A DNA stretch of 64,000 nucleotides from a virus. The stretch lies in IMG/VR virus record IMGVR_UViG_3300025684_000014, positions 59,668 to 123,667 of that record. One strand, written 5' to 3'. The notes below the pieces were generated by a model. The model made no database searches, had not been told where the DNA came from, and saw only the letters and a program-made list of their open reading frames with translations. Positions 1-64,000 of this stretch are shown here, piece after piece; position 1 is the stretch's first letter; each line of letters starts with the position of its first letter. The translations under genes and the position numbers were made by a program.

Positions 1-1
1 A

Positions 2-403
2 GTAAAGTCAAAGCTTGGTGTTTCTTTTGGCCCTATTTCTAATTTTGAAAGTGGCTTGGTTATTAGAAGTCCAAAAGCTCCTTACGATATGATTATTATG
101 GCTTTTAGAGATGATCATCTTGTTGGCGTATTTTACAGCTATTCAAACGCTTTTCAAGATAGCGTAGGCGGACCTTTCAAAGCTGTTGTTCTTGTCCGCG
201 ATAAGTTCAAGGAAAAGTTTGGTCTTCCTGACGATGCTACTAAGACAGACAAAGGTGTAAAGCTTACTTGGAAGCTAAACAAGGGCGCTGCTCTTGAGCT
301 TACAGGTGAAGATCCTTATAAGGTTACTTACACAGTTAAGTGCGAGCAACTTATTGATTCTCTTGACGCAAAAGCTCGAAGGGGAGCAAATCTTGGATTC
401 TGA
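2..403 (+). CDS. Hypothetical protein, 5'-truncated by the window edge
   Basis: The frame of the 56..403 ORF stays open back to position 2. Confidence 0.7.
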   Translation, partial: VKSKLGVSFGPISNFESGLVIRSPKAPYDMIIMAFRDDHLVGVFYSYSNAFQDSVGGPFKAVVLVRDKFKEKFGLPDDATKTDKGVKLTWKLNKGAALELTGEDPYKVTYTVKCEQLIDSLDAKARRGANLGF

Positions 404-716
404 TCCTCGCTTTTCTGTTTCTTTACTTAAAAATATTTTTGTTACTGCTTTACAAGATGGTAGTAATTATTGGCTTATTATAAATAATTGGTGCTTAGAA
501 GAACATATTGCTAATATTACTGATATAGAAGCAAATCCATTTACACAATATGAAGTAGATTTAAATGTTATTAAAAAAGGGTTTGAAATACTTTATGCAC
601 AAAAATCTGAATGGAGCAGTAAAAAGCTTTCTAATATTTTAAATAAAAATTATGATGCAGAAGATGCAGATGTAATTTTACAGTACGGTTTATTCGGGGA
701 GCTTCTTTATGGATAG
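294..716 (+). CDS. Conserved-looking phage hypothetical protein; true start probably downstream, near 393
   Basis: C-terminal DAEDADVILQYGLFGELLYG motif; overlaps the next start codon. Confidence 0.6.
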   Translation: MSLQVKILIRLLTQLSASNLLILLTQKLEGEQILDSDPRFSVSLLKNIFVTALQDGSNYWLIINNWCLEEHIANITDIEANPFTQYEVDLNVIKKGFEILYAQKSEWSSKKLSNILNKNYDAEDADVILQYGLFGELLYG

Positions 717-908
717 TAAACATCCTCTTGTTGGTAAATCTGTAAAACTTTTTCCTAACGACACTTTTGCAAAGTATGGAGTAATAAATAAAATCGATGA
801 TCTTGGTTATTATATAGAGATTTATAGGTGCGACAATAAGCAAGAATATAAGGTTGGTGATATAGCTTTTTTTAATCACGCTAACCAGTTGCATTTTATT
901 ATTTTAAA

Positions 909-1238
909 TTGAATACTAATTATATAATACCTTGCCTTGCTCTTTCTTTTGCTAATATTATTTTCTGGTATAAAGGTAATTCAAAAGCTATTTATGGTTT
1001 AGATTGGTCTCCATTCAAGTGGTGGCTTTATACTAGTTTAATAACAAACTATATTACACTTCATGCTTGGTGGAAATTAATTGAATTAAGCAATGTTTGG
1101 AAAGCTGGTGTTACATGGGGGCTTTGCAGTCTTTTTGTTGACTTAATTTTAAATACCATTTATTTTGGTTTTAATTTAAACGGCATTATTGCTTTAGCAT
1201 TCTGTGCTTGCTCTGCTTTTTTTGCACATAAAACTTGA
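909..1238 (+). CDS. Small multi-pass membrane protein
   Basis: Three to four hydrophobic, Trp-rich segments. Confidence 0.65.
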   Translation: MNTNYIIPCLALSFANIIFWYKGNSKAIYGLDWSPFKWWLYTSLITNYITLHAWWKLIELSNVWKAGVTWGLCSLFVDLILNTIYFGFNLNGIIALAFCACSAFFAHKT

Positions 1239-1262
1239 CAAACATTTTTTAATGATTATAAA
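1235..1262 (+). promoter_or_regulatory. Putative sigma70-type promoter of the tRNA cluster
   Basis: TTGACA at 1235-1240, 16-nt spacer, TATAAA at 1257-1262, about 45 nt upstream of tRNA-Thr. Confidence 0.5.
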
Positions 1263-1307
1263 TCATATCATAAGCAACAGCAGTTGCTTTCTTAGCTCTT
1301 TAACCTT

Positions 1308-1380
1308 GCTGGTGTAGCTCAGTTGGTAGAGCCCCTGTCTTGTAAACAGGTTGTCGGGAGTTCAAGTCTCTCCTCCAGCA
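1308..1380 (+). tRNA. tRNA-Thr(UGU)
   Basis: Cloverleaf; anticodon arm CCTGT-CT-TGT-AA-ACAGG; T-loop GTTCAAG; no encoded CCA. Confidence 0.95.
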
Positions 1381-1383
1381 CAT

Positions 1384-1456
1384 GCAAGAATAACTCAATT
1401 GGTAGAGTATCTGCCTTCCAAGCAGAATGTTGCGGGTTCGAGTCCCGTTTCTTGCT
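1384..1456 (+). tRNA. tRNA-Gly(UCC)
   Basis: Acceptor GCAAGAA/TTCTTGC; anticodon arm TCTGC-CT-TCC-AA-GCAGA; T-loop GTTCGAG; no CCA. Confidence 0.95.
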
Positions 1457-1457
1457 C

Positions 1458-1550
1458 TAATAGCTTAAACAACATTCATACTACTTTTAACCTTTTAGAA
1501 AGATTAATCAGTGGTTATGTGTGTCGTGGGTTCAAACGTTTAAGCTATTA
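1458..1550 (+). ncRNA. Putative structured RNA 1 (long closed stem-loop)
   Basis: Perfect 13-bp terminal stem TAATAGCTTAAAC/GTTTAAGCTATTA plus internal pairing. Confidence 0.45.
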
Positions 1551-1553
1551 ATT

Positions 1554-1657
1554 GATGCAGCTTAGCGCCTCTTTTTTCCTACTTTCTTTTAACACTAATA
1601 ATATAGATTAAGAGTTTGCAGGGTTGAGTGTGTAAAAGTGAACTGTTAAGTTGCATC
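1554..1657 (+). ncRNA. Putative structured RNA 2 (long closed stem-loop)
   Basis: 13-bp terminal stem GATGCAGCTTAGC/GTTAAGTTGCATC with two G-U pairs. Confidence 0.45.
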
Positions 1658-1660
1658 TAT

Positions 1661-1733
1661 GCTCTCTTAGCTCAATGGTTAGAGCAATCGGCTGTTAACC
1701 GATAGGTTCTAGGTTCAAGTCCTAGAGAGAGCG
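1661..1733 (+). tRNA. tRNA-Asn(GUU)
   Basis: Acceptor GCTCTCT/AGAGAGC; anticodon arm ATCGG-CT-GTT-AA-CCGAT; no CCA. Confidence 0.95.
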
Positions 1734-3007
1734 TTCTTTTATTTTAATTGTAGAAAGGTCAAACATGTCTGATTACCCTTATCATTTTTCTGATTACGTA
1801 GATATTAAAGCAACTAATGGTTACACAATAAGATTAAAAAGCAGATCAATGTCTAAAGACGCTTTAACATTGGTTGCTAAAAAATCTGGAGTTAATATGG
1901 TTATGTGGGAATGGATGTGGCGCACAGGTAATATTTCCTCTATTACTAGACTTCTTAATACTGAAGTTAATGAAAATGGTTATTCAAGATAACTGAGGCT
2001 TTATTATGAATTTAGATTTTTATCCTTCTTCTACTCTCGAGTGGAATCAGGTTACTAAAGATATTGCTAATAAATTAAAAACAATTATTCCTGATTTAAA
2101 AATTAACTTTACTTTTTTTGAGTATGAAGAAACTTCTATAACTTTATCATTAGAATCTTTTGATAATCTTTGTAAACTTTCTAAAGATCTTTTTTATAAT
2201 TCTGAAGATAAGTTAGTAATAAAAAATTTATTTTTGACTAATTATCAAAAGCATTTTTTAGTTTACTGTGATGTAGAATTTCATGATTATAATAATGGTA
2301 TTCCGCAAAACGTAAAAATATTTTTCGATATAGAGGAAAGTATTGATTAATTATATAATTATTATATTAGTAACTATTTTTATTTTCTTTTCAAATTACA
2401 ATAATAAAATTACTTCTAAATATAATTGTACCTCTAATATAAACAATAAAACTTTACAAGTTTCTTTTTCTCAATACCAAAAACTTATTAATTCTCATTT
2501 AAAAAATAAAATAAAATGTAGGCTTATTTTTAATGAAAATACTTCTTCAAACAAAAGACAAACTTCTTTTTCCCAACTCAATTAATCAAATAACATTAGA
2601 AACTTTTGATAATCAAATTGTTGTTTACGGATCTGATATAAAAAGTTCTCTTTATATTAAAAAATATTCTTCTTCTTCTGAATTGATACATGATTTAAAA
2701 AAAATACAAACTAACAAAAATTTAACTAAAAATTATTTTTGTTCTATCTTGAAATTTTATTCTTCTCTAAGTAAATAACGCTAATCTTCAAGGAGTACAT
2801 ATGAAGAATACAATACTTTTTACACTAATTTTATTTTTAATACTTACTTCTTCTTGTCTAGAAAGCACTAAGATCGAAGAATTACCTGATCTTAATTTTA
2901 GAGACCAAGAATTAGATGATCAAATAAATTATATTTTAGATGATCAAGGTAATCTTTTAGAATTTCACGACTTTGAATTTTCAGAAATCCCTGACCAAGG
3001 TTAAAAA

Positions 3008-3298
3008 ATGAAATGTTCTGTAACATATTTTGTAGATGAAAAAACAAACAAATTGATGTGGCAATGCCCTAACAGAATGGGTATTCCCACTAAACATGAT
3101 GCTAAAACAACTACCCGTTGTTGGAGACATAATTGTAAAGGAATTAAACCTCCGAATCCAATCATGTTTTGTAACGCTCAAAATTGTAATAAAATAAAAA
3201 AGAATCATCCTGATTCTTTGTATTGTAGTGACCGCTGCAGTAAACGCGAAAGAGATCGTAGGTATCGGTTAAAGAAGAAAACAAATGTCTCATTTTGA
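3008..3298 (+). CDS. Cys-rich, basic zinc-finger-like protein
   Basis: Multiple Cys pairs; YCSDRC followed by an Arg/Lys-rich helix. Confidence 0.55.
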   Translation: MKCSVTYFVDEKTNKLMWQCPNRMGIPTKHDAKTTTRCWRHNCKGIKPPNPIMFCNAQNCNKIKKNHPDSLYCSDRCSKRERDRRYRLKKKTNVSF

Positions 3299-3899
3299 AT
3301 ATGTTAAAGATTTTCTTTACAAGAAAGAAGCCGATTATTTACAGTGTTTTCTTGAGGAAGAGATACCTTGGCGCCAAGTAAAATATTTTAAACCTGAAAG
3401 AGGTTATGTAATTACACCTCGTTTAACTTGGTGCGCAGGGTTTCACAACAATCTTTATTATAACATAAACAATATAACTCCTAATCCAATTCCAAAAACA
3501 ATATTACCTCTTAAAGAAATAATTGAAGATTATACTGGTACTACTTATAACTTCGTTCTTTTTGCTAAATATAGAAATGGTCAAGATTCGATAACTTATC
3601 ATTCTGACGATGAATTATTTTTAGGAAAAAACCCAACTATACCTTTATTAACTATTGGCTCTGCAAGACCTTTTAATTTGAAAAATAAGATTGATAGATC
3701 TGTACAAAGTTTTGATTTAAATCATGGTGATTTATTAATCATGAAAAATGATTGTCAAAGAAACTTTCAACATGCAGTACCTAAAGTTGACAACTTTAAC
3801 GAAGTTAGGTATTCAATTACTTTTAGAAAAGCTATAAATGAATACGGTACTAAAAACTATTATACTTATAATGTAGGTAATCAACTTGATTTTAAATAA
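3285..3899 (+). CDS. AlkB-family 2OG-Fe(II) dioxygenase
   Basis: YRNGQDSITYHSD (HxD), HAVPK and RYSITFR motifs. Confidence 0.9.
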   Translation: MSHFEYVKDFLYKKEADYLQCFLEEEIPWRQVKYFKPERGYVITPRLTWCAGFHNNLYYNINNITPNPIPKTILPLKEIIEDYTGTTYNFVLFAKYRNGQDSITYHSDDELFLGKNPTIPLLTIGSARPFNLKNKIDRSVQSFDLNHGDLLIMKNDCQRNFQHAVPKVDNFNEVRYSITFRKAINEYGTKNYYTYNVGNQLDFK

Positions 3900-3914
3900 C
3901 TTTTTTTGTATTAC

Positions 3915-3934
3915 CCCCTTTTTATAAAAAGGGG
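3915..3934. terminator. Palindromic hairpin (terminator or regulatory element)
   Basis: CCCCTTTTTATAAAAAGGGG in the intergenic gap. Confidence 0.45.
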
Positions 3935-4212
3935 AAAACATTATGTCTCAAGAATTTTTAGCTTTTTCTTATATACTTTTTTCATATTCAATTATAATCA
4001 TTCAAGGAATTAATAAATTAAAATGAGCTGTTTTTATACAAGCGAAGAAAAAAAGCGTAATGTCATTGATTTTTTAAGTCAATTTAACAGTCTTATGAGA
4101 GACTGTAATGTAGATATAAACTTTTTAGATGGTACTTTATATATTGAAGGTCAGTATGCTGGCAATTTAGAAGACACTTGTAATTCAGTGCGTCTAGAAG
4201 ACGCTGAAGGTA

Positions 4213-4716
4213 TTGAACTTTATGAAACTGATTTTATTGATTAAAGTCATTCCTGCTTTTCTTTGTTTAACTTTTGCAAAACTTAAAGAAAAAAACGAAA
4301 TAGATATAACAGCTCAAGGTGTTTTTAATAGTTGTAATTATTCTCAAGATTTAATCTATACCGCAGAAGAAAACAACTTATCTCCTTTTTTGTTAGCTGC
4401 TTTGATTTTTCAAGAATCAAGATGGCAGACAAATTTACAAAGTAATGTCGGAGCTTGTGGTCTTACACAAGTTATTGGCAAGTATTTTGGAATTTCTTGT
4501 GATTTTCTTAAGAAAAATCCTGCTTTATCTATAGAAACAGGAGCTCACATAATAAACTTATATCTAGAACATACAAAAAATGATTTAGATAAAGCTTTAG
4601 CTTGTTATAGTACTGGCTATAAATGTTCTTACATGTCTTACTCTAAAAGAGTAAAACAAAGATCTAAACAATTACAAACAACTTACAACAGTATTTTAAT
4701 GGAGATACATAAATGA
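4213..4716 (+). CDS. SLT-family lytic transglycosylase
   Basis: LAALIFQES (catalytic Glu), GACGLTQ, ALACY motifs; hydrophobic N-terminus. Confidence 0.85.
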   Translation: MNFMKLILLIKVIPAFLCLTFAKLKEKNEIDITAQGVFNSCNYSQDLIYTAEENNLSPFLLAALIFQESRWQTNLQSNVGACGLTQVIGKYFGISCDFLKKNPALSIETGAHIINLYLEHTKNDLDKALACYSTGYKCSYMSYSKRVKQRSKQLQTTYNSILMEIHK

Positions 4717-5411
4717 GTAAAATTTATGGTTCGCTTATTGTCCCTGCAAAGGATTGGCGATATATTTACAATAGTGTAATTAACTATTTTAACGAAGAGA
4801 TTTCAGTAGCCTATACCCAGGCTACTGAATTTTATAAAGAAGCAAATACAACCAAGTATGATGCTTATATGGAGTACCTTACTAACAAGTTTTCTTCTAT
4901 CGAAATTACAGATTTTAGAAAAGAGCTTATTAAAAGTTCTACTACTAAAAATTCCTCTTCTGTAAGAAAGCCTAAAAAGAATTTTTTTCAAAAGTTCACA
5001 AATAGAACTACAAGAATTGACACTATAGATCTTTCTATTTCTTTTGATAAAGAGAATCATCAAATTTATATTGAAACTTCTCAATTTGAAGATTTTGACA
5101 ATTACATGGCTACAAATTCTTTTATTACCGAATTTGTAAATATGATCAATTGCATCAACTGGCCTTCAAGACAAGGACCTTCTAAGACAATTAGAGGTGC
5201 TACACTAATTAAAGAGACTGTTCTAAAGAATAAAACTCTTTTCTATTCTGCTGGACCTAATCCTCCTGCTTATGAAGTTCATAATGTAGAAGTAGTAGAT
5301 AAGCCTGCTTATCTTGATTCTTCAATTATTAAAACAATTAAGCTTACTTCTACTTCTGAAGAGGAAACAGCACAACCTGTTCCCGAGCAAGAAGATTTAA
5401 CTGATATTTAA
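4713..5411 (+). CDS. Hypothetical protein
   Basis: 232-aa ORF with GGAG ribosome-binding site, overlapping the previous stop. Confidence 0.7.
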   Translation: MSKIYGSLIVPAKDWRYIYNSVINYFNEEISVAYTQATEFYKEANTTKYDAYMEYLTNKFSSIEITDFRKELIKSSTTKNSSSVRKPKKNFFQKFTNRTTRIDTIDLSISFDKENHQIYIETSQFEDFDNYMATNSFITEFVNMINCINWPSRQGPSKTIRGATLIKETVLKNKTLFYSAGPNPPAYEVHNVEVVDKPAYLDSSIIKTIKLTSTSEEETAQPVPEQEDLTDI

Positions 5412-5786
5412 TTTGGAATTATATAATGAGTACTGAAAATAATTTTACTTGTATTGATCCTGAGTTTTTGAAATATACAAATTCTACTAATTTGAATCTT
5501 TTGGTCAAAGTCTTCAATGAATCTAATCATAATCTTTTTGATTATGAATCAAAAAAGATTAATTCTTGGGATTCTATTTATACTTTTGATCCTGCATCTT
5601 TTTTTAATTCTATTGGTCCTTTTCTTACTCTTGTTGTTGAAAATCAAATTGATTTAACAAATCCTGATTTTTCTAACGTTCCTCATAATGAAACAAAAAA
5701 AGTTATTAATTTTTATAACGAAATTTCTAAGTTGCTTTATTTTTTTCAGAACTCTTATAGAACACAAGAACAAAAATTAAACAAAA

Positions 5787-6584
5787 ATGAATCTTAAAAA
5801 AGAATTATATACTAATTTTAGTCAAAATCCTGGTTATGTAGAACTTATTCAATTTATGGGTCAGGATGTTATAACTCCTGTTAATGCAGCAAGAGCTTCT
5901 TTTGGTGTGCAAATAGAAGAGTTGCAAGAAAAAGACAAAAAGCTTTTTTCTTATTGTGTTAGGGAAGGTCACACTTCTATTCTCGAGCACAATACTCTTA
6001 CTTTTGCCATCAAAGTTCCTCTTTTTGTTGCTAGGCAACATATGAGACACAGAACCTGGTCTTATAATGAAATAAGTCGCAGATACACTAGTAAGGATTT
6101 AGATTTTTATCTTCCTACTAAATTTAGAGTCCAGGCTGAATCTAATCGCCAAGCTTCTGTTGTAGGGTCTGAACAAGATCCAACTTTATCAGAAGTTCAA
6201 GGCACTAACATGATTTGGCCTAAAAAAGCCTCTACCTCTTTGGCTTTGCATACAGAATATTCAATTAAACTTTTTAATAGTATGATTGAAGGAGGCGTTT
6301 GCAGAGAACAAGCAAGGATGGTTTTACCTCAAAATCTTTATACTTATTATTGGGCTACAGTAAATTTAAATAATTTCTTTAAATTTTGTGATCTTCGTAT
6401 TCATGAAGGCGCTCAACCAGAAATTCAAGAAATGGCTCAAGCCTGCAAAGATCTTGCTTCTCAAATTTGGCCTTTAACTTTTGAATTATACAACAAGTCA
6501 AAACAAGAGAAGCAAAGAACTAATGCTATTCAATATTTACGTTCTTTAGATAACGTACCAACAGAACTTTTAAACTTACTTTAA
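5787..6584 (+). CDS. thyX: Flavin-dependent thymidylate synthase
   Basis: RHRTWSYNEISRRY ThyX signature; H..ILEH; REQARMVLP. Confidence 0.95.
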   Translation: MNLKKELYTNFSQNPGYVELIQFMGQDVITPVNAARASFGVQIEELQEKDKKLFSYCVREGHTSILEHNTLTFAIKVPLFVARQHMRHRTWSYNEISRRYTSKDLDFYLPTKFRVQAESNRQASVVGSEQDPTLSEVQGTNMIWPKKASTSLALHTEYSIKLFNSMIEGGVCREQARMVLPQNLYTYYWATVNLNNFFKFCDLRIHEGAQPEIQEMAQACKDLASQIWPLTFELYNKSKQEKQRTNAIQYLRSLDNVPTELLNLL

Positions 6585-6611
6585 TCACGTATATTATATA
6601 GGATATTTATT

Positions 6612-6992
6612 ATGGCTAAGAACATGAACCAATGGATCGGTGAAGGAAACATTTCTTGTGACCCTGAGTTGCGTCACACTTTTGATAGTACTCGTCCAGT
6701 TACAAATTTTAATCTCTATGTTGACAATGTTTACAGATCTAAGAAAGACAACGATTATGAAGATGAAGTAGCTTTTAAGAAGCGTACTTCAAAGATTCCT
6801 GTTGTTGCTTGGGCTGGTAAGGCTGAAATGATTTCTAAGAATTTCAGAAAGGGAGATAAGGTTAGACTTGTAGGTCATCTTCGTACAAGAAAGATTGAAA
6901 AGAATGGTGTTTTTTTTAATGCATTTGAAATCGTTGTAGAAGACATTTCTCTTATCAGAAGAGCTTCTAGCAAAACTCGTGAGCTTGACTAA
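6612..6992 (+). CDS. ssb: Single-stranded DNA-binding protein
   Basis: GN...DPELR, VVAW, KGDKVRLVGHLRTR OB-fold motifs; no long acidic tail. Confidence 0.85.
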   Translation: MAKNMNQWIGEGNISCDPELRHTFDSTRPVTNFNLYVDNVYRSKKDNDYEDEVAFKKRTSKIPVVAWAGKAEMISKNFRKGDKVRLVGHLRTRKIEKNGVFFNAFEIVVEDISLIRRASSKTRELD

Positions 6993-7875
6993 ATTCTTTT
7001 GCTTCTCTAAGGATTTCTTCCATATCTAGAGAAGCACAATCAATTTTATTTGACGTTAAATTGTAATGATTAATAAAACCATTAAATCGCATCATTCTAC
7101 AATCTTCGTCAACTCCTTTAGTTTTACAGACATCTAAATTTATTCCAGTTGCATCGTGTATAGCAGCCCATAAAGCTGCTAACGCTTTTAATTGTACTGG
7201 ATAAAAATCTAAATGCGGTCCTACTTTTTTACCATTCACTTCTGAAGTTACAACTGGTCTTTCTCCAAAGCCTTTTTTAATGTACCACTCCTGGTATTTT
7301 GTATAAAAAGCATTAGAGATTTCCACTCCAACTCCATGAGTGTTCCACAATCGATTACCTGCTTGCCAAGCAGGATGTTGTATATCTAACATTTGATAGA
7401 TAGTTCCATCATTATCTATCAAAAAATGCATAGAAAGCCCACGTTTATTTATTATTCTTGCACAAGCTTCAGATGAAAGAGTAGCGTCCCAATGATTTAC
7501 AAATTGAACGATCCCTCTATTTGGTCTTCCAGACCAATCATAGTAAGTACCGTCTTTAGCTTTTAACCCACCTCTTTCATCCCACAAAATTACTTTGTCC
7601 CAACAAATAGGAAACTTTTCTCCATTGTAAACAATAGATTTTTCACCTTTTCTTTTGTTTCTTTTTGGAGGACTATAATCTTCCTCTTCTAAAACTTTTG
7701 TTTGGATTCTTCTAAAAGTTGTTTCTCCTACAAGACCATCAGTTTTTATTCCAAAAATTTCTTGATGTTCTTTAATCTTTTCAATAAGATTTTCATCAAA
7801 GCTTTCTGCTCCAAACCATTCTGGAGACCAGCCTAAAGTTTTTGAAGAATTAAGATTAAAATCAATTTTACTCAT
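6967..7875 (-). CDS. N-acetylmuramoyl-L-alanine amidase with N-terminal peptidoglycan-binding domain (endolysin-like)
   Basis: DGLVGETT PG-binding motif; VNHWD, SMHFLIDNDGTIYQ, GVEI, H...KID amidase_2 motifs. Confidence 0.85.
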   Translation of the reverse strand: MSKIDFNLNSSKTLGWSPEWFGAESFDENLIEKIKEHQEIFGIKTDGLVGETTFRRIQTKVLEEEDYSPPKRNKRKGEKSIVYNGEKFPICWDKVILWDERGGLKAKDGTYYDWSGRPNRGIVQFVNHWDATLSSEACARIINKRGLSMHFLIDNDGTIYQMLDIQHPAWQAGNRLWNTHGVGVEISNAFYTKYQEWYIKKGFGERPVVTSEVNGKKVGPHLDFYPVQLKALAALWAAIHDATGINLDVCKTKGVDEDCRMMRFNGFINHYNLTSNKIDCASLDMEEILREAKEFSQAHEFC

Positions 7876-8611
7876 TAAAAAATTCCTTAAGGTTAAAAAA
7901 TGTTAAAAAAATATATTCCTTTTTTTTCTAAAATATATCAAACTTTTATTATCTTGGCCACAGCTTCAATTGGTTTGCTCGAAGTTTGGCTATGATTACT
8001 TGGAAGTTTTTTATGTTGCCTGAAATATTTGTTTCTTTTTTAGCTATTGTTGGCGCTTTTACTACTACTGCTTTTATTACTTGGTTTATTAAAAACTTTT
8101 TATCTAAGTATTATTACAAAGAGCCATACATGTCTCCTGATCAAAAAAAATATTTTATGCTTTTAGAAGAAAATAAAAAACTTAAAGAAAAAATTTCTTC
8201 TCTTGAAATTGAAGCACAGCAAATAACTGATTCGCTTCTAAAACACATACAAGGATAAATTATGTCTATTTTTCATTTTGATATTGATGCTACTCTTTCT
8301 GTTCAAGCTGATTCTCTTGATCAAGCAGAAACAATTTTCAATGATTACATTACTTTTATTTCTTCAGGAATCCCTCATTCTGATTTCGATCTTTATGATT
8401 ATGATGTAAGAGTAGAGCACGAAGATGTTTCTCCTACTGACAATGGCTCTTATACATCTTTTTCTAGTGTAGTATTGAATAATGCTGTTCAAGATGTAAC
8501 TCAACAGATTCAACAAGTTGAATCTTACACTCCTATGACTGCAACTTCTCAGCAAACTCTTCCTGCTATTCCAGGTTATTCTCGTTTGCGCACTACCAGA
8601 AGTTGATTTTA

Positions 8612-8650
8612 TCCCCTCTCAGATGTAACTTTTAAAATATCTGAGGGGGG
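8612..8650 (+). promoter_or_regulatory. Hairpin overlapping the ribosome-binding site of the Lon-like gene
   Basis: CCCCTCTCAGAT...ATCTGAGGGGGG ending 5 nt before the ATG at 8656. Confidence 0.45.
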
Positions 8651-8655
8651 TATAT

Positions 8656-10254
8656 ATGAATAGTCTTCCATATTTACAAATAGATGCAGAAAATTTAATT
8701 CCACATCCTTCTAATACTTACACTATTGTTTTAGATAAGTCTGAATTTTCTGAAAAGTTTCTATTGCAAACAGAGTCGTTTTCTTACAAAAATGATTCTT
8801 ACAAGAATGCTTTTCTTATAGTTTCTAAATATAAAAATATTATATCTGAAACAGCAGCTTTTTGTAATTGGATAGACACTTCCTACTCTCAAGAAGAAAT
8901 ACTTTTAACCTTTACTTCTTTTTTCAAAGTAAAGGTTAAACAAATTCTTTCTGGCAATAAACTTGCCTTTACTTTCCTATCTTTATCTGCTCATAAAAAA
9001 TATTATAATGATTTTTCTATTCTTTCTACTTATTTAAATTCAAATCTTTTATTTAAAGATTTTTTTATTTCTAAAGATAGAGAGAACTACAAAGATCCCA
9101 ATTACTTAAATAATATATATATACAACTATCTCCTCAGATAGACAAAGACTTTGAATTTTTCAATACTTCTAACCCTTCTAAACAATTAAATATTCTTTA
9201 TTCTTTATTATTAGAGACACAATTACTTTTAGAATTCCAAGAAGATCTATCGTTATCAAACGAATTATTTCCCAAAGAAGTTCTTATTAAATTAAAAAAA
9301 GAAAAAAAACGATTATCTAAAATGAATTCATCTAGTTCTGAATACTCAAATATTCAAGATTACATAGATCTTTTACTTGATATACCTTGGAATTCTTATT
9401 CTGAACAAACATTAAATCCAACTTTAATATCTAAAGAAATATCTAGTACTCACTATGGTTTAGAAAATGTTAAAGAAAATATTTTAGAGTACTTTTATCT
9501 TCACAAACTAACAGGCATAATGGATGGCGCCGTTCTTCTTTTCAACGGACCTCCAGGTACAGGAAAAACTACAATTGCCAAAGCTATTGCTAAAGCAACT
9601 AATAGAGAATTTATATCTATATCTTTAGCGGGTGTTGGCGATGAATCAGAAATTAGAGGCCACAGAAGAACTTACGTAGGTTCTAAACCTGGAAGAATAG
9701 TTTCTGCTATTGCTAATTCGAAAACTATGAATCCTATTATACTTATTGATGAATTAGACAAAATTAAACCTGACAAAGGAGATCCTTTTTCAGCTTTATT
9801 AGAACTTTTAGATCCTGAACAAAACTATGCTTTTATAGACAGGTATTTAGAAGTTCCAATCGATTTATCTAAAGTTACTTTTATATGCACTTCTAATTCT
9901 AAAAATAAAATTCCTGAACCTTTATTAAATAGATGTGAAATAATTGAATTTCAGAATTATTCTTTCGAAGAAAAAAAACACATTCTAATTAACTATATAA
10001 TTCCTAAAATCATCTCTAATTATAAACTTAAATCTTATAATATTATTTTTGAAAGTACTTTATTAGATTACTTGTCTAAACAAAAAGATTTAAGAAACTT
10101 AAAAAAGATAATTTCTAGATTACTAAGAAACAAAACCAAAAAGTTATTATTAGATAACTCTGACACCTTAATAACTTTAGAGCAGTATAAAAAAATATTT
10201 AACGTAACTACGCAAAATTCTACACGGAGAATTGGTTTTGCTACAAATATCTAG
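8656..10254 (+). CDS. Lon-type AAA+ ATPase lacking the C-terminal protease domain
   Basis: GPPGTGKT, EIRGHRRTYVGSKPG, ILIDELDK, LLELLDPEQN; ends soon after the ATPase module with RRIGF; no GPSAG catalytic motif. Confidence 0.9.
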   Translation: MNSLPYLQIDAENLIPHPSNTYTIVLDKSEFSEKFLLQTESFSYKNDSYKNAFLIVSKYKNIISETAAFCNWIDTSYSQEEILLTFTSFFKVKVKQILSGNKLAFTFLSLSAHKKYYNDFSILSTYLNSNLLFKDFFISKDRENYKDPNYLNNIYIQLSPQIDKDFEFFNTSNPSKQLNILYSLLLETQLLLEFQEDLSLSNELFPKEVLIKLKKEKKRLSKMNSSSSEYSNIQDYIDLLLDIPWNSYSEQTLNPTLISKEISSTHYGLENVKENILEYFYLHKLTGIMDGAVLLFNGPPGTGKTTIAKAIAKATNREFISISLAGVGDESEIRGHRRTYVGSKPGRIVSAIANSKTMNPIILIDELDKIKPDKGDPFSALLELLDPEQNYAFIDRYLEVPIDLSKVTFICTSNSKNKIPEPLLNRCEIIEFQNYSFEEKKHILINYIIPKIISNYKLKSYNIIFESTLLDYLSKQKDLRNLKKIISRLLRNKTKKLLLDNSDTLITLEQYKKIFNVTTQNSTRRIGFATNI

Positions 10255-11050
10255 TCAAGATAACCTTATCATTCCTTACCACAATAAAATTATTTCAAAA
10301 TGCGAAGCTTGTTTAAAAAACATACATCCTGATTTTTTAAACTCAAATCCTATAGTCAGTGGTAGTTATGCTATTAATTTGGTTTATTCCCCCGAGTCTT
10401 TTCATAATGACATTGATATATACTTTGCTTCTCAAAACGATTTTGATTTAGCTAAATCTTATATTGAAACTCTTTATCCTAATTCCAAAAAATTTCAAAC
10501 AGAAAATGCGATATCTTTTTCAATTGAAGAAAATAAAGAAGTTCAACTTATCTGTAAGTTTTTTCTTCCCCCGGAAGAGCTTATTTACAAGCACGATTTT
10601 ATTGTTAGTTCTGTCGCTATTTCTAATTCTAAAGTTTATACCACTTTAGAAACTTTTAAAGCTTGGTCTAAATCTGAACTTAGTTTTCGTGATTATCAAT
10701 TTCCCGAATCTAACAAAGATTTAAATAAAGTTTTCATTCGTTTATTTAATATAATTAATAGAATTGATAAATATTCTAAAAGATATTCACTTGATATTAC
10801 CCCTTCTACTTATCAAGATCTTAAATCTATTTACAATTTGATATCATCTAATGATTATTTAAATGAAAGTAATTTTATCGATTCTCCAAACATTCAAACT
10901 CCCGTATTGGATTATTATGGAAGAACTGTAAATTCAAAAATTACTTATAAAGAAATAATTTCTTCTTTGTACAAGTTTCTTAAAGAAGAAAATAGTGACT
11001 CAGATATACTCCCTCCGTCTTTTGAAAGAGACAATTTCTTTACTTTATGA
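10232..11050 (+). CDS. Nucleotidyltransferase-fold protein
   Basis: VSGSYA...NDIDIYF (GS + DxD), later VQLI and HDF motifs. Confidence 0.65.
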   Translation: MVLLQISSQDNLIIPYHNKIISKCEACLKNIHPDFLNSNPIVSGSYAINLVYSPESFHNDIDIYFASQNDFDLAKSYIETLYPNSKKFQTENAISFSIEENKEVQLICKFFLPPEELIYKHDFIVSSVAISNSKVYTTLETFKAWSKSELSFRDYQFPESNKDLNKVFIRLFNIINRIDKYSKRYSLDITPSTYQDLKSIYNLISSNDYLNESNFIDSPNIQTPVLDYYGRTVNSKITYKEIISSLYKFLKEENSDSDILPPSFERDNFFTL

Positions 11051-11259
11051 AAATATATTGCTTAGATAGAGAAGATTGTTGCTTTTATCGTTATTTATCT
11101 GATGACGAATATAAAGTTTATGATTTTGATAAGCCATTTATTCACTGCGAAAATTGTGATTATGTAGCTTTAATTGTTCCTGACGATTTTGTTTTGGAAA
11201 ACAACTCCAAAACAAAATCATTAATTCTTTCAGCCTTAAACAAATTGGATAAACTTTAA
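11047..11259 (+). CDS. Small zinc-ribbon-like protein
   Basis: CLDREDCC and CENC motifs. Confidence 0.55.
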   Translation: MKIYCLDREDCCFYRYLSDDEYKVYDFDKPFIHCENCDYVALIVPDDFVLENNSKTKSLILSALNKLDKL

Positions 11260-13562
11260 TGTTTATAACAACTTATTTTGATAATTCACAACAAGATCTT
11301 ATTTTTCCCTATACCTTAAATAAGCATGGCATAGAAAAATGCATACAAGATCCTGATTATCTATTAAATTTTTTTGACGGTCGCGCTCATTCTATACCCG
11401 ACCTTCAATTATCTTTTTTAAATTCTCTTACTCAAAATTCTCAAATAACTACTTTTTCTACTTTATTAGATAAAATGAATCTTGAAAATCAAAATGAAAG
11501 ATTTGTTTTATCTGATTCTAATTTTTTTTCTACGGTTCTTTTTTCTGCTTTTAATAAGCAGAATAATTATAATATTACTACTAACTTAAGAAGATCTTTT
11601 AATTGGCGATATAATTTTAAAAATATCTCTAAATTTTATACTGAATTCTTTCTTTTTGATCAAGATGTTCATAATCGAAACTTAGAAAACGGTTATATTT
11701 GTTTTGATATTACACCAGATTTTAATCACTATTTTAACGAAGAAAATTTTGAATTAAAGTGTATTTCTTATTTAAAGAGAAATCTAATAGCTACTTTCAA
11801 TGATAAAAAAGTTTATTCTTTGATTTCAAAAACTTCTTATGATAACTATATTAAAGATATGGTTTTTCCAGAGGTTTTTGATTATTCAGAAATAAACCCT
11901 ACTAAAAATATAATTAATTTTGCTTCTTTAAGATCTACTTATCAGGCCAATCTTTTAGCATATTCTAAAGGAATTTTAATTAACTTTGATTTTGTATTTG
12001 AAAATAACTTATTTCAAGAAAAGCTAGAATCTTTAGATCAAACAAAAATTGATGTTATAAAAGTTCCTTCTTTTTCTTCAATTTCTAAAGACAATTTAAT
12101 TGAAAAAACTTCTTATACAAAAAATCAAGTCGTAAAAAGAAACACTTCTTTTACTCCTTCTTTTACTAAAATTAATGTTTTTGGTTTAAATTTTGAAATC
12201 GAAGAAATATATCTTTTAAATTTTTTCTCTCTTTATTCTCATTCTAATTTATCTTCAAGAAAACGTTCAGCTAGACGTTTTTTTGAATTTTATAATTTTC
12301 TTGTAGAAGAAGATTCTCTTCAAATTTTTAATAAAGATTTATATATCGATAGAATGAGACAAAAGTTTAAATCTTTGTTTATTTATTCTAGTGACTTCTT
12401 AAATAATCTTACTGATTCTCAAAAACAATATATTGTTAGTTTAAATCTTAAAAATAATTATAACCATTTTGATGAAAATTTAAATTCTTTAATTTTATCT
12501 TCTCCAAAAATTGATAAAAAGTTAGATTCAAAATACAAAAAGCTAAAAGAAAAAACCAACAAAAGCATTCTTTTTATGAATGATCGTTCTTCTTTGATAA
12601 ATAATTTACTTTACACTTCTGCTGAAATTAAAAAATTAAAAAAAGAGTTAGTTAAACTAACTCAAGATCTTGAAGAAAAATTGGCACAACAGAAAACTTA
12701 TTTTCAAAGATTTTCTACCGAAGCATCTTCTTTGTTTACTAATTATAATCTTTTTTTAACTATTAAAGATAAATATTTTAATGAATATGCTTCTGCTACT
12801 CAATATACTGTTGATCAATTTTTAAATAATTATAGTAATCAAGGAATAAATATAATTGATTTAAATTATACTTATCAAGATAATACTTATTCTATAAATT
12901 TTAAATCTTCTCAACAAGATGTAGCTAAATTTCTTCTTGCTAAAAAAGAAGGCGCTCTTCAGATTGAATCAATTACTTTTTCTACTTCTACCCCTACTAA
13001 AATAAACATTGTTGGTAATCAAGATTCCAGTGTTTATGGTGGGCCTTATGTTGTAAAAGTTACCAAGAATAGTATTAATATTTCTTTGAAAGATACTACT
13101 TCTATTTTTGGCTCAAACCTTTCTACTGGTGCTTGTTTTGTGCACCCTCACTCTGGCGCTACCAGCAGCATTGATAATCTTTATTATCCTAATTATTCTA
13201 GAGCTTGTTTAGGTGAAGCTTCCCCTTTGCTTTATAAAGCTTTTGAAGATAATGATATAAAACTTATTCTTATTTCTGCTATGACTTGGGTTTCTTCAGC
13301 TAACTCTGCTGATACCTGGGGGAAGAATTATATTTATTTTCCTAAAAAACTAGACATGATTCAACAAGAATCTAATTCAGTTTCTCTTTCTGATATTTCT
13401 GAAGAAGAAGTAATAGATTTTCTTTCTGTCTTTTCAGATGAGGATGAGGATGAAGACGATTCTCAACTTAATCAAAACGAACCCACCGATACAGTTGAGC
13501 AACAACCTGTTCAAGAAACACAAGAAACTGTTTACACAAGGTATACTGCTAATACGTTATGA
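11259..13562 (+). CDS. Large protein with coiled coil and C-terminal prokaryotic E2 (UBC)-like domain
   Basis: HPH (aa 629) ... CLG (Cys650), like the UBC HPN...CL motif; directly upstream of JAB and E1 genes; acidic tail. Confidence 0.65.
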   Translation: MFITTYFDNSQQDLIFPYTLNKHGIEKCIQDPDYLLNFFDGRAHSIPDLQLSFLNSLTQNSQITTFSTLLDKMNLENQNERFVLSDSNFFSTVLFSAFNKQNNYNITTNLRRSFNWRYNFKNISKFYTEFFLFDQDVHNRNLENGYICFDITPDFNHYFNEENFELKCISYLKRNLIATFNDKKVYSLISKTSYDNYIKDMVFPEVFDYSEINPTKNIINFASLRSTYQANLLAYSKGILINFDFVFENNLFQEKLESLDQTKIDVIKVPSFSSISKDNLIEKTSYTKNQVVKRNTSFTPSFTKINVFGLNFEIEEIYLLNFFSLYSHSNLSSRKRSARRFFEFYNFLVEEDSLQIFNKDLYIDRMRQKFKSLFIYSSDFLNNLTDSQKQYIVSLNLKNNYNHFDENLNSLILSSPKIDKKLDSKYKKLKEKTNKSILFMNDRSSLINNLLYTSAEIKKLKKELVKLTQDLEEKLAQQKTYFQRFSTEASSLFTNYNLFLTIKDKYFNEYASATQYTVDQFLNNYSNQGINIIDLNYTYQDNTYSINFKSSQQDVAKFLLAKKEGALQIESITFSTSTPTKINIVGNQDSSVYGGPYVVKVTKNSINISLKDTTSIFGSNLSTGACFVHPHSGATSSIDNLYYPNYSRACLGEASPLLYKAFEDNDIKLILISAMTWVSSANSADTWGKNYIYFPKKLDMIQQESNSVSLSDISEEEVIDFLSVFSDEDEDEDDSQLNQNEPTDTVEQQPVQETQETVYTRYTANTL

Positions 13563-14641
13563 ATTCAATTAAGCCTTTTTCTATTCTCAATAGAAACTTT
13601 TATATTTCTATTTCTAATAAATGTCATGAATCTTTTAAAAAGATTGTAGACATTGCTCCTCAAGAATCTCAATGGTTCAATACTGTTAATGAACTTTATG
13701 ATGAAGACGGAGAACTTATTTGTTTAGAGCTTGGTGATCAACTTTATATTCCTGAACAAATTTGTTCTGCTACTGAAGTAGATACTTCTCCTACCATGAT
13801 GATGGATTTTTACAAAGAACTTTTAAAGAGCCATACTCCTGAAGAAACTAATGAAATAATTTCTTCTATGAATTGTTGGAGTCACTCACATGTAAATATG
13901 TCTGTGAACCCTAGTGGCCAGGATGTTTCTCAATTTACTCAATTTGTAAAGCAATCCCAGGATCAGCAATGTAATAAATTTCAAATCATGCTTATTCATA
14001 ATAAGAAGGGAGATTATTATTCTAGAGTTTTCGATCCCTATACAAAACTTATTTACGAAGGTATTCCAGTTTATATAGATTCTGAATTTGATCTTTCTTA
14101 TATTGAAGAAGCTGCTAAAGTTAAATTTAAAAAGAAAGCTTTACCTTCTTCTCTTAAGAATCCTTATGTAAATTCTTCTAAATTTACAGATCTTTTTTCT
14201 CTTTCGTCTTCTAAAGCTTACTCTCCTCTAGAAGATGAAGAAGATTTATCAAAAGTTAATGAAGCTTTGAGTAAAGATCTATTAAATCAAATTTACCACA
14301 CTACTAATTTAAATACTAAAGTTAAACTCAGTAAGAAAGACTCTGTTTTAGCTTACAGTTTACTCACTAATGAGTTTGATCAACAAGAGTTGCTTTGGTT
14401 TTACTTTTTAATTTCTGGAAATAAAGATAAAATTCCAAAGTTTTCTTCTTTAGAAAAAGTTGATCATTTCTTTTTAAACAATCAAAACGTTACAGGCGTT
14501 AAAAACTTTATAATAGATTATTTTAACAAAACCGCTGACACTTTAGCACATCTTCATGAAATTTTTTACACTGTACATTCTCTTACTGACGCCCCTACTA
14601 TTAATAAGTTAAAAGAAATTGTTGAGGATTTGACAATATGA
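13559..14641 (+). CDS. JAB/MPN+ metallopeptidase (deubiquitinase-like)
   Basis: Glu36 and HSHVNMSVNPSGQD = HxH-x7-S-x2-D JAMM motif. Confidence 0.85.
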   Translation: MNSIKPFSILNRNFYISISNKCHESFKKIVDIAPQESQWFNTVNELYDEDGELICLELGDQLYIPEQICSATEVDTSPTMMMDFYKELLKSHTPEETNEIISSMNCWSHSHVNMSVNPSGQDVSQFTQFVKQSQDQQCNKFQIMLIHNKKGDYYSRVFDPYTKLIYEGIPVYIDSEFDLSYIEEAAKVKFKKKALPSSLKNPYVNSSKFTDLFSLSSSKAYSPLEDEEDLSKVNEALSKDLLNQIYHTTNLNTKVKLSKKDSVLAYSLLTNEFDQQELLWFYFLISGNKDKIPKFSSLEKVDHFFLNNQNVTGVKNFIIDYFNKTADTLAHLHEIFYTVHSLTDAPTINKLKEIVEDLTI

Positions 14642-15336
14642 CTCAAGTAAATTTTATGAGGCACGCATCATATTTTGGCCCTGAAGATGCTGCTGACAAA
14701 ACGCTTACTATTATTGGTGCAGGTGCTACTGGCTCTTGGGTTGCTTTAATTGCAGCAAAAATGGGTTGGCACAATTTTTCTATTTGGGATTCTGATATTG
14801 TTGAATCACACAATTTGCCAAACCAGGTTTATGGTGTTGAGCATATTGGTATGCAAAAAGTAGATGCTTTAGAGCAAGTACTAAAAGCTTTTAATCCTCA
14901 ATGTTCTGTTGAAAAGCACAATGAATTTTTTATTGGTTCTAATGAAGATCACAAAAGCTCATTAGAAGATTATGTTTATGTTGCTGTAGATTCTCTTTCG
15001 GCTAGAAAAGATATCATTTCTAATTGCTTTCATTTACCCTTTACAGATCTTATTTTCGAAACTAAAATGGGCTTTGAGCATGCAGAAATCAATATATTCT
15101 CTCCTTCAAACGAACAAGCTATGAACTCTTATCTTGGAATGCTTAAAAGCGATGACGAGGTGGAGGAAAGCGCTTGCGATGCTAAAATCATAACTACACT
15201 TACCACTATCGTGGCTTCCACTTTAGTACATGCTTTATGTGGCCATGCCTCTCTTTCTCGAAGAGGCAAAAATACTTTTTACGATTCTAAACAAATTATT
15301 TCTCTTCAAGATAAATTAACCACTATCTCTTTTTAA
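14638..15336 (+). CDS. E1-like ThiF/MoeB-family adenylyltransferase
   Basis: IIGAGATGS, DSDIVESHNLPNQ, KVDAL, AVDS; no CxxC zinc pairs; candidate catalytic Cys180. Confidence 0.92.
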   Translation: MTQVNFMRHASYFGPEDAADKTLTIIGAGATGSWVALIAAKMGWHNFSIWDSDIVESHNLPNQVYGVEHIGMQKVDALEQVLKAFNPQCSVEKHNEFFIGSNEDHKSSLEDYVYVAVDSLSARKDIISNCFHLPFTDLIFETKMGFEHAEINIFSPSNEQAMNSYLGMLKSDDEVEESACDAKIITTLTTIVASTLVHALCGHASLSRRGKNTFYDSKQIISLQDKLTTISF

Positions 15337-15345
15337 GGATAAAAA

Positions 15346-15546
15346 ATGGATACACCTACAATGAATCAACGAATTCAAGCTTTAATCGACCAGCTTCAAG
15401 CATCTCTTTCCGATGCTGATCGTTTTGATCGAGGTCAGAATGCTGCAGGTATTAGAATTAGAAAGCTCGCTCAAGATGTAAAAGTTGAATGTCAATCTAT
15501 TCGTAAAGATATTCAAACAATTCGCGATTCACGCAAAAACTCTTAA
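15346..15546 (+). CDS. Small helical-hairpin protein, Hc1/histone-H1-like family
   Basis: F.RGQNAAGIRIRK...KV...IRKDIQ pattern. Confidence 0.6.
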   Translation: MDTPTMNQRIQALIDQLQASLSDADRFDRGQNAAGIRIRKLAQDVKVECQSIRKDIQTIRDSRKNS

Positions 15547-15560
15547 TTTAAGGAAATATT

Positions 15561-15776
15561 ATGTCTACTATTACTCTTGTTGTTATTCCTGGCCCTGGTG
15601 CCCGCACCGTAACTGTTCCTGATGGAATGACTGTTGAGCAACTTGTTGTTCAAGAGAATCTTCATGGAAGAGATATTATCGTTAATGGAGAAGGTGTTTC
15701 TCCTGGAACTTATTCAAGTACTCTTGTTACTCCAAGCTCTGAAATCTTTGCTACAGGTTCAGTAAAAGGTAACTAA
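15561..15776 (+). CDS. Ubiquitin-like beta-grasp protein (single domain)
   Basis: 71 aa; MTVEQL, IIVNG and EIF beta-grasp pattern; ends VKGN; adjacent to E1/JAB. Confidence 0.85.
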   Translation: MSTITLVVIPGPGARTVTVPDGMTVEQLVVQENLHGRDIIVNGEGVSPGTYSSTLVTPSSEIFATGSVKGN

Positions 15777-15781
15777 TTTTT

Positions 15782-16081
15782 ATGGGTGCTGAAACTTTCT
15801 ACGAGTTTTCTTCTGGAAAAACAGCCAAAGAAGCTTTTAGCAAAGCAGTTAAAGACGCTGCTTATCAATATGGTCACTCAGGATATACTGGATCTATTGC
15901 TGAAAAAAGTGATTTTTCTATGGTTACTGAAAAGACTTTTTCTTCTTCTGAAGCATGGAACCTTGCAAGGTCTTTAATTAGCACTGATTATTCAGATAAA
16001 TGGGGGCCTGCTGGATGCATACAGGTTCAGTCTGATTCTCAACAAAATATTTATCTTTTCTTTGGCTGGGCTTCTAGCTGA
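15782..16081 (+). CDS. Conserved-looking phage hypothetical protein
   Basis: GHSGYTGSIAEK, DKWGPAG, LFFGWASS motifs. Confidence 0.7.
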   Translation: MGAETFYEFSSGKTAKEAFSKAVKDAAYQYGHSGYTGSIAEKSDFSMVTEKTFSSSEAWNLARSLISTDYSDKWGPAGCIQVQSDSQQNIYLFFGWASS

Positions 16082-16100
16082 TAAAATTTATAATTAAAAT

Positions 16101-16307
16101 ATGTCTAAAATTAATTTAATAAATGTAAATAAAAATTATCGATTAACTATAGCTTACCCAAAAGTACTTTCTTTACATCAATTCCTTTTTGATAATAATT
16201 CTTTGGGCTATAGAGCTATAGTTAATGGTAGAGATATATGTCGGAATGATTGGAAATATACTGTTTTACAACCAAATTCCGATGTACACTTACTTCAACA
16301 CTTTTAA
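16101..16307 (+). CDS. Divergent Ubl-like protein without a C-terminal Gly
   Basis: AIVNGRDI...W..TVL.PNSDVH aligns with IIINGQGI...W.STIVPSDAEVF of the Ubls. Confidence 0.55.
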   Translation: MSKINLINVNKNYRLTIAYPKVLSLHQFLFDNNSLGYRAIVNGRDICRNDWKYTVLQPNSDVHLLQHF

Positions 16308-16333
16308 TTTATTTGTTATAGAAAGATTTTATT

Positions 16334-16972
16334 ATGTCTACAATTACACTTGTTGTTATTCCTGGCCCTGGCGCTCGCACTGTAACCATTTCTGACTCTG
16401 CTACTGTTGCAGATCTTGCTTGCCAAGAAAACCTTCATGGTCGTGACATTATCATTAACGGTCAAGGCATCTCTCCTTCTCAATGGAGTTCTACTATCGT
16501 TCCTTCTGATGCAGAAGTCTTTGCTACTGGCTCAGTAAAGGGCAATACTAGTTCTGCAACACTAGTTGTGATTCCTGGTCCTGGCGCTCGAACTGTTTCT
16601 CTAGATGACTCTATGACGGTTAGTGATCTTGTTTGTCGTGAGAATTTGCATGGTCGTGACATTATCATTAATGGCGAGGGAATTTCTCCAAACCATTGGG
16701 AGACTCATCAAATTCCAGAAAACGCAGAGATCTTTGCTACTGGTTCTGTGAAGGGCAATACTGATATCGCGACCCTCGTCGTCATTCCTGGCCCTGGTGC
16801 AAGATCAATAACTCTTTCTCAAGATATGACTGTTGCAGATTTGGTTTGCCGTGAAAACCTTCATGGTCGCGACATCATTATTAACGGACAAGGTGTACCT
16901 CCAACTTCTTGGGAAACTACTACTGTCCCCCCTTCTTCAGAAATTTTTGCAACCGGCTCTGTAAAGGGCAAT
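16334..16972 (+). repeat. 3 x 213-bp imperfect tandem repeat; a fourth copy lies at 15561-15773
   Basis: Units 16334-16546, 16547-16759, 16760-16972 with many synonymous differences. Confidence 0.9.
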
Positions 16973-16975
16973 TAA
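16334..16975 (+). CDS. Tandem triple ubiquitin-like protein (poly-Ubl)
   Basis: Three exact-length 71-aa repeats, each ending ATGSVKGN. Confidence 0.9.
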   Translation: MSTITLVVIPGPGARTVTISDSATVADLACQENLHGRDIIINGQGISPSQWSSTIVPSDAEVFATGSVKGNTSSATLVVIPGPGARTVSLDDSMTVSDLVCRENLHGRDIIINGEGISPNHWETHQIPENAEIFATGSVKGNTDIATLVVIPGPGARSITLSQDMTVADLVCRENLHGRDIIINGQGVPPTSWETTTVPPSSEIFATGSVKGN

Positions 16976-16990
16976 TAATATAGAGTCAAT

Positions 16991-17266
16991 ATGATTTTTG
17001 TAACAGCTATTGGTGATTCAGCAAAGAAAGCATATTTAAACGCAAAAGAAGAAGATTTGATGTGGGCTAATTATAATGAAGATCATATCCAATCTGTTGA
17101 CTTAACTAAGCGTTATTTTATTCTTTCTGTAGATGTTTTTGAATCAAAGGAAGAAGCCATTCAATTTGCTTCTTCCTTTGATTATTCTACAATTAAATAT
17201 CGTAAAAATACTTCTGGCGCATTAATTCTTACTAACGATACTTACTTGTTTTTTACTCTTCCATAA
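16991..17266 (+). CDS. Hypothetical protein, diverged paralog of 15782..16081
   Basis: GDSAKKAY vs GKTAKEAF; FESKEEA vs FSSSEA; YLFF near both C-termini. Confidence 0.55.
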   Translation: MIFVTAIGDSAKKAYLNAKEEDLMWANYNEDHIQSVDLTKRYFILSVDVFESKEEAIQFASSFDYSTIKYRKNTSGALILTNDTYLFFTLP

Positions 17267-17973
17267 TTTTAAAGGTTTTTATATGTCTACAAATAAGCTT
17301 ACTGCAATTCTTATTACTGGCGATGTTGATTCTGTTATCAAAGCTGTTAATTCCTTTGATTTTTCTTCTGCTGAAAACCAAACAACAAAGTTGGCTTTCC
17401 AAGACATTTCAAATGATCTTTGTCAAGAAGATAATTCTGTAGAGTATTCTGCTTACACTTGGAACTTTACAGATCAGGACATTAATCAAAAGCAAAACAC
17501 TGCTGCAAAGATGTATCTTGCTAAGAACCCTATTGTTCGTTTTGATAATCTTATGAATTATATTGGCAATACTACTAACCTTAAACCTTCTAATGCAGCG
17601 CTTTCAAACTTTCTTCGAAAGAATAACTATCAAAGAAAGCTTGTTAAAAATCTTGCACTCGGCACTACAAGAGTTATCTGGAAGAAAGCTTAATTATGTT
17701 TCCTGATTGTTTTACAAAAAAACAACTTTCAGAATATAGTTTTCTTTTTTGCTTTGACCTAAATAAAGTTCCGACTACTTCTCAGCAAATTTTAAAACTT
17801 GCTGAATTGATTACTTCTTTAGAAAAACAAAATTATATTTGTTCTGTAAAGCCAGATAAACGTCTTAGAGCAAATGGTCTTTTTGTTGTTTTTGCTAATA
17901 CTTCTCAATATTATTCTGATCTCAAATCTAAGCGACAAAAAGTTTTAAAAGCTTGGGATATTAAATAATAATA

Positions 17974-18411
17974 ATGATAATTCAAATCGTAGGTTTACCT
18001 GGTACAGGTAAATCTTTTTTAATAAAAAAATTTCTTCAAAAAAACAAATATAAAAACATTTTTTACTTAGATATTATAAATTTTAAACACATTAAATCTC
18101 TAATATTTAAAGCTAAATCACTTTCTCAAAAAAATAATATAGTTATTTTAGAGTCAGCTTGCGGTATCTCTAATCTCTCGAGTATAGTTTTATTACATAG
18201 AACTTCTAAACGTAACTATGTCAACAATTGTTTAAAAAGAGGTATTGATATAAATTCTTCTGAGCTATTACTCATAAAAGAAAATATAATACCTGCACAT
18301 TATACAACTTATACACCTAAATCATTTGAAGTTCTTTTAAATTCCCTAATAAGGAAAGAAAAAAATGAAAGAACTTTACTTAACAAAAGATCAACTAGAC
18401 AAATTTTTTAA
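17974..18411 (+). CDS. P-loop kinase-like protein
   Basis: N-terminal IVGLPGTGKS Walker A. Confidence 0.65.
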   Translation: MIIQIVGLPGTGKSFLIKKFLQKNKYKNIFYLDIINFKHIKSLIFKAKSLSQKNNIVILESACGISNLSSIVLLHRTSKRNYVNNCLKRGIDINSSELLLIKENIIPAHYTTYTPKSFEVLLNSLIRKEKNERTLLNKRSTRQIF

Positions 18412-19219
18412 AGATTCTAAACTTAAAATTCCTGAAGATTTTTTTTCTGAGCCTGATGAGAATGAATATTCTATTATTAAAGCTGATTCTTCTTCAGCTT
18501 TAGTTAAATATAAATCTCCTTATTTCTTTCCTTTGAATTTAAATCAGAATTTACAAGGAATAAAACCAAAAGACGCTAGACAAAAAGCTTTTATAGACTC
18601 TCTTTTAGATCCAAAAATTTTAATGTCAGTAGCATTAGGCAAAGCTGGTACTGGTAAAACTCTTTTATCTATCGCTTATGCTTTGAATCAATATTTTAGA
18701 AACGATAAAAATATTATTCTTATCAAACCTTCTATTTATGTTGGCGGCAAATCATCTGTTATGGGGATTTTGCCTGGTGACGTAAATGATAAAATGAGTG
18801 GCATAATGTCTTCTTACATGGTGCATATTAGAGCTCTTTTGGGTTCTGATGCTGAGCATTTTATTTTTCAAATGCTCGAAGATGATAGATTAAAATATCT
18901 TCCAGTAGAGCTTGCTCGTGGTATGTCTTTGGAAAACTCAGTTGTCATATTTGATGAGTGTCAAAATGCTGATATTCACACAATGAAAACTATTGTTTCT
19001 AGAGTTGCTGCTACTAGTAAGCTTATTTGTCTTGGAGATCTTGGTCAAATAGATGCTCCTTTTAAAAAAGATGAATCAGGTTTAAATATATTTTTAGAAT
19101 CAACTCACTTTAAAAATTCACCTGTCACTTCTCAAATAACTTTAACTTCTCAATACAGATCTGCTCTTGCAGATTTATGCGAATCAATTACTGAAGAGTA
19201 TTACTCTCAACAAGGATAA
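18365..19219 (+). CDS. phoH: PhoH-family ATPase
   Basis: GKAGTGKT, LPGD, RGMSL, DECQN, GDLGQID. Confidence 0.92.
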   Translation: MKELYLTKDQLDKFFKDSKLKIPEDFFSEPDENEYSIIKADSSSALVKYKSPYFFPLNLNQNLQGIKPKDARQKAFIDSLLDPKILMSVALGKAGTGKTLLSIAYALNQYFRNDKNIILIKPSIYVGGKSSVMGILPGDVNDKMSGIMSSYMVHIRALLGSDAEHFIFQMLEDDRLKYLPVELARGMSLENSVVIFDECQNADIHTMKTIVSRVAATSKLICLGDLGQIDAPFKKDESGLNIFLESTHFKNSPVTSQITLTSQYRSALADLCESITEEYYSQQG

Positions 19220-19220
19220 C

Positions 19221-19649
19221 ATGTACCCTACATCATTTAATATTTACAAAAAGTCTGCTGCTGCTCAATTTACTTTACTTCCTCCTCGCACAGACGATAA
19301 TAACAGAATTCAAAAGACTGGAGCTATTCTTCTTGAAATGGCACCTTCTGCTGGCGAAAAGTCTTATAACTGGAAGAGCCAAAAGCTTACTTTTGCTTTT
19401 GGAATCAATGATCTTACACAGTTCTTCGATGATCCTTCTTCTCCTAAGTGGGGAAGCTTTTATCATGATAATGACGGTACTGGAAAGAAGCTTACCCTTA
19501 GCCCTGGTGAAGGTAAGTATGCTGGAACTTTTATGATGTCTCTTTCTAGTGGAGATCAACGTGTTAGCGTATCTCTTTCTGCTGGAGAATTCCAAGTTCT
19601 TGGAAGACTTTTTACTGCTGCTTTACCTAAAATGCTTGGTTGGGATTAA
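19221..19649 (+). CDS. Whirly-like ssDNA-binding protein
   Basis: IYKKSAA, LLEMAP...YNW, FYHD, EF and P.MLGW match the plant Whirly pattern; AAGGA ribosome-binding site before the ATG at 19221. Confidence 0.75.
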   Translation: MYPTSFNIYKKSAAAQFTLLPPRTDDNNRIQKTGAILLEMAPSAGEKSYNWKSQKLTFAFGINDLTQFFDDPSSPKWGSFYHDNDGTGKKLTLSPGEGKYAGTFMMSLSSGDQRVSVSLSAGEFQVLGRLFTAALPKMLGWD

Positions 19650-19945
19650 TGATTAAATACAAGATTAATCCTAAAAATTCTGACTCTTACAATATCAGTC
19701 AAGATCAGCTAGCAGATTTTCTGCTTGCTTATATGAATGATAATTTTGATAATCCAAATTTAGAGTCATTAGATGATCTTGTTAAAATCGTATCAAAAAA
19801 ACTTATCTCTTTGGATAAATCTTATTTTGATACTACTCAAAATCAATTATTTTCTATTTATTTTCTTGTTGGCTATTACTATAAATTGTTTTTAACTAAA
19901 AATAACGTTCAAGTTATTAATACCGAAATCGAAAAGGATTCATAA

Positions 19946-20377
19946 ATGTTCTCATATGAAGTAAATGTACGTAAGATTAATTCTGCCAAGCTAAAAGGTG
20001 TAGCTTCTGTTATTATTGAAGGTATCATGGAAATTGATGGCTTTAAGATCATCGAAGGCTCTAACGGTCTTTTTGTAAGTGTTCCCTCCCATAAGGGTTC
20101 TGTTATGGAAGACGGGCAAAGAGTTGAAAAGTATTTTGATGATGTAAAATTCAAAGGTGAAGATGGTCTTTTGTTTTCTAAGGAGCTTAAAGATTCTATT
20201 CTTTCTTCTTTTATGAACGCCTCTGACCCTCTTGGTTCTTCTTCTGCCCGTCAACAATCCCAATCAACTACTTCAGCTAAATCTACTACTGTAAAAGCTA
20301 GAGATGAAGCTGCCACAGCAGTAAAGCCACAAGCTTCTGGGCCAGATCGTAATCGCAAACCTCTTTGGGAGTTTTAA
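19946..20377 (+). CDS. spoVG: SpoVG-family nucleic-acid-binding protein
   Basis: LKGVASV...KIIEGSNGLFVSVPS...YFD pattern; low-complexity tail. Confidence 0.85.
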   Translation: MFSYEVNVRKINSAKLKGVASVIIEGIMEIDGFKIIEGSNGLFVSVPSHKGSVMEDGQRVEKYFDDVKFKGEDGLLFSKELKDSILSSFMNASDPLGSSSARQQSQSTTSAKSTTVKARDEAATAVKPQASGPDRNRKPLWEF

Positions 20378-20940
20378 TGTCTGAAGATAGTGAAAAAGAA
20401 GAAGTTGTTGAATTAATAAATATAGAAGCCCAAGATCTTGTTGATGAGTTAAAGCTTGGTGCTGAAACTTATTCTACAATTACTGAATCCTTTATTAAAG
20501 AATTTGTTTTTTACGATAAAACTCTTTATCAATGGGCTACTGATCTTGTAATTCAAATCCCTTCAACTAAAGATTTAGATTTACCAAAATTTAGAGAATT
20601 ACTTACTAAGTTAGGTAATAATATACAGATAGCTTCTAACTATTACTCTTTAGCTTCTAGTATGGTAGATGCTATTAGTGGTGGAAACAATATTAAAAAG
20701 TCTGATCTTGTTAATATTATTGTTTCAAACTATGCTGCTAAAGGCGCAAAACGTCCTGCTGGTACAGTTATTGAAAGAATGGCTGACTCATATCTTTCAA
20801 ATACTGTCTCTGCAGAAAAAGCCGCTAAAATAGTTAAAAATTTTTGGAAACAAAGATTTGATACTTTACTAGAACTTAGAAAAGTTTTTGAGCAAATAGG
20901 CTTATCTTTATCTGTTGAAATGAAATTTACATCTAATTGA
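20365..20940 (+). CDS. Helical hypothetical protein
   Basis: 191-aa ORF in a tightly packed operon. Confidence 0.6.
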   Translation: MGVLMSEDSEKEEVVELINIEAQDLVDELKLGAETYSTITESFIKEFVFYDKTLYQWATDLVIQIPSTKDLDLPKFRELLTKLGNNIQIASNYYSLASSMVDAISGGNNIKKSDLVNIIVSNYAAKGAKRPAGTVIERMADSYLSNTVSAEKAAKIVKNFWKQRFDTLLELRKVFEQIGLSLSVEMKFTSN

Positions 20941-21299
20941 GGTTATTATGGGTTTAGATAATTTTTGGCACATGCCAGAATCCAAAGATCATCCAGAGTT
21001 TGATCCCCCTTTAAATCTTTGTGGAGGTATGTTTTCAGAACATGGTTCTAGATCTTTTAGAGGTAAAGTTTACGCTGATTTCTGCAAAGATATAATGTCT
21101 CTTAATCTTTATCAAGACATTATATCTCCAGAAGAAATTGAAGAAGCTTTATACTATTTAGATTCTTGGATAGCAGCAGATCTTTGCGACACTTCTACAT
21201 TGTCTAATTACGGAATTACTCATGAAGAACTCTTAGATTTGCAAAGAATGTTTTCTAAATATTCAGCGCTAGGAGCTCATTTAGAATCATGGTATTAAA

Positions 21300-21563
21300 A
21301 TGTATGATGGATTATTTTTAGGATTTTTAACTTGGTTGAGTTTTTTATTATCTTTTAAACATTTTCCTAATTTTATAAAAAGATTTTTACTTAAACATTT
21401 TGTTCTAACAGATTTTCTATCTGTCTTGACTTCTTTTCTTTTGTTAACTAGTATATCCAAATCTTTAGTCGCCGTAATCGCTTCAATGTTTTGTGGTTTA
21501 TTAGTTAATATTACTTTGATAATATACAAAAACCAATATATTAAAAGCATTTTCGGCAATTAA
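21300..21563 (+). CDS. Small membrane protein
   Basis: Three hydrophobic segments. Confidence 0.6.
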   Translation: MYDGLFLGFLTWLSFLLSFKHFPNFIKRFLLKHFVLTDFLSVLTSFLLLTSISKSLVAVIASMFCGLLVNITLIIYKNQYIKSIFGN

Positions 21564-21569
21564 TTCATT

Positions 21570-21599
21570 AGCTCTCTTTATGGGAGCTTTATTTTTTTT
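21570..21599 (+). terminator. Putative intrinsic terminator
   Basis: AGCTCTC-loop-GGGAGCT followed by a T-rich tract. Confidence 0.5.
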
Positions 21600-21610
21600 A
21601 TGGAGATTAT

Positions 21611-23359
21611 ATGTCTTATACATATTCAAAACATGCCGAATTATTATTAAAAAATTACTATATGACTGACTCCGAAAAAGATCCAAAAGATGCTTTTTAT
21701 AGAGCAGCTTATGCTTATGGAAGTTCTGAAGCTCTTTCTAAAAAGATTTATCAGTATGCTTGTGATGGTTGGTTTATGTTTAGTAGTCCAATACTATCGA
21801 ATGCAGCCAGGTCAGGATTACCTATATCTTGTTTCTTAACTTATGTTCCTGATACCGTAGAAGGCTTAATTGAGCATAGTGAAGAACTTCGTTGGATGAG
21901 CGTTATGGGCGGTGGCGTTGGTGGACACTGGAATGATATTAGAGCTGTTTCTAAAAAAGCTCCTGGTCCCATTCCGTTTCTAAAAACCGTAGATTCAGAT
22001 ATGCTAGCTTATAGTCAAGGCTCTACAAGGCGCGGATCTTATGCTGCATATTTAGATATTTCTCATCCTGATATTATTGAATTTATGAATATTAGATTGC
22101 CTACTGGTGGCGATACCAATAGAAAATGTTTTAATATCCATAATGCAATTAATATTACAGATGATTTTATGGTTGCTGTTATTTCTGGCGACGAATGGCA
22201 TTTAAAAGATCCAAATACTAAAGAGATTAAATCTACTTTAAATGCTAGAGAACTTTGGACAAGAATCCTAGAAGTACGATTCAGAACTGGCGAACCATAT
22301 CTCAATTTTATTGATGTGGCAAATCATTCTTTGCCTAAACATTTAAAAGATAAAGGCTTAAAGATAAATGGTTCTAACCTTTGTAATGAAATCCATTTAC
22401 CTACTTCTGAAAATCGATCTGCTGTTTGTTGCCTTTCCAGTCTTAATTTAGAGTATTATGATGATTGGAAAGAAACAACTATAGTTGAAGATCTCATTGA
22501 ATACCTTGATGACGTTCTTCAGTTTTTTATTGATAACGCTCCTTCTCATTTAGAAAAAGCTATTTACTCTGCAGAAAGAGAACGTTCTCTTGGTTTAGGT
22601 GCAATGGGTTTCCATTCATATCTTCAGAAAAAAGGTTTGCCTTTTGAATCTGCTTTGGCTATTTCATGTAACAGAAATATTTTCTCTACTATAAAAGAGA
22701 AAGCAGTTAAAGCTACTCGAGCTTTAGCTATTTCTAGAGGCGCATGTTTAGACGATGATACGAATACAGTTAGAAATAGCCATTTATTGGCTATCGCTCC
22801 TAATGCTAACTCTTCTATTATCTTGGACACTTCTCCTAGTATTGAGCCCTGGAAGTCTAATGCATTTACTCACAGAACTAGAGCAGGTTCTTTTCTCCAA
22901 ATAAATAAGTACCTTTTAGACTGTCTTAAAAAACATTCTAAAACTATTCCTACTAAAAAATTTGGTGAGTATGAGATTAGCTTAGATAGAAAGAATTGGC
23001 TTGATGAACAAATTCAATCTATTATTCTTGCTCAAGGTTCTGTTCAACATCTTGATTATTTAACTGATCAAGAAAAACAAGTTTTTAAAACTGCATTTGA
23101 AATTGATCAAATGTGGATTATCGAACATGCTGCAACTAGACAAGAATGGATTTGCCAAGGTCAGTCTTTGAATCTTTTCTTTCCTAGTGGAACAGATATA
23201 AATGATGTGAATCTTGTTCATATTTCTGCTTGGAAAAGAAAACTTAAAGGACTTTATTATTTGAGGACTAACGCCGGTGTAACGGCAGAAAAAGTTTCTA
23301 CTAAAGTAGAAAGAAGAACTCTTAAAGACGTTGAGGAGTGCTTATCATGTCAAGGCTAA
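21611..23359 (+). CDS. nrdA: Ribonucleotide reductase class Ia, alpha subunit
   Basis: PISCF, SNLCNEI, VCCLSS, APNANSS, GLYYLR, C-terminal CLSCQG. Confidence 0.96.
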   Translation: MSYTYSKHAELLLKNYYMTDSEKDPKDAFYRAAYAYGSSEALSKKIYQYACDGWFMFSSPILSNAARSGLPISCFLTYVPDTVEGLIEHSEELRWMSVMGGGVGGHWNDIRAVSKKAPGPIPFLKTVDSDMLAYSQGSTRRGSYAAYLDISHPDIIEFMNIRLPTGGDTNRKCFNIHNAINITDDFMVAVISGDEWHLKDPNTKEIKSTLNARELWTRILEVRFRTGEPYLNFIDVANHSLPKHLKDKGLKINGSNLCNEIHLPTSENRSAVCCLSSLNLEYYDDWKETTIVEDLIEYLDDVLQFFIDNAPSHLEKAIYSAERERSLGLGAMGFHSYLQKKGLPFESALAISCNRNIFSTIKEKAVKATRALAISRGACLDDDTNTVRNSHLLAIAPNANSSIILDTSPSIEPWKSNAFTHRTRAGSFLQINKYLLDCLKKHSKTIPTKKFGEYEISLDRKNWLDEQIQSIILAQGSVQHLDYLTDQEKQVFKTAFEIDQMWIIEHAATRQEWICQGQSLNLFFPSGTDINDVNLVHISAWKRKLKGLYYLRTNAGVTAEKVSTKVERRTLKDVEECLSCQG

Positions 23360-24324
23360 CTGAATATTCAAAAACTTATAAACCTTTTCTTTATCCTTGG
23401 GCTATGGAATACGCTGAAGCTCATGAGAAAATTCATTGGGGTTCTTGGGAAGCTAAGCTTCAAGAAGATGTTAATCAATGGAACGGTTCAAAACTTTCTG
23501 ATTCTGAAAAAAACCACATTACAAATATTTTAAGAATCTTTACTCAATCTGATGTTGCTGTTGGAGGAAATTACTGTGATATTTTTATTCACGCTTTTAG
23601 AAATAACGAAATACGCAATATGCTTCTTTCCTTTGCTAATCGGGAAGGTACTCATCAACGAAGCTATGCGCTCTTAAATGATACTTTAGGTATTCCTGAA
23701 GGTGAGTACTCAGTTTTTCTTAAGTTTAAAGAAATGGCTGATAAAATAGAGTTTATGATGGCTCCTGAAAAACATATGAAAAAGCAGGATCAAAACTTAG
23801 CTTTTGAACTTGCTCGTTCAGTATGTAATGAAGGTATGTCTTTATTTTCTGCTTTTGTTATGCTTCTCAATTATCAAAGATTTGGAAAAATGAAAGGCAT
23901 GTGCGAAATAGTAGAGTGGTCTATACGTGATGAAACTATGCATGTAGAGGCAATGACTAAACTTTTTCACACTTATCTTGAAGAAAATCCTCATTTAGTT
24001 ACAGATACTTTAAAAAGTTATATTTATACTAACTTTACTAAAGCTGTAGAACTTGAAGAAAATCTTATTAATTTTATTTACGCAGATCAAGAAATCATAA
24101 ATGATCTTCCTAAAAAAGATGTTATTCTTTACATCAAATATCTTGCCGACAGAAGATTGCTTCAACTCGGCATGAAACCTATATTTAAACAAAAAACAAA
24201 TCCTTTGCCTTGGCTTGATTGGATTATTTCTGGTGATTCTTTAAAGAATTTCTTTGAAGGTACTGTAACAGATTATAATGCTTCTGGTCTTTCTGGACAA
24301 ATGGATTGGTCTTTAATTAATTAA
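23338..24324 (+). CDS. nrdB: Ribonucleotide reductase class Ia, beta subunit
   Basis: FTQSD, EGTHQRSY, EGMSLF, RDETMH, NFFE. Confidence 0.96.
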   Translation: MLIMSRLTEYSKTYKPFLYPWAMEYAEAHEKIHWGSWEAKLQEDVNQWNGSKLSDSEKNHITNILRIFTQSDVAVGGNYCDIFIHAFRNNEIRNMLLSFANREGTHQRSYALLNDTLGIPEGEYSVFLKFKEMADKIEFMMAPEKHMKKQDQNLAFELARSVCNEGMSLFSAFVMLLNYQRFGKMKGMCEIVEWSIRDETMHVEAMTKLFHTYLEENPHLVTDTLKSYIYTNFTKAVELEENLINFIYADQEIINDLPKKDVILYIKYLADRRLLQLGMKPIFKQKTNPLPWLDWIISGDSLKNFFEGTVTDYNASGLSGQMDWSLIN

Positions 24325-24335
24325 GAAAGAATATT

Positions 24336-24686
24336 ATGTCTGACAAACGACTATATTTAAATGATTATGTAACTATTTCTTATGACAATGCTGTTTCAAA
24401 AGGATGGCATGAACAAGAACGTACTATTGGCGATCTTATTGCACTTATGCATTCTGAGCTTAGTGAAGCTTTAGAAGAATATAGAAATGGACATTCTCCT
24501 ACAGAAGTTTATTTTAATGATTCTAATCCTGATAAGCCAGAAGGTATTCCTGTTGAGTTAGCAGATTGCATTATTCGTATATTTGACTTTTGTGGAAAAT
24601 ATGGCATTAATTTAGAGCATGTCATAAACCAAAAAATTGAATATAATAAATCTAGGCCACATAGACATGGTGGCAAGAAAGTCTAA
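24336..24686 (+). CDS. MazG-like NTP pyrophosphohydrolase
   Basis: LMHSELSEALEEYR and ELADCIIRIFD. Confidence 0.85.
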   Translation: MSDKRLYLNDYVTISYDNAVSKGWHEQERTIGDLIALMHSELSEALEEYRNGHSPTEVYFNDSNPDKPEGIPVELADCIIRIFDFCGKYGINLEHVINQKIEYNKSRPHRHGGKKV

Positions 24687-25281
24687 CCATGTTTCACGAT
24701 ATTGCTTCAAATAAAGATTATTTAAAAATAATTAAGGCTGTTTTAGATTCTGCTGCTGTTGATTATGTAAAACTTCAACATCCAGCTAATCGTAAAAAAA
24801 AGTCATTGAAGCAATCTTATATTGATAGCGTTGAAATTTACTTTAATAAAGATTTTCGTTTCGAACATTTTACTGATCCAACAAACGAAGATTATCATTT
24901 TTCAACAAAAGAATTACTTTCTTTTTTACTTGAAACAAATAAAATAAATCTTCAAGGCATTCAAGAACATTTAATATCTGAAGCAATATCGTATTGGTGG
25001 GAAAAGAATTTTCACGATATGTCTATACCAACCACAATTGTTTTAGCTGGCAAAGTATTTAAAATTTGCCATTCTCCTAAAAAACATTTTGTTGATTATG
25101 AAAACAATATAATTTATTGCTCTACTTCTAAGCGAGGTGGAGATCGTTTATTTTTCAAACTTTGTTTCGAAATAATTCTTAAGCATTCTGATATAGATTT
25201 GCCTAAAGATAAATTTGATGAATTTACTAAATTCTTTTATTTGTTTTTAAAAGTCAACGCTGCTTTTGAAGAAAAGAAAAA

Positions 25282-25632
25282 ATGATTTCTACTATTTTAA
25301 CAGCTATTGGCTATATAGTTTGTATTGCTCTTATTTACCTTCTTCAAAAAGAATTAAATTTAAAAGATAGAATGTTGGCAGAGCTGGCTTCTTCTATAAT
25401 AAATTTAGAATTAGCTAATTCTAATTATAAATCTTTAATTGCAAATCTTGAACTTCAAAATAAACAATTTGAAGACTCTTTAAATCTTTTAGAAGAAGAA
25501 TTAAATCAAAGTGATTCTGAATACACTTATGAATACAACCTTTTAAAAGACCAAGTTTTAAAATCTATTCAACAACTTCAAGTATCTCAAGAAATTCTTA
25601 TTCAAAAATTAAATGACAAAGATATTATTTAA
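25282..25632 (+). CDS. Membrane-anchored coiled-coil protein
   Basis: N-terminal hydrophobic helix followed by heptad repeats. Confidence 0.55.
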   Translation: MISTILTAIGYIVCIALIYLLQKELNLKDRMLAELASSIINLELANSNYKSLIANLELQNKQFEDSLNLLEEELNQSDSEYTYEYNLLKDQVLKSIQQLQVSQEILIQKLNDKDII

Positions 25633-26276
25633 AGATAAAGAATCTAATTTTTATTTACATTTATCTGAAGATGAACTTAAACTCCCTTTTATAAGTTTAT
25701 CTTATTCAGAAAACAAATACTGTACTTTTAACCCTAAAAATTTTCCAAGATCTCCTTCTATAGAAATTACTATATGGAAAAAGAAAGAGCTTTGGAGAAG
25801 TAAAGGTCCTTTTACTATTTATTATGAACGAGTCTAATCAAGAAATTTTAAATTCACTTGAAAAAGCTTTAATTAATCACGATTGGTTTTACTTTACTTC
25901 TGATTCCAACAGGATTTATCAAGAAGGGAAAGCAAGTCAATCTAACATCAATTACTTAATGTCTTCTGCAAGATGTTCTGGCTTGGCTGATCAAGCTCAA
26001 GCTTTATATCTAAAATACTACAAGCTCAATCAATTTCAAAGGTACTCATGATTATCACTCAAAAATGTCCTGTTTATGGCACTTTTAATAGTTACGATAT
26101 AAATATAACTCCTTTGCAATATGAAAGAATTAAAGCTAGATTTTCTACTGGCGAATTAATTCAAGATATTGTTCCTCATTTAGAACTTTGGGAAAGAGAA
26201 TTCTTTATGACTGGCATGTCTAAAGAAGCTCAAGACTCTTTTTTTGCAGAACAAACTTCTGCTTTTGAGCCTCTAA

Positions 26277-26444
26277 ATGAAAACGATAATTAATCGTTTT
26301 CCTGAGCGCTTCAAATGGACTATACACAATCTTATTGCGCATCCTTTATCTGAGATCTTCTATCAATTCGGATTTGAAGATTTAAGCAATAAGATACACG
26401 ATTCAACTATACCTGATCATAATCCTGATCAAGGTAGAGGATAA
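26277..26444 (+). CDS. Small hypothetical protein (55 aa, not in the ORF track)
   Basis: MKTIINRFPERFKWTIHNLIAHPLSEIF...; fills the gap before recA. Confidence 0.65.
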   Translation: MKTIINRFPERFKWTIHNLIAHPLSEIFYQFGFEDLSNKIHDSTIPDHNPDQGRG

Positions 26445-26446
26445 CT

Positions 26447-27753
26447 ATGGCAATAAAAAAAGTCACAGGTATTCCTGAAATAGACATGATAGCTTCTTCT
26501 CTTGCTAAGAAATTTGGCAAAGAAGATATCATGTCTATGGGACCTAAATATGAAAAAGTTAAAGCTATTAGCACTGGCTCTATTACTCTTGATTCCGTAC
26601 TTGGTGTTGGCGGTTTACCTTCTGATCGTGTGGTCGAAATCTTTGGACCACCGTCAGCTGGCAAGACAAGTCTTTGTCTCCAAATCGTTAAATCATATGT
26701 AGATACTTATGGGTATGATCGTATTCCTGTGTTTGTAGACTTAGAGCGTACTACTGGTTTAGATCTTATTAAGAGTATGGGAATTGATCCTGAACGCATG
26801 TTGTTTGTTTATCCTGATACTGCCGAAGAAGCTTTGCAATTATGCCAAGACCTTGGTAATTCAGGAAAAGTCGGCGTAGTAATCTTTGATTCTATTGACG
26901 CTGCACAATCAGAGCGTGATACTAAGCGATTAATGAACGAAACAGGTGTTGGCGATCTACCTAGGCTTTTGTCTAAGGCGCTTCGCGCTATTAGCAAAAT
27001 TAGCGTAGATCAAGACTGTCTTTATTTGTTCATCAATCAAGTTCGCATGAATATTGGTGTCATGTATGGAAATTAACTTCGGTTTCCCCTAGAGGTGACT
27101 CTAGGAAAAAAACCTTGTGAACCACTACCAGTGGGTGTCCATTATGGGCTAACGGTGAACCCCTCCATTCATTGGGCAATACCGTGCCAAGCCTCTTTAT
27201 TAGAGGAAGGTGTAGAGACTATCGAAAACACATCAAAAGATGGAAGTGAGTAGAGTAGGAAATGAGATTGGTACATTTCCCAAGCGCAAGGCTCTCTTTG
27301 ATAAGAGATGAAGATATAGTCCACGCCACGAGTATGGTAAACTTGTGGAGTTTCGTGCCAGAGACAACAAGCGGGGGGAATGCTATTCCATTTTACGCTT
27401 CTGTTAGGCTTAGGGTTAGTTCTAAACCTAGCTCTGACGCTCCAGATACTCTTGCTATGAAAGTAAAAGTAGTAAAGAACAAAGTAGCTCCTGCTCTTAA
27501 TAAAACCGCAGAATTTGAATTTCAATGTGCCCGAGGCACAGATAAGCTTATGGATTTGATTGGTTGCGCTAAAGACCAAGGTCTTATGCGTTTTGCCGGT
27601 TCTGCTGTTAAGTGGTTTAATCCCGAAACAGGCGAGGAAGAAACTCTTTGTACTGGTGGTAAAGCTGGTGCAAAGGCTTACTTTGAAGAGAATCCTGAAG
27701 CTGCTGCAAATATGAAAAGAATGTGTCTCGAAGGACCAAAGCAATCTAGTTAA
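26447..27753 (+). CDS. recA: RecA recombinase; exons 26447..27073 and 27358..27753 (340 aa spliced)
   Basis: GPPSAGKT, FDSI, FINQVR; joining the exons restores GVMYGN|PETTSGGNAIPFYAS. Confidence 0.93.
27074..27357 (+). ncRNA. Group I intron in recA (284 nt, no ORF)
   Basis: P1 GGAAAU/GUUUCC with U-G at the splice site; AGAGACTA and AAGATATAGTC (P7 elements); terminal G27357. Confidence 0.9.
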
Positions 27754-27765
27754 CAAGGAATTATA

Positions 27766-29085
27766 ATGTGCAGTAACGATCATCACAATCATGATGACTC
27801 TCAAGCGCATCAAGAAACTGATGGTAAGTTTGTACATTTTCATGTGCATACTGAGTATTCTCTTCTTGATGGTATTAACAAAGTTTCTCGATTACCAAAA
27901 AGAGCAAAAGAGCTCGGTATGCCTGCTGTGACTATATCTGATCATGGCAACATATCAGGCAGTTACAAATTTTATAAAGAGTGTAAAAAGCATGACATCC
28001 AACCTATTATTGGTATGGAAGCTTATTACACAGTAAATGATCGCCATGCAAAAGAGCCTGATGAACTAGGTAAATCTTACTATCATTTGATCTTACTTGC
28101 TCAAAACAATACTGGTCTTCACAACCTTATGAAGCTTAGCTCTTATGCTTATACAGAAGGTATGTATCGTAAGCCACGTATTGATGACGCTCTTATTGCT
28201 GAATACTCAGAAGGCTTAATAGCTACTACCACATGTCTTGGCAGTAGAGCTAGTCAGCTTATTCTTAACGGCGAAAAAAAAGCTGCTCAAAATCTCATAC
28301 TCCATCATAAAGCAATGTTTAAAGATCGTTTTATGGTTGAGCTTCAGCTTCACAAAGATGAAGAACAACAAACAGTTAATAAAGTACTCCAAGAAATTGC
28401 TTTAGACCATAATCTTCCAATGATTATCACAAATGACTGCCATTATACCTATGAGCATGATAAAATGCATCACGAAGCTGCTCTTTGTATGCAAACAAAG
28501 ACTACTTTAGCTGATGAAAATCGTTTTAGTTTTGGCGAAATTGACGTTCACTTTGCTTCTCATGATTGGATGTGGAAACAAGCTGAAGCTCAAAATATGC
28601 CTTATGATGTAATTTCAAATACTGCTCATTTGACCAGTATGATCGATAGCGATTCTTATTTTATGGATAAGATGAATCGTTATCCAAAATTTCAAGAAAT
28701 CCCTGAAGGTCTTACAAGCCCAGAACATTTAGCTATTGAAGCTCAACATGGACTTTATGCACGTTTTGGAGAAATGCCTCCACTTGAGTACAGAGAACGT
28801 TTATCAGAAGAATTAAATGTTATAAAGAGAATGGGTTTTTCTGATTACATGTTAATCGTTGCCCAATTTATGAATGGCGCTCGAGACTATGGTGTTATGC
28901 ATGGTCCAGGTCGTGGTTCTGCTGCAGGAAGTCTTGTAGCTTGGGCATTACGAATTACTGAAGTCGATCCAATAAAATACGATTTGATGTTTTCTCGTTT
29001 TCTTAACGAGGGTCGTGCTGCGACTCCTCTTATTTTTAACAAAGAAATGGCAGCAAAAGCTGACCAATACACTATGCCTTTTTAA
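27766..29085 (+). CDS. dnaE: DNA polymerase III alpha, fragment 1 (PHP domain and start of palm)
   Basis: HFHVHTEYSLLDG, SDHGN, TNDCHY, GPGRGSAAGSLVA, FSRFLNEGR, then a short tail and stop. Confidence 0.93.
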   Translation: MCSNDHHNHDDSQAHQETDGKFVHFHVHTEYSLLDGINKVSRLPKRAKELGMPAVTISDHGNISGSYKFYKECKKHDIQPIIGMEAYYTVNDRHAKEPDELGKSYYHLILLAQNNTGLHNLMKLSSYAYTEGMYRKPRIDDALIAEYSEGLIATTTCLGSRASQLILNGEKKAAQNLILHHKAMFKDRFMVELQLHKDEEQQTVNKVLQEIALDHNLPMIITNDCHYTYEHDKMHHEAALCMQTKTTLADENRFSFGEIDVHFASHDWMWKQAEAQNMPYDVISNTAHLTSMIDSDSYFMDKMNRYPKFQEIPEGLTSPEHLAIEAQHGLYARFGEMPPLEYRERLSEELNVIKRMGFSDYMLIVAQFMNGARDYGVMHGPGRGSAAGSLVAWALRITEVDPIKYDLMFSRFLNEGRAATPLIFNKEMAAKADQYTMPF

Positions 29086-29094
29086 GGAAATAAC

Positions 29095-30361
29095 ATGACT
29101 AATCAACAACAAATTCAAGAGTATGCAACTAAAATCCAAGCAACAGGCGATACTTATGCAACCTATCTCTACGCTATTCAAGACAAAAATGGACTTATTG
29201 TACGTCATAGAAACAATACTCATTACGCAACTAGGGCTGAAGCTCGTGCTGTTAGGCGCACTCTTCAGCGAAACGATATCAAAGTTGTTCGCGCTGAGTT
29301 TATTAATGTTTCTCGTTGGGAGACTGCTAAGTGAAAGAGCATCTTATTCCAAAATTTTGGCAAGCTAATTTATCAGCAAAATCAAATACAGCTTCTTATT
29401 ATACTGACGGTATTCACCTTTACTCAGGAAAAAAAGTCATTGGAACTACAAACGGCTATGGTCAGAAGTTTTTATACAATTATACAAAGTCTGACCAAGG
29501 GACATTTTTGTCTCCGCTAATTAGCAGACATGTAAATATGGCTAAATTTTATGCAGATGAATTTGTATCAACTAAAAAGGATTAATTATGCTTAACGATC
29601 AATCTCCAGAAGCACATAATTTTTTAGAAAAACATGTCTACGTAAATGCTAATCCTTTAATCCAATATCTTCTTGAATCAACTAAAGAGCCTTTTGGTGA
29701 AGAATGGTATGAAGAGCTTTTTTGTCATTATGACACTTCTTCAAATTCTGAACCAGAGCTTTATCATGAAACTCAACTTTATGAAGATTACAACCCATCT
29801 CTAGAAGGTGATTATTGTCCTGAAGATTTTGAACCAGAACTTAGAGAACCTTATGAGTTTTATATTGTAAGTAATTATTTTGCTGAACAATTAAAAGCTC
29901 ATAATGCTTTACTTACAAATCAATTTGGTTTTTGGATTTGGGGCAGAGAAACTACTGGACAAAGTATTATTTTAGATTATATCTTTCAAAAAATTTGGCA
30001 ACAATTTAAAGAAAGAAATGCATAATAGGTTTATATGAGCACATATATTATTAAACTTGATCCTTATTCTCAATTATATAAAAAATTAAAATCTATTTTT
30101 AATAATAAAAATCATATTATTATTGCTGTAAAAAATACAGAGCCTCATGCAAGGTCTGCGGTTGAAGGCCTTCTGTATAATTTAAATAACGCATACGAAC
30201 TTTCGTATAAAGAAAAAACTCTTACCGAAAAAGTATTTCAAATAATGGTCTCTTTAAACAAAGATTCTTTTACTGATTCGGAAATACAAGTTATAGAATC
30301 TTCTTTTAATTTTAAAATTAAAGATCAAAGTTTTTATACCAATCTTTTGTGGGGTGGTTAA
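29095..30361 (+). other. Four small hypothetical genes between dnaE fragments 1 and 2 (29095..29334, 29331..29585, 29588..30025, 30035..30361)
   Basis: Tightly packed ORFs with ribosome-binding sites; no polymerase, intein or nuclease motifs seen. Confidence 0.65.
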
Positions 30362-30426
30362 CACCCACCCTTACATCTTCTAACTGGTTGTAACTTCCAT
30401 TTTTTTATTGTTTCAAAGGTATTCAT

Positions 30427-33317
30427 ATGTCTTCCTTTTTGAGAGAAGATGTTCTAAAAAAGATTGACCCTTATATAGATTTAGAAAGATATTCTCAAAT
30501 AGATCCTGATTATTTCAAGCAAGAAGTAATTATGGCTTCTTATGAAGATTTACACAGAATACAAGCTTCCTTATCTAACAATCTTTTTTATAAATCAAAT
30601 CCTCACAACTCTATTTTACTTTATTTAACTAAACTCACTGATGATTTTGATTTTAACAAAGCAAGATCAAATACTACTGGTGGCGCACCCCCCGATGTAG
30701 ACCTGGATCATGATGCATTAGATCGTGAAAAGGCTATTCAATGGTGTATTGATTATTGGGGCAGAGAGCGTGTTGCAAATATTATTACTCACGGTACATT
30801 TAAACCAAAGAGTTTAGCTCGTTCTTATTATCGAATTACCGAAAAAGATCAATCTGATCTTAATGATTTATTAGCAATGATCCCTCCCCCTAAATACGGA
30901 AAAGAAGCTACTCTTGAAGAAATATTGGAACAAAACCCCAACATTTCAGAAGAGCAAAGGTATGCAGCATTTCTTGAATTTGCTGACCGTATAGAAGATA
31001 TGGTTGCTAACTTTGGTATCCATGCTGCAGGTGTTATTATTTCTGATACTGAAATAAGTGATAACATTCCTATTTGGTCAAATAGTAAAGCAGATAGAAT
31101 AACTCAATACGATAAAGATGAATGCGAAGATCTTGGTCTTCTTAAATTCGACTTTCTTGGTATTGATACTCTTTCTGTTATTAAAGAATGTACAGCACTT
31201 ATTGAAGAACAAACAGGTGAAAAAATTGAACCTTACGCTATTCAAGATGGTGATGAACTAGCTTATAAATATCTCAATGAAGGATGTCTTACTGGAATTT
31301 TCCAAATGGAAACTTCTGGTACTGCCAAGAAATTAATACTTGATATTAAACCTCAAAGTATTGAAGATTTAAGTGCTATTAGCGCCATCAATTGGTGGCC
31401 TTAAAAGCGGGTCAATTGCGGGAAACTCCTTAGAGCTTTAACTACTAAATCTTATTAGAGATAATAAGGTGGCCAAGCTAATCACTTGGGTATAGTAAAA
31501 ATGTTGAAGATTGGACAATCCGCAGCCACGAATCCTAATCCGATTCAGGTTCAGAGACTAGGTGAGCACACCAGCTTACATTGAGTAATTGATGTAATGC
31601 GACCCCGCTACTCTTTTATTAAGAGGAATGATATAGTCCGTTTACTAGTGAAAGCTAGTAGTTAGGTCGAAAGGCCTAACTGTTTGACTTTATGAAGAAC
31701 ATCTTCTTCAGAATCGTCATATTTTATTATTAATAAATTGATATTATTTTGTTCACAAAAATCTTTTTTAATTTGATCACGTTTTTTACAGAGCTCAAAA
31801 TCTTCTTCTTTTTTATAAAAGAAATTTACATATTCGTAATGCTGTCTACCGTTATACTCGACAACAAGATTCAACTCTTTAAAATACGCATCGCACCTAA
31901 GTTTGTATTTATATTTTAAGCCAAAAAACTTTTTTTGTTTTTCTGCTTTTAACCCAAAGAGCTCTTCAAGACGCTCTATCCATATATTTTCAGAACTATA
32001 AAAAGTTCTTGGGCTGTATTCTAACCCAAAAAACTCACAACAGTTTTCGATATTTCCGTATCTTTTTAAAATTGTTACGCGGCTTATATTTGTAAATTTA
32101 TCTATGTTTTCTGAACAAATATTATCTTTTATTTTTAATAATTCTTTTTTAATATCTTCGTCTGAAAAATTTAACTGCTTGTTATCATATTTATTTATCT
32201 CAGGATGACCTTCAAAAAACCCACCGAAACTACCATAAAGTCTTCTATATACTTTGTGGTTTATTTTTCCATGTTTTTCTAGAAGTCCTTTAGAAAAAAA
32301 TCCAAATTCTTTTTCTAATCGCTTAGCTTCTAAAAGACAATCTTCTTTTGAATGAACTTTTCTTTTACTCCCTTTAGTACTTGTTGTTATTTTTGTGGTA
32401 TCTATCAGGTTGTGCATTTCTTTGAATGCGCCTAAAGATCCAAAATGAGTTCTAATACTTCTTCTAGTAAAGTCACAATTTTCTTCAACAAGAGGTACTG
32501 TTAAGCGCCCATGTACTTTATGAATAGCAAGCAATTCTTTTTCACAATCAGATTTAGATATTCTATGATGATTCATACGAAACCTTTCTTTGAGTATACA
32601 CCTATTATATACTCTTTGCTTAGGCTTGTCAAACAATTCCTTCGCAATCGCCCCGGGCCGCTACAAGCTGGTCTTGATAAAACTTATATTACAAATAAAT
32701 TAAACAACTCTCCGCCAGAAGATCTTCCAGAAAATGTAGCTGAAATACTTAAAGCTTCTTATTGGACTCTTATATACCAAGAACAAATTATGAGGCTATT
32801 TACTGATCTTGCTGGTTTTACACAACAGGAAGCTGATGATGTTAGACGAGCAATGGGTAAGAAAAAGCTTTCTGTTCTTGAGAAATATAAAGAGCAATTC
32901 CTTAATGGCGCAACTTCTATTGGTGGTCTTATGGCTGATTACGCTGATAGTTTATGGAATGATATTTTGGGTTTTGCTGATTATTGCCTTGCAGGTGATA
33001 CCGAAATATTACTTCCAATAGGTACTAAAAGATCAACAAAAATTAAAGATATTATTAAAGATCAATATAATGGTTTTGCTTTATCTTATGATACTCAAGT
33101 AAATAGTTGGTCTGCAGAGTCCCCTTATTGTGCTCAACATATATCTCAATGGCATGATAAAGGAATAAAAGATGTATACAGATATGTTTTAGAAGATGGT
33201 TCTTATGTTGATTGTACTGAAAATCATAGTTTTTTGTTAAGTAATAAAAAATCTTATGCTGAAATAGATAAAATTTATACTAAAAAATTAGAAATATATT
33301 CTACAAAAGATGATTGA
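30427..33317 (+). CDS. dnaE: DNA polymerase III alpha, fragment 2 (catalytic palm/thumb/fingers) fused to the split-intein N half; exons 30427..31388 and 32645..33317
   Basis: PDVDLD, HAAGV, KFDFLG, GIFQME; exon join restores AISAI-NRPGP; IYQEQIM, RRAMGKK, GFADY|C. Confidence 0.92.
31662..32576 (-). CDS. Intron-encoded putative homing endonuclease (helical repeats + Vsr/DUF559-like PD-(D/E)XK domain)
   Basis: Three repeats ending (H/L/R)(F/Y)G(S/N); LRCDAYF...VVEYNGRQHY; AAAGG ribosome-binding site before the ATG at 32576. Confidence 0.8.
   Translation of the reverse strand: MNHHRISKSDCEKELLAIHKVHGRLTVPLVEENCDFTRRSIRTHFGSLGAFKEMHNLIDTTKITTSTKGSKRKVHSKEDCLLEAKRLEKEFGFFSKGLLEKHGKINHKVYRRLYGSFGGFFEGHPEINKYDNKQLNFSDEDIKKELLKIKDNICSENIDKFTNISRVTILKRYGNIENCCEFFGLEYSPRTFYSSENIWIERLEELFGLKAEKQKKFFGLKYKYKLRCDAYFKELNLVVEYNGRQHYEYVNFFYKKEEDFELCKKRDQIKKDFCEQNNINLLIIKYDDSEEDVLHKVKQLGLST
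32604..32632 (-). promoter_or_regulatory. Consensus sigma70 promoter for the intron endonuclease
   Basis: TTGACA-N17-TATAAT on the minus strand. Confidence 0.85.
32985..33314 (+). mobile_element. Split intein, N half (110 aa)
   Basis: CLAGDTEIL block A; QWHDKG.K.VY.Y.LEDGS...CTENH.FL block B; followed by a stop. Confidence 0.93.
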
Positions 33318-33370
33318 AAATTTATACATACAGATATTAATATAAAATATTAAAAAGAAAGAGGGGGAAT

Positions 33371-33742
33371 ATGGCTACTCATGCAGAGAATTCATTAAAA
33401 GGAACCTTGATTAGAGACGCTAATATTAACGTTAATATGGAGCAAAACTCTTATCTTGGTTCTGTAGGTTCTTCTATTACTAATATAATTCCTTCAGACC
33501 ATGACCTGTCTAGTCAGATTGATGGTGTGACTTCAGAATTTATATTAGACCCACCAGTAGCTTATGGAACTGAATATTTATTTGAGCTTTATTTAGATGG
33601 TCAAAAACTTTATAGATCTATGGTTCCTCAAGCTCCAGACTTTTATTTAAATCCAAATAGAGTACGTGTAGTGCTAGCACCTGATTTCGAGCTTTCTCCG
33701 GAATCAGTTTTAATAGCTAAATACGTGGATCAACTTCAATAA
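33371..33742 (+). CDS. Putative virion protein (small beta-rich module)
   Basis: DLSSQIDGVTSEFIL...LYLDG...LIAKY; related to 42900..43211. Confidence 0.55.
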   Translation: MATHAENSLKGTLIRDANINVNMEQNSYLGSVGSSITNIIPSDHDLSSQIDGVTSEFILDPPVAYGTEYLFELYLDGQKLYRSMVPQAPDFYLNPNRVRVVLAPDFELSPESVLIAKYVDQLQ

Positions 33743-33753
33743 GGGTTTTATGA

Positions 33754-36700
33754 ATGTCTAATACTATAAATAGAAGAACTAAATTTAGGCCAGGATCTCT
33801 TTCAACTGAACTTTTAGCTGATAATGGTGCTTTAGTTTGGGAACAAGGCAGAGTGAGTGCTCAACCTTTACTTGATGCTGATTCCCAAACTAATACTCGT
33901 ATTGATAATATTTATTGGAAAGATCCAGTAAATTCTGTCGCTCAGTTAGAAGATCTAGATCCAGATACTTTAAGACCAGGCGACACTTATTATTCTATAG
34001 CCGAACAACAAGTTTATGTTTTTTCTGGCCCCATTCCTTCTCTTCCTCAAAATGTTGATACTTACCAACCACCTACTTGGACTGCAGCAAATAGAACAGA
34101 ATATTTTTTTCCTGTTGCTGTTGGTTTAGATAAAAACTCATTAGCAACAAAAAGCTATGTCGATTCTGAAATATTAAATCTTATTGATAATGCACCTGGA
34201 GTACTCGATACTATTAGAGAACTCGCAGAAGCAATTAATAATGATGAAAATTTTGCAGACAATGTATTTGCTCAAATTACAGGTTTGCAAAATACAAAAG
34301 CAGATAAAACTTCTGTTTATACTACTACAGAAATTGATCAAATTGAATCAAACCTTTTAGATATCATAAATGCAATTGATGCTAAAAATCGTAGGGTTGT
34401 TGACTATGTTATTGGCTCGCAACCTTATGCTGACAATGTAAATCTTCAAGATCAACTAATTCTCAACAAGCTTCCCACTTCTGAAGAACCACTTACTTTT
34501 CTTTTGAGGTATGGGGCTCAAGCAACAGATCCTACCATAAATATAAATAATCCAGGCTATATATTTATAGCACCTACTGAAGAAACAGTAGTTTTCCCAG
34601 CAGATATAAATATTGAACTTACTGGTACTACCCAAGATGACTTTATAGTTTTTAAAGACATAACTTTAAGTTCAATTACAGTACCTATTACTTCTTCTCC
34701 ATTTACTTTACTTCTTGATAATGTAACTTTTAATAATGAATTACTTATTTATTCTAATATAAATGTCATTATTCAAGATTCTCAATTTATAGATGTTACT
34801 ACTTTAGATTTTTCTAATAGTTCTGTAATAAAAATAACTAATTCTAATTTAAAAAATGATAATAGAATTTTAGAGCTTTCAAACAATGCTTTAGTTACTA
34901 TAAGTAACTCTCATATCACTGGCGAAATAGTTTTAAGATCTTCTTCAAAACTATACTCTAATGATGTATCTTATGAAATTTTAACAGATACTCCAGTAAT
35001 TGTCGCAAACGAAACAAATACATTTGTTTCACTAAAAGATATAGAGTTCCTTACTCCATTAAACTATTCTTCTAATTATATAGATGGTTTAGGCGAACTT
35101 TATTGTAATTTAAATGTATATGATTCTTCTTTAAATCCTATTTTAAATCAAGATCAATCATATACTAAACAAATAAAAGTTGGCTCTACATTAAATAATA
35201 ATGAAGGTATGCAAGTAAAGCATTATTACCTTCCAAACGGTTATGAGCATTTCTTTTATAATGATGAACAAGCAAGAGATACAATTGCTAATTTTATTTC
35301 AGCTCATACTTTAAATCATTCAGCTGTATCTTGGGTACATGACGATCAAAACGATACTTTTGCTTTAGAATTAAATTTATCTTCTTCTGATTTATCTGAT
35401 GAAGCAGATATTGCTTTTAAAAGTAAAACAAATATTTTTACTCAACGAAATGTATTTAATGATGTACACATAACATCTGCTACTATCAATAATGCTGATA
35501 TAGATATTGCTTCTATTGATTTATTAACTGTACCTACTCAATTACAAACAGATAGCTCTAACAAAGCAGCTTCTACTCAATATGTTAGAGAAGCTTTTTC
35601 TAAACTCGAAGCTGATATAGAAGATTTAGAGTTAACAGAATTAAAAGATGTATCTATAACTTCTCCAGCTGAATCTCACGTGGTAGTTTATAATCCATTA
35701 GCTGCTACTATTTCACAAAACTGGACCAATAGACAATTAAATTCATCAGACCTTTCTAATGATTCTCAACTCATTAAAGCTGGGGATTCTGTATTTAGAC
35801 TTTCTGATATAGCTAGACCTACTTTGTTGTGGCAAAGTGGAGCAGCTGGCCCCAACAGCGGCTATTCTTCTACTAATCAAACTTTACGATGGAATGGTGA
35901 CCAGTATGATATTCAAGGCACCATTACAAAGGGTAATGGTCAATGGATAGTTGATTTAGCCAACAACTCTTTATTAAGAGCCTCTTTTGAACCAACTACA
36001 GTTTCCGATTACGATGGTTGGGGTAAAATTGCTTTAGCTGATAATGAAGAGGTTAGAGACGGTTCAAATTCGACAAAAGCAGTTACTCCTTCTTTGTTGC
36101 ATGCAAATTATGCTAGCAATACTTTTAGTAATTTAGGCAATTATGAAGTAGCTAGAGCTAATTTAGGTTTTTCTAATTTACCTCATTATTATAAATATGA
36201 TTTAGACACTGCAACAATTGAAAATGTTGCTTATACATATCCTGGCTACGATTCTGTTTTTTATGAACAAGTTTCTGCAGGATTTAATACTTTTGATTTA
36301 TCAGAAGGAAAATTTTATTTCTTATCTTTAGATAATTCTCAAAATGTATTAATAAATTTAACTAATGCTTTTCCATTAAATTCTACTTCTAAAATTAGAA
36401 AAGAAACCGCTTTAGGCACTTATCAATTAATTGTCGATCCTTCTCAATATATTCTCACTTCTGATAATGTAAAAATATACAATTCTCTTGATTTAGTGAA
36501 TCAATACCAAGAAATTTCAATAACAAAATTAGTAGATTTTTCTGGTGTTATTTATTGGAAACTTTCTGGATATTATCAAAACTCAAATAATTCTAGTACT
36601 GCTCCAATAGATATAGAAGCTACTCAAGATGCTGTGGCGCCTTTATTTATTAATGGCCAGCACTCACCTGCTATAAACTATTTTTATGATGACCCAAATC

Positions 36701-37488
36701 ACAGAATAAATACTACTCTTACTTTTGCAACAGAAGCTCAAGTTTTAGCTGGTATCTTAGAAGACAAACCCATATCTCCAAAAACTTTACAAACTGCAAT
36801 ACAAGCTTCTACCCCTACAGGAGTTTTATTTGCAAATAATAATTTAAATGATTTAACTAATATTTCTACTGCTAGATCTAATTTAGGTTTAGGTTCAGCA
36901 GCATTAACAAATATTGGTTTTTCAGCTGGTGATACTCCAAGGGTAGGTTCTTCCAATCTTATAGTCAATCAAGCACTTATTTATGACGGCACAGGAATTG
37001 TCTCTACAACAATGTCTCTTGGTGGTGGTTCATATACAACCGCAACTACTTTAAACGAAGGTATTGTTACTTTAGCAAAACTTTCTGATCCAGTTTCAAG
37101 TCAGAATGCTGCTACTCCTGATTGGTTTTATAAAACAATCTCAAGTAGCTCTCCTAATGTTATACAATCTACTTTAAAATCACTTTCTGGTTCAGCTGTA
37201 TACCAACCAATGAATTATGATTTTAAAGCTGAATTTTCTTACTATTACAGTATTTCCACTACGCTTACTAGCGGAAACTTAGAAATAGAATTACCAGAGA
37301 TTGCTTTAGGTATACCTGGTACAAAAATAGAATTTAAATATAGGCAACAATACAGTAACTATACTGTCTCCTTGATACCTTATTCTGGAGATACTATAGA
37401 TAGAGATCCTTTTAATTTTATTTTAAATGAAGAAGGTCAATTTATTACTTTTGTTGTTGGTTTTGATGGAAACTGGGAGATCCACTAA
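33754..37488 (+). CDS. Long tail-fibre-like protein
   Basis: DNAPGVLDTIRELAEAINND, NNLNDL...ARSNLGLG and ASTQYV fibre motifs; beta-helix-like central part. Confidence 0.75.
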   Translation: MSNTINRRTKFRPGSLSTELLADNGALVWEQGRVSAQPLLDADSQTNTRIDNIYWKDPVNSVAQLEDLDPDTLRPGDTYYSIAEQQVYVFSGPIPSLPQNVDTYQPPTWTAANRTEYFFPVAVGLDKNSLATKSYVDSEILNLIDNAPGVLDTIRELAEAINNDENFADNVFAQITGLQNTKADKTSVYTTTEIDQIESNLLDIINAIDAKNRRVVDYVIGSQPYADNVNLQDQLILNKLPTSEEPLTFLLRYGAQATDPTININNPGYIFIAPTEETVVFPADINIELTGTTQDDFIVFKDITLSSITVPITSSPFTLLLDNVTFNNELLIYSNINVIIQDSQFIDVTTLDFSNSSVIKITNSNLKNDNRILELSNNALVTISNSHITGEIVLRSSSKLYSNDVSYEILTDTPVIVANETNTFVSLKDIEFLTPLNYSSNYIDGLGELYCNLNVYDSSLNPILNQDQSYTKQIKVGSTLNNNEGMQVKHYYLPNGYEHFFYNDEQARDTIANFISAHTLNHSAVSWVHDDQNDTFALELNLSSSDLSDEADIAFKSKTNIFTQRNVFNDVHITSATINNADIDIASIDLLTVPTQLQTDSSNKAASTQYVREAFSKLEADIEDLELTELKDVSITSPAESHVVVYNPLAATISQNWTNRQLNSSDLSNDSQLIKAGDSVFRLSDIARPTLLWQSGAAGPNSGYSSTNQTLRWNGDQYDIQGTITKGNGQWIVDLANNSLLRASFEPTTVSDYDGWGKIALADNEEVRDGSNSTKAVTPSLLHANYASNTFSNLGNYEVARANLGFSNLPHYYKYDLDTATIENVAYTYPGYDSVFYEQVSAGFNTFDLSEGKFYFLSLDNSQNVLINLTNAFPLNSTSKIRKETALGTYQLIVDPSQYILTSDNVKIYNSLDLVNQYQEISITKLVDFSGVIYWKLSGYYQNSNNSSTAPIDIEATQDAVAPLFINGQHSPAINYFYDDPNHRINTTLTFATEAQVLAGILEDKPISPKTLQTAIQASTPTGVLFANNNLNDLTNISTARSNLGLGSAALTNIGFSAGDTPRVGSSNLIVNQALIYDGTGIVSTTMSLGGGSYTTATTLNEGIVTLAKLSDPVSSQNAATPDWFYKTISSSSPNVIQSTLKSLSGSAVYQPMNYDFKAEFSYYYSISTTLTSGNLEIELPEIALGIPGTKIEFKYRQQYSNYTVSLIPYSGDTIDRDPFNFILNEEGQFITFVVGFDGNWEIH

Positions 37489-37976
37489 TGTCTTATAAAA
37501 TAACTAATGTAAATGGGAATTACGGTCCAAATATAAATCTTACTACTGAAACTATTTCAGAAAAAGGTAATTTATATTTTACTGAACAAAGAGCTAAATC
37601 TTCTGCTTTAGAAAACAGAAATGAATTTCCTACTTATCTTGATAAGCATTTCTACACTATTGGTGCTCTTGAGCAAAAGCAAGGAGACCTTTTTTGGCAA
37701 GTATTAGCTCCAATAAAAATTATTGAAGTTACAGCTACTTTAGGCGTTGCTTCTGAAGGTAATTCAGTAGTTATTTATGTTCAAAAAAATGGTGGAAACT
37801 CTCCTGACAAACTATTATACGATATATCAATTCCACCACTTTCAAATAAAAAAATAGTTGGTGGAGAAAGAATTCTTCAACAAGGAGATTATATCCAAGT
37901 AGACATTGCTTCTGTAGGCACTGTTTCTCCTGGTCAAAATCTTACTGTTTCTTTCAAATACCACAACATACTTTAA
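37488..37976 (+). CDS. Putative fibre-associated virion protein
   Basis: TETISEKGNLYFTEQRA repeat-type motif; DIASVG...PG.NLTV C-terminus. Confidence 0.6.
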   Translation: MSYKITNVNGNYGPNINLTTETISEKGNLYFTEQRAKSSALENRNEFPTYLDKHFYTIGALEQKQGDLFWQVLAPIKIIEVTATLGVASEGNSVVIYVQKNGGNSPDKLLYDISIPPLSNKKIVGGERILQQGDYIQVDIASVGTVSPGQNLTVSFKYHNIL

Positions 37977-37985
37977 GGATTAAAA

Positions 37986-39938
37986 ATGGCAATACTTAAA
38001 AAAATCAATGGGCTTTCTTATCAACCCAGTACTACTGATCCTGATTTAGGTCAACCTGCATATTTTCAATCATATGCTAATACCACCAACTTTGCTTTAG
38101 CTGAAGATGAAACAAATTCTGTGCTTTACATTGATGGCAATGCTTATGACTCTACTAGTTTAGTTCCTTTTTTCAATAAAGAGTGCAAAGCTTTAAATCA
38201 TCTTAAAAAGAATAACTATACTTGGTACACCAACTCTGCTTTAAATACTCGTTATCCTCAAGCAATAGCTATGCACGATGATTATATCTTTACAGATAAC
38301 TCTCAGAACTCTATTTTCCCTATGATTTTAGAGCCATCTAAATTTGCAAATTTAGATAATTCTACATCTTCATCTCCTATGAAAGTATATGAGTACCAAG
38401 GTCAAACTTATACCTTCATGCTTTCTCCTGAATTCACAGGTGCAGTTACTTACAGAGGTGACGAAGAAAAAATTTCAATTATTGTTGGCCCTGACCTAGA
38501 AAACCCAGAAGCTATTATAACTTCTCCCGAACTTCTACTTGTCGCTGGTTCTTATTATGGTTCAAACCTTTCTATTTTGCATGTAGATATGGAAAATAGA
38601 ACTATTTATTGTTTGAGCACAAGAAACTATGACTCTAGAACAGGTTATGCTTATACAGAATATGTTGCTTTAAATCTTTTTGCTATTCCTTTTGGTCTTC
38701 CTGTCGATGGTAATTCTTACATTGGTGAAATAAACGCTACTAATCTTTTGATTTCCGGCGTTACTCAATTTGCTACTAATATTCCCATAAAAGAGCAAAT
38801 TGTTTATTGTGGTTTAGATTCTTACGACAATCACATTTTTTCTAGAATCAATGCTAATTCTGATCCAATTGAGTACGCTTTCTTTGTAATTAACAATTCT
38901 TCTGGTTCTGCTTCTGTTGTTAGAACAATTAACTTGACCGCTCCTGGTTACTATTTAAACGCTTTGCACTCTTATCAAAGCCAGTTTATTTATAATTCTT
39001 CTAACTCTAATTATGAATCAGTCGCCTTTACAACAAACGCTGCACAAGCATTTAATCCCTTCCTTATTCAATGGGACAAAACAGTAGACGCTTCTCTATC
39101 TACTACTACTCCTATTACTTTTACTGATATTTTAGTAGACGATGTTTCAAAAGTTAATTATGATCCTACTTCTTTATTATGGGCTTCAGGCGTAAGGGTA
39201 GCTACTCATACTAAAATTCTTTATTCAGTATTGAATAATATCGAGTATCTTACTTTACTTCCTGTATTTAGGCATGGCTATGCTGTTACTTTAGCAGAAG
39301 CTAACAATAATGCTGCTTTAAATATGCATTGTTATAAAATTAATAGAGATTCTGCAACCAATTTACCTTCTCTTGAATATATCAGTACTACTCCTACTAC
39401 TAATATCGATTACTATCTCACTTCAAACAACACTGTCATTAATAGTATTGATTCTTCAGGACTTTCTTTTTATAGCTTGACTCCTGGTGGTTGGGTCAAA
39501 ACTAATACCGAACAAGGTATTTTTACTGCTATGACTTACGATAGTTTTGGTAGGACATGGGCTCTAGAAATTGTAGGAAAACAAATTGCTCAATGGCCTA
39601 TTAAACATACTTATATTTCAGGCACAGTTGCAGACCCAGAACTTAAGCTTCATTTAATTACAAATTCTATTGCTTATTCTACTACTATTGAATTTGGCAC
39701 TACTAATCAAGAATACGCTGGCATAACTCTTAATAATACTTTAAAAGTAAATGCCTATGACAATGTAGGACAACGTATTTCTACAGATGTTATAATCAGT
39801 ATTGAAGGTTCTAATATGACTTTTACTGATGGTAGCACAAGTACTGTTACTACAACTTCTGCTATTCAAGATACTTCTATTCCTGTTTTAATTACTGGCC
39901 CTGGTTATATAAACGTTACAGCTAGCTTCGCTATTTAA
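37986..39938 (+). CDS. Putative virion/receptor-binding protein (beta-rich)
   Basis: Thr/Ser/Asn/Tyr-rich; C-terminal Ig-like segment shared with 40839..42848. Confidence 0.55.
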   Translation: MAILKKINGLSYQPSTTDPDLGQPAYFQSYANTTNFALAEDETNSVLYIDGNAYDSTSLVPFFNKECKALNHLKKNNYTWYTNSALNTRYPQAIAMHDDYIFTDNSQNSIFPMILEPSKFANLDNSTSSSPMKVYEYQGQTYTFMLSPEFTGAVTYRGDEEKISIIVGPDLENPEAIITSPELLLVAGSYYGSNLSILHVDMENRTIYCLSTRNYDSRTGYAYTEYVALNLFAIPFGLPVDGNSYIGEINATNLLISGVTQFATNIPIKEQIVYCGLDSYDNHIFSRINANSDPIEYAFFVINNSSGSASVVRTINLTAPGYYLNALHSYQSQFIYNSSNSNYESVAFTTNAAQAFNPFLIQWDKTVDASLSTTTPITFTDILVDDVSKVNYDPTSLLWASGVRVATHTKILYSVLNNIEYLTLLPVFRHGYAVTLAEANNNAALNMHCYKINRDSATNLPSLEYISTTPTTNIDYYLTSNNTVINSIDSSGLSFYSLTPGGWVKTNTEQGIFTAMTYDSFGRTWALEIVGKQIAQWPIKHTYISGTVADPELKLHLITNSIAYSTTIEFGTTNQEYAGITLNNTLKVNAYDNVGQRISTDVIISIEGSNMTFTDGSTSTVTTTSAIQDTSIPVLITGPGYINVTASFAI

Positions 39939-39949
39939 GGAGATAAAAG

Positions 39950-40654
39950 ATGGCAGAATTTCAATTTTTAGATAAAATAATAAATACAGTTTCACTTCAA
40001 GTTAAACCTAATAATAAATATAAAACTAAAACTCACAAATATCTGTCATCTTTTATCTCTACCTTAGTTCCTAATTATATTACTAAGAATAATTTTTATA
40101 ATCTTTCTTATTCTCAAGATTATAATTTTTCTAAAAACTTACTTTACACAGATTCTTCTTACACTCCTTTAACTATTTTTCTTCCAGAAAATAATTATTA
40201 TTTTTCTTCATCAAATACATTATATGTTTCTGATGGATTTGAAACTCAAATAGAATACGATTCTATTATTACTTTAAATATTCAACCAGAAAAAACTGAG
40301 GATTATGATGTTTTAGAAACATATTATAATTCTACTCAGTTTATAATATCCCAAACTATTACTTCTCTTTCTCCTTCTATTGTTACTTCTACATTCAAAT
40401 CTTCTTCTTCTACTGAAAGCACAATACTTTATACGCCAGAATCGTATCAAAATTTCCAAAATGCTTATTCAATACATAGATCTTTTATATTAGATAATCC
40501 TTTATATATACAAAACACAGAAGATACTTTAAACTTAGGTTTAGATTTAGAAACTAATTATATTGTTCAAATTGAAGATGTTGTTGCTTCTACTTATACT
40601 CCTCCAAATCCTTCTGATATTACAATTATAACTCTTAAAGAATTCTGGGCTTAA
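39950..40654 (+). CDS. Hypothetical protein in the fibre block
   Basis: 234-aa ORF with AAGGAG ribosome-binding site. Confidence 0.55.
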   Translation: MAEFQFLDKIINTVSLQVKPNNKYKTKTHKYLSSFISTLVPNYITKNNFYNLSYSQDYNFSKNLLYTDSSYTPLTIFLPENNYYFSSSNTLYVSDGFETQIEYDSIITLNIQPEKTEDYDVLETYYNSTQFIISQTITSLSPSIVTSTFKSSSSTESTILYTPESYQNFQNAYSIHRSFILDNPLYIQNTEDTLNLGLDLETNYIVQIEDVVASTYTPPNPSDITIITLKEFWA

Positions 40655-40657
40655 AAA

Positions 40658-40855
40658 ATGAAAGAATTAAAATTTTTTGGTGGCTCTCTTCATGTTTATG
40701 AAGATGAAAAACTAATCATGAAAACTAGAGGCAATCCATCTAAAGTAAACGGAGCCCCGTTTCTTTCCGAACAAGAAGCTTTAGATTGGTACAATGCCAA
40801 CTACCCTGAGCAAAAAGAAGAACTTCCGGAGAATTTAAATGAAGAAACTATTTGA
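40658..40855 (+). CDS. Small protein, possibly a fibre chaperone
   Basis: NP..VNGAPF.SEQEALDW motif; position between fibre-like genes. Confidence 0.45.
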   Translation: MKELKFFGGSLHVYEDEKLIMKTRGNPSKVNGAPFLSEQEALDWYNANYPEQKEELPENLNEETI

Positions 40856-42848
40856 TATTTTTGGTTTTAAAAGTTCTGCAGGTGGTTATTATTTTGGAAA
40901 AAATAATATTGTTGGCGCACCTTCTGAAGCAAAAATTTACGCAGCAGATCAAGCCGCTGATGCTCAATCTAATGTGAAGCAATCAGTTAATACTGTATTT
41001 CAAAACCCTTCTAATACAGTATTGATGGATTCTTCTTTTTTCCCTTCTACAGTCAAGTCTACTTTTACACCAAGATCCACCAAGCAAGATGACTGGAATA
41101 CTTATTCTCAACATATAACTCCTTATTTTCATAATAATAGTCATGACAGAGTTTTAAATAAAGAATTGAGAAATGTTGCTTCTAATAATTTCACTTTTCA
41201 AGATACTGATGGCACTTCTTATTCTATTAATGTAAAGCCTAAAGTTATTGGAAATTATTCATTTTTTGATAACGATATTACTCTTTACAAAACAGACACT
41301 CCTGAAGATCTTTTAAACTCAATTACTCAAACAATTCCTACTTATTATTATTCTACTAGATATGTAAGATCTGGTTTTGTGCATCCTTATTGGGTGGATC
41401 TTCAAAATAGACACATTTATTTTTTTGGTTATTTTAATTATTATATAAATAATAACAATTCTGTTTATTATCTAACAATAGCTATTTTAAGGTTACCTTT
41501 TACTACAGATGCAGTAGAGGGAACTGTAAGTTTAGGGACTTCTTGGGAATTTTTTCTTCCTCCTCAGTCAACCGCAGCGTGGGTTCTTGCTTATACAGAA
41601 ACTAGAAGAATATTTTTTATAGGTTTAAGTACTTCCGGAAACCCCCTTTATATGGTGGATTCAGAAAGAGACTCAGCTTCTTATAATAGCTGGTATAACG
41701 GTACACCTACAATAAATTCTGATTATTCTTTTTATGAACATGACTTAACTACTGGTTCTTTTACAGTATTGCACACTTACACAGCTTCAACAGGTTGGGG
41801 TTCAGGTAATAACTATACTTCTATTGCTAATAGAATTAAATTAAACTATAGCCCTTCTGCTTTTGAGTACACAGGTACTTCTAATATATGGGCTTCTTAT
41901 ATGCCTGTGTATAATACTTCTAATGAACTTAGTATTGTTGCTATTTTGTGGGACAAAGATTTAGATACTTTTGAAATGTCTCCTGTAACTATTACTTTTT
42001 CTAATTCAGAAACCATTAGAAATCATTTCGTAGATCAATTTGAGCAAATAGTGCCTTTTGTTTATCAATCTAATTCTATTTTAAACTTAAATAATGCTAG
42101 TATTTGCGTTGTTTCTATGGAAATAATAACTGATTCTAATAATCAGAAACATTTATCTTTGTTTTTTAAGCAAAAAGCAGAAATTGCTTCTCGTTTTATA
42201 ACTACTCCTGAGACAAAAAATCTTGCAACTTTTAGAATAGATACTCCTACTACTTTTACTCATGAGCAAACAATATTTATTGATGCTTTTGATACGCTTT
42301 TCTTAGACTCTAATTCTACAAACCTTGTTGTAGCTACACCAAACCTTGTAGAAACTTATCAATTTGACCCTGTTTCTTTTTGGCAAAAACAAGCTTCTTT
42401 TGATGGTATAGCTTACTCCCTTGCAAGAAAATCTGATAATGAATTTTATGTAACTTATTTAGATACAGAAAATCCTAATAATTTAACTTACGAAGGTTAC
42501 CCATTTTCTAAAGCAGATATTTCTGGAACGCTTTTTAAATATTCAATGTCAGATATTTCTTCTACTGCATCTCATCAAACCGCAAGTGTAAATCAATTAC
42601 ATATAATAATTGAAGAGAACCTTTCTTATACTGCTCCATCTACTCAAACTAATGTACTTGTCGCAGTAAAAGATTCTAATAATCAATTTTTATCTACAAC
42701 TTTAACTCTTTCAACTAACTCTTTAAGTGCTGTTTGGACAGATAATTCTTCAAAAGATATTACAATAACTACTCTTTCAAACGATTATTTATCTATTAAT
42801 TTAACTCTCACTTCTCCTGGTTTATTTTATATTTCAGGAAAGATGTAG
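40839..42848 (+). CDS. Putative virion/receptor-binding protein, paralog of 37986..39938
   Basis: Shared WDK, VD..NR.IY and TD.S....T...T.PG...I motifs. Confidence 0.55.
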   Translation: MKKLFDIFGFKSSAGGYYFGKNNIVGAPSEAKIYAADQAADAQSNVKQSVNTVFQNPSNTVLMDSSFFPSTVKSTFTPRSTKQDDWNTYSQHITPYFHNNSHDRVLNKELRNVASNNFTFQDTDGTSYSINVKPKVIGNYSFFDNDITLYKTDTPEDLLNSITQTIPTYYYSTRYVRSGFVHPYWVDLQNRHIYFFGYFNYYINNNNSVYYLTIAILRLPFTTDAVEGTVSLGTSWEFFLPPQSTAAWVLAYTETRRIFFIGLSTSGNPLYMVDSERDSASYNSWYNGTPTINSDYSFYEHDLTTGSFTVLHTYTASTGWGSGNNYTSIANRIKLNYSPSAFEYTGTSNIWASYMPVYNTSNELSIVAILWDKDLDTFEMSPVTITFSNSETIRNHFVDQFEQIVPFVYQSNSILNLNNASICVVSMEIITDSNNQKHLSLFFKQKAEIASRFITTPETKNLATFRIDTPTTFTHEQTIFIDAFDTLFLDSNSTNLVVATPNLVETYQFDPVSFWQKQASFDGIAYSLARKSDNEFYVTYLDTENPNNLTYEGYPFSKADISGTLFKYSMSDISSTASHQTASVNQLHIIIEENLSYTAPSTQTNVLVAVKDSNNQFLSTTLTLSTNSLSAVWTDNSSKDITITTLSNDYLSINLTLTSPGLFYISGKM

Positions 42849-42899
42849 ATTTTCTTTTCTAATATATTTTAAACTCTTCATTAAAAAGGAGGAGAAAAT

Positions 42900-43211
42900 A
42901 TGACTTTTACATATCCAATTACAATAGTTGATTCAAATATCTCTATTAATGGAGATGTTACTTCAAATACAACTACTGGTTCTTCTTCTAATAGAATGAT
43001 TACTCATGATATTAGCAATCAAATTGCTCAAGGCGACTTAGTTTTTGAATTAAATCCTCAACCAGTTTTAGAAACTTTAATTGTTTCTTTAGACGGTATT
43101 ATTTTAAAGCCTGGAGTTGACTGGTCTCTTTCAACCAATCTATTGACTTTGAATTTTGACTCAGCTATAGATCTTACTTCGACTCTTCTAGCAATTTACG
43201 AAGAGGCATAA
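42900..43211 (+). CDS. Putative virion protein (small beta-rich module)
   Basis: DISNQI...FEL.PQP...VSLDG...LLAIY. Confidence 0.55.
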   Translation: MTFTYPITIVDSNISINGDVTSNTTTGSSSNRMITHDISNQIAQGDLVFELNPQPVLETLIVSLDGIILKPGVDWSLSTNLLTLNFDSAIDLTSTLLAIYEEA

Positions 43212-43212
43212 G

Positions 43213-43581
43213 ATGGCTAGACAAACAAAGATAAAAATAGACGCTTTAGATTTACCAAAAATATTTGCTCCTGGTTTTGCTAAACGAAATGGTCTGGTTA
43301 TTACTGGTGATAACTGGCAACACTTCGTTTACAATTTTGGATCTCAAACTACAGATATAACTGAATTCAGTTTACCTGTACCAGTACCTTTAGATTTATT
43401 AGGAAATGTTAAAGTAAAAATGAATGTTAATGGTGTTCCTGTAGAAAATAGACTTATCTCTATTCATCCTAATGCTTCTAATACTTTAATTTATGATTCT
43501 TCTGATTCTAATTCTTATTCTATTGATAGTACTGATTTAGTAGAATTTTGGATTCCCGAAACAACAACAAACACTCCTTAA
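43213..43581 (+). CDS. Putative virion protein (small beta-rich module)
   Basis: FSLP...VNGV...YSIDSTDLV; similar to the C-terminus of 43609..45063. Confidence 0.5.
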   Translation: MARQTKIKIDALDLPKIFAPGFAKRNGLVITGDNWQHFVYNFGSQTTDITEFSLPVPVPLDLLGNVKVKMNVNGVPVENRLISIHPNASNTLIYDSSDSNSYSIDSTDLVEFWIPETTTNTP

Positions 43582-43608
43582 AATTTTTCTAGAAAAAGGA
43601 ATTAAAAT

Positions 43609-45063
43609 ATGGCTCAAATCCATGGAAAACAACTTAGAGGTCTTTCTATTGCAGCAGCAAAGCTAGCTAATGATGCAGTAGAGACACTTAAAATTAAAGA
43701 CGGCAATGTAACACTTGCTAAGCTTAATAGCGATGTAAAGGCTACAGATCTTACTCTTGGCGCAAGCACTCTTTCTGGTATGCTTGCTGAAGCAGCAGCA
43801 GTTATCTCTTATGTTGACTCTGCACAATCAGCTGCTCAATCTTACGCAGATAGTGTTGCTCAGGGTCTTGATGTTAAGCAGTCTGTACACCTTGCTACTA
43901 CAGATGGAGATATTGATTCTCTTTTCTCTTACTCTTCTGGTGTGCTTTCAGAGTCAACTCCTACCCAAGCTTCTTTGCTTGTTGACCAGGTTGCAGTAGC
44001 TCTTGGCGATCGCATCCTTGTCAAGAACCGTTCAACTGCTTCTGAGAATGGTATTTATACTGTTACTCAAGTAGGTGATGGTATTAGCACAGCTTGGGAA
44101 CTTACTCGTGCAACAGATTTTGATACTGATGCAGAAGTAACTGCAGGTGCTTTCTGTTTTGTAGAAGAGGGTGTTGCTAATGCAGATGCAGGTTTCGTAC
44201 TTTCTACAAATGGTCCTATTACTCTTGATACTACAGCACTTGAGTTTACTCAATTCTCTGGTGCTGGCCAAGTAACTGCAGGTGACGCTCTTACTAAAAC
44301 TGGCAATACTCTTGATGTAAACGTTGACAATCTTGCTATTGAAATTGATGGTCTCGATCGTCTTACAATTAAAGATGCTGGTGTAGACGAGAATCATCTT
44401 GCTGCTACAGTTGCTGGTGAGGGTCTTTCTGGCGGTGCAGGTTCTGCTCTTTCTCTTGATCTTAGTGAAGTTACAGCAGGTACAGTAGCTCTTGCTGACC
44501 ACTTTGCTTTTACTGATGTAAGTGCCTCTTCTGTTACTAGAAGTGCTTCTATTTCTTCAGCTCTTGATCTTGCTGCTGGTGACGGTATTGCCTCTGCTTC
44601 TGGTGTGCATAGCGTAGACCTTGCTACAATTTCTGGTCTTGAGATTGTAGGTGGCAAACTTAAGGTTGATGCTTACTCAGCCTCTACTGCTTTTTATGCT
44701 TCTATTGCTGTAACTGATAGTGGTCTTATTGCTGCTACTCAGCATGTAGATACTGCTACTGCTAGCGCAACATCTTCTGATGGCGACGCAACTGGTTACG
44801 CTATTGATAGCCAGCTCAACCCAGCTGCCGATACTCATTTCCTTGTTTTTGTAAATGGTATCGCTGTAGATCTTACTGCAGATAAGCTCGGTGATTGTTA
44901 CTTTAGTAATGATAGTGGAGCAACAGCTCTTTCTCTCACAGCAGTTCAGCCTTCAAGTACACTCCATTGGAATGGTTCTGTTGCAGGTTATCAGCTTGAT
45001 ACTGATGACCAAATCAGAGTCGCTTTCTCTGTTGTTAAGATTCCTGGTGGACTTTCAGTTTAA
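43609..45063 (+). CDS. Probable abundant head/tail fibre or decoration protein
   Basis: DVKQSV.LAT, GDRILVKN..ENGIY, LTRATDFD, FTQFSGAG; Ala/Gly/Thr-rich with strongly biased codons. Confidence 0.7.
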   Translation: MAQIHGKQLRGLSIAAAKLANDAVETLKIKDGNVTLAKLNSDVKATDLTLGASTLSGMLAEAAAVISYVDSAQSAAQSYADSVAQGLDVKQSVHLATTDGDIDSLFSYSSGVLSESTPTQASLLVDQVAVALGDRILVKNRSTASENGIYTVTQVGDGISTAWELTRATDFDTDAEVTAGAFCFVEEGVANADAGFVLSTNGPITLDTTALEFTQFSGAGQVTAGDALTKTGNTLDVNVDNLAIEIDGLDRLTIKDAGVDENHLAATVAGEGLSGGAGSALSLDLSEVTAGTVALADHFAFTDVSASSVTRSASISSALDLAAGDGIASASGVHSVDLATISGLEIVGGKLKVDAYSASTAFYASIAVTDSGLIAATQHVDTATASATSSDGDATGYAIDSQLNPAADTHFLVFVNGIAVDLTADKLGDCYFSNDSGATALSLTAVQPSSTLHWNGSVAGYQLDTDDQIRVAFSVVKIPGGLSV

Positions 45064-45098
45064 AAAAAATAATTAATTTTATTTAATATATTTTTATT

Positions 45099-45127
45099 AA
45101 AAGGGGGGCATTAGTCCCCCTTTTTTT
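45099..45127 (+). terminator. Intrinsic terminator (potentially bidirectional)
   Basis: AAAAGGGGGG-CATTAGT-CCCCC-TTTTTTT. Confidence 0.8.
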
Positions 45128-45139
45128 CATGGAGTTAAT

Positions 45140-45484
45140 ATGAAAATATCTGCTAAGCAAGTCAATTTTACCAATCACGCTTTTGTAAACCCTATTGAAT
45201 TTACAAGCAATTATTCACATACACAACAATCCCCACACGATCTTTTGTGGATTGATTCTTCTAGCGATTATACTGTTACTTTGCCTGATCCATCTACTAT
45301 TCCAAGTGGAACTATAGTAAGTTTTATTACTTTAGGAACAGGTAATTTATTAATTCAGCCTTACAATCAATCTGGTACTATAGATGGTCAATCTACTTTA
45401 ACTTTAAATAGTACTAAAGGTGTTTGCCTTGTTTTATTAGACGCTACAAATAAACTTTGGGCTGGTTTATCTCATTACGCTTAA
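45140..45484 (+). CDS. Small fibre-tip-like domain protein
   Basis: VTLP...G.IVSF...GTIDG...W; similar to the C-terminus of 33754..37488. Confidence 0.55.
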   Translation: MKISAKQVNFTNHAFVNPIEFTSNYSHTQQSPHDLLWIDSSSDYTVTLPDPSTIPSGTIVSFITLGTGNLLIQPYNQSGTIDGQSTLTLNSTKGVCLVLLDATNKLWAGLSHYA

Positions 45485-45496
45485 TGAAAGGTTTAA

Positions 45497-45610
45497 ATGA
45501 AAATTGTATCTAAAGAATATTTAGGCAAGCAACAAGTTTATGATATTGGAATTTCTTCTTATACTAATAATCATAATTTCTTTTTAAAGAATGGCCTTGT
45601 TGCTCATAAT
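45497..45610 (+). mobile_element. Split intein, C half (38 aa)
   Basis: MKIVSKEYLGKQQVYDIG...HNFFLKNGLVAHN followed by Cys+1. Confidence 0.95.
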
Positions 45611-46759
45611 TGTTTTAATAAAGCTCACTCTGTGAGCTACTCTTTTCTTACTTACATTAGTGCATATTTAAAAGCTCATCATCCTGTAGAGTTTTTTACT
45701 GCGCTCATGTCTACTAGATCAAAAACTTTACAACCAAAAAGCTGGGCTGTAAAAGCTCCTGAATATATTTCAGAAGCTAAAAAGTTTGGTGTAGAAATAC
45801 ACCCTCCTAGTATAAATAAATCTGGTTTTGAATTTACTATTCATGGCACTGAAATTTATTTTGGATTAAATGCTATCAGGGATGTAGGTCAAACAGCTGC
45901 TAAGGCTATTATAAAAGCTAGAGGCAATGTTCCTTTCAAAGATGTTAAAGATTTTTTAAACAGAATCAATATGCAAAAAGTAAATACTAAAGTTTTTGAA
46001 GCTTTAGTACATGCTGGAGCTTTTGATCAAATGGGTTATTCTAGAAATGATCTTTTAGATTTTACGTCTGAAATATATAAATATATTAAAGACGTCGAAG
46101 ATTACAAACAACGAGAAATAGATTACGTTGAAAGAGAACAACATAACGCTACTGTTATTCCTTTAATTGAGCGACGTAATTTTCTTCGCAATGAAATAAA
46201 AAAAATTAATAATAGAATTTCAAAAGATAAACAAAAAGAAGACGATATAGACAATCTTCATATTTACGAAGAAGAGTTAGAGCCTCTTGAAGAAGCAGGT
46301 TACAAAAAGCTGCCTTCTTTAAAACGACATGATGTTCCTGTCTTTCCTGAAATACAGAGAACAAAATTTGTTCCTCTTACTCTTAAACAAATTATGGATC
46401 AAGCTCAATATATTGGTTGTTATATTGGTGGACATCCATTAGATCTTATATCTATCGAAAAAGACGATTTAGATACTCTTGTCCCTGGTTTGTATGCATC
46501 TGTTGCTGGAGTCGTGCTTTCGATTAAAGAAATAAAAACTAGAGCTGGTAAGCTTATGGCTTTTATCGAAATAGACGATTCTACTCGATCAGCAGAAATA
46601 GTTGTATTTCCCTCTACATGGACTAAGATAAAAGAAATTGGCATTCAAGAAGCCGATATAATAAAAGCTAGAGTAAAAGTTGAATCAACTGATCCTGATG
46701 TAAAACTTATATTAAATAAAATAGAAAGAATTGATATAAAAAATGAAATGGACTCCTGA
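45497..46759 (+). CDS. dnaE: DNA polymerase III alpha, fragment 3 (IntC + fingers/HhH/OB)
   Basis: HN|CFNKAHSVSY, YLKAHHPVEF, PPSINKS, GLNAIRDVG, GHPL, MAFIEIDD. Confidence 0.93.
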   Translation: MKIVSKEYLGKQQVYDIGISSYTNNHNFFLKNGLVAHNCFNKAHSVSYSFLTYISAYLKAHHPVEFFTALMSTRSKTLQPKSWAVKAPEYISEAKKFGVEIHPPSINKSGFEFTIHGTEIYFGLNAIRDVGQTAAKAIIKARGNVPFKDVKDFLNRINMQKVNTKVFEALVHAGAFDQMGYSRNDLLDFTSEIYKYIKDVEDYKQREIDYVEREQHNATVIPLIERRNFLRNEIKKINNRISKDKQKEDDIDNLHIYEEELEPLEEAGYKKLPSLKRHDVPVFPEIQRTKFVPLTLKQIMDQAQYIGCYIGGHPLDLISIEKDDLDTLVPGLYASVAGVVLSIKEIKTRAGKLMAFIEIDDSTRSAEIVVFPSTWTKIKEIGIQEADIIKARVKVESTDPDVKLILNKIERIDIKNEMDS

Positions 46760-47816
46760 AGAAGAAAATTTCTTGATTAAAAATATTAAAGATTTATCTA
46801 CACAGCAAATAGCTGATAAGATTTCTTTTTTCTGCGAATCAAATACTCCTGGTTTCCCTACTTCTAGAACTGAACCTGCAGTAAGAAGAAAGATAACAAG
46901 AGATAAACTTTTAAATAAAGATAATAAAATTTCTACATATGATGATACTTGGGATTACATTGTAGATAATACCAAAAAGTACAGATCTAAATCTGTTAAA
47001 AAAGATTTAGGACTTACAACTTCTAAAGAACGTAAAATTATTTCTTTTAGTGATTTACATGTTCCATTTTTCCTTTGGGAAGATATGCAACAAGCTCTCA
47101 TTCAACATAAAGATGCTGATGTAGTCGTACTTAATGGCGATATTCTTGATGCTTATATTTTTAGTACTTTTTCTAAAAGTAAAAATATTGCTGCTTTAAA
47201 AGAATACAAGATTGCTTTTGATCTTGTGCATTATCTTTCAGATCATTTTGAACAAGTGGTTCTTGTTTCTGGCAACCACGATTACAGAACTACTCGTGCA
47301 GTAAAGACTGCTGGTTTTAATCAAGATGCTGCAGCAGTTTTTGGTGCAGATCTTTTGTTTAGAATCAGCAATGGTGAAAAGCTTAATGAACGAGCAGAGC
47401 TTGTTGAAAAACTTGATTTTGATAATGTTGCTTATCAAAGACACGATCCCTGGTATGTTCGTATTGGCTCTACTATATTTTGCCACCCAAGCGGATTTGG
47501 TTCAAAATATCCTGGCGCTACAGTTGTAAAACTGTTAGATCATTTTACAGAACGAATGCATACTGATGACTTTGATTCTATTGTTGTAGGGCATACACAT
47601 AAAGTGTATAAAGGCGTTGTATCAGGAAAACTTTTGATTGAGCAAGGTGCTATGGCACATAAACTTCCTTATCAGTTTCAACCTGATCTTCGTTTTAAAA
47701 ACGCTATGAACGGCTATGCAATTATTTATCAAGACTCAACTGGAAAAACTAATTTTAACGATTCTACCGTAATTTATTTAGGTTCACATTTACCAACAAA
47801 GAAAGGCGTACTATGA
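46743..47816 (+). CDS. Calcineurin-like metallophosphoesterase with N-terminal Myb/HTH-like segment
   Basis: SDLH, NGDILD, GNHD, GHTH; starts MKWTPEEENFL. Confidence 0.85.
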   Translation: MKWTPEEENFLIKNIKDLSTQQIADKISFFCESNTPGFPTSRTEPAVRRKITRDKLLNKDNKISTYDDTWDYIVDNTKKYRSKSVKKDLGLTTSKERKIISFSDLHVPFFLWEDMQQALIQHKDADVVVLNGDILDAYIFSTFSKSKNIAALKEYKIAFDLVHYLSDHFEQVVLVSGNHDYRTTRAVKTAGFNQDAAAVFGADLLFRISNGEKLNERAELVEKLDFDNVAYQRHDPWYVRIGSTIFCHPSGFGSKYPGATVVKLLDHFTERMHTDDFDSIVVGHTHKVYKGVVSGKLLIEQGAMAHKLPYQFQPDLRFKNAMNGYAIIYQDSTGKTNFNDSTVIYLGSHLPTKKGVL

Positions 47817-48170
47817 GTACCGATACCGAAACATTTGAAATCCCAGAAGAAATGAAAGACAAACCAGTACCATTTAACTTTTTTGTAAATGTTACTTCAG
47901 CTATTGAATCTCGAGTTGATTATAACTTCAATTCTATCATTCAAGTATCTTTACTTCTCGAATACCTTTATGAAAAGCTCGAAGAAAAAGATATTCAAAT
48001 TCCTCTTGATGAAAATTTTGCTAAGTTTGCTGAAGCCAGAATGGAAGAGATTCAGCAACAGTTCCAAGCTGCTGTTGCTGAAAAAACTGAAGAAGCAAAA
48101 GCCGATGCTGAAGAATTAGTTTCTCAACTCAATATGTCTGAAGATTCAGACGAAGAGGAAGGGTAATTAA

Positions 48171-49160
48171 TTGTCTTGGTCTTTTGTAAATCATATTACT
48201 AATGAACTGTCTCGAAACTTTTTAAGCGAACAAAAAGCACCTACATTGTGGCCAAGCTCAGCTACTGCTGTTGTAGATGGCAAAGTTCTTGGAAAATGTA
48301 GGCGCCAAGCTTTTTATAGATATGCATATGATTCTTATCACTTTAGTGAAGAGTATGATAACTATAAAGAGTTGGCTGAAACTATTTCTGAGTTAAAAAT
48401 ACCTGCTAGCGAATACACTCGTTGGATTTGGAGAGCAGGTGAGCTTTATGAAGAATACTGTATAGATTTAGCTAAAGAATCTGGTGTTTTTCTTGGTACT
48501 CAGATTTCTGTTTACATACCAAAACTTAATGTATCTGGTAAAATAGATCTTATTGTTTTGAATCCTGAAGACAAAACTTACCATATTGTAGAAGTTAAAT
48601 CTGTTTACGGTTTTAACGCAAATTCTGTTATGGGTACAGATGCTACTCATAAAAAAGGAATCCTTGGTGAACCTAGAGATTCTCACTTAATGCAGCTTGG
48701 TATTTATCAATGGTGGTATGGTAACCCCAAGGGTTGGGGACCTGGAATCTTGCTTTATGGAGCTAGAGACACGGGTAGGTTTGCTGAATATTACGTTACA
48801 GTAGAGACAGCTGAAGATGGTCTTGATTATATTTATTATCAAGGCAATTATCCTGTAATTACTGAAAAAGTAAATTCTGGCATAAGCATGCAAAATGTAA
48901 TGTCTAACTATAAACTTATATTAGACGCTCTTGATTCAGGTGAAATCCCTGAAAGAGATTATGACCTTCTTTATTCTGATGAAAAGATTGACGCTATGTA
49001 TGAGGCTGGGCAGTTAACTAAAACTGATACAGCTCAATATGAAAAGCGCAAAAAACAAATTGAAGAAGGCAAAACAAAGCTAGTTAAAAAAGTTGAAAAA
49101 GGAGATTGGCAATGCCGTCTCTGCGATTACAAAAAGGTTTGCTATGGAGAAGACTCTTAA
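48171..49160 (+). CDS. Cas4/AddB-like PD-(D/E)XK exonuclease
   Basis: C(RRQ)...GKID...EVKS...QL.IY...CRLCDYKKVC. Confidence 0.8.
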   Translation: MSWSFVNHITNELSRNFLSEQKAPTLWPSSATAVVDGKVLGKCRRQAFYRYAYDSYHFSEEYDNYKELAETISELKIPASEYTRWIWRAGELYEEYCIDLAKESGVFLGTQISVYIPKLNVSGKIDLIVLNPEDKTYHIVEVKSVYGFNANSVMGTDATHKKGILGEPRDSHLMQLGIYQWWYGNPKGWGPGILLYGARDTGRFAEYYVTVETAEDGLDYIYYQGNYPVITEKVNSGISMQNVMSNYKLILDALDSGEIPERDYDLLYSDEKIDAMYEAGQLTKTDTAQYEKRKKQIEEGKTKLVKKVEKGDWQCRLCDYKKVCYGEDS

Positions 49161-49372
49161 GTCTTATTATATAGATTATAATATTGATAATAATATTAAA
49201 GAAACACTAGGCCCTTTTTCTTTTAACGAAGGGTCTAATTTTTTTATTAATAAACTTTCCCATTATACTAAATCTAAAACAAAAACAGATTTTTTCCTTT
49301 CTAGTATTTTTTATATGAAAAAAGAAAACAAGAAATTTGTTTTAATAAAAAAGAATTTAACTAAGGTTAAAA

Positions 49373-50452
49373 ATGATAAGTCATAATGATTTGATTTTTT
49401 CTCTTGATACACCTTCTTCTCCAAGGCTTGCTACAGATGATGTTCTTTTAAAACCTTCAATTGGTAAGTTACCTTCTAGGTCTCTTGCTAAAACTTCCGC
49501 TTCTTTTGTTTTTGGTAGTCCCATGGATGTTGTTACAGGCATAGCTCTTTCGAAAGCTATGCTTGATTCAAAACAATGTCCGGTTTTTTGTAGGTTTCTT
49601 GATGAAGAGCAAAGACTTTATGCTTTAAATAGATTTTCTTTTTATGAAAATTTTTGGTTTTCTGTTGGTGCTTCTTATGAAGATTATGAATTCGTATTAT
49701 CCAACTTGCCTAAAAACAGTTCGATAAATATTTCTGTAGATGTGGCGCATGGCGCCACATCTCAATTGCAGGAAATTTATAATCTTTACTCAAAAGCACC
49801 TTGGTGTAAAAAGTTAATGTCTGGTACTATTGCTACTGTAGAAGGAGCAAAATATGTTGTTGATGCAGGTTGTACTCATGTTCGCGTCGGCATTGGCCCT
49901 GGTTCCGCTTGTTCTACTCGTATTGTTACAGGTGTTGGATATCCTAACTTGTCTGCTGTATACGAAATATACAGGTACTTCTCAGATTTACCTGATAATA
50001 GTTACCGGCCTTTTATTATCGCTGATGGCGGCATTAGAAATAGTTCGGATGTTGTCAAATACCTTTCAGCTGGTGCTAATGGTGTAATGCTAGGTAGTAT
50101 GCTTTCTTCTTTGAAAGAATCTGAAGGCTGGATATACCCAAAGAAAACTTTTTTTCCTTTAAGTAAAGATTTAAAACCTTATAAGTATTATAGAGGTCAA
50201 GCTTCTGCTTCTTTTCAATTAGAAAAAAGAGGCAAAATAAATTCTGTTCCTGAAGGAGTTCAATCTCCTAATAAAATATATCAAACTATAAATTATCTTA
50301 ATTTTCATCAAGATTTAGAAAAAGCAATTAGCTCTTCTTTATCTTATTTAGGCCTTACTGATATTAATCAATTAAATCCTAAAAACGTATCTTTTGTTCG
50401 AATTACTCCTAGTGGCTTAAATGAAAGCCGCCCCCACATACTTTCCTCTTAA
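49373..50452 (+). CDS. IMP dehydrogenase / GMP reductase family protein
   Basis: SPMD, VDVAHG, GIGPGSACSTR, IADGGIR, YRGQAS, VPEG; no CBS domains. Confidence 0.9.
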   Translation: MISHNDLIFSLDTPSSPRLATDDVLLKPSIGKLPSRSLAKTSASFVFGSPMDVVTGIALSKAMLDSKQCPVFCRFLDEEQRLYALNRFSFYENFWFSVGASYEDYEFVLSNLPKNSSINISVDVAHGATSQLQEIYNLYSKAPWCKKLMSGTIATVEGAKYVVDAGCTHVRVGIGPGSACSTRIVTGVGYPNLSAVYEIYRYFSDLPDNSYRPFIIADGGIRNSSDVVKYLSAGANGVMLGSMLSSLKESEGWIYPKKTFFPLSKDLKPYKYYRGQASASFQLEKRGKINSVPEGVQSPNKIYQTINYLNFHQDLEKAISSSLSYLGLTDINQLNPKNVSFVRITPSGLNESRPHILSS

Positions 50453-50465
50453 GGAGATTTTTCAA

Positions 50466-52961
50466 TTGTATATTACCGATATTGACGAAGTAGTTTCTCT
50501 TCTACGTTCAAAACTTACTGATTACTTAGCTGTTAAACTAGGTGATAACTTTTCTTCTACTAAAAAGTTTAAATGTTTTGCTCATGACGATAATAGTCCA
50601 AGCATGCATATTAATCCTAAAACTTCAAATGAAACTGTAAAATGTTTTTCTTGTGGTTTCCATGGAGATATTTTTACAGTAGCTAATCATTTTGATAACT
50701 TGCCTACTAACGGTCCAGAATGGCTTACTGTAACTATTCCTGAGCTTTGCGATGTTCTTAATGTTAATTACTCGCCTGGTTCTTTGACTCAACAAGATAG
50801 AGAGCGCATCTCTTTGTTTAAGTTAGCCCAAGATATTTCTGATATTTTAGGTTCACTTTCTCTTAAAGATAACGATTATATTGTTGAGCGTGCTTGGCTA
50901 CAACGCTTCGTCCCTATCGGCTCAATTGATCCTGATATTCTTATTAATAAACTTATTGAAAGAGGTTGGGATTCTTCTTATATAAATTCTACAAATCTAA
51001 TTAAGACTAGATATATTTCTTATTTTGGAGAAGACAAGATTACTTTTCCAATTAAAGATCATCTTAAGAGAACTGTAGGGTTTATATGCCGTAATTTGGA
51101 CTTTGAGTCTCAAGGAGTACCCAAGTATGTAAATACTCCAGAGTCCATTATATATAAGAAAAACCAAGCTCTTATGGGCATTGATATAGCTTATAGAGAA
51201 GCTAAGAAATATGGCTTGTATATTGTAGAAGGTCCTGGCGACCTTATGCAGCTTTACAGGCTTGGAATCAAAAACGCTGTTGCAGTTTGTGGTACTTCTT
51301 TTACAGAAAATCACCTTTTGTTTCTTAAGCAAATTGGAATCAGAAAGATTTATTTGAATTTTGACTGGGACCCAGCAGGTTATGCTGCTACTCATAGAGT
51401 TCTTGAGAATATACTTAAATCTACTTCTGGTTTTTCAGTTTATGTTGTGGCCTCTCCTGAATCTTCTGATTTTAAAGATGTAGATGACTTTTTAAAAGAC
51501 AAAGAAGACCCTATGGATTATCTTGGTCTTGAGAAAATCCCTGCATTTAATTGGCAACTTAAATCTTTTTCTGATTCAGAAACTCCAGATGTAATTTGTC
51601 AAAAAATGATTCCTATTATTGCTGCAGAAGAAACAGGTGTAAAACGTGAACTTCTTATTAAAGAATTAGCACAATTCACTACTGTTTCTACAAACTCAAT
51701 TGCTTCTGATGTAAGCGCTATTAGAAATAATAAATTTTCAGAAAAGATTGAGAAGACAAAGGCTGCTGCTGAAGCTTATCTTAGGGCTGTTTCTGAAGAC
51801 CCCGATAATATTCGTTCTCATATTGCTTTCCATGAGCAAAATGTAGAACTTATTGAGAAAGAATTCAAAGTCGATAGCATTGGTATTAATTATCAATTAA
51901 ATCGTTTTGAATCTATCCAGGAGCTTAGACAGCAATCTGGTGAAGATGAATCATCTACTTCTTTCAAGATGAATTATTTTTACAACTTTGCTGACAATAT
52001 GGGTGGTGGTATGCCTTGGACTACTGGTACATTGATGTACGTAGGTGGTCGTGCAAACTCTGGCAAAACTGCTACTTGTTTAATGATCGGCACTGATATA
52101 GCTATGAGTGATGAAAATGCTCTTGTTATTATTCACAGTACGGACGACTCTTATGAGCAAATTGAACCTCGTATCAAAACCAATATTTACAGAATGGCTT
52201 ATCCAGATGGGCCTTCTCTATCTATTGGTATGGTTGTACAACCCAATTTTCATCTTGCTCAACTTCCAGAAGAGTATACAAAGGCTTTTAACAAAGCTAA
52301 TGAAATCTTTAGAGATCTTATCGAAAAAGAGCGTTTAGTAATTATTGATTCTGAAGATGGCGCTAATCTTTCTACTCTTGAAAGAAATTTGCGTTATTAT
52401 CGTAGTCGTTATCCTAATCGTAAAATACTTATGGTTTGTGACAATACTCACAACTATATGGATTTTATGAATCTTGAGCAATCAGCACGCATGACTATGA
52501 TTTCTAATCAACAGAAAAATCTTACAGTAAAATATCATGCTTGCATGATTGCTACTGCAGAATATCGCAAGAATATGCCTATGGATCATTCTAAGATGCG
52601 TTTACCTGTTGATGACGATCTTGCAGATGCACGCGCACTTATGTATCGTCCAAACGTTATTTGGCATGTTTACAACGACATGCACGATCGTAAAGAGCAT
52701 GCTGAGATATTCTGGAACGATCAAGAGGGCAATATGCGTCCTAGATTGTTACTTCACTTTACTAAAAACAAGATCTCTGGTTTCAAAGATAAGCTTGTTT
52801 TGGATCTTGATCCTAAAACAGTTTCTCTTAAGCCAGTTGATCAAAAACAAGCGCTTACTGATGCAGAGTCCTTTAGAGACTTAAAAGATTCTGGTCAGGC
52901 TTACACTAACGGCAAACAAATAAAATATGTTCATGCTGAAGAATATTACGACGAAACTTAA
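50466..52961 (+). CDS. DnaG-type primase / DnaB-like helicase fusion (probable TTG start)
   Basis: CFAH...CFSC zinc finger, KYVNTPES, VEGPGD, FDWDPAG (TOPRIM), GRANSGKT; AAGGAG upstream of TTG at 50466. Confidence 0.88.
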   Translation: MYITDIDEVVSLLRSKLTDYLAVKLGDNFSSTKKFKCFAHDDNSPSMHINPKTSNETVKCFSCGFHGDIFTVANHFDNLPTNGPEWLTVTIPELCDVLNVNYSPGSLTQQDRERISLFKLAQDISDILGSLSLKDNDYIVERAWLQRFVPIGSIDPDILINKLIERGWDSSYINSTNLIKTRYISYFGEDKITFPIKDHLKRTVGFICRNLDFESQGVPKYVNTPESIIYKKNQALMGIDIAYREAKKYGLYIVEGPGDLMQLYRLGIKNAVAVCGTSFTENHLLFLKQIGIRKIYLNFDWDPAGYAATHRVLENILKSTSGFSVYVVASPESSDFKDVDDFLKDKEDPMDYLGLEKIPAFNWQLKSFSDSETPDVICQKMIPIIAAEETGVKRELLIKELAQFTTVSTNSIASDVSAIRNNKFSEKIEKTKAAAEAYLRAVSEDPDNIRSHIAFHEQNVELIEKEFKVDSIGINYQLNRFESIQELRQQSGEDESSTSFKMNYFYNFADNMGGGMPWTTGTLMYVGGRANSGKTATCLMIGTDIAMSDENALVIIHSTDDSYEQIEPRIKTNIYRMAYPDGPSLSIGMVVQPNFHLAQLPEEYTKAFNKANEIFRDLIEKERLVIIDSEDGANLSTLERNLRYYRSRYPNRKILMVCDNTHNYMDFMNLEQSARMTMISNQQKNLTVKYHACMIATAEYRKNMPMDHSKMRLPVDDDLADARALMYRPNVIWHVYNDMHDRKEHAEIFWNDQEGNMRPRLLLHFTKNKISGFKDKLVLDLDPKTVSLKPVDQKQALTDAESFRDLKDSGQAYTNGKQIKYVHAEEYYDET

Positions 52962-53262
52962 GGAATTTTAATATGCCCTCAGAAAACTCTATGGGAATCT
53001 ATGTTTTATCAGATAAAACTTTTTATTATCTAGAAGCTGGACCTAACTATATTGGCAATTCAGTCGATAGAATTAGAAAAGCTTTGATACATAGAGGACT
53101 TATACAAGGTCTTCTTGATTCACCTAATAAAGTTCAATATGAAATTATTTCATATAAAGATGCTCAAAGAAAAGATATGAATATGAAACCTATTTATATC
53201 TCGAAACATCTTGAAAATATTATGAAAACTCAAAATAAACCTTCTTCTTCTGGAGGGTTTAA

Positions 53263-53601
53263 ATGAGTCTAAAAGATTTTTTTACGGCTAACACTTTTAC
53301 AAAAGTTTATAAAGAAGCTGCTTTTCATGGTTTTCTTTTTGGAATTTTTGTAACTGCTGTTACTTGTTTTTTATTTAAAGAAACTCCTGACAAATCTGTT
53401 GTTTGCAAATTCGAATTACAAGAAGTCGTTTCTTTAAGAACTCGCTTATTAACTCAAGATAAAAATTGCTCTTCTAAAATTGATAAAGCAAAAACTCTTG
53501 GTTTTGATGCTGGCAAAAAAACTTGTACAGATGTTACTCTAGAACAAAAATGCAATGAAATTTTTGATCGTTATTTAGAGAAACATTGCAGGAAAGATTA
53601 A
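53263..53601 (+). CDS. Membrane-anchored Cys-containing protein
   Basis: N-terminal transmembrane segment, several Cys. Confidence 0.5.
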   Translation: MSLKDFFTANTFTKVYKEAAFHGFLFGIFVTAVTCFLFKETPDKSVVCKFELQEVVSLRTRLLTQDKNCSSKIDKAKTLGFDAGKKTCTDVTLEQKCNEIFDRYLEKHCRKD

Positions 53602-54056
53602 TTATGAAATATCTACTCGTTTTTTTATTATTCATTTCTGATGTTTATGCAAAACCTTTTATAGAAGAAGATGACGTAAAATTCTTTTCTTCTATAGATT
53701 TAGATTGCTGTTATGTACTTGAACAAGGTGAAGCTGCCCCTTATTCTGGCTTTTTATTAACACCTTATGAAATAATTTATATAAAAGACGCTGTAGATTT
53801 TTCTGCTCAAAAAATACAAGAAGCAATTCAATTAGAAATTGAAACCTGTTCTTTAAAACTTGAAACCTGTCATGACTCTTCTAATTCTTTTGTAGATCAA
53901 TTAAAAGATACTCTTTATGAATACGAAACCAAATTAGACTTTCAAGATAAAGAGAATATTAAACTAAAAAATAAACTTACTAATGGTAAAATATTTTTAG
54001 CTATTTCTTTACCTTTAGTTTTTACTTTAGGATATTTTTTAAATAGTGTCTTCTAG
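53586..54056 (+). CDS. Exported coiled-coil protein with C-terminal membrane anchor
   Basis: Signal-like N-terminus, GEAAPYSGFLLT, coiled coil, C-terminal TM. Confidence 0.55.
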   Translation: MQERLIMKYLLVFLLFISDVYAKPFIEEDDVKFFSSIDLDCCYVLEQGEAAPYSGFLLTPYEIIYIKDAVDFSAQKIQEAIQLEIETCSLKLETCHDSSNSFVDQLKDTLYEYETKLDFQDKENIKLKNKLTNGKIFLAISLPLVFTLGYFLNSVF

Positions 54057-54807
54057 AAAAAATTATACTGAAACTCAATTTTTAACTGCTCTTGATTGTG
54101 GAAATTTATTAAATTTAAATCATAATAATTACCAATTAGATCAGTCTCAAAAAATTACTTTAAAAACATTACAAAACTTTTATATTTCTATATATGAAAT
54201 GACTGTTATAGAAGATATAGATTATCTTTTGTATTCAGCTTTTTTAAAAACAGTTTCTCCGATAATGCATAATTATCCTGATTCTTGGTTTAAAGAAACT
54301 TTCTCTTTTGCTGCATCTTTTATTTATTGTTTTTTAAAAAAATATCCTCCCAACAAATTTAAACCTATATATACTGATTTAAATCTTCCTTTTTCTTACG
54401 AAAAGTACAACATAATATTTAACTATCAATTTGTTTTGCATGATGTATCTTTGAAGAAAAAAGATCGACAAATATATGTTTTTGATTTTCTTCAAAAAAA
54501 TGATAATCAAATTACTAGAAATAATCTTTATTATTTAAATAAATATAAATTTGTTTTTGATAAAATTTCATTAATTTTAGGCAAAGATAAAATAAATTAT
54601 GTTTTGTTTTATTTTTCAAACAATTCAAGAAACAAACTTGTTGCTAACGAATTTATTTTTGACAACTTTCTTTATACTCCTAAAGACTTGCCAAAAGTTT
54701 CTTTTCTAGACATATATATGCAAAAGTTTTATTTAAATTTAAAAATACCAACATATCCTTTTTGTGTTAATTTTAAATGCCCAAAAAGAAAGGAATGTTT
54801 AAAATGA
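54046..54807 (+). CDS. Hypothetical protein with C-terminal Cys cluster
   Basis: An N-terminal Cys and C-terminal CVNFKCPKRKEC. Confidence 0.5.
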   Translation: MSSRKNYTETQFLTALDCGNLLNLNHNNYQLDQSQKITLKTLQNFYISIYEMTVIEDIDYLLYSAFLKTVSPIMHNYPDSWFKETFSFAASFIYCFLKKYPPNKFKPIYTDLNLPFSYEKYNIIFNYQFVLHDVSLKKKDRQIYVFDFLQKNDNQITRNNLYYLNKYKFVFDKISLILGKDKINYVLFYFSNNSRNKLVANEFIFDNFLYTPKDLPKVSFLDIYMQKFYLNLKIPTYPFCVNFKCPKRKECLK

Positions 54808-55086
54808 CTACATCTACTTATGGAGATTTTGTTCTTGCTTCTAGTGCAAGGATTGATTTGCCAAATCATGTTTTTAAAGGTGGTCCATGGACTCATCTTG
54901 GTACAGTTAAAAGATCTTTTAGAGAATTCGTTTGTTTGCTTCATCAGCCTACTCAAAAAATATATCTAGAAGAAATATCTGCTACAGGTCAATTTCATGA
55001 AATTGATGATGATGAGCTTTGGTCTGATCTTCTTAATTTTTTCTTTTCAAAAGGCATTATTGGTTTTGTTAAAGATAAGGAAATGA

Positions 55087-55533
55087 TTGTTGGCACTGAC
55101 TTCGACAAATAATAAACGATCTGGTTGGCTCGACCAATATCACCTTTATCCTAACGCTTCAAAATTTCATAATACTCTTAGAAGTTTTTTTACTACTGAT
55201 TCTTATTTTAAGAAACTTAAATGCTATCAAGAAGTTCCTCTTAAAGGTCTTGTTGATACTTACCCTAATAATTATGATGCTGTAGATTGGTTTATAGATG
55301 AATTAAATACTGTAATAGAGTTGCATGGAAAGCAACATTATGAAAAAGTAATGTTTGGTAAGAAATCTTTTTATGAAGCAGAACAAGATTTTAAAAATAT
55401 TCAATTTAGAGATAATCGTAAAAAAACTTATCTTATTGAAGCTGGATATAATTTTGTAGAAATCTCTTACAAAGAAGCTAAAAAACTCACACCAGAATAT
55501 ATTAAAAATAAAATATTTAACGAAAGTTATTAA
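55087..55533 (+). CDS. Vsr/DUF559-like endonuclease
   Basis: QE...VDWF...VIELHGKQHY...RDNRK. Confidence 0.7.
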   Translation: MLALTSTNNKRSGWLDQYHLYPNASKFHNTLRSFFTTDSYFKKLKCYQEVPLKGLVDTYPNNYDAVDWFIDELNTVIELHGKQHYEKVMFGKKSFYEAEQDFKNIQFRDNRKKTYLIEAGYNFVEISYKEAKKLTPEYIKNKIFNESY

Positions 55534-55534
55534 A

Positions 55535-56170
55535 ATGACACAATTAAAAGAAGCTTTGCTTAACGACCTTATGCAATCCCAAGATATTTCAGTTACTTCT
55601 CCTTATGAGCACAGATACTTTGGAGAAAGCACTAGGTCTTTATCTTTTTTTGGAGAAGTGGAAACTACAAAGGCAGAGCTTTTTATTTCTCAACTTTTGC
55701 ATCTTGAAGAACTTGATCCAGAAGAACCAATTACAGTATTTTTAAATACTGAAGGTGGAAGTCTTATGGACGCTTTAGCAATTTATGATGCTATTAGAAT
55801 TTGCTCTTGTCCTGTCATTATTATCTCTACGGGACTTTGTTCTTCTGCAGGTCTTTTAATATTATCTGCAGGAGATTTTAGAATGGCTACTTCTAATACA
55901 GTTTTCTTTTATCATCAACCTATTGTAGCAAATAGTACTATTGATAGTATTTCTAGTATGAATGCTTTTAAAGACCACTATATTTATTGCCAAGAAATTG
56001 CAGACAATATTATTAAAACTAAAACTAGAATTAAAAAATCTATTTGGAATAAATTCTTTGAAGGAAAAACTTCATATTATTTTGACGCTTTAAAAGCTTA
56101 TGAATATAATATGATTGATCAAATTGTTGAATCAAGAAAAGTAAAATTTAAAATTAAAAAGGATAAATAA
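55535..56170 (+). CDS. ClpP-like protease subunit
   Basis: LNTEGGS, GLCSSAG (Ser), HQP (His), A.EY..ID; the catalytic Asp is not evident. Confidence 0.85.
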   Translation: MTQLKEALLNDLMQSQDISVTSPYEHRYFGESTRSLSFFGEVETTKAELFISQLLHLEELDPEEPITVFLNTEGGSLMDALAIYDAIRICSCPVIIISTGLCSSAGLLILSAGDFRMATSNTVFFYHQPIVANSTIDSISSMNAFKDHYIYCQEIADNIIKTKTRIKKSIWNKFFEGKTSYYFDALKAYEYNMIDQIVESRKVKFKIKKDK

Positions 56171-56535
56171 TGACTACAAGAGGAAGAGGTGCCAGAATAA
56201 AAGGCGCTGCATTTGAACGTTTTTTAGCTAAATATATTACTGAAAATACTGACATTGCTGCAAAGCGTGGGATTGGCCAAACTCGTTGTGGCGGCTCTGA
56301 AGTCTCAGACGTAGATATGCCTATTTTGCATATCGAAGCTAAACGTCATGCTCGTTGCAATATTAAACGCGCTTTAAAACAAGCCATTACAGACGCTAAT
56401 GTAAATGGCAAAATCCCAGTAGCAATTACAAAAGATGATCGAGAAGAAGTACTTTGTACTATGCTTCTTGATGACTGGGTAAAACTTTTTAATGCTTATG
56501 TTTTGTTTTTAAATGATCAAGAAAATAACGATTGA
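56170..56535 (+). CDS. Hjc-like Holliday junction resolvase (PD-(D/E)XK)
   Basis: KGAAFER...SDV...IEAK. Confidence 0.75.
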   Translation: MTTRGRGARIKGAAFERFLAKYITENTDIAAKRGIGQTRCGGSEVSDVDMPILHIEAKRHARCNIKRALKQAITDANVNGKIPVAITKDDREEVLCTMLLDDWVKLFNAYVLFLNDQENND

Positions 56536-57189
56536 TAAAAACACTCTACCTCTTTTCCTTGAGGTAGAATTTAAAACATTTTCTTACTATTATGTTTTAG
56601 CTAAAAAAAATAAATCTAAACAAAGTATAAACAAGCTTTTTTCTTTTTTATTACCTACTTTTAATAAATGGAATATAGCTTATAAACATAATATTTACTC
56701 TGATATTACTATTTACACTTTGTTTAGATTGTTACAAGCAGACACTACTTTTGTAAAAGGTTTTACTTCTCTCTTTTACTTTTTTAATCTTTATCTTATT
56801 AAAAATAATTTAACTTTTCTTGATATAATCTTTGAAGCATTTATAAATCATATCAATAAGCAACATGAGTATATTTCTAAAAAATATACTAATCAAAAAA
56901 CACTTGAGTTTTTTATTGCTAATGATATTAAAATGTTTATATTCACTTCAATAAGATCCTATGCCGCTGAAGCTAGAAGAAATCCTATTTATCATTCATC
57001 TTTGTTAGATGAACTTTCTTCTGAAATTCTTTTTGAAGAAGACCTTTATATAGATTATGATATTTTAGATTCTATAGACGAAGGCTTATATAGGGCGTAT
57101 TTTATCAACGCTTTACTTGGTAATTACTCCCCTACTTTAGATAATAATTTTAAACGAACAAAACAATCAATCCAAAATAAGGATACTTT

Positions 57190-57687
57190 ATGTCACTTAA
57201 TAAAGCAGATGCCATTAAACAATTAGGTAACTCTCCTTCTGTTTCTAATCAAGAATCTCTTGTCAAGAAATTACAGGGTCCAAGAATTAATAAGCAAGTC
57301 AAAATGGTTATTCCAGGTGGCGCTTCTCTTACAGAGCTCGTTAGCAAGGAACAACTACCTACAGCAATTTTTACTTGGCTAAGAAGAGTACGTCATTTTA
57401 AAGATGTTGAAATTTCTTTAGTAGATACTTATGCTGGTAAAGATTATCAAACTTCTACTGTTGTAGATTTTAATACTGCTACAAAGCTCCCTGAGTGGGA
57501 AATCCAAGGAAAGAAATGGCTTGCTGATCAAATTGCCGATGTTCTTAGTATGGACAATGTCTATTCAGTTAAAGTAGAAAAACATGGAATTTCTGTGGTA
57601 TTAGATAAAACAGGTACATTCGGTCCTGATTCAGATTCCTGGGAGCCTAATGTAACTTTTACTCCTCACAAACCAACAGGATTTTAA
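57190..57687 (+). CDS. Hypothetical protein
   Basis: 165-aa ORF with AAGGA ribosome-binding site. Confidence 0.6.
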   Translation: MSLNKADAIKQLGNSPSVSNQESLVKKLQGPRINKQVKMVIPGGASLTELVSKEQLPTAIFTWLRRVRHFKDVEISLVDTYAGKDYQTSTVVDFNTATKLPEWEIQGKKWLADQIADVLSMDNVYSVKVEKHGISVVLDKTGTFGPDSDSWEPNVTFTPHKPTGF

Positions 57688-57969
57688 TTATGAGCTTATT
57701 TAAAGAGAGGCAGGCTTCTTCTAAAAAATTAGTCGCTTTGCAAAATGAAATAATTTCTTTAAAGTTACAACTTTCTCAAACAAAAACATCTTCTAAAGAT
57801 TGTCAAGATTGTGCGGCTTTAAAAGCTGAAATTGCTGATTTAAAAGAATTGCTTGAGCTTTCTCAAAAAGAGCTTTCTCAAGTTCAATCTGATCACAAAG
57901 CAGAACTTAAAAAACTAAAGTCTGAAATTACAAGACTCAAAAAGAAGATCCCAGAAGAGGGATAATACT

Positions 57970-58137
57970 ATGCCTTGTAATTGTAAGAAAAGCAAAAAAA
58001 CAAATTCTTTAAAAAAGATTGATCAAGAGATAGATGAGTTAAAAATCAAAGCTGCTAAAATAGAAGAGCTTTATTTTAAACTTAATGCTTATCAAAAGCA
58101 TCAAGAACAACTCTCTTCTTTGGTGTTTAAAGATTAA
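57970..58137 (+). CDS. Small coiled-coil protein (55 aa, not in the ORF track)
   Basis: MPCNCKK... start after GAGG; stop overlaps the stop of the convergent gene. Confidence 0.5.
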   Translation: MPCNCKKSKKTNSLKKIDQEIDELKIKAAKIEELYFKLNAYQKHQEQLSSLVFKD

Positions 58138-58361
58138 TCTATATCTGGAATATCTTCCAATATAGCTATTCTTCTTTCTAATGAGCTCAAAGTAGTGTTC
58201 ATTGCACTTAGTTCTGTGCTTATTGCTGTAAGCAATTCTGTTACTTGAGTGTTACTTACAAATCTACTTTGAGCTGTAAAAAGATCTCTCAGTCTTTCCT
58301 CGAGATTTGCAATTCTTCTTAACTGTAACTGGTCAAAGTTATTGGTTACATCTATTGGCAT
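58134..58361 (-). CDS. Small coiled-coil protein
   Basis: Heptad pattern; last gene of the minus-strand block. Confidence 0.6.
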   Translation of the reverse strand: MPIDVTNNFDQLQLRRIANLEERLRDLFTAQSRFVSNTQVTELLTAISTELSAMNTTLSSLERRIAILEDIPDID

Positions 58362-58362
58362 T

Positions 58363-58698
58363 TTAACCTCCTAACATCTTGATTAAAAACGCTCCAACTG
58401 TACCTCCAAAAGCACCCCACCCTAGCTTTTCTGCTACAGAAACTTTTAATTGATTAACATCTTTTTTAATTTCTGCATCTTCTTTACGCAACTTATTAAA
58501 TTCTTCTTCAAGTTTATCTACTTTTACTTTAAGTTGAGTTTGTTCTATATTGTGTTTATTTAATTGCTCGATTAAAGTATCAATTTTATCAGAGATCTTA
58601 TTGATATTTTTTTCCAAATTTCCCTCTATTTCCCTTAAGCGATAAGATAAAAGATTTAATTCTGGTGCTGGTGTCTTGCTTTTTTCTTCTAAGCTCAT
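58363..58698 (-). CDS. Coiled-coil protein with C-terminal membrane helix (holin/XhlA-like architecture)
   Basis: Heptad repeats then LGWGAFGGTVGAFLI; GGAG ribosome-binding site. Confidence 0.5.
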   Translation of the reverse strand: MSLEEKSKTPAPELNLLSYRLREIEGNLEKNINKISDKIDTLIEQLNKHNIEQTQLKVKVDKLEEEFNKLRKEDAEIKKDVNQLKVSVAEKLGWGAFGGTVGAFLIKMLGG

Positions 58699-58744
58699 CA
58701 GAAATCTCCTTTTTTCTTTATTTTATCATTTAAGAGAAATGAAT

Positions 58745-60727
58745 TTATATATCTAATACTACATAAGCTAAAGAAAGTTCACTATTTCTTTTAATAAAAT
58801 TACGAGCACTTTCAGCTGCTGATTGTGAACCTAAATTACTTGCGGTTAAATTTTTAACATCAAATCCATATACTCCAATACTTAAAGCATCTATATATGA
58901 GTAATAAGTAGTTCCTGTTGAATAATTAGGATCTATATCCAATAAGTCTGAGCAAAGTTTATTTTGATCTTCTTGTATAAGAGGAAATGGCTCTACTCCT
59001 GCATTTAAATATCTTTTTAACTTTGATCCAACAGTAGCAATACTTTTGCTTCGTAAACTTTCTGACCATTCTTCAAAAGTAAAATTACTTAACAAATTGT
59101 TTGAAACAGAGTTTATAAAAACACTTCTAATCAAATCCAAACCTGTTAATCCAGAATCTTCTTCTTGGAAATAGTTTTTTGGCATAGCTATAACTGCATT
59201 AGAAATACCTCTAGAAAGCAATATTTCTTTAGGCGCTATTACTAACTCATCTCCTACATTATAGTCTCCTAAAATCATTATTAATGTTTCTCCGCCGCGT
59301 TTAACATGACTGTAAGGGTGCTGTTGCTTCCATGTTAAATTTTCAAAGCTTGGATTAACACCAACAAAACTATTTTCATTCCAGATTAAATAATCTTCTG
59401 CAATTTCTGTTTCAAAAGAAATATCTTCTCTAGATACTCCAAGAACTTTCCCCCATCTCTTTTTGCCAAATTTATCTTTATAAGTATTCTTAAGAGAAGT
59501 ACTGTAAACAATGTTATTGTCTTCAAGATTGCTTCTTGTTGATGCTTTTAATGCGTTTTCATTAGTTAAATTTACAAGCTCATTGTATCCAAGTAATGTA
59601 AAAGGAATATATTTTTCAAATAAAATAGGATTAGTAGATAACAAATTTGTTGTTACTAAACTCAAACCATCACTTTTACTTTTATTCCCAGTAATTTCCC
59701 AACTATCGCTATATTTTCGATATGCTAGTTCTCTTACTGGATCAAAGTAATTTTGAGGATTAAGTAAATTTCCTAAACCTTCAATATCACTATTCGATTC
59801 TCTAGTGTAAAACTTATTACTTCCACTTACGTATTCGTTAGCAACGATCTTTCCATTTTCAACAGTAAGTATTTTTCCTTCACTGTTTTGAAAATCAACT
59901 TCTCCTTCTAGTTGATTTATAGAAGTTACTGCTTCTGGTATCTCTGGAGTATTGTTAATATTATTATAATCAATATTATTATTAACAAATGCGTTACCGT
60001 TCCATACTAAACTTTGCCCTTCAATTGGGTCTACTAAAAATACATCGTTGTGTATTGATACAGAAGTGTTTGCTAAACTTGTTTCTATTATTTCATTTGA
60101 AATACTCAATGATGGATATTCACTTCCATCGTCAAGTTCATTAATTAAATTAAGGTTGTGCCCTTGAACTACTTGAGTCAAAATTTCATATAAATGTTTT
60201 GAAAGACTCCAGTTCCTTGTAGCGTCTGTACTACATTCTAATAGATGATTAATACCTAAAGCGTCTTTTTGGACTCGCTCAAGGTTTGCTGCATTGCATC
60301 TTATTTGCTCCCAAAGGCTACTTACATCTACAGTTGATTCTCTTATTTCAATTATCCTATCAATCAAACTAGCTTGTAAATAATCAAATGATTCTTTAAC
60401 TGTACAAGGCCTTCCAGTTTCTAAATCATTTTCTTTCTTCCAGTAAAGTTCTGTATTGAATTTATCATTACCTTCTTCTTCTGGATATGTTACCAAAGTA
60501 AGTCCGTTTATTCCTGACTCTACTGCGTCGTAAGGATATCTTGGCTTACTTGTTAAACTTTTAAATCCTGGAACTAAAACCATGTTTATGTAATTACTGA
60601 TTTTTACTAAATCACTTTGAGTTCTTTTTGAATTCAAAAACAATAGATCTTTATTATCTGCATTTGTAATTACAGAACTGTTTACTATTATAGGATAGTT
60701 TAAATTATTTAGATAATTTGTAGCCAT
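58745..60727 (-). CDS. Putative virion structural protein
   Basis: 660 aa; DV.L.DP.EGQSLVWNG fibre-type repeat. Confidence 0.55.
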   Translation of the reverse strand: MATNYLNNLNYPIIVNSSVITNADNKDLLFLNSKRTQSDLVKISNYINMVLVPGFKSLTSKPRYPYDAVESGINGLTLVTYPEEEGNDKFNTELYWKKENDLETGRPCTVKESFDYLQASLIDRIIEIRESTVDVSSLWEQIRCNAANLERVQKDALGINHLLECSTDATRNWSLSKHLYEILTQVVQGHNLNLINELDDGSEYPSLSISNEIIETSLANTSVSIHNDVFLVDPIEGQSLVWNGNAFVNNNIDYNNINNTPEIPEAVTSINQLEGEVDFQNSEGKILTVENGKIVANEYVSGSNKFYTRESNSDIEGLGNLLNPQNYFDPVRELAYRKYSDSWEITGNKSKSDGLSLVTTNLLSTNPILFEKYIPFTLLGYNELVNLTNENALKASTRSNLEDNNIVYSTSLKNTYKDKFGKKRWGKVLGVSREDISFETEIAEDYLIWNENSFVGVNPSFENLTWKQQHPYSHVKRGGETLIMILGDYNVGDELVIAPKEILLSRGISNAVIAMPKNYFQEEDSGLTGLDLIRSVFINSVSNNLLSNFTFEEWSESLRSKSIATVGSKLKRYLNAGVEPFPLIQEDQNKLCSDLLDIDPNYSTGTTYYSYIDALSIGVYGFDVKNLTASNLGSQSAAESARNFIKRNSELSLAYVVLDI

Positions 60728-62727
60728 TAGATCACCCTGACTTGTATTTGATCAATTTTAGGAGTAACTTTCGTATCAGAACTTTTTAATATTGCTTTTA
60801 TATATAACAAATTAGAAGTACTGATGCTTGTTTTTCGAAAAGATATTTCATAATCTTCTATCTTTTCGTCTCCTGTATTTTCATTACATTTTATCACAAA
60901 ATAAATATTATTATTAATCTCTTTTATAGTATATTCATCAAGCCTTTTACTACTTTCAAAAGATCCTTCAGAGCTTAATTTCATTTTAAATGAATAGATT
61001 TTATCTACTCCTTTATATTTCTTTGTTCCTCTAAAGTTTCTTTCGTAATTAAAACCTTCAACAATGTATTTATGATTGTAAGGGTAAAGCGCATCTTTTT
61101 GTTTTAATTCTCTTAAAGAATTTATAGATTCTTCTTCTTCTATAACTTTCCAATTTTCACTAGAAGTTTTAAATGTATGCTTACCATACGGTAAGAAAAC
61201 ATTTCCTGAAACTTTCCTGTCATTTAGAAAACAAGAACTTTCTCCAAAGTCTAAATAGATTCCTTCCATTTTTAAAACTTCTATATTGGTTTTATAATAT
61301 CCAGAGTCTAATTCCCATCCCGAAGAAGCATTGTAAATTTCTTGTTTATTATTTTTTAAAATGTTTCTTTTTATGTTTATACTATTTAGAAATAATTTGT
61401 TTCTATTTGCTTCTGGAATATAATAATTTAAAATTCTTTCTGAGCTTTTCAAACTAAGTCCTTCAGGAATTTGTTCAGAAATAAAATTAGATTGAGAATT
61501 TACATCTAATATTTCAAATACATTTCCATCTGAGGCTTTGCCTTCTGATTCTTCAAACTGAACAATACTTTTTCCTTCTTTTATAAAATCACTTTTAATC
61601 CAAGTTTCATTGTCTTTTGATAAATATAAGTCTATTGAACTTTTATCTGGTATTATACAGCAAGTACCACCTTTTGCTGTTGCCATTGTAAAATTAACAG
61701 GGTTGTTTTCTTCGTCTATTACTTCATAAGGCCCTAAGTACAATGTGCTTTCTTCGTTTATTTTATATTCGGCTGACATGTACCCTATAAAATCTAACCC
61801 AAAAATATACCCCCACCCATTTTGATACTTTGTATCAGAAGAGCTTTTACTTAAAATAATTTTAATAGATTTTACACGTTCTTTTTTTACTTCAATAAAA
61901 TTGTCATTGTTTTGAACTCTTATTCCGCTTTCAAATACTCTTTCAAAATTTACTCCGTCACTACTCCAGTAACAGTTTTGTTGAAGCTTTGAATTTGTTT
62001 CAATACTTTGGGTCGTATAGCTTATAGTGTCAATGTATCGTTCTTTATCAAAATCTATATTGATTATAAAATCAATTGTTTCGTCTTTGTATTTAGATAC
62101 AGCAACAACTTTAAAAAACCTTCCGTCTTTTTTAAGTGCGTTATAAAAATTATTATATTCTATACTTTCTATCTTTCCTTTATTTCTATAAACCAAATCG
62201 TAACTTATATTTTTCTGCTCAAAAGATTCGCCTGTAACAAAATCGAATCCTAAAGTCGCTCTTCCATTTAGTAAATATATATTAGATTTTTCTTGATTTA
62301 TCTTATTGTAATCAGAAAAATCTTCTATTATTCCATAACTAAAAGGATCATCGCTACTATATAGCAGTAAATTTTTATTAACATTTCTTTCTAAGTTTTC
62401 TAATTTAGAAATTGTTTTATTTAAGTTACTACTTTGCTCTTTAAAAAAAGATTTTAATTCGTTTTCTTTTTTAAGATTTTCTTTAATTAAGAAATCTAAA
62501 TCTTTAATTAGCTTGCTCTTTATTTTTTCATGACTTTTGCTAGAAGACTCTTCTCCTGCTTGTTGAAGCTTATCTTTTTCTCCAACAAGAAGACCTAAAG
62601 TTTCTACTTCTTTATTTTTTTTTATAAAGTCTTCGTAAATTAATTTAATTTCATTTTCGCTAGGACTTTTTTTATATTCTTTTACATAATTTGCTATTAA
62701 ATAGTTTTTTATATTAGTTTTCATCAT
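60727..62727 (-). CDS. Putative virion/baseplate structural protein
   Basis: 666 aa; coiled coil then beta-rich; C-terminal L.S.D..VTPKI..I.V motif. Confidence 0.55.
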   Translation of the reverse strand: MMKTNIKNYLIANYVKEYKKSPSENEIKLIYEDFIKKNKEVETLGLLVGEKDKLQQAGEESSSKSHEKIKSKLIKDLDFLIKENLKKENELKSFFKEQSSNLNKTISKLENLERNVNKNLLLYSSDDPFSYGIIEDFSDYNKINQEKSNIYLLNGRATLGFDFVTGESFEQKNISYDLVYRNKGKIESIEYNNFYNALKKDGRFFKVVAVSKYKDETIDFIINIDFDKERYIDTISYTTQSIETNSKLQQNCYWSSDGVNFERVFESGIRVQNNDNFIEVKKERVKSIKIILSKSSSDTKYQNGWGYIFGLDFIGYMSAEYKINEESTLYLGPYEVIDEENNPVNFTMATAKGGTCCIIPDKSSIDLYLSKDNETWIKSDFIKEGKSIVQFEESEGKASDGNVFEILDVNSQSNFISEQIPEGLSLKSSERILNYYIPEANRNKLFLNSINIKRNILKNNKQEIYNASSGWELDSGYYKTNIEVLKMEGIYLDFGESSCFLNDRKVSGNVFLPYGKHTFKTSSENWKVIEEEESINSLRELKQKDALYPYNHKYIVEGFNYERNFRGTKKYKGVDKIYSFKMKLSSEGSFESSKRLDEYTIKEINNNIYFVIKCNENTGDEKIEDYEISFRKTSISTSNLLYIKAILKSSDTKVTPKIDQIQVRVI

Positions 62728-63998
62728 TTCATCTCTAGCTTTATTTTGTAAATTATTGGAGAGAAATATTCTCTTAATTCTTCTAGAGATATTTCATCTA
62801 GAATTTTTTCCCAACAAAATTTTACTTGGTTTTTATAACTAGGTAAATTTTCTGTATAAACTTTTGTTTCATCTTTAAAAACTTCATATTCTTTTAAATA
62901 TTTAACAAGGCTATACTCTAATCCGATTCTACCAATTTTGTAACTAATTTTTTTATTTTCAGAATTCACAATATCTTTAGAAGAGAAAAGTATTCCATTC
63001 TTGTAGTCTACAGAATATTTATTTATTAACTCTTTCTCTTCTTTTTCATAGAAGTACTCAAGGTAATAATCTTTTCCCGTTTCTTCCTCTATTTCTAATT
63101 CACAAACTTTCCCATTTATTCTTATTGAATTGTTTACAAGGATTCCCTTTTTATAAACTTTTATACCAAGCCCTTCTTCCAGGTAGGGTTTCTCAGATAA
63201 AGTAAAAGAAACAGTATTAGAAGTGCTTTTAGATATGTTTGGAACTTGATCTCTTTCCATTTTTTCTAAAGACAAGAATTCTATGTTCCCATTTACATAT
63301 TCTACTTCTTTAAATTTTTCTCTTTCAAAAAGATTTATATCTGCTTCTAAAGATCCTTTTATAATATTTCCTTCTTTCAAAATAAATCTTTTATTATTCT
63401 CGCTGACTACTTCTCTTTCTTTGTAGTTGCCGTCAAAAACATAATAGTTGTTTTTTTCGTTATTTAAAACTTCTGAAATTTCTTCTGTTACAAGATCTTC
63501 TTCGTTAATAAAAATACCGTAATTTTTATTTTTATTGCTCCATAATTTTTTATTTTCTACTTCTTTATAATCAAAAAAGCTGTACTCTATTTTTCTTTCT
63601 TTATCTTTTCCTTCGCTCCAATACAGCCTTCCATTTAACGGCTCTATTCTTCCGGCTTCAGTTTCTTCCCAAACTGAATCTGTTTTTATAAACATTTTTG
63701 TTTCATTCAAGTCTATGTATTCTTGTTCTAAATAAAATTCTTCTTTTCCTATTTCTAAGAATTCTGTTTTTTTCTTTAGACTTTTTATTAAATTAAAAAC
63801 TTTTATTGTTTTTAAATCTTTATCAAATTCCTCTTCTATTTTTACAAAATAGCCTTCACCCTTTTTGATAATTTCATTAAACCCAGGTTTTAAAGCAATT
63901 TTACATGAATACAAGTAACCAGTTGTGTTAAGCTTAAAGCTTATTTTTTCAAATTTATCATCGATATAAAATTTACCATTTTCTAAGTTTTCTTTAGA
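62724..63998 (-). CDS. Putative virion structural protein, 5'-truncated by the window edge
   Basis: Frame is open to the window end; YSVDYKNG and SPII..IKL motifs resemble the neighbouring gene's C-terminus. Confidence 0.55.
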   Translation of the reverse strand, partial: SKENLENGKFYIDDKFEKISFKLNTTGYLYSCKIALKPGFNEIIKKGEGYFVKIEEEFDKDLKTIKVFNLIKSLKKKTEFLEIGKEEFYLEQEYIDLNETKMFIKTDSVWEETEAGRIEPLNGRLYWSEGKDKERKIEYSFFDYKEVENKKLWSNKNKNYGIFINEEDLVTEEISEVLNNEKNNYYVFDGNYKEREVVSENNKRFILKEGNIIKGSLEADINLFEREKFKEVEYVNGNIEFLSLEKMERDQVPNISKSTSNTVSFTLSEKPYLEEGLGIKVYKKGILVNNSIRINGKVCELEIEEETGKDYYLEYFYEKEEKELINKYSVDYKNGILFSSKDIVNSENKKISYKIGRIGLEYSLVKYLKEYEVFKDETKVYTENLPSYKNQVKFCWEKILDEISLEELREYFSPIIYKIKLEMK

Positions 63999-64000
63999 AT

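What the first reader, a model, noticed from the sequence alone, without database searches (positions are those of the whole stretch)
11259..16975. Complete phage-encoded ubiquitin-like conjugation operon (E2-like, JAB, E1, Ubl, poly-Ubl)
Seen: overlapping genes for a protein with an HPH...CLG E2-like motif, a JAMM-motif peptidase (E36, HxH-x7-S-x2-D) and an E1/ThiF enzyme, followed by beta-grasp proteins ending VKGN. Known: E1+E2+JAB+Ubl is the architecture of bacterial protein-conjugation systems such as Bil anti-phage defence and CBASS Cap2/Cap3, whereas ThiS/MoaD sulfur relays need no E2. Inference: the virus carries its own ubiquitylation-like machinery, possibly to tag host defence proteins, mark proteins for degradation, or jam a host Ubl defence. 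No thiamine or molybdopterin genes are present in the window.
Basis: partly seen in the sequence, partly recalled or inferred. Interest (0 to 1): 0.93.

Follow-up and report, generated by a model that had tools for sequence, protein, structure and literature searches.

The report
Phage ubiquitin-like conjugation cassette, Asn-ended
A marine phage carries its own ubiquitin-like tagging kit (activating enzyme, E2-like carrier, trimming protease and single plus tandem tag proteins) whose tag unusually ends in lysine-glycine-asparagine, and the same kit recurs in many uncultured phages.

Summary
Window 11259-16975 holds co-directional, partly overlapping genes. The ThiF-family E1 is certain. The JAMM/MPN+ peptidase is shown by an exact motif and a confident fold match to Rpn11 and archaeal JAMM1. 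The 71-aa Ubl and the three-unit poly-Ubl rest on weak ThiS/UBX-like profile hits. The C-terminal domain of the 767-aa protein is E2-like: it has an invariant Cys, weak but E2-dominated fold matches, and UBC-type HPH-x8-10-Cys strings in relatives. It matches no Pfam or PDB E2 profile.

The record is a viral contig with phage replication and tail genes. All four parts co-occur in 68 of 80 viral loci found through the E1, and in only 2 contigs among 185,579 species' genomes.

The new point is the tag's end. It is K-G-N in 87 of 88 unique Ubl units, and Asn in 88 of 88. After the Asn comes a stop, one variable residue, another unit or a fused domain. Asn, not Gly, is therefore probably the activated terminus. 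The only precedent I know for an E1-like enzyme acting on a terminal Asn is MccB.

Best reading: a phage-encoded Ubl conjugation and deconjugation cascade with an unknown target. It is a new variant of the Bil/Bub/CBASS-II kind. No biochemistry has been shown.

The parts
8656..10254 (+). Lon-like AAA+ ATPase (532 aa) with no protease domain detected. It is an upstream neighbour and may be functionally linked.
   Evidence: Pfam AAA PF00004, 2.3e-27, residues 294-432. Homologue upstream of the cassette in 6 of 12 IMG/VR loci and in both MAG loci. 'Lon-like' rests on my reading of the sequence around the Walker B and sensor region and is recalled, not tested.
10232..11050 (+). p272, a conserved neighbour of unknown family with invariant G44, D60 and D62 (a G...DxD string).
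   Evidence: Homologues in 10 of 12 loci. Invariant columns from A9. No informative Pfam hit (10 members scanned at E<=1, best E 0.026 to an unrelated family); the only PDB hit is one weak unrelated row, E 0.43. A nucleotidyltransferase reading is inference from the motif only.
11047..11259 (+). p70, a small Cys-rich protein directly upstream. Its stop overlaps the start of the E2-like gene.
   Evidence: ORF. Homologues in 7 of 12 loci. Weak Zn-ribbon hit, E 0.047.
11259..12755 (+). N-terminal ~500 residues of the 767-aa protein. The region varies in length between relatives, has a coiled-coil stretch, and is the proposed target-recognition part.
   Evidence: Only coiled-coil noise against PDB at profile positions ~300-490. 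Whole-protein lengths of relatives range from 325 to 1320 aa. No Pfam domain.
12756..13562 (+). E2-like (UBC-like) catalytic domain with HPH at 629-631 and invariant Cys650, followed by an acidic tail.
13559..14641 (+). JAMM/MPN+ metallopeptidase (residues ~1-190) with a C-terminal helical domain (~223-357).
   Evidence: E36, H109, S110, H111, S119 and D122 are invariant in 19 of 19 sequences and in 60-64 of 66 (rest mostly gaps; S110 K in 3, T in 1). Model pLDDT 82.1. Foldseek PDB top hit is P. furiosus JAMM1-SAMP2 (5lda), E 2.9e-7, TM 0.77; Rpn11, BRCC36, CSN5 and BubCD follow; 88 hits at E<=0.001. PADLOC JAB 9.3e-5.
14638..15336 (+). E1-like adenylating enzyme: a single ThiF-type domain of 232 aa with invariant Cys180.
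   Evidence: Pfam ThiF 3.8e-24. Hits to the E1 part of PADLOC E1-E2 (Cap2) models reach 2.2e-15. GxGxxG, D51, D53, K74, D118, R123 and C180 are invariant in 64 of 64 unique relatives. Nearest PDB entries: 9egb 5.7e-14, PaaA 1.5e-12, UBA5, ThiF, MoeB, MccB 3.8e-7, Cap2 1.4e-6, BubCD 1.1e-5.
15346..15546 (+). Hc1-like small basic histone-like protein inserted between E1 and Ubl.
   Evidence: Pfam PF07432 Hc1, 3.8e-10, 39.9 bits against a cut-off of 23.5. Homologue at the same place in 9 of 12 loci.
15561..15776 (+). Ubl1: a single ubiquitin-like (ThiS-like beta-grasp) protein of 71 aa ending K69-G70-N71-stop.
   Evidence: ORF. Family alignments A5 and A7. Best PDB hit of the profile is E. coli ThiS at E 0.12, spanning the domain. 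TIGR01683 thiS 0.071. No structure was predicted for it.
15782..16081 (+). p99, a small protein of unknown fold. In relatives it is fused to the C-terminus of the poly-Ubl, directly after KGN.
   Evidence: Blastp shows free p99 homologues in 4 of the 12 IMG/VR loci and fusions in L006 and L010 (6 of 12 in all), plus a fusion in MAG locus L015. No Pfam family.
16101..16307 (+). p68, a degenerate Ubl-like protein lacking the KGN end.
   Evidence: Blastp to the Ubl units of L003, 2.5e-5. Aligns over the beta-grasp at 24% identity and ends ...LLQHF.
16334..16975 (+). Poly-Ubl: three head-to-tail Ubl units (1-71, 72-142, 143-213), each ending GSVKGN.
   Evidence: ORF. Pfam OTU1_UBXL 32.5 bits (cut-off 22.7) and ThiS 21.8 bits (cut-off 22.5). 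TIGR01683 7.5e-8. Relatives carry 2, 3 or 4 units, each with KGN.
16991..17266 (+). p91, a paralogue-like relative of p99 that closes the block.
   Evidence: Homologues in 4 of 12 loci. One ORF of L004 matches both p99 and p91.

Best explanation
This is a phage-encoded ubiquitin-like protein conjugation and deconjugation module.

Proposed steps:
1. The Ubl is made as a 71-aa monomer and as a head-to-tail trimer. In relatives it is also fused to p99 or to a Gly/Arg-rich tail.
2. The JAMM peptidase cuts these precursors at the conserved K-G-N junctions. It probably also removes the Ubl from targets.
3. The single-domain ThiF-type E1 adenylates the Ubl C-terminal carboxylate and passes it to its invariant Cys180.
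4. The C-terminal UBC-like domain of the 767-aa protein takes the Ubl on its invariant Cys650.
5. The long, variable N-terminal part of that protein selects the protein target, as proposed for Bil E2s, which work without an E3.

I favour cleavage after Asn, so that Asn71, not Gly, is the activated residue.

What is shown: the identity of E1 and JAMM, conservation of both cysteines and of KGN, and the synteny.

What is inferred: the E2 fold assignment, the thioester relay, the cleavage site, and the existence and identity of targets. The biological role is unknown. Candidates are counter-defence, host takeover, or regulated turnover through the neighbouring Lon-like AAA+ ATPase.
For: E1:
- Pfam ThiF 85.6 bits.
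- Invariant nucleotide-binding residues and C180 in 64 of 64 unique relatives.

JAMM:
- Exact E...HSHx7SxxD motif, invariant in 19 of 19 sequences.
- Confident model, whose best PDB matches are Ubl-specific JAMM enzymes: PfJAMM1-SAMP2 at E 2.9e-7, then Rpn11, BRCC36, CSN5, BubCD.

E2-like domain:
- Model pLDDT 86.8.
- 27 of the 50 listed VIA-align rows are E2/UEV entries, and 6 more are RWD-type, out of 48,161 chains compared.
- Cys650 is present in 71 of 73 unique relatives; the other 2 are gaps.
- Relatives read ...DPHPHVNGxxGxACLG..., like the UBC active-site signature. PH-x6-10-C-x-G occurs in 40 of 75 relatives against 1 of 2,935 other ORFs. A relaxed form of the recalled PROSITE UBC pattern occurs in 12 of 75 against 0 of 2,935, and the exact form in 1 of 75.
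- 28 of 30 nearest named ESM-Atlas clusters carry Prok-E2_D and are mostly viral.

Ubl:
- ThiS and UBX-like profile hits.

Association:
- Same order in 12 of 12 loci.
- All four parts in 68 of 80 E1-seeded viral loci, in several gene orders. 8 of the other 12 loci are cut by contig ends.

Precursor logic:
- Of 68 unique Ubl ORFs, 33 stop right after N, 17 carry exactly one extra variable residue, and the rest carry 2-136 residues or further units. This is the pattern of eukaryotic Ub/Ubl precursors (that comparison is recalled).

Against a sulfur relay:
- No ThiG hit over cut-off and no MoaE hit in the record.
Against: - No Pfam E2 family (UQ_con, Prok-E2_A-E) matches the domain or its relatives at E<=1: 0 of 62 and 0 of 37.
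- PF14460 finds nothing in 8 phage records.
- Profiles of the family find no E2 in the PDB by sequence.
- Foldseek finds nothing at E<=0.001.
- In the window's own protein the HPH-to-Cys spacing is 18 residues, not the 8-10 seen in relatives.
- The Ubl ends in Asn, whereas every characterised conjugation pathway I read about uses a C-terminal Gly.
- The one known E1-like enzyme specific for a terminal Asn, MccB, forms no thioester (passages of PMC12250964).
- The E1 has Asn where the SNLNRQ motif of 9egb and PaaA has Arg.
- The Ubl fold itself was not modelled. Its profile hits are at or below the curated cut-offs, except OTU1_UBXL on the trimer.
- No target, expression data or biochemistry exists.
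Confidence: 0.65

Rival explanations
1. MccB-like chemistry instead of a thioester relay. The E1 adenylates the terminal Asn, the Asn side chain closes a succinimide, and the product is either a nucleotidylated Ubl (Ubl-isoAsn-N-P-AMP) or a succinimide that reacts directly with an amine. The Cys-bearing 'E2-like' protein would then be an adaptor or substrate receptor rather than a carrier.
For: - The terminal residue is Asn in 88 of 88 unique Ubl units, while what follows it varies or is a stop.
- MccB, an E1-like enzyme, strictly needs a C-terminal Asn and works through acyl-adenylate, succinimide and then an N-P bond, without a thioester (passages of PMC12250964).
- The E1 profile matches the RiPP enzymes PaaA (1.5e-12) and MccB (3.8e-7) as well as or better than Cap2 (1.4e-6) and BubCD (1.1e-5).
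- The canonical Arg of the NRQ motif is replaced in 64 of 64 relatives.
Against: - Both E1 C180 (64 of 64) and E2-like C650 (71 of 73) are invariant. A relay predicts this; MccB chemistry does not require it.
- The E1 is a bare 232-aa domain without the ~90-residue N-terminal peptide clamp that defines MccB and PaaA (for the definition; for the extent of the match, residues 21-94 only).
- A JAMM isopeptidase is present in 76 of 80 loci, which fits reversible protein conjugation.
Confidence: 0.13
2. Canonical Gly-ended conjugation with Asn as an obligatory cap. The JAMM peptidase cuts between G70 and N71. The mature Ubl ends ...VKG, and Asn is conserved only as the P1' determinant of the peptidase, so that every Ubl, even a monomer, must be licensed by the protease.
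For: - Bil DUBs pre-process their Ubl to expose a C-terminal Gly (passages of PMC10557695).
- A single-residue Asn cap is known from yeast Ub/Rub1 precursors. This is recalled; PMC12146660 was seen only in a search listing.
- The JAMM gene is nearly universal in the cassette, in 76 of 80 loci, although 33 of 68 Ubl ORFs have nothing after N.
- G70 is as conserved as N71: 87 of 88.
Against: - Not one of 88 unique units ends in G-stop or has another residue after G.
- The variable part, including 17 ORFs with exactly one extra residue of many kinds, begins after N, not after G.
- The ThiS alignment puts K69 on ThiS A64, so G70-N71 fall on ThiS G65-G66 by extension. The tail length therefore matches only if N is kept (weak, E 0.12).
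Confidence: 0.15
3. Not a conjugation system of the phage's own, but a counter-defence decoy or eraser. The JAMM peptidase strips host Bil/CBASS-type conjugates from phage or host proteins. The E1, E2-like protein and Ubls titrate or mis-load the host machinery.
For: - Bacterial Ubl pathways (Bil, type II CBASS, probably Bub) are antiphage systems (PMC11601596 sections 3 and 5).
- The cassette sits among early/replication-type genes.
Against: - A mere eraser needs only the peptidase. Here four parts co-vary in 68 of 80 loci, with their own catalytic residues and their own Ubl with a private KGN end.
- The KGN end differs from the Gly ends of host systems, which argues for insulation from them rather than mimicry (inference).
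Confidence: 0.05
4. A ThiS/MoaD-type sulfur-carrier system (thiocarboxylate formation) or a host island assembled into a viral bin.
For: - The E1 scores best against ThiF models in NCBIfam (PRK08644, 1.4e-21), and GenBank annotators call the relatives 'thiamine biosynthesis protein'.
- The Ubl's best PDB match is ThiS.
Against: - All ThiF/MoeB equivalog scores lie far below their cut-offs, e.g. 77 against 159 bits.
- There is no ThiG hit over cut-off and no MoaE hit in the record.
- There is no Gly-Gly end.
- An E2-like Cys protein and a JAMM peptidase are always present.
- The record is viral, with phage hallmark genes.
- The family was found on 2 of 32.2 million genome contigs, both carrying the same phage-like cassette, one of them a 158-kb contig.
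Confidence: 0.02

Closest known systems
Bil (BilABCD) antiphage Ubl conjugation operons of bacteria
   Same: Both have four parts: Ubl, E2, JAB/JAMM peptidase and E1. Neither has an E3, and the E2 is thought to pick the target. The DUB pre-processes the Ubl and can deconjugate it (PMC11601596 section 5; PMC10557695 passages).
   Different: - Here the cassette is carried by lytic-type phage genomes, not host islands.
- The E1 is a single 232-aa adenylation domain, not the IAD-AAD-CYS architecture.
- The E2-like domain is the C-terminus of a 325-1320-aa protein and matches no E2 profile.
- The Ubl ends KGN, not Gly.
- Ubl units are true head-to-tail repeats, each with the terminal motif.
Bub (6E/DUF6527) operons
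   Different: - Bub E1 and E2 lack catalytic cysteines and use Tyr/Ser oxyesters, and Bub has the DUF6527 serine protease BubE (abstract and section 3).
- Here both cysteines are invariant, and no DUF6527 hit appears among the 10 ORFs scanned.
Type II CBASS Cap2 (E1-E2 fusion) / Cap3 (JAB)
   Same: The E1 matches the E1 part of 31 PADLOC 'E1-E2' models (best 2.2e-15), and the JAB matches PADLOC JAB models.
   Different: E1 and E2 are not fused. No CD-NTase or effector was recognised. The thing conjugated here is a dedicated Ubl, not the C-terminus of an enzyme.
Bacterial E1-E2-JAB operons with 2-3 tandem Ubl domains (Iyer, Burroughs and Aravind 2006; e.g. the triple-Ubl protein mlr6139)
   Same: The predicted operon logic is the same, and tandem Ubl domains 'reminiscent of eukaryotic poly-ubiquitin' are described (passages).
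   Different: The passages I read list bacteria. For phages they describe only the lambda/T1 tail-assembly Ubl + JAB pair, without E1 or E2. The KGN end does not appear in the passages I read.
MccB-MccA (microcin C) and other ThiF-like RiPP enzymes
   Same: An E1-like adenylating enzyme is paired with a ribosomal product whose C-terminal residue is an invariant, required Asn.
   Different: The substrate here is a folded ~70-aa beta-grasp protein. The E1 lacks the RRE/peptide-clamp domain and has an invariant Cys. The cassette also has a JAMM peptidase and an E2-like Cys protein.
Eukaryotic polyubiquitin and ubiquitin-fusion precursor genes
   Same: Both show head-to-tail repeats of the modifier, a short variable cap after the last unit, and fusions of the modifier to unrelated small proteins that a DUB must release. 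The eukaryotic side of this comparison is recalled.
   Different: The modifier family is different (ThiS-like, 71 aa), the end is KGN, and the cassette is phage-borne with a JAMM rather than a Cys DUB.
ThiF + metalloprotease gene neighbourhoods of cultured phages (Flavobacterium phage FpV4, Bacteroides phage crAss001 gp76-79, Xanthomonas phage PhiXhv-15)
   Same: - E1 homologues at 25-35% identity.
- My E1 HMM hits all three phages and my JAMM HMM hits FpV4 and crAss001.
- By eye, the flanking proteins carry an H-[PS]-H...C-x-G string and an N-terminal Ubl-like segment ending ..KSGG (FpV4)..KSGA (crAss001) or ..ASGG (PhiXhv-15).
   Different: My E2-like and Ubl HMMs do not detect those proteins at E<=10, so the match is at motif level only. 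Their ends are Gly/Ala, not KGN. They are annotated 'thiamine biosynthesis protein' and 'hypothetical'.

Membership tests
E1-like / ThiF-MoeB adenylating superfamily | Match to the ThiF Rossmann-type adenylation domain profile above the curated threshold | tested here: met
   PF00899 at 85.6 bits against a cut-off of 28.1, residues 16-217.
E1-like / ThiF-MoeB adenylating superfamily | Nucleotide-binding GxGxxG and conserved acidic and Lys residues | tested here: met
   G27, G29, G32, D51, D53, K74 and D118 are invariant in 64 of 64 unique relatives.
E1-like / ThiF-MoeB adenylating superfamily | Arg of the SNLNRQ-type motif | tested here: not met
   The family reads H-N-[LC]-[PA]-N-Q, with Asn at that place in 64 of 64. 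9egb and PaaA show NRQ in the printed alignments. This lowers no claim of superfamily membership but marks a divergent active site.
Conjugating E1 (as opposed to a mere adenylase) | Conserved catalytic Cys that forms a thioester | tested here: inconclusive
   C180 is invariant in 64 of 64. Its place in the crossover loop and thioester formation were not tested.
JAMM/MPN+ metallopeptidases | E...H-[ST]-H-x7-S-x2-D zinc site | tested here: met
   E36 and H109-S-H111-x7-S119-x2-D122 are invariant in 19 of 19. In 66 wider relatives they are present in 60-64, the rest being mostly gaps (S110 replaced by K in 3 and T in 1).
JAMM/MPN+ metallopeptidases | MPN fold | tested here: met
   Model pLDDT 82.1. 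Foldseek PDB hits: 5lda E 2.9e-7 with TM 0.77 on the target; 88 hits at E<=0.001, led by JAMM1, Rpn11, BRCC36 and CSN5.
JAMM/MPN+ metallopeptidases | Match to a curated JAB/Prok-JAB sequence profile | tested here: inconclusive
   No Pfam JAB family at E<=1. No PDB sequence hit with the family profile. PADLOC JAB models reach 9.3e-5 over residues 109-148 only.
UBC/E2 superfamily | Match to a curated E2 profile (UQ_con, Prok-E2_A-E) | tested here: not met
   None at E<=1 for the 767-aa protein, for 62 family members or for 37 core domains. PF14460 found nothing in 8 phage records.
UBC/E2 superfamily | UBC alpha/beta fold | tested here: inconclusive
UBC/E2 superfamily | H-P-[NH] followed after about 7-10 residues by the catalytic Cys (PROSITE-type UBC signature, recalled) | tested here: inconclusive
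   The window's protein has HPH, then 18 residues, then C650. Relatives have the canonical spacing: PH-x6-10-C-x-G in 40 of 75 against 1 of 2,935 background ORFs. The relaxed signature occurs in 12 of 75 against 0, and the exact recalled signature in 1 of 75.
UBC/E2 superfamily | Ubl~Cys thioester formation | not testable with these tools
   Needs biochemistry. C650 is conserved in 71 of 73.
Ubiquitin-like beta-grasp modifiers (ThiS/MoaD/Ub) | Beta-grasp domain | tested here: inconclusive
   On the trimer: OTU1_UBXL 32.5 bits (cut-off 22.7), ThiS 21.8 (cut-off 22.5), SAMP2 20.1 (cut-off 27). TIGR01683 scores 32.6 (cut-off 37.45). PDB ThiS E 0.12. No structure was predicted.
Ubiquitin-like beta-grasp modifiers (ThiS/MoaD/Ub) | C-terminal Gly (Gly-Gly) exposed for adenylation | tested here: not met
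   The end is K-G-N in 87 of 88 unique units and Asn in 88 of 88. No unit ends in Gly.
Bil (BilABCD) | E1 with tandem inactive + active adenylation domains and a mobile Cys domain (PMC11601596 section 5) | tested here: not met
   The E1 is 232 aa with a single ThiF domain.
Bub (6E/DUF6527) | DUF6527 serine protease BubE, and E1/E2 without catalytic Cys | tested here: not met
   No DUF6527 hit among 10 cassette ORFs at E<=1. Both Cys residues are invariant.
Type II CBASS | Cap2 E1-E2 fusion next to a CD-NTase and an effector | tested here: not met
   E1 and the E2-like domain are separate genes. PADLOC matches cover only the E1 part of the E1-E2 models. No CD-NTase model hit among the 8 ORFs scanned.
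MccB-type peptide nucleotidyltransferases | Substrate with a required C-terminal Asn | tested here: met
   Asn in 88 of 88 units. The requirement in MccB comes from PMC12250964 passages.
MccB-type peptide nucleotidyltransferases | N-terminal RRE / peptide-clamp domain of about 90 residues | tested here: not met
   The E1 starts 20 residues before its GxGxxG. The MccB match covers query residues 21-94 only.
ThiS-ThiF / MoaD-MoeB sulfur relay | Partner synthase genes (ThiG, MoaE) and a Gly-Gly carrier | tested here: not met
   ThiG gives only an 11.7-bit sub-threshold hit and MoaE none in the 123,667-bp record, which is 79% complete. The carrier has no GG end.

The most novel reading that the evidence does not exclude
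A large, so far undescribed family of phage ubiquitin-like modifiers is activated at a C-terminal asparagine rather than glycine. The E1 adenylates Asn71. The activated Asn then either passes through the E1 and E2-like cysteines or cyclises to a succinimide as in MccB. Targets would receive a Ubl through an Asn or isoAsn linkage that host Gly-specific enzymes and DUBs cannot make or erase. On this reading the phage runs a private, insulated 'ubiquitin code', complete with polyubiquitin-like and fusion precursors, a dedicated JAMM protease and possibly a Lon-like AAA+ reader, during infection of marine bacteria.
Probability: 0.25. Interest if true: 0.92.

Novelty: new variant of a known kind. 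Interest (0 to 1): 0.8.

Why it matters
- **Side of the conflict.** In the papers I read, bacterial ubiquitin-like conjugation (Bil, Bub, type II CBASS) is known only as host defence against phages. A complete, conserved E1 / E2-like / JAMM / Ubl cassette on the phage side, in 68 of 80 viral loci, would mean that viruses of bacteria also write protein tags. That opens the search for their targets: host defence proteins, host takeover, or virion and replication control.
- **Chemistry.** The invariant K-G-N end breaks the 'C-terminal glycine' rule and links Ubl activation to MccB-type Asn chemistry. It makes a concrete, cheap biochemical question testable.
- **Detection.** Because Lys69 precedes Gly70, trypsin would leave a distinctive GN remnant on modified lysines. 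I calculate this as +171.06 Da from residue masses.
- **Evolution.** The true head-to-tail poly-Ubl and Ubl-fusion genes parallel eukaryotic polyubiquitin and ubiquitin-fusion precursors outside eukaryotes.
- **Tractable relatives.** Distant motif-level relatives in cultured phages (crAss001 gp76-79, FpV4) are annotated 'thiamine biosynthesis protein'. A tractable model and a widespread mis-annotation may therefore exist.

Tried and rejected
- **Complex prediction.** E1 x2 + Ubl + E2-like domain, with the partner being the E2-like domain. No verdict: score 0.03 against a mark of 0.32, and the controls were not run. I do not use it either way.
- **Expression.** No RNA holder is listed among 20 runs. 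No reads were laid.
- **Sequence links of the E2-like domain to solved structures.** The full-length family profile gave only coiled-coil noise. The core-domain profile gave only a DARPin and an L13 row at E 0.3-1.4.
- **Fold searches of the E2-like domain.** Foldseek against PDB gave nothing at E<=0.001. BFVD gave one homologue, an uncharacterised Caudovirales protein. The pdb_via library was not available.
- **Profile-profile test against Prok-E2_D.** I looked for PF14460 members to build a partner alignment. There were 0 of 401 genomes in the phylum of the MAG G004 and 0 of 8 phage records, so the hhalign test was not run.
- **JAMM family profile against PDB sequences.** 0 hits at E<=1. The fold search settled it instead.
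- **Clan-CD (caspase/legumain-like) reading of the H...A-C-x-G string.** Legumains cut after Asn, so I considered it. I rejected it because relatives have His and Cys only 8-10 residues apart, as in UBC. That caspases and legumain have about 40 residues between them is recalled. No caspase-like chain appears among the 50 VIA-align rows.
- **p272 as a nucleotidyltransferase.** No Pfam or PDB support. It remains a motif-level idea.
- **Promoter and terminator scan of 8000-18500.** Promoter-like sites are at chance level (54 found against 49.9 +/- 6.7 in shuffles). The terminator-like sites lie mostly inside genes. Uninformative.
- **Genome-contig scan with a single protein.** Found nothing. The alignment-based scan found 2 loci.
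- **Literature.** Ten full-text searches found no paper describing an E1/E2/JAB/Ubl cassette in lytic phage genomes or a Ubl ending in Asn. The library holds open-access papers and bioRxiv only, and supplements were not seen, so prior description elsewhere (for example in Pfam family notes or supplementary tables of the Bil/Bub surveys) is not excluded.

Full report
**1. What is there**

The window is bases 59,668-123,667 of a 123,667-bp IMG/VR virus record that CheckV puts at 79% complete. It carries:
- a ribonucleotide reductase, a split DnaE-type DNA polymerase, a primase-helicase and tail-fibre-like proteins;
- Thy1, PhoH, an amidase and a Whirly-like protein;
- three tRNAs.

GC content is 25-39%. 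Near-identical DNA is held by marine and estuary metagenome runs from several studies.

Between 8.6 and 17.3 kb all genes run on the + strand:
- a Lon-like AAA+ ATPase (8656-10254);
- p272 (10232-11050);
- p70 (11047-11259);
- the 767-aa protein (11259-13562);
- a 360-aa protein (13559-14641);
- a 232-aa protein (14638-15336);
- an Hc1-like protein (15346-15546);
- Ubl1 (15561-15776);
- p99 (15782-16081);
- p68 (16101-16307);
- the three-unit poly-Ubl (16334-16975);
- p91 (16991-17266).

The genes from p70 to E1 overlap by 1-4 bases.

**2. The parts, one by one**

*E1.* Pfam ThiF scores 3.8e-24, at 85.6 bits against a cut-off of 28.1. It also matches the E1 portion of 31 PADLOC Cap2 'E1-E2' models. 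All NCBIfam ThiF/MoeB equivalogs fall far below their cut-offs. Across 64 unique relatives, the GxGxxG, D51, D53, K74, D118, R123 and Cys180 are invariant, and the usual Arg of the NRQ motif is Asn. The nearest solved relatives by profile are an uncharacterised ThiF-type protein (9egb, 5.7e-14), PaaA (1.5e-12), UBA5, TcdA, ThiF, MoeB, MccB (3.8e-7), Cap2 (1.4e-6) and BubCD (1.1e-5).

*JAMM.* Sequence profiles are weak: PADLOC JAB reaches 9.3e-5, Pfam gives nothing and PDB sequences give nothing. However, E36 and H109-S-H111-x7-S119-x2-D122 are invariant in 19 of 19 sequences. The AlphaFold2 model (pLDDT 82.1) matches Ubl-specific JAMM enzymes. P. furiosus JAMM1 bound to SAMP2 scores E 2.9e-7 with TM 0.77, followed by Rpn11, BRCC36, CSN5, the Caldiarchaeum Rpn11 homologue and BubCD. 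In all, 88 hits reach E<=0.001. Residues ~223-357 form a separate helical domain.

*Ubl.* The trimer passes the Pfam OTU1_UBXL threshold and just misses ThiS. TIGR01683 gives 7.5e-8. The family profile's best PDB hit is E. coli ThiS, at E 0.12 over the whole domain. I did not model it, so 'beta-grasp' is likely but not proven.

*E2-like domain.* A HMMER scan of 1.84 billion representatives with residues 500-767 found 228 proteins at E<=1e-3. Most are 700-1100 aa long with the match at their C-terminus.

The family consensus is VGGPY...HPH...ACLGEAS...W..SANS.D.WGK, with C151 (= Cys650), G153, W178 and D186 invariant.

The model is confident, at pLDDT 86.8. Foldseek against PDB finds nothing significant.

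No Pfam E2 family matches: 0 of 62 family members and 0 of 37 core domains. PF14460 finds nothing in 8 phage records.

ESM-Atlas neighbours are viral clusters in which 11-67% of members carry Prok-E2_D. This holds for 28 of 30 named hits, with a top score of 0.90.

The most telling evidence came from distant relatives gathered through the E1 (section 3). They read ...W-T-x-x-D-P-H-P-H-V-N-G-x-x-G-x-A-C-L-G-N... This is the UBC active-site string H-P-[NH]-[IV]-x3-4-G-x-x-C-[LI], as I recall it from PROSITE. Counts:

| Pattern | E2-like ORFs (unique) | Other ORFs of the same loci |
|---|---|---|
| PH-x6-10-C-x-G | 40 of 75 | 1 of 2,935 |
| Relaxed PROSITE-type pattern | 12 of 75 | 0 of 2,935 |
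| Exact recalled pattern | 1 of 75 | 0 of 2,935 |

The window's clade has an insertion, with 18 residues between HPH and Cys. I therefore call the domain E2-like with moderate confidence, not a member of any curated E2 family.

**3. It is a recurrent phage module**

- Scanning IMG/VR with the E2-like family gave 12 loci. All 12 have E2-like, JAMM, E1 and Ubl genes in the same order.
- Scanning with the E1 family gave 80 loci, 12 of them on those same contigs.
- With HMMs built from my alignments and iterated on the loci's ORFs, all four parts are present in 68 of 80 loci.
- Of the other 12 loci, 8 are cut by a contig end. The remaining 4 have full flanks but no detected Ubl.
- Gene order differs between clades: E2L-JAB-E1-Ubl, Ubl-E2L-JAB-E1 and Ubl-E1-JAB-E2L. 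Some loci have two E2-like paralogues. This argues for functional rather than merely inherited linkage.
- In one genome for each of 185,579 prokaryotic species, the E2-like family was found on two MAG contigs only. One is a 158-kb contig, and both carry the same cassette.

So this is phage property, not a host island.

**4. The unexpected feature: K-G-N**

In 88 unique Ubl units the last three residues are K (87), G (87) and N (88), although the rest of the domain diverges strongly. What follows N is not conserved. Of 68 unique Ubl ORFs:
- 33 stop right after N;
- 17 have exactly one more residue, of many kinds (K, L, V, S, R, I, Q, M, N);
- the others continue into another Ubl unit, a Gly/Arg-rich basic tail (..GRPSGGGRGNNP..K) or the p99 domain.

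A caveat applies. The Ubl HMM was seeded with KGN-ending sequences, so Ubls with other ends may have been missed. The 4 loci without a detected Ubl, and the Gly/Ala-ended candidates in cultured phages, show that such variants may exist.

The pattern of an invariant end followed by a variable cap, repeat or fusion partner is that of eukaryotic ubiquitin precursors (recalled). On that analogy the processing site lies after Asn.

The weak ThiS alignment also puts G70-N71 on ThiS G65-G66 (by extension of the printed alignment).

Every characterised conjugation pathway in the papers I read uses a C-terminal Gly. Those sources are PMC11601596 (abstract and sections 3 and 5) and passages of PMC10557695.

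The one E1-like enzyme known to require a C-terminal Asn is MccB. It turns the Asn acyl-adenylate into a succinimide and then into an N-P-linked nucleotide, without a thioester (passages of the review PMC12250964).

Here both the E1 Cys and the E2-like Cys are invariant, which favours a relay. Nevertheless the chemistry at Asn is open and is the most interesting question.

**5. Mechanism proposed, and rivals**

Best reading (0.65):
1. JAMM processes the precursors at KGN junctions and reverses conjugation.
2. E1 adenylates the Ubl end and loads Cys180.
3. The Ubl moves to Cys650 of the E2-like domain.
4. The variable N-terminal region of that protein (325-1320 aa overall in relatives) selects the target, as proposed for Bil E2s that lack an E3.

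Rivals:
- MccB-like nucleotidylation or succinimide chemistry (0.13).
- Gly-ended conjugation with Asn as an obligatory cap and P1' determinant (0.15).
- A decoy or eraser of host Ubl defences (0.05).
- A sulfur carrier or host island (0.02). There is no ThiG hit over cut-off and no MoaE hit in the record.

The role in infection is unknown. Conserved neighbours that might belong to the system:
- the protease-less Lon-like AAA+ ATPase, in 6 of 12 close loci and both MAG loci;
- p272, in 10 of 12 loci;
- the Hc1-like protein between E1 and Ubl, in 9 of 12 loci.

**6. Comparison with the known**

The module works like Bil, with Ubl + E2 + JAB + E1 and no E3. It fails the membership features of Bil (tandem-domain E1), Bub (DUF6527, Cys-less enzymes), type II CBASS (E1-E2 fusion, CD-NTase) and MccB (peptide clamp).

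Iyer et al. 2006 predicted bacterial E1/E2/JAB operons with tandem Ubl domains. For phages they described only the lambda/T1 tail-assembly Ubl + JAB pair (passages).

In the Bil/Bub Ubl survey, multi-beta-grasp Ubls are common (passages of PMC11601603). Whether their inner domains keep a terminal motif I did not see. Here every unit keeps it, which marks a cleavable polyprotein.

Cultured phages carry a related E1 next to a JAMM protein:
- Flavobacterium phage FpV4;
- Bacteroides phage crAss001, gp76-77.

Both pairs were confirmed with my HMMs.

Xanthomonas phage PhiXhv-15 carries a related E1, also detected by my E1 HMM, but my JAMM HMM found no hit in its locus.

By eye, all three phages also carry an H-x-H...C-x-G protein and a Ubl-like segment ending GG or GA. 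My E2-like and Ubl HMMs do not reach those proteins, so that link is at motif level only.

The crAss001 paper (PMC6235969) has no occurrence of the terms I searched in it.

Ten literature searches found no description of the phage cassette or of an Asn-ended Ubl. Supplements and non-open papers were not seen.

**7. Verdict**

- Novelty: a new variant of a known kind. It is phage-borne, has a single-domain E1, has a divergent E2-like domain fused to a long variable region, ends in KGN, and uses polyprotein and fusion precursors.
- Interest: 0.8.

Noticed in passing
window 8656-10254 (+): A 532-aa AAA+ ATPase whose ATPase core reads like Lon (my reading), but with no protease domain detected (Pfam finds AAA only). 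It sits two genes upstream of the cassette, in 6 of 12 close loci and both MAG loci. It could be an unfoldase that reads the tag.
   Followed up: partly
window 15346-15546 (+): A 66-aa protein matching the chlamydial-type histone H1-like Hc1 family (PF07432, 39.9 bits). It is wedged between E1 and Ubl in 9 of 12 related loci.
   Followed up: partly
window 10232-11050 (+): p272, a conserved neighbour (10 of 12 loci) with invariant G44, D60 and D62, resembling a pol-beta-type nucleotidyltransferase G...DxD string. No Pfam or PDB match.
   Followed up: partly
L003, L005, L008, L013, L014 (Ubl ORFs; e.g. L003:9762-10049): In five relatives a Ubl is followed, right after KGN, by a conserved basic Gly/Arg-rich tail (..P[ST]xTGRPSGGGRGNNPxRGK). 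This would be released as a ~25-aa peptide if the junction is cut.
   Followed up: no
L006:11145-11864, L010:10929-12080, L015:11037-11972: The p99 domain (free-standing in the window, 15782-16081) is fused to the C-terminus of 2-, 4- and 3-unit poly-Ubls. This is reminiscent of ubiquitin-ribosomal protein fusions.
   Followed up: partly
window 16101-16307 (+): p68 aligns with the Ubl beta-grasp (24% identity) but lacks the KGN end. It may be a non-conjugatable Ubl-like protein.
   Followed up: partly
window 27766-29085 and 45497-46759 (+): Two ORFs match the N-terminal (positions 32-443) and C-terminal (790-1055) parts of the same DNA polymerase PHROG (phrog_405). They lie about 16 kb apart with tail-fibre-like genes between them, so the polymerase appears to be split. 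The nearest cultured match is annotated DNA polymerase III alpha.
   Followed up: no
window 19167-19649 (+): A 160-aa protein matching the Whirly ssDNA-binding family (PF08536, 7.8e-13). This family is better known from plants.
   Followed up: no
window 1308-1734 (+): Three clustered tRNA genes: Thr(TGT), Gly(TCC), Asn(GTT).
   Followed up: no
L100 (Bacteroides phage crAss001, NC_049977.1, gp76-gp79) and L017 (Flavobacterium phage FpV4): Cultured phages carry ThiF-like and JAMM genes side by side (confirmed by my HMMs). Next to them are proteins with an H-S-H...C-x-G string and an N-terminal Ubl-like segment ending KSGA or KSGG. They are annotated 'thiamine biosynthesis protein', 'metalloprotease domain' or hypothetical.
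   Followed up: partly
L037, L039, L046-L049, L067, L068, L076, L081: Some cassettes encode two E2-like paralogues, both keeping the Cys. Others (L041, L043-L045) have a 1305-1320-aa E2-like protein and no detected Ubl gene.
   Followed up: no
window 58745-62727 (-): Two adjacent 660- and 666-aa proteins on the minus strand with no PHROG match at E<=1e-5.
   Followed up: no

What the first reader, a model, noticed from the sequence alone, without database searches (positions are those of the whole stretch)
16334..16975. Polyubiquitin-style precursor: three exact 71-aa Ubl units with a KG|N site at every junction
Seen: 213 aa = 3 x 71, and every unit as well as the stand-alone Ubl ends ATGSVKGN. 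The DNA repeats differ at many synonymous sites, which argues against an assembly artefact and for selection on the protein. Known: eukaryotic polyubiquitin genes are head-to-tail precursors cut by deubiquitinases, and E1 needs a free C-terminal Gly. Inference: the JAB cleaves after KG, removing the capping Asn and releasing three monomers. Retention of the site at internal junctions favours processing over a fixed multidomain or filament-forming Ubl.
Basis: partly seen in the sequence, partly recalled or inferred. Interest (0 to 1): 0.82.

Follow-up and report, generated by a model that had tools for sequence, protein, structure and literature searches.

The report
Phage polyubiquitin-like precursor gene
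An uncultured marine phage encodes a small ubiquitin-like tag once alone and three times head to tail in one gene, beside its own activating enzyme and trimming protease, which copies the polyubiquitin gene layout of eukaryotes; cutting into single tags is likely but untested.

Summary
Gene 16334..16975 (+) encodes 213 aa, three 71-aa units. The units are 65-72% identical in protein and 63-70% in DNA, with dN/dS 0.08-0.32. Each unit, and the solo gene at 15561..15776, ends ATGSVKGN.

The model shows three beta-grasp domains joined by low-confidence tails, and its best PDB matches are linear tri- and tetra-ubiquitin.

In relatives, 180 of 180 internal junctions keep K-G-N. Unit number runs from 1 to 4. 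What follows Asn varies freely: nothing, short tails, a basic tail of about 27 aa, or a 95-aa domain that stands alone in this window.

All 11 contigs fetched by the E1 alone carry Ubl genes downstream. Ten of them show the E2-like and JAB genes; the eleventh is cut off. A complex model places the Ubl tail at the JAMM site (score 0.82, best control 0.00). The units lack lysine except K69.

Best reading: a processed precursor. Whether the cut falls after Gly70 or after Asn71 stays open. The scan noted this family before on other DNA. I found no paper on it in five searches.

The parts
16334..16975 (+). tri-Ubl gene: 213 codons plus stop, three head-to-tail 71-aa ubiquitin-like units
   Evidence: ORF. 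Unit comparison. AlphaFold2 model shows three beta-beta-alpha-beta-beta(-beta) domains. Foldseek best hits are linear tetra-, tri- and di-ubiquitin, E 3.6e-11 and weaker.
16334..16546 (+). unit 1 (aa 1-71); tail K69-G70-N71 encoded at 16538..16546
   Evidence: pLDDT is below 50 at residues 68-72.
16547..16759 (+). unit 2 (aa 72-142), no start codon of its own; tail K-G-N encoded at 16751..16759
   Evidence: pLDDT is below 50 at residues 138-143.
16760..16972 (+). unit 3 (aa 143-213); tail K-G-N at 16964..16972, followed directly by the stop codon
   Evidence: pLDDT is below 50 at residues 210-213. It groups with unit 2 in a clade of 8 rows with 97/88 support.
15561..15776 (+). solo 71-aa Ubl of a second paralogue lineage, ending ATGSVKGN
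   Evidence: It lies in a clade of 11 rows (97/82 support) with mono-Ubls that in relatives carry a basic tail or the X1 domain.
13559..14641 (+). JAB/JAMM-motif peptidase (360 aa), the candidate processing enzyme
   Evidence: E36, H109-S-H111, S119 and D122 are invariant in 12 of 12 homologues. Weak PADLOC JAB hits, best E 9.3e-05. No Pfam or PDB sequence hit. Complex model with the Ubl: score 0.82, best control 0.00.
14638..15336 (+). E1-like adenylating enzyme (232 aa, one ThiF domain)
   Evidence: Pfam ThiF E 3.8e-24, 85.6 bits against a cut-off of 28.1. The nucleotide-binding G-x-G-x-x-G, D118, R123 and C180 are invariant in 13 of 13 homologues.
11259..13562 (+). 767-aa protein with a C-terminal E2-like domain (about aa 570-700)
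   Evidence: H629-P-H631 and C650-L-G are invariant in 12 of 12 homologues. The domain model has pLDDT 77. Foldseek gives no hit. VIA-align gives only weak hits, best Z 3.3, though by title about 26 of the 45 rows are E2 enzymes. The E2 fold is therefore a lead, not established.
15782..16081 (+). X1, a 99-aa protein of unknown function that in relatives is fused directly behind K-G-N of 1 to 4 Ubl units
   Evidence: No Pfam, PHROG or NCBIfam family. Its Atlas look-alikes are unnamed viral clusters.
16991..17266 (+). X2, a 91-aa protein just downstream of the tri-Ubl, linked to X1 by shared hits
   Evidence: blastp: an ORF of L005/L006 matches both X2 (2.6e-13) and X1 (6.3e-05). X2 homologues follow the poly-Ubl gene in L003 and L004.
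16101..16307 (+). 68-aa degenerate Ubl paralogue without the P-G-x-G loop or the K-G-N tail
   Evidence: It hits the unit HMM over positions 4-62. blastp to the solo Ubl gives E 3.9e-07. It sits on a very long branch and has 4 Lys.
15346..15546 (+). 66-aa Hc1-like basic protein between the E1 and the Ubl genes
   Evidence: Pfam Hc1 E 3.8e-10, 39.9 bits against a cut-off of 23.5. A homologue sits at the same place in 8 of the 11 E1-selected loci and is absent in L011-L013.

Best explanation
The gene is a polyubiquitin-style precursor. One translation product carries three ubiquitin-like beta-grasp units joined only by their own flexible tails. The phage's JAB metallopeptidase binds each unit and cuts at every ...S-V-K-G-N junction, most likely between Gly70 and Asn71. 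This releases three monomers and removes the terminal Asn cap. The free Gly carboxylate is then adenylated by the 232-aa E1. The tag probably passes through the invariant E1 Cys180 and the Cys650 of the E2-like domain onto lysines of unknown targets. The solo Ubl is handled the same way. In relatives, so are the cargo parts fused behind K-G-N (the X domain and the basic tail). Shown here: the sequence anatomy, the fold, the conservation and the synteny. Inferred: cleavage, the exact bond, and conjugation.
For: 1. Every unit keeps what a free tag needs.
- In 25 three-unit proteins, 22 positions are invariant and identical in all three units.
- 17 of those 22 lie in the set of residues that touch the JAB in the complex model.
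- Invariant positions make up 19-21 of 24 contact positions against 7-8 of 47 others, per unit (Fisher P 8e-7 to 3e-9).

2. The junctions are conserved. 180 of 180 internal junctions read K-G-N, and 190 of 190 complete last units read K-G-[N/A], in the 198 of 204 proteins in hand that hit the unit model. Across 51 diverse mono-Ubls, K69 and G70 are invariant while position 71 is N or A.

3. The linkers look flexible. pLDDT is below 50 only at residues 68-72, 138-143 and 210-213, and pTM is 0.39. The best PDB matches are linear poly-ubiquitin.

4. Units behave as modules.
- Genes carry 1, 2, 3 or 4 units.
- L010 has three separate mono-Ubl genes.
- P0024, whose first unit is 89% identical to the window's first unit, has two units.
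- Units are gained and lost at exact boundaries.

5. Gene fission falls at the site. X1 stands alone here, 5 nt after the stop that follows K-G-N. In P0133 and in the proteins of 239, 311 and 383-387 aa it is fused right behind K-G-N.

6. Some relatives need cleavage for the E1 to have a substrate. In L008 and L009 the only Ubl gene within 8 kb carries 27 further residues after K-G-N.

7. The enzymes travel with the Ubl. Ubl genes follow the E1 in 11 of 11 E1-selected contigs. JAB and the E2-like gene precede it in 10 of 11; L005 is cut off.

8. The JAMM motif is invariant.

9. The complex model supports binding.
- JAB residues 1-195 with the Ubl: ipSAE 0.82, best of 3 controls 0.00.
- That mark was reached by 58 of 80 solved complexes and 2 of 110 mismatched pairs.
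- The runs agree in at least 79% of contacts, and partner pLDDT is at least 88.
- The interface holds E36, H109, S119 and D122 against Ubl residues 65-71.

10. There is a precedent. The JAB BilC of E. aridi cuts its Ubl between Gly97 and Ala98, one residue before the end (PMC10557695, passages).

11. The units form a lysine desert. There are 0 Lys in 272 residues outside K69, against 7.3% Lys in the genome's long ORFs (P about 1e-9). 311 of 362 units have no other Lys. This fits a tag used by lysine-directed conjugation.
Against: - No cleavage, adenylation or conjugate has been observed.
- Asn71 is as invariant as Gly70 in this clade (362 of 362 units). None of 190 complete last units stops at Gly. 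That is odd for a residue that is only thrown away.
- Fused X begins G-[A/S]-E right after Asn, while stand-alone X1 begins M-G-A-E. This fits a cut after Asn slightly better.
- The complex pass may reflect likeness to solved JAMM-ubiquitin-type complexes. The alignments I supplied also favour placing conserved surfaces in the interface, so evidence point 1 is partly circular.
- The E2 fold is only weakly supported (best Z 3.3).
- The E1 lacks the extra domains of Bil-type and eukaryotic E1s.
- Bacterial three-domain Ubls are fixed, filament-forming proteins (PMC11601603, abstract and sections 5 and 9).
- Most homologues were found by similarity to the query, which includes the tail.
Confidence: 0.5

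Rival explanations
1. The gene is a processed precursor, but the cut falls after Asn71. The mature tag would end ...K-G-N, or ...K-G-A in distant relatives. Proteins that stop at Asn would need no trimming. The E1 would activate a C-terminal Asn, as the E1-like MccB does with its peptide substrate (recalled).
For: - Asn71 is invariant in all units of the clade, while the residue after it is free or absent. 46 of the 198 proteins stop exactly at position 71 and none stops at 70.
- Enzymes that process ubiquitin-type precursors usually read the tag side and tolerate anything after the cut (general knowledge).
- Stand-alone X1, after loss of Met, would equal the fused X cut after Asn.
- An earlier follow-up on another genome favoured an Asn end.
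- MccB appears among the E1's PDB hits (E 8e-4).
Against: - Position 71 is Ala in many distant relatives, while K69 and G70 are invariant. The KGA-type loci have the same operon.
- Every characterised E1-Ubl pair activates a C-terminal Gly (general knowledge).
- The Bil precedent is a one-residue cap after Gly.
- The MccB match is weak and covers only the Rossmann part. The E1 has no N-terminal peptide-clamp region: 232 aa against 348-358 aa for the MccB chains.
Confidence: 0.25
2. The three units stay joined. The protein would work as a ready-made linear chain or a fixed multidomain Ubl. The JAB would trim only the last cap, or only remove tags from targets.
For: - Bacterial Bil and Bub operons often encode three-domain Ubls that form dimers and Ca-dependent filaments and are not reported to be cut (PMC11601603, abstract and sections 5 and 9).
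- The units have no lysine for chain building, so a genetically encoded chain could substitute.
- Units at the same position in different phages partly cluster together.
Against: - The internal junctions have the same eight residues as the ends that must be cut in relatives with tails or cargo. A JAB that trims the ends should therefore also cut inside.
- All three units keep the whole predicted enzyme-contact set.
- The model shows no fixed arrangement (pTM 0.39) and disordered linkers.
- The same units occur as separate genes in L010.
- Copy number differs between close relatives.
Confidence: 0.12
3. The system is a sulfur-carrier or cofactor pathway of the ThiS/MoaD-ThiF/MoeB type rather than protein tagging. 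The JAB would unmask the carrier, as in CysO-Mec+ (recalled).
For: - The nearest sequence families are ThiS and SAMP2: Pfam ThiS 21.8 bits, NCBIfam thiS 32.6 bits, PDB ThiS E 0.0087.
- JGI names several homologues 'sulfur carrier protein ThiS'.
- The E1 is a minimal ThiF/MoeB-sized enzyme.
Against: - All those hits are below the curated cut-offs (22.5 and 37.45 bits).
- The tail is K-G-N, not G-G.
- None of the ten neighbouring proteins scanned matches a thiazole or molybdopterin synthase, a rhodanese or a desulfurase.
- The operon keeps a large protein with an invariant H-P-H...C-L-G motif.
- The lysine desert, the several copies and the cargo fusions have no place in a carrier pathway.
Confidence: 0.05

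Closest known systems
Eukaryotic polyubiquitin genes and ubiquitin-fusion genes (yeast UBI4; human UBB/UBC; ubiquitin-ribosomal protein fusions); recalled, not read here
   Same: Head-to-tail units without spacers. Each unit has its full C-terminal tail. One or more cap residues follow the last unit. Copy number varies between relatives. The same tag is also fused in front of unrelated small proteins. A dedicated peptidase is needed to free the tag.
   Different: The units are only 65-72% identical, with saturated synonymous change, instead of near-identical units kept alike by concerted evolution. The tail is S-V-K-G-N with a single Gly. The sequence lies nearer ThiS and SAMP2 than ubiquitin. 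The host is a bacterial virus. The candidate peptidase is a JAMM enzyme.
Type II Bil system: BilA (Ubl) and BilC (JAB) of Ensifer aridi (PMC10557695, passages read)
   Same: A JAB peptidase in the same operon pre-processes the Ubl by cutting after the conserved Gly, one residue before the end (Gly97|Ala98). Homologues carry up to nine residues after that Gly. Distant relatives of the phage Ubl end K-G-A.
   Different: Bil is a bacterial anti-phage defence, whereas this operon is carried by a phage. The Bil E1 has inactive and active adenylation domains plus a Cys domain, while this E1 is 232 aa with one ThiF domain. The E2-like domain here sits at the end of a protein of 693-1115 aa. No Bil-type model matched the Ubl in PADLOC.
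Bacterial three-domain Ubls ('Ubl3', 'polyUbl') of Bub and Type II Bil operons (PMC11601603, abstract and sections 5 and 9; PMC1779556, passages)
   Same: Three tandem beta-grasp domains encoded next to E1-, E2- and JAB-type genes. Iyer et al. already called them reminiscent of poly-ubiquitin.
   Different: Those proteins form homodimers and Ca-dependent filaments and are treated as one modifier. Here every unit keeps the full tail, the linkers are predicted to be disordered, unit number varies from 1 to 4, and the units also occur as separate genes. I could not check whether any Ubl3 keeps internal Gly tails; their Table S1 is a supplement that I could not open.
ThiS/MoaD sulfur carriers with ThiF/MoeB
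   Same: A small beta-grasp protein with a flexible Gly tail, and a minimal E1-like adenylating enzyme of about 230-250 aa. These are the nearest families by sequence.
   Different: All scores fall below the family cut-offs. There is no G-G end and no sulfur-transfer or synthase partner among the neighbours scanned. An E2-like Cys protein and a JAB are present, and the tag comes in tandem copies and cargo fusions.
Microcin C maturation: MccA peptide and the E1-like MccB (recalled)
   Same: An E1-superfamily enzyme acts on a substrate whose invariant last residue is Asn.
   Different: The MccB chains are 348-358 aa with an extra N-terminal region, and the substrate is a short peptide. Here position 71 is Ala in distant relatives, and the operon has JAB and E2-like genes.

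Membership tests
Ubiquitin-like beta-grasp fold | beta-beta-alpha-beta-beta(-beta) beta-grasp domain | tested here: met
   The AlphaFold2 model has three such domains, with in-domain block pLDDT of about 70-90. Foldseek gives 90 PDB matches at E <= 0.001, led by linear tetra-, tri- and di-ubiquitin and ISG15.
Ubiquitin-like beta-grasp fold | flexible C-terminal tail with a conserved Gly for activation | tested here: met
   G70 and K69 are invariant in 51 of 51 mono-Ubls and at 180 of 180 junctions. Tail pLDDT is below 50. The Gly is always followed by N or A.
Polyubiquitin-type precursor | head-to-tail units without spacer, each with the complete tail, and a cap after the last unit | tested here: met
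Polyubiquitin-type precursor | units near-identical in protein (concerted evolution) | tested here: not met
   Units are 65-72% identical in protein and pS is 0.51-0.74. Units partly cluster by position across phages.
Polyubiquitin-type precursor | cleavage into monomers by a dedicated peptidase | not testable with these tools
   Support is indirect only: the JAB sits in the operon and the complex model passed (score 0.82, best control 0.00).
Bil (BilABCD) ubiquitination operons | Ubl, E2, JAB and E1 genes together | tested here: inconclusive
   The E1 is met (Pfam ThiF). The JAMM motif is invariant. The E2 rests on a motif and weak fold matches, Z up to 3.3.
Bil (BilABCD) ubiquitination operons | E1 with inactive and active adenylation domains and a mobile Cys domain | tested here: not met
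   The E1 is 232 aa with one ThiF domain covering residues 16-217. The Bil E1 architecture is taken from the PMC10557695 abstract.
Bacterial Ubl3 (Bub / Type II Bil) | fixed three-domain protein that forms dimers and Ca-dependent filaments | tested here: inconclusive
   The model has pTM 0.39 and disordered linkers. Oligomers were not modelled. Family-specific sequence features were not compared.
ThiS/MoaD sulfur carriers | score above the family cut-off and a G-G end | tested here: not met
   Pfam ThiS scores 21.8 against 22.5 bits. NCBIfam thiS scores 32.6 against 37.45 bits. The end is K-G-N.
MccA/MccB-type (microcin C) | E1-like enzyme with an N-terminal peptide-binding region; substrate ends in Asn | tested here: not met
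   The E1 is 232 aa. MccB chains match only over query residues 5-93 at E 8e-4. Asn is invariant in this clade but is replaced by Ala in relatives.
PRTRC cassette (NCBIfam TIGR03736 ThiF member) | score above the model's cut-off | tested here: not met
   20.7 bits against a cut-off of 144.75.

The most novel reading that the evidence does not exclude
The mature tag ends in Asn, not Gly. A minimal ThiF-type E1 would then activate a protein-sized substrate at a C-terminal Asn, as MccB does with a heptapeptide. This would give a conjugation chemistry, for instance through a succinimide or an isoaspartyl-type link, that no ubiquitin-like system is known to use. The JAB-cut Ubl units would also double as release modules of a phage polyprotein that delivers the X domains and basic peptides.
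Probability: 0.12. Interest if true: 0.92.

Novelty: new variant of a known kind. Interest (0 to 1): 0.75.

Why it matters
Ubiquitin-type tagging in prokaryotes has been characterised as a cellular system, mostly as defence against phages. Here a phage carries the whole kit. Its tag genes repeat two hallmarks of eukaryotic ubiquitin genes: head-to-tail precursors and tag-cargo fusions. They add an almost lysine-free tag.

If the cleavage is real, three things follow:
- The polyubiquitin gene layout arose independently, or very early, outside eukaryotes.
- The system offers a simple model of four to five proteins for studying precursor processing and tag activation.
- It raises the question of what a phage tags: its own proteins, host proteins, or host defence components.

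The single lysine before the terminal Gly means trypsin would leave a one-residue (Gly) or two-residue (Gly-Asn) remnant on targets. That makes both the targets and the cut site directly testable by mass spectrometry.

Tried and rejected
**Assembly artefact.** Rejected. An independent contig in run X2 spans the whole gene without a difference.

**DNA-level repeat or gene conversion.** Rejected. Copies are 63-70% identical, and the tail codons differ synonymously. TRF found nothing.

**Cultured relatives.**
- blastn of 13559..17000 and tblastn of the tri-Ubl against 50,697 phage records gave no match.
- tblastn with the E1 gave 80 records, all below 60% identity.
- I looked at two of these records. 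In the Xanthomonas phage record, the 70-aa ORF after the E1 has no K-G-N end.
- In Flavobacterium phage FpV4, a JAMM-motif ORF precedes the E1. An upstream 289-aa ORF starts with a stretch that looks Ubl-like by eye. hhalign of my Ubl and E2-like profiles against the FpV4 proteins was not significant (E 0.14 and 0.062). This stays a lead only.

**Cellular genomes.** One locus in 185,579 species genomes: a 158-kb contig of a MAG labelled Bacteriovoracaceae that carries the same phage-type operon. I take it to be a binned phage, and it gives no evidence about the host.

**Cut-site test through KGA-type relatives.** I asked whether they lack a JAB. They do not; the operon is the same in L028 and L030, so the test decides nothing.

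**Profile searches.**
- The JAB profile against PDB sequences gave no hit at E <= 1.
- The Ubl profile against PDB gave ThiS at E 0.0087 and no Bil Ubl.
- Foldseek of the E2-like domain gave nothing at E <= 0.001.

**Promoter and terminator scan of 15200..17500.** Promoter-like counts were near the shuffled expectation (10 against 7.4 +/- 2.6). Terminator-like sites numbered 4 against 1.2 +/- 1.2, and all 4 lie inside coding sequence. I drew no conclusion.

**RNA.** Two metatranscriptome libraries of one study hold 151-185-nt contigs identical to 16037..16360, and nothing over the rest. This does not show transcription.

**X1 function.** The Atlas gave only unnamed viral clusters.

**Literature.** Five searches listed no paper on a phage poly-Ubl. 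PMC8665760 (passages) was irrelevant. Supplementary tables were not opened.

Full report
**What is there**

The window lies in a 123,667-base contig of 34.5% G+C. The contig carries tail-fibre-like, ribonucleotide reductase and primase-helicase genes by PHROGs. Near-identical DNA is held by marine and estuary metagenome runs: 10 runs besides the possible source hold 0.7 or more of the sampled words.

ORF 16334..16975 (+) encodes 213 aa. Cut into thirds, it gives three 71-aa units that align without gaps to each other and to the solo ORF 15561..15776. All four end ATGSVKGN.
- The units are 65-72% identical in protein and 63-70% in DNA.
- pS is 0.51-0.74 and dN/dS is 0.08-0.32. With synonymous sites this close to saturation, the ratios are rough.
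- The eight tail codons differ synonymously among the copies.
- TRF reports nothing, as expected at this divergence.
- A 3,847-base contig from another run covers 15942..17300, and its only differences lie beyond 17099.

**Fold**

An AlphaFold2 model built on 25 aligned three-unit relatives has mean pLDDT 77.7 and pTM 0.39. It shows three beta-grasp domains. The only segments under pLDDT 50 are 68-72, 138-143 and 210-213, which are the three tails.

Foldseek against the PDB gives 90 matches at E <= 0.001, led by linear tetra-, tri- and di-ubiquitin and ISG15. By sequence the nearest families are ThiS and SAMP2, all below their cut-offs.

**Neighbourhood**

Upstream, with overlapping ends, lie three genes:
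- A 767-aa protein. Its C-terminal domain has invariant H-P-H and C-L-G motifs in 12 of 12 homologues.
- A 360-aa protein with the full JAMM motif (E36, H109-x-H111, S119, D122) invariant in 12 of 12.
- A 232-aa ThiF-family E1 (Pfam E 3.8e-24) with an invariant Cys180 in 13 of 13.

The E2 assignment is weak. Foldseek finds nothing. VIA-align gives a best Z of 3.3 (rmsd 3.6 A, 96 residues aligned, E2S), although by title about 26 of its 45 rows are E2 enzymes.

After the E1 come, in order: an Hc1-like basic protein, the solo Ubl, a 99-aa protein (X1), a 68-aa degenerate Ubl, the tri-Ubl, and a 91-aa protein (X2).

**Relatives chosen without regard to the Ubl**

A scan of IMG/VR with an E1 alignment returned 11 contigs.
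- All 11 have Ubl genes directly after the E1, and PhoH further on.
- 10 of 11 show the E2-like and JAB genes before the E1. L005 is cut off 654 bases upstream of the E1.

The Ubl complement differs from contig to contig:
- three separate mono-Ubl genes (L010)
- a mono-Ubl with a basic tail plus a two-unit gene (L003)
- a mono-Ubl plus a three-unit gene with a 12-aa tail (L004)
- a two-unit gene plus a tailed mono-Ubl (L005, L006)
- two mono-Ubls (L007)
- a single tailed mono-Ubl (L008)
- a single two-unit gene with a basic tail (L009)
- one plain mono-Ubl (L011-L013)

Further loci hold two, three or four units fused to an X domain (L002, L014, L016).

**Wider census**

The protein search gave 130 clusters of near length and 10 longer ones of 383-387 aa, which are four units plus X. 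The representative search gave 76 clusters at E <= 0.001, most of them mono-Ubls of about 70 aa ending K-G-N or K-G-A.

Of the 204 proteins in hand, 198 hit the unit model:
- 180 of 180 internal junctions read K-G-N (173 ATGSVKGN, 6 ATASVKGN, 1 ATGSLKGN).
- 190 of 190 complete last units read K-G-[N/A].
- None stops at Gly.
- Eight last units were incomplete and are left out of that count.

What follows position 71 is free: nothing, 1-5 residues, 6-40 residues, or the X domain. These proteins were found by similarity to a query that includes the tail, so the count is not unbiased. The E1-selected loci give the same picture.

In 51 diverse mono-Ubls, only P10, G13, K69 and G70 are invariant; position 71 is N or A. 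Two KGA-type loci carry the same operon.

**Modularity**

In the unit tree the window's units 2 and 3 fall together in one clade of 8 rows (97/88 support). The solo Ubl belongs to a separate clade of 11 rows (97/82 support). Members of that clade carry the basic tail or X1 in relatives.

P0024 has two units, and its first unit is 89% identical to the window's first unit. Among the X-fused proteins, one distinct unit type is present or absent at exact unit boundaries (P0002, P0014 and P0121).

X1 stands alone in the window, 5 nt after the stop that follows K-G-N. In P0133 and in the proteins of 239, 311 and 383-387 aa it is fused directly behind K-G-N.

**Enzyme contact**

A complex model of JAB residues 1-195 with the mono-Ubl, both given as my own alignments, scored 0.82 against 0.00 for the best of three controls.
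- That mark was reached by 58 of 80 solved complexes and 2 of 110 mismatched pairs.
- The runs agree in at least 79% of contacts, and partner pLDDT is at least 88.
- The interface lists E36, H109, S119 and D122 on the JAB, and residues 7-14, 33-45 (in part), 63 and 65-71 on the Ubl.

Like complexes have been solved, so the pass shows likeness, not binding.

In 25 three-unit proteins, 22 positions are invariant and identical in all three units, and 17 of those lie in the contact set. Per unit, 19-21 of 24 contact positions are invariant against 7-8 of 47 others. This is partly circular, because the predictor saw the alignments.

**Lysine**

Each unit has one lysine, K69. Outside it there are 0 Lys in 272 residues, in a genome whose ORFs of 150 aa or more hold 7.3% Lys (P about 1e-9). 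311 of 362 complete units in hand have no other Lys. The neighbours X1, X2, the E1, the JAB and the E2-like protein hold 5.6-9.2% Lys, and the degenerate 68-aa Ubl has four. It fits a tag that must not be a target of its own lysine-directed ligase.

**Reading**

The internal junctions are indistinguishable from the ends that must be cut in relatives whose only Ubl carries a 27-residue tail (L008 and L009, within 8 kb of the E1). Each unit keeps everything a free tag needs. The linkers look disordered. Units also occur as separate genes, and cargo is split off exactly at the site. I therefore read the gene as a processed precursor, with about three chances in four.

Which bond is cut is open.
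- For Gly|Asn: K69 and G70, but not position 71, are invariant in the wider family. Known E1s activate a Gly. Type II BilC cuts Gly97|Ala98, one residue before the end (PMC10557695, passages).
- For a cut after Asn: Asn is invariant in 362 of 362 units of this clade. No protein stops at Gly. Fused X starts right after Asn with the residues that follow Met in stand-alone X1.

I put Gly|Asn at about two to one.

**Comparison and novelty**

The layout matches eukaryotic polyubiquitin and ubiquitin-fusion genes, except that the units have diverged. Tandem bacterial Ubls were noted in 2006 as reminiscent of poly-ubiquitin (PMC1779556, passages). They were later shown to be fixed, filament-forming proteins (PMC11601603, abstract and sections 5 and 9).

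The operon is not a Bil, PRTRC or CBASS member by the features I could test. Five literature searches listed no description of a phage poly-Ubl. The tri-Ubl and the 3.4-kb region have no match in 50,697 GenBank phage records.

The scan itself has noted this family on several other genomes. Earlier follow-ups reached similar verdicts and were split on the cut site.

I class it as a new variant of a known kind.

Noticed in passing
window 16101-16307 (+): A 68-aa degenerate Ubl paralogue sits between X1 and the tri-Ubl. It has no P-G-x-G loop and no K-G-N tail, has four lysines, and lies on a very long branch. None of the other loci compared has an orthologue. Two metatranscriptome libraries hold short contigs identical to 16037..16360.
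   Followed up: partly
window 15782-16081 and 16991-17266 (+): X1 (99 aa) and X2 (91 aa) appear to be paralogues of an unnamed viral protein family. Each follows a Ubl gene. In relatives X1 is fused behind 1 to 4 Ubl units. Their function is unknown.
   Followed up: partly
L003 8922-9209; L007 9859-10155; L008 9351-9650; L009 9333-9839; L010 10101-10415: Solo-type Ubls of relatives carry a conserved Gly/Arg/Pro-rich basic tail of about 25-33 aa after K-G-N. The window's solo Ubl lacks it. If cut off, the tail would be a free basic peptide.
   Followed up: no
window 15346-15546 (+): A histone H1-like (Hc1) 66-aa protein is conserved between the E1 and the first Ubl gene in 8 of 11 E1-selected loci. 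It is absent from the three loci that have a single plain Ubl.
   Followed up: no
window about 16900 (protein P0001): A 209-aa variant of the tri-Ubl from another assembly is identical up to the third unit and then runs into another frame. This is either a sequencing error or a natural frameshift variant.
   Followed up: no
window 16001 (run X6): An estuary contig that is about 99% identical carries one extra G behind 16001, inside X1. That would shift the frame of X1's C-terminal part in that strain, or it is an assembly error.
   Followed up: no
protein P0151 (212 aa): In one cluster representative, about 157 unrelated N-terminal residues are joined to residues 17-71 of the mono-Ubl of L002. 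By eye the unrelated part recalls a capsid protein. It could be a chimeric assembly or a real fusion.
   Followed up: no
protein P0189 (284 aa): A very divergent relative (34% identity) has four units, each ending K-K-I-K-G-N, so the poly-Ubl layout with K-G-N junctions recurs far from this clade. Only three stretches matched in the search.
   Followed up: no
L026 (Flavobacterium phage FpV4, NC_041872.1) 658-4669: A cultured phage has a JAMM-motif ORF directly before a ThiF-like E1 (25.5% identical to the window's). An upstream 289-aa ORF has an N-terminus that looks Ubl-like and is followed by G-G. Profile comparisons were not significant.
   Followed up: partly
L014 (contig of a MAG labelled Bacteriovoracaceae, 158,217 bases): The only hit in 185,579 species genomes is a contig of phage size that carries the same operon. 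It is probably a phage binned into a bacterial MAG.
   Followed up: partly
window 8656-10254 (+): A Lon-like AAA+ protein heads the gene block (PHROG 15585, E 8.6e-96). Homologues are seen upstream in the loci whose flanks reach that far: L003, L011-L014 and L028.
   Followed up: no
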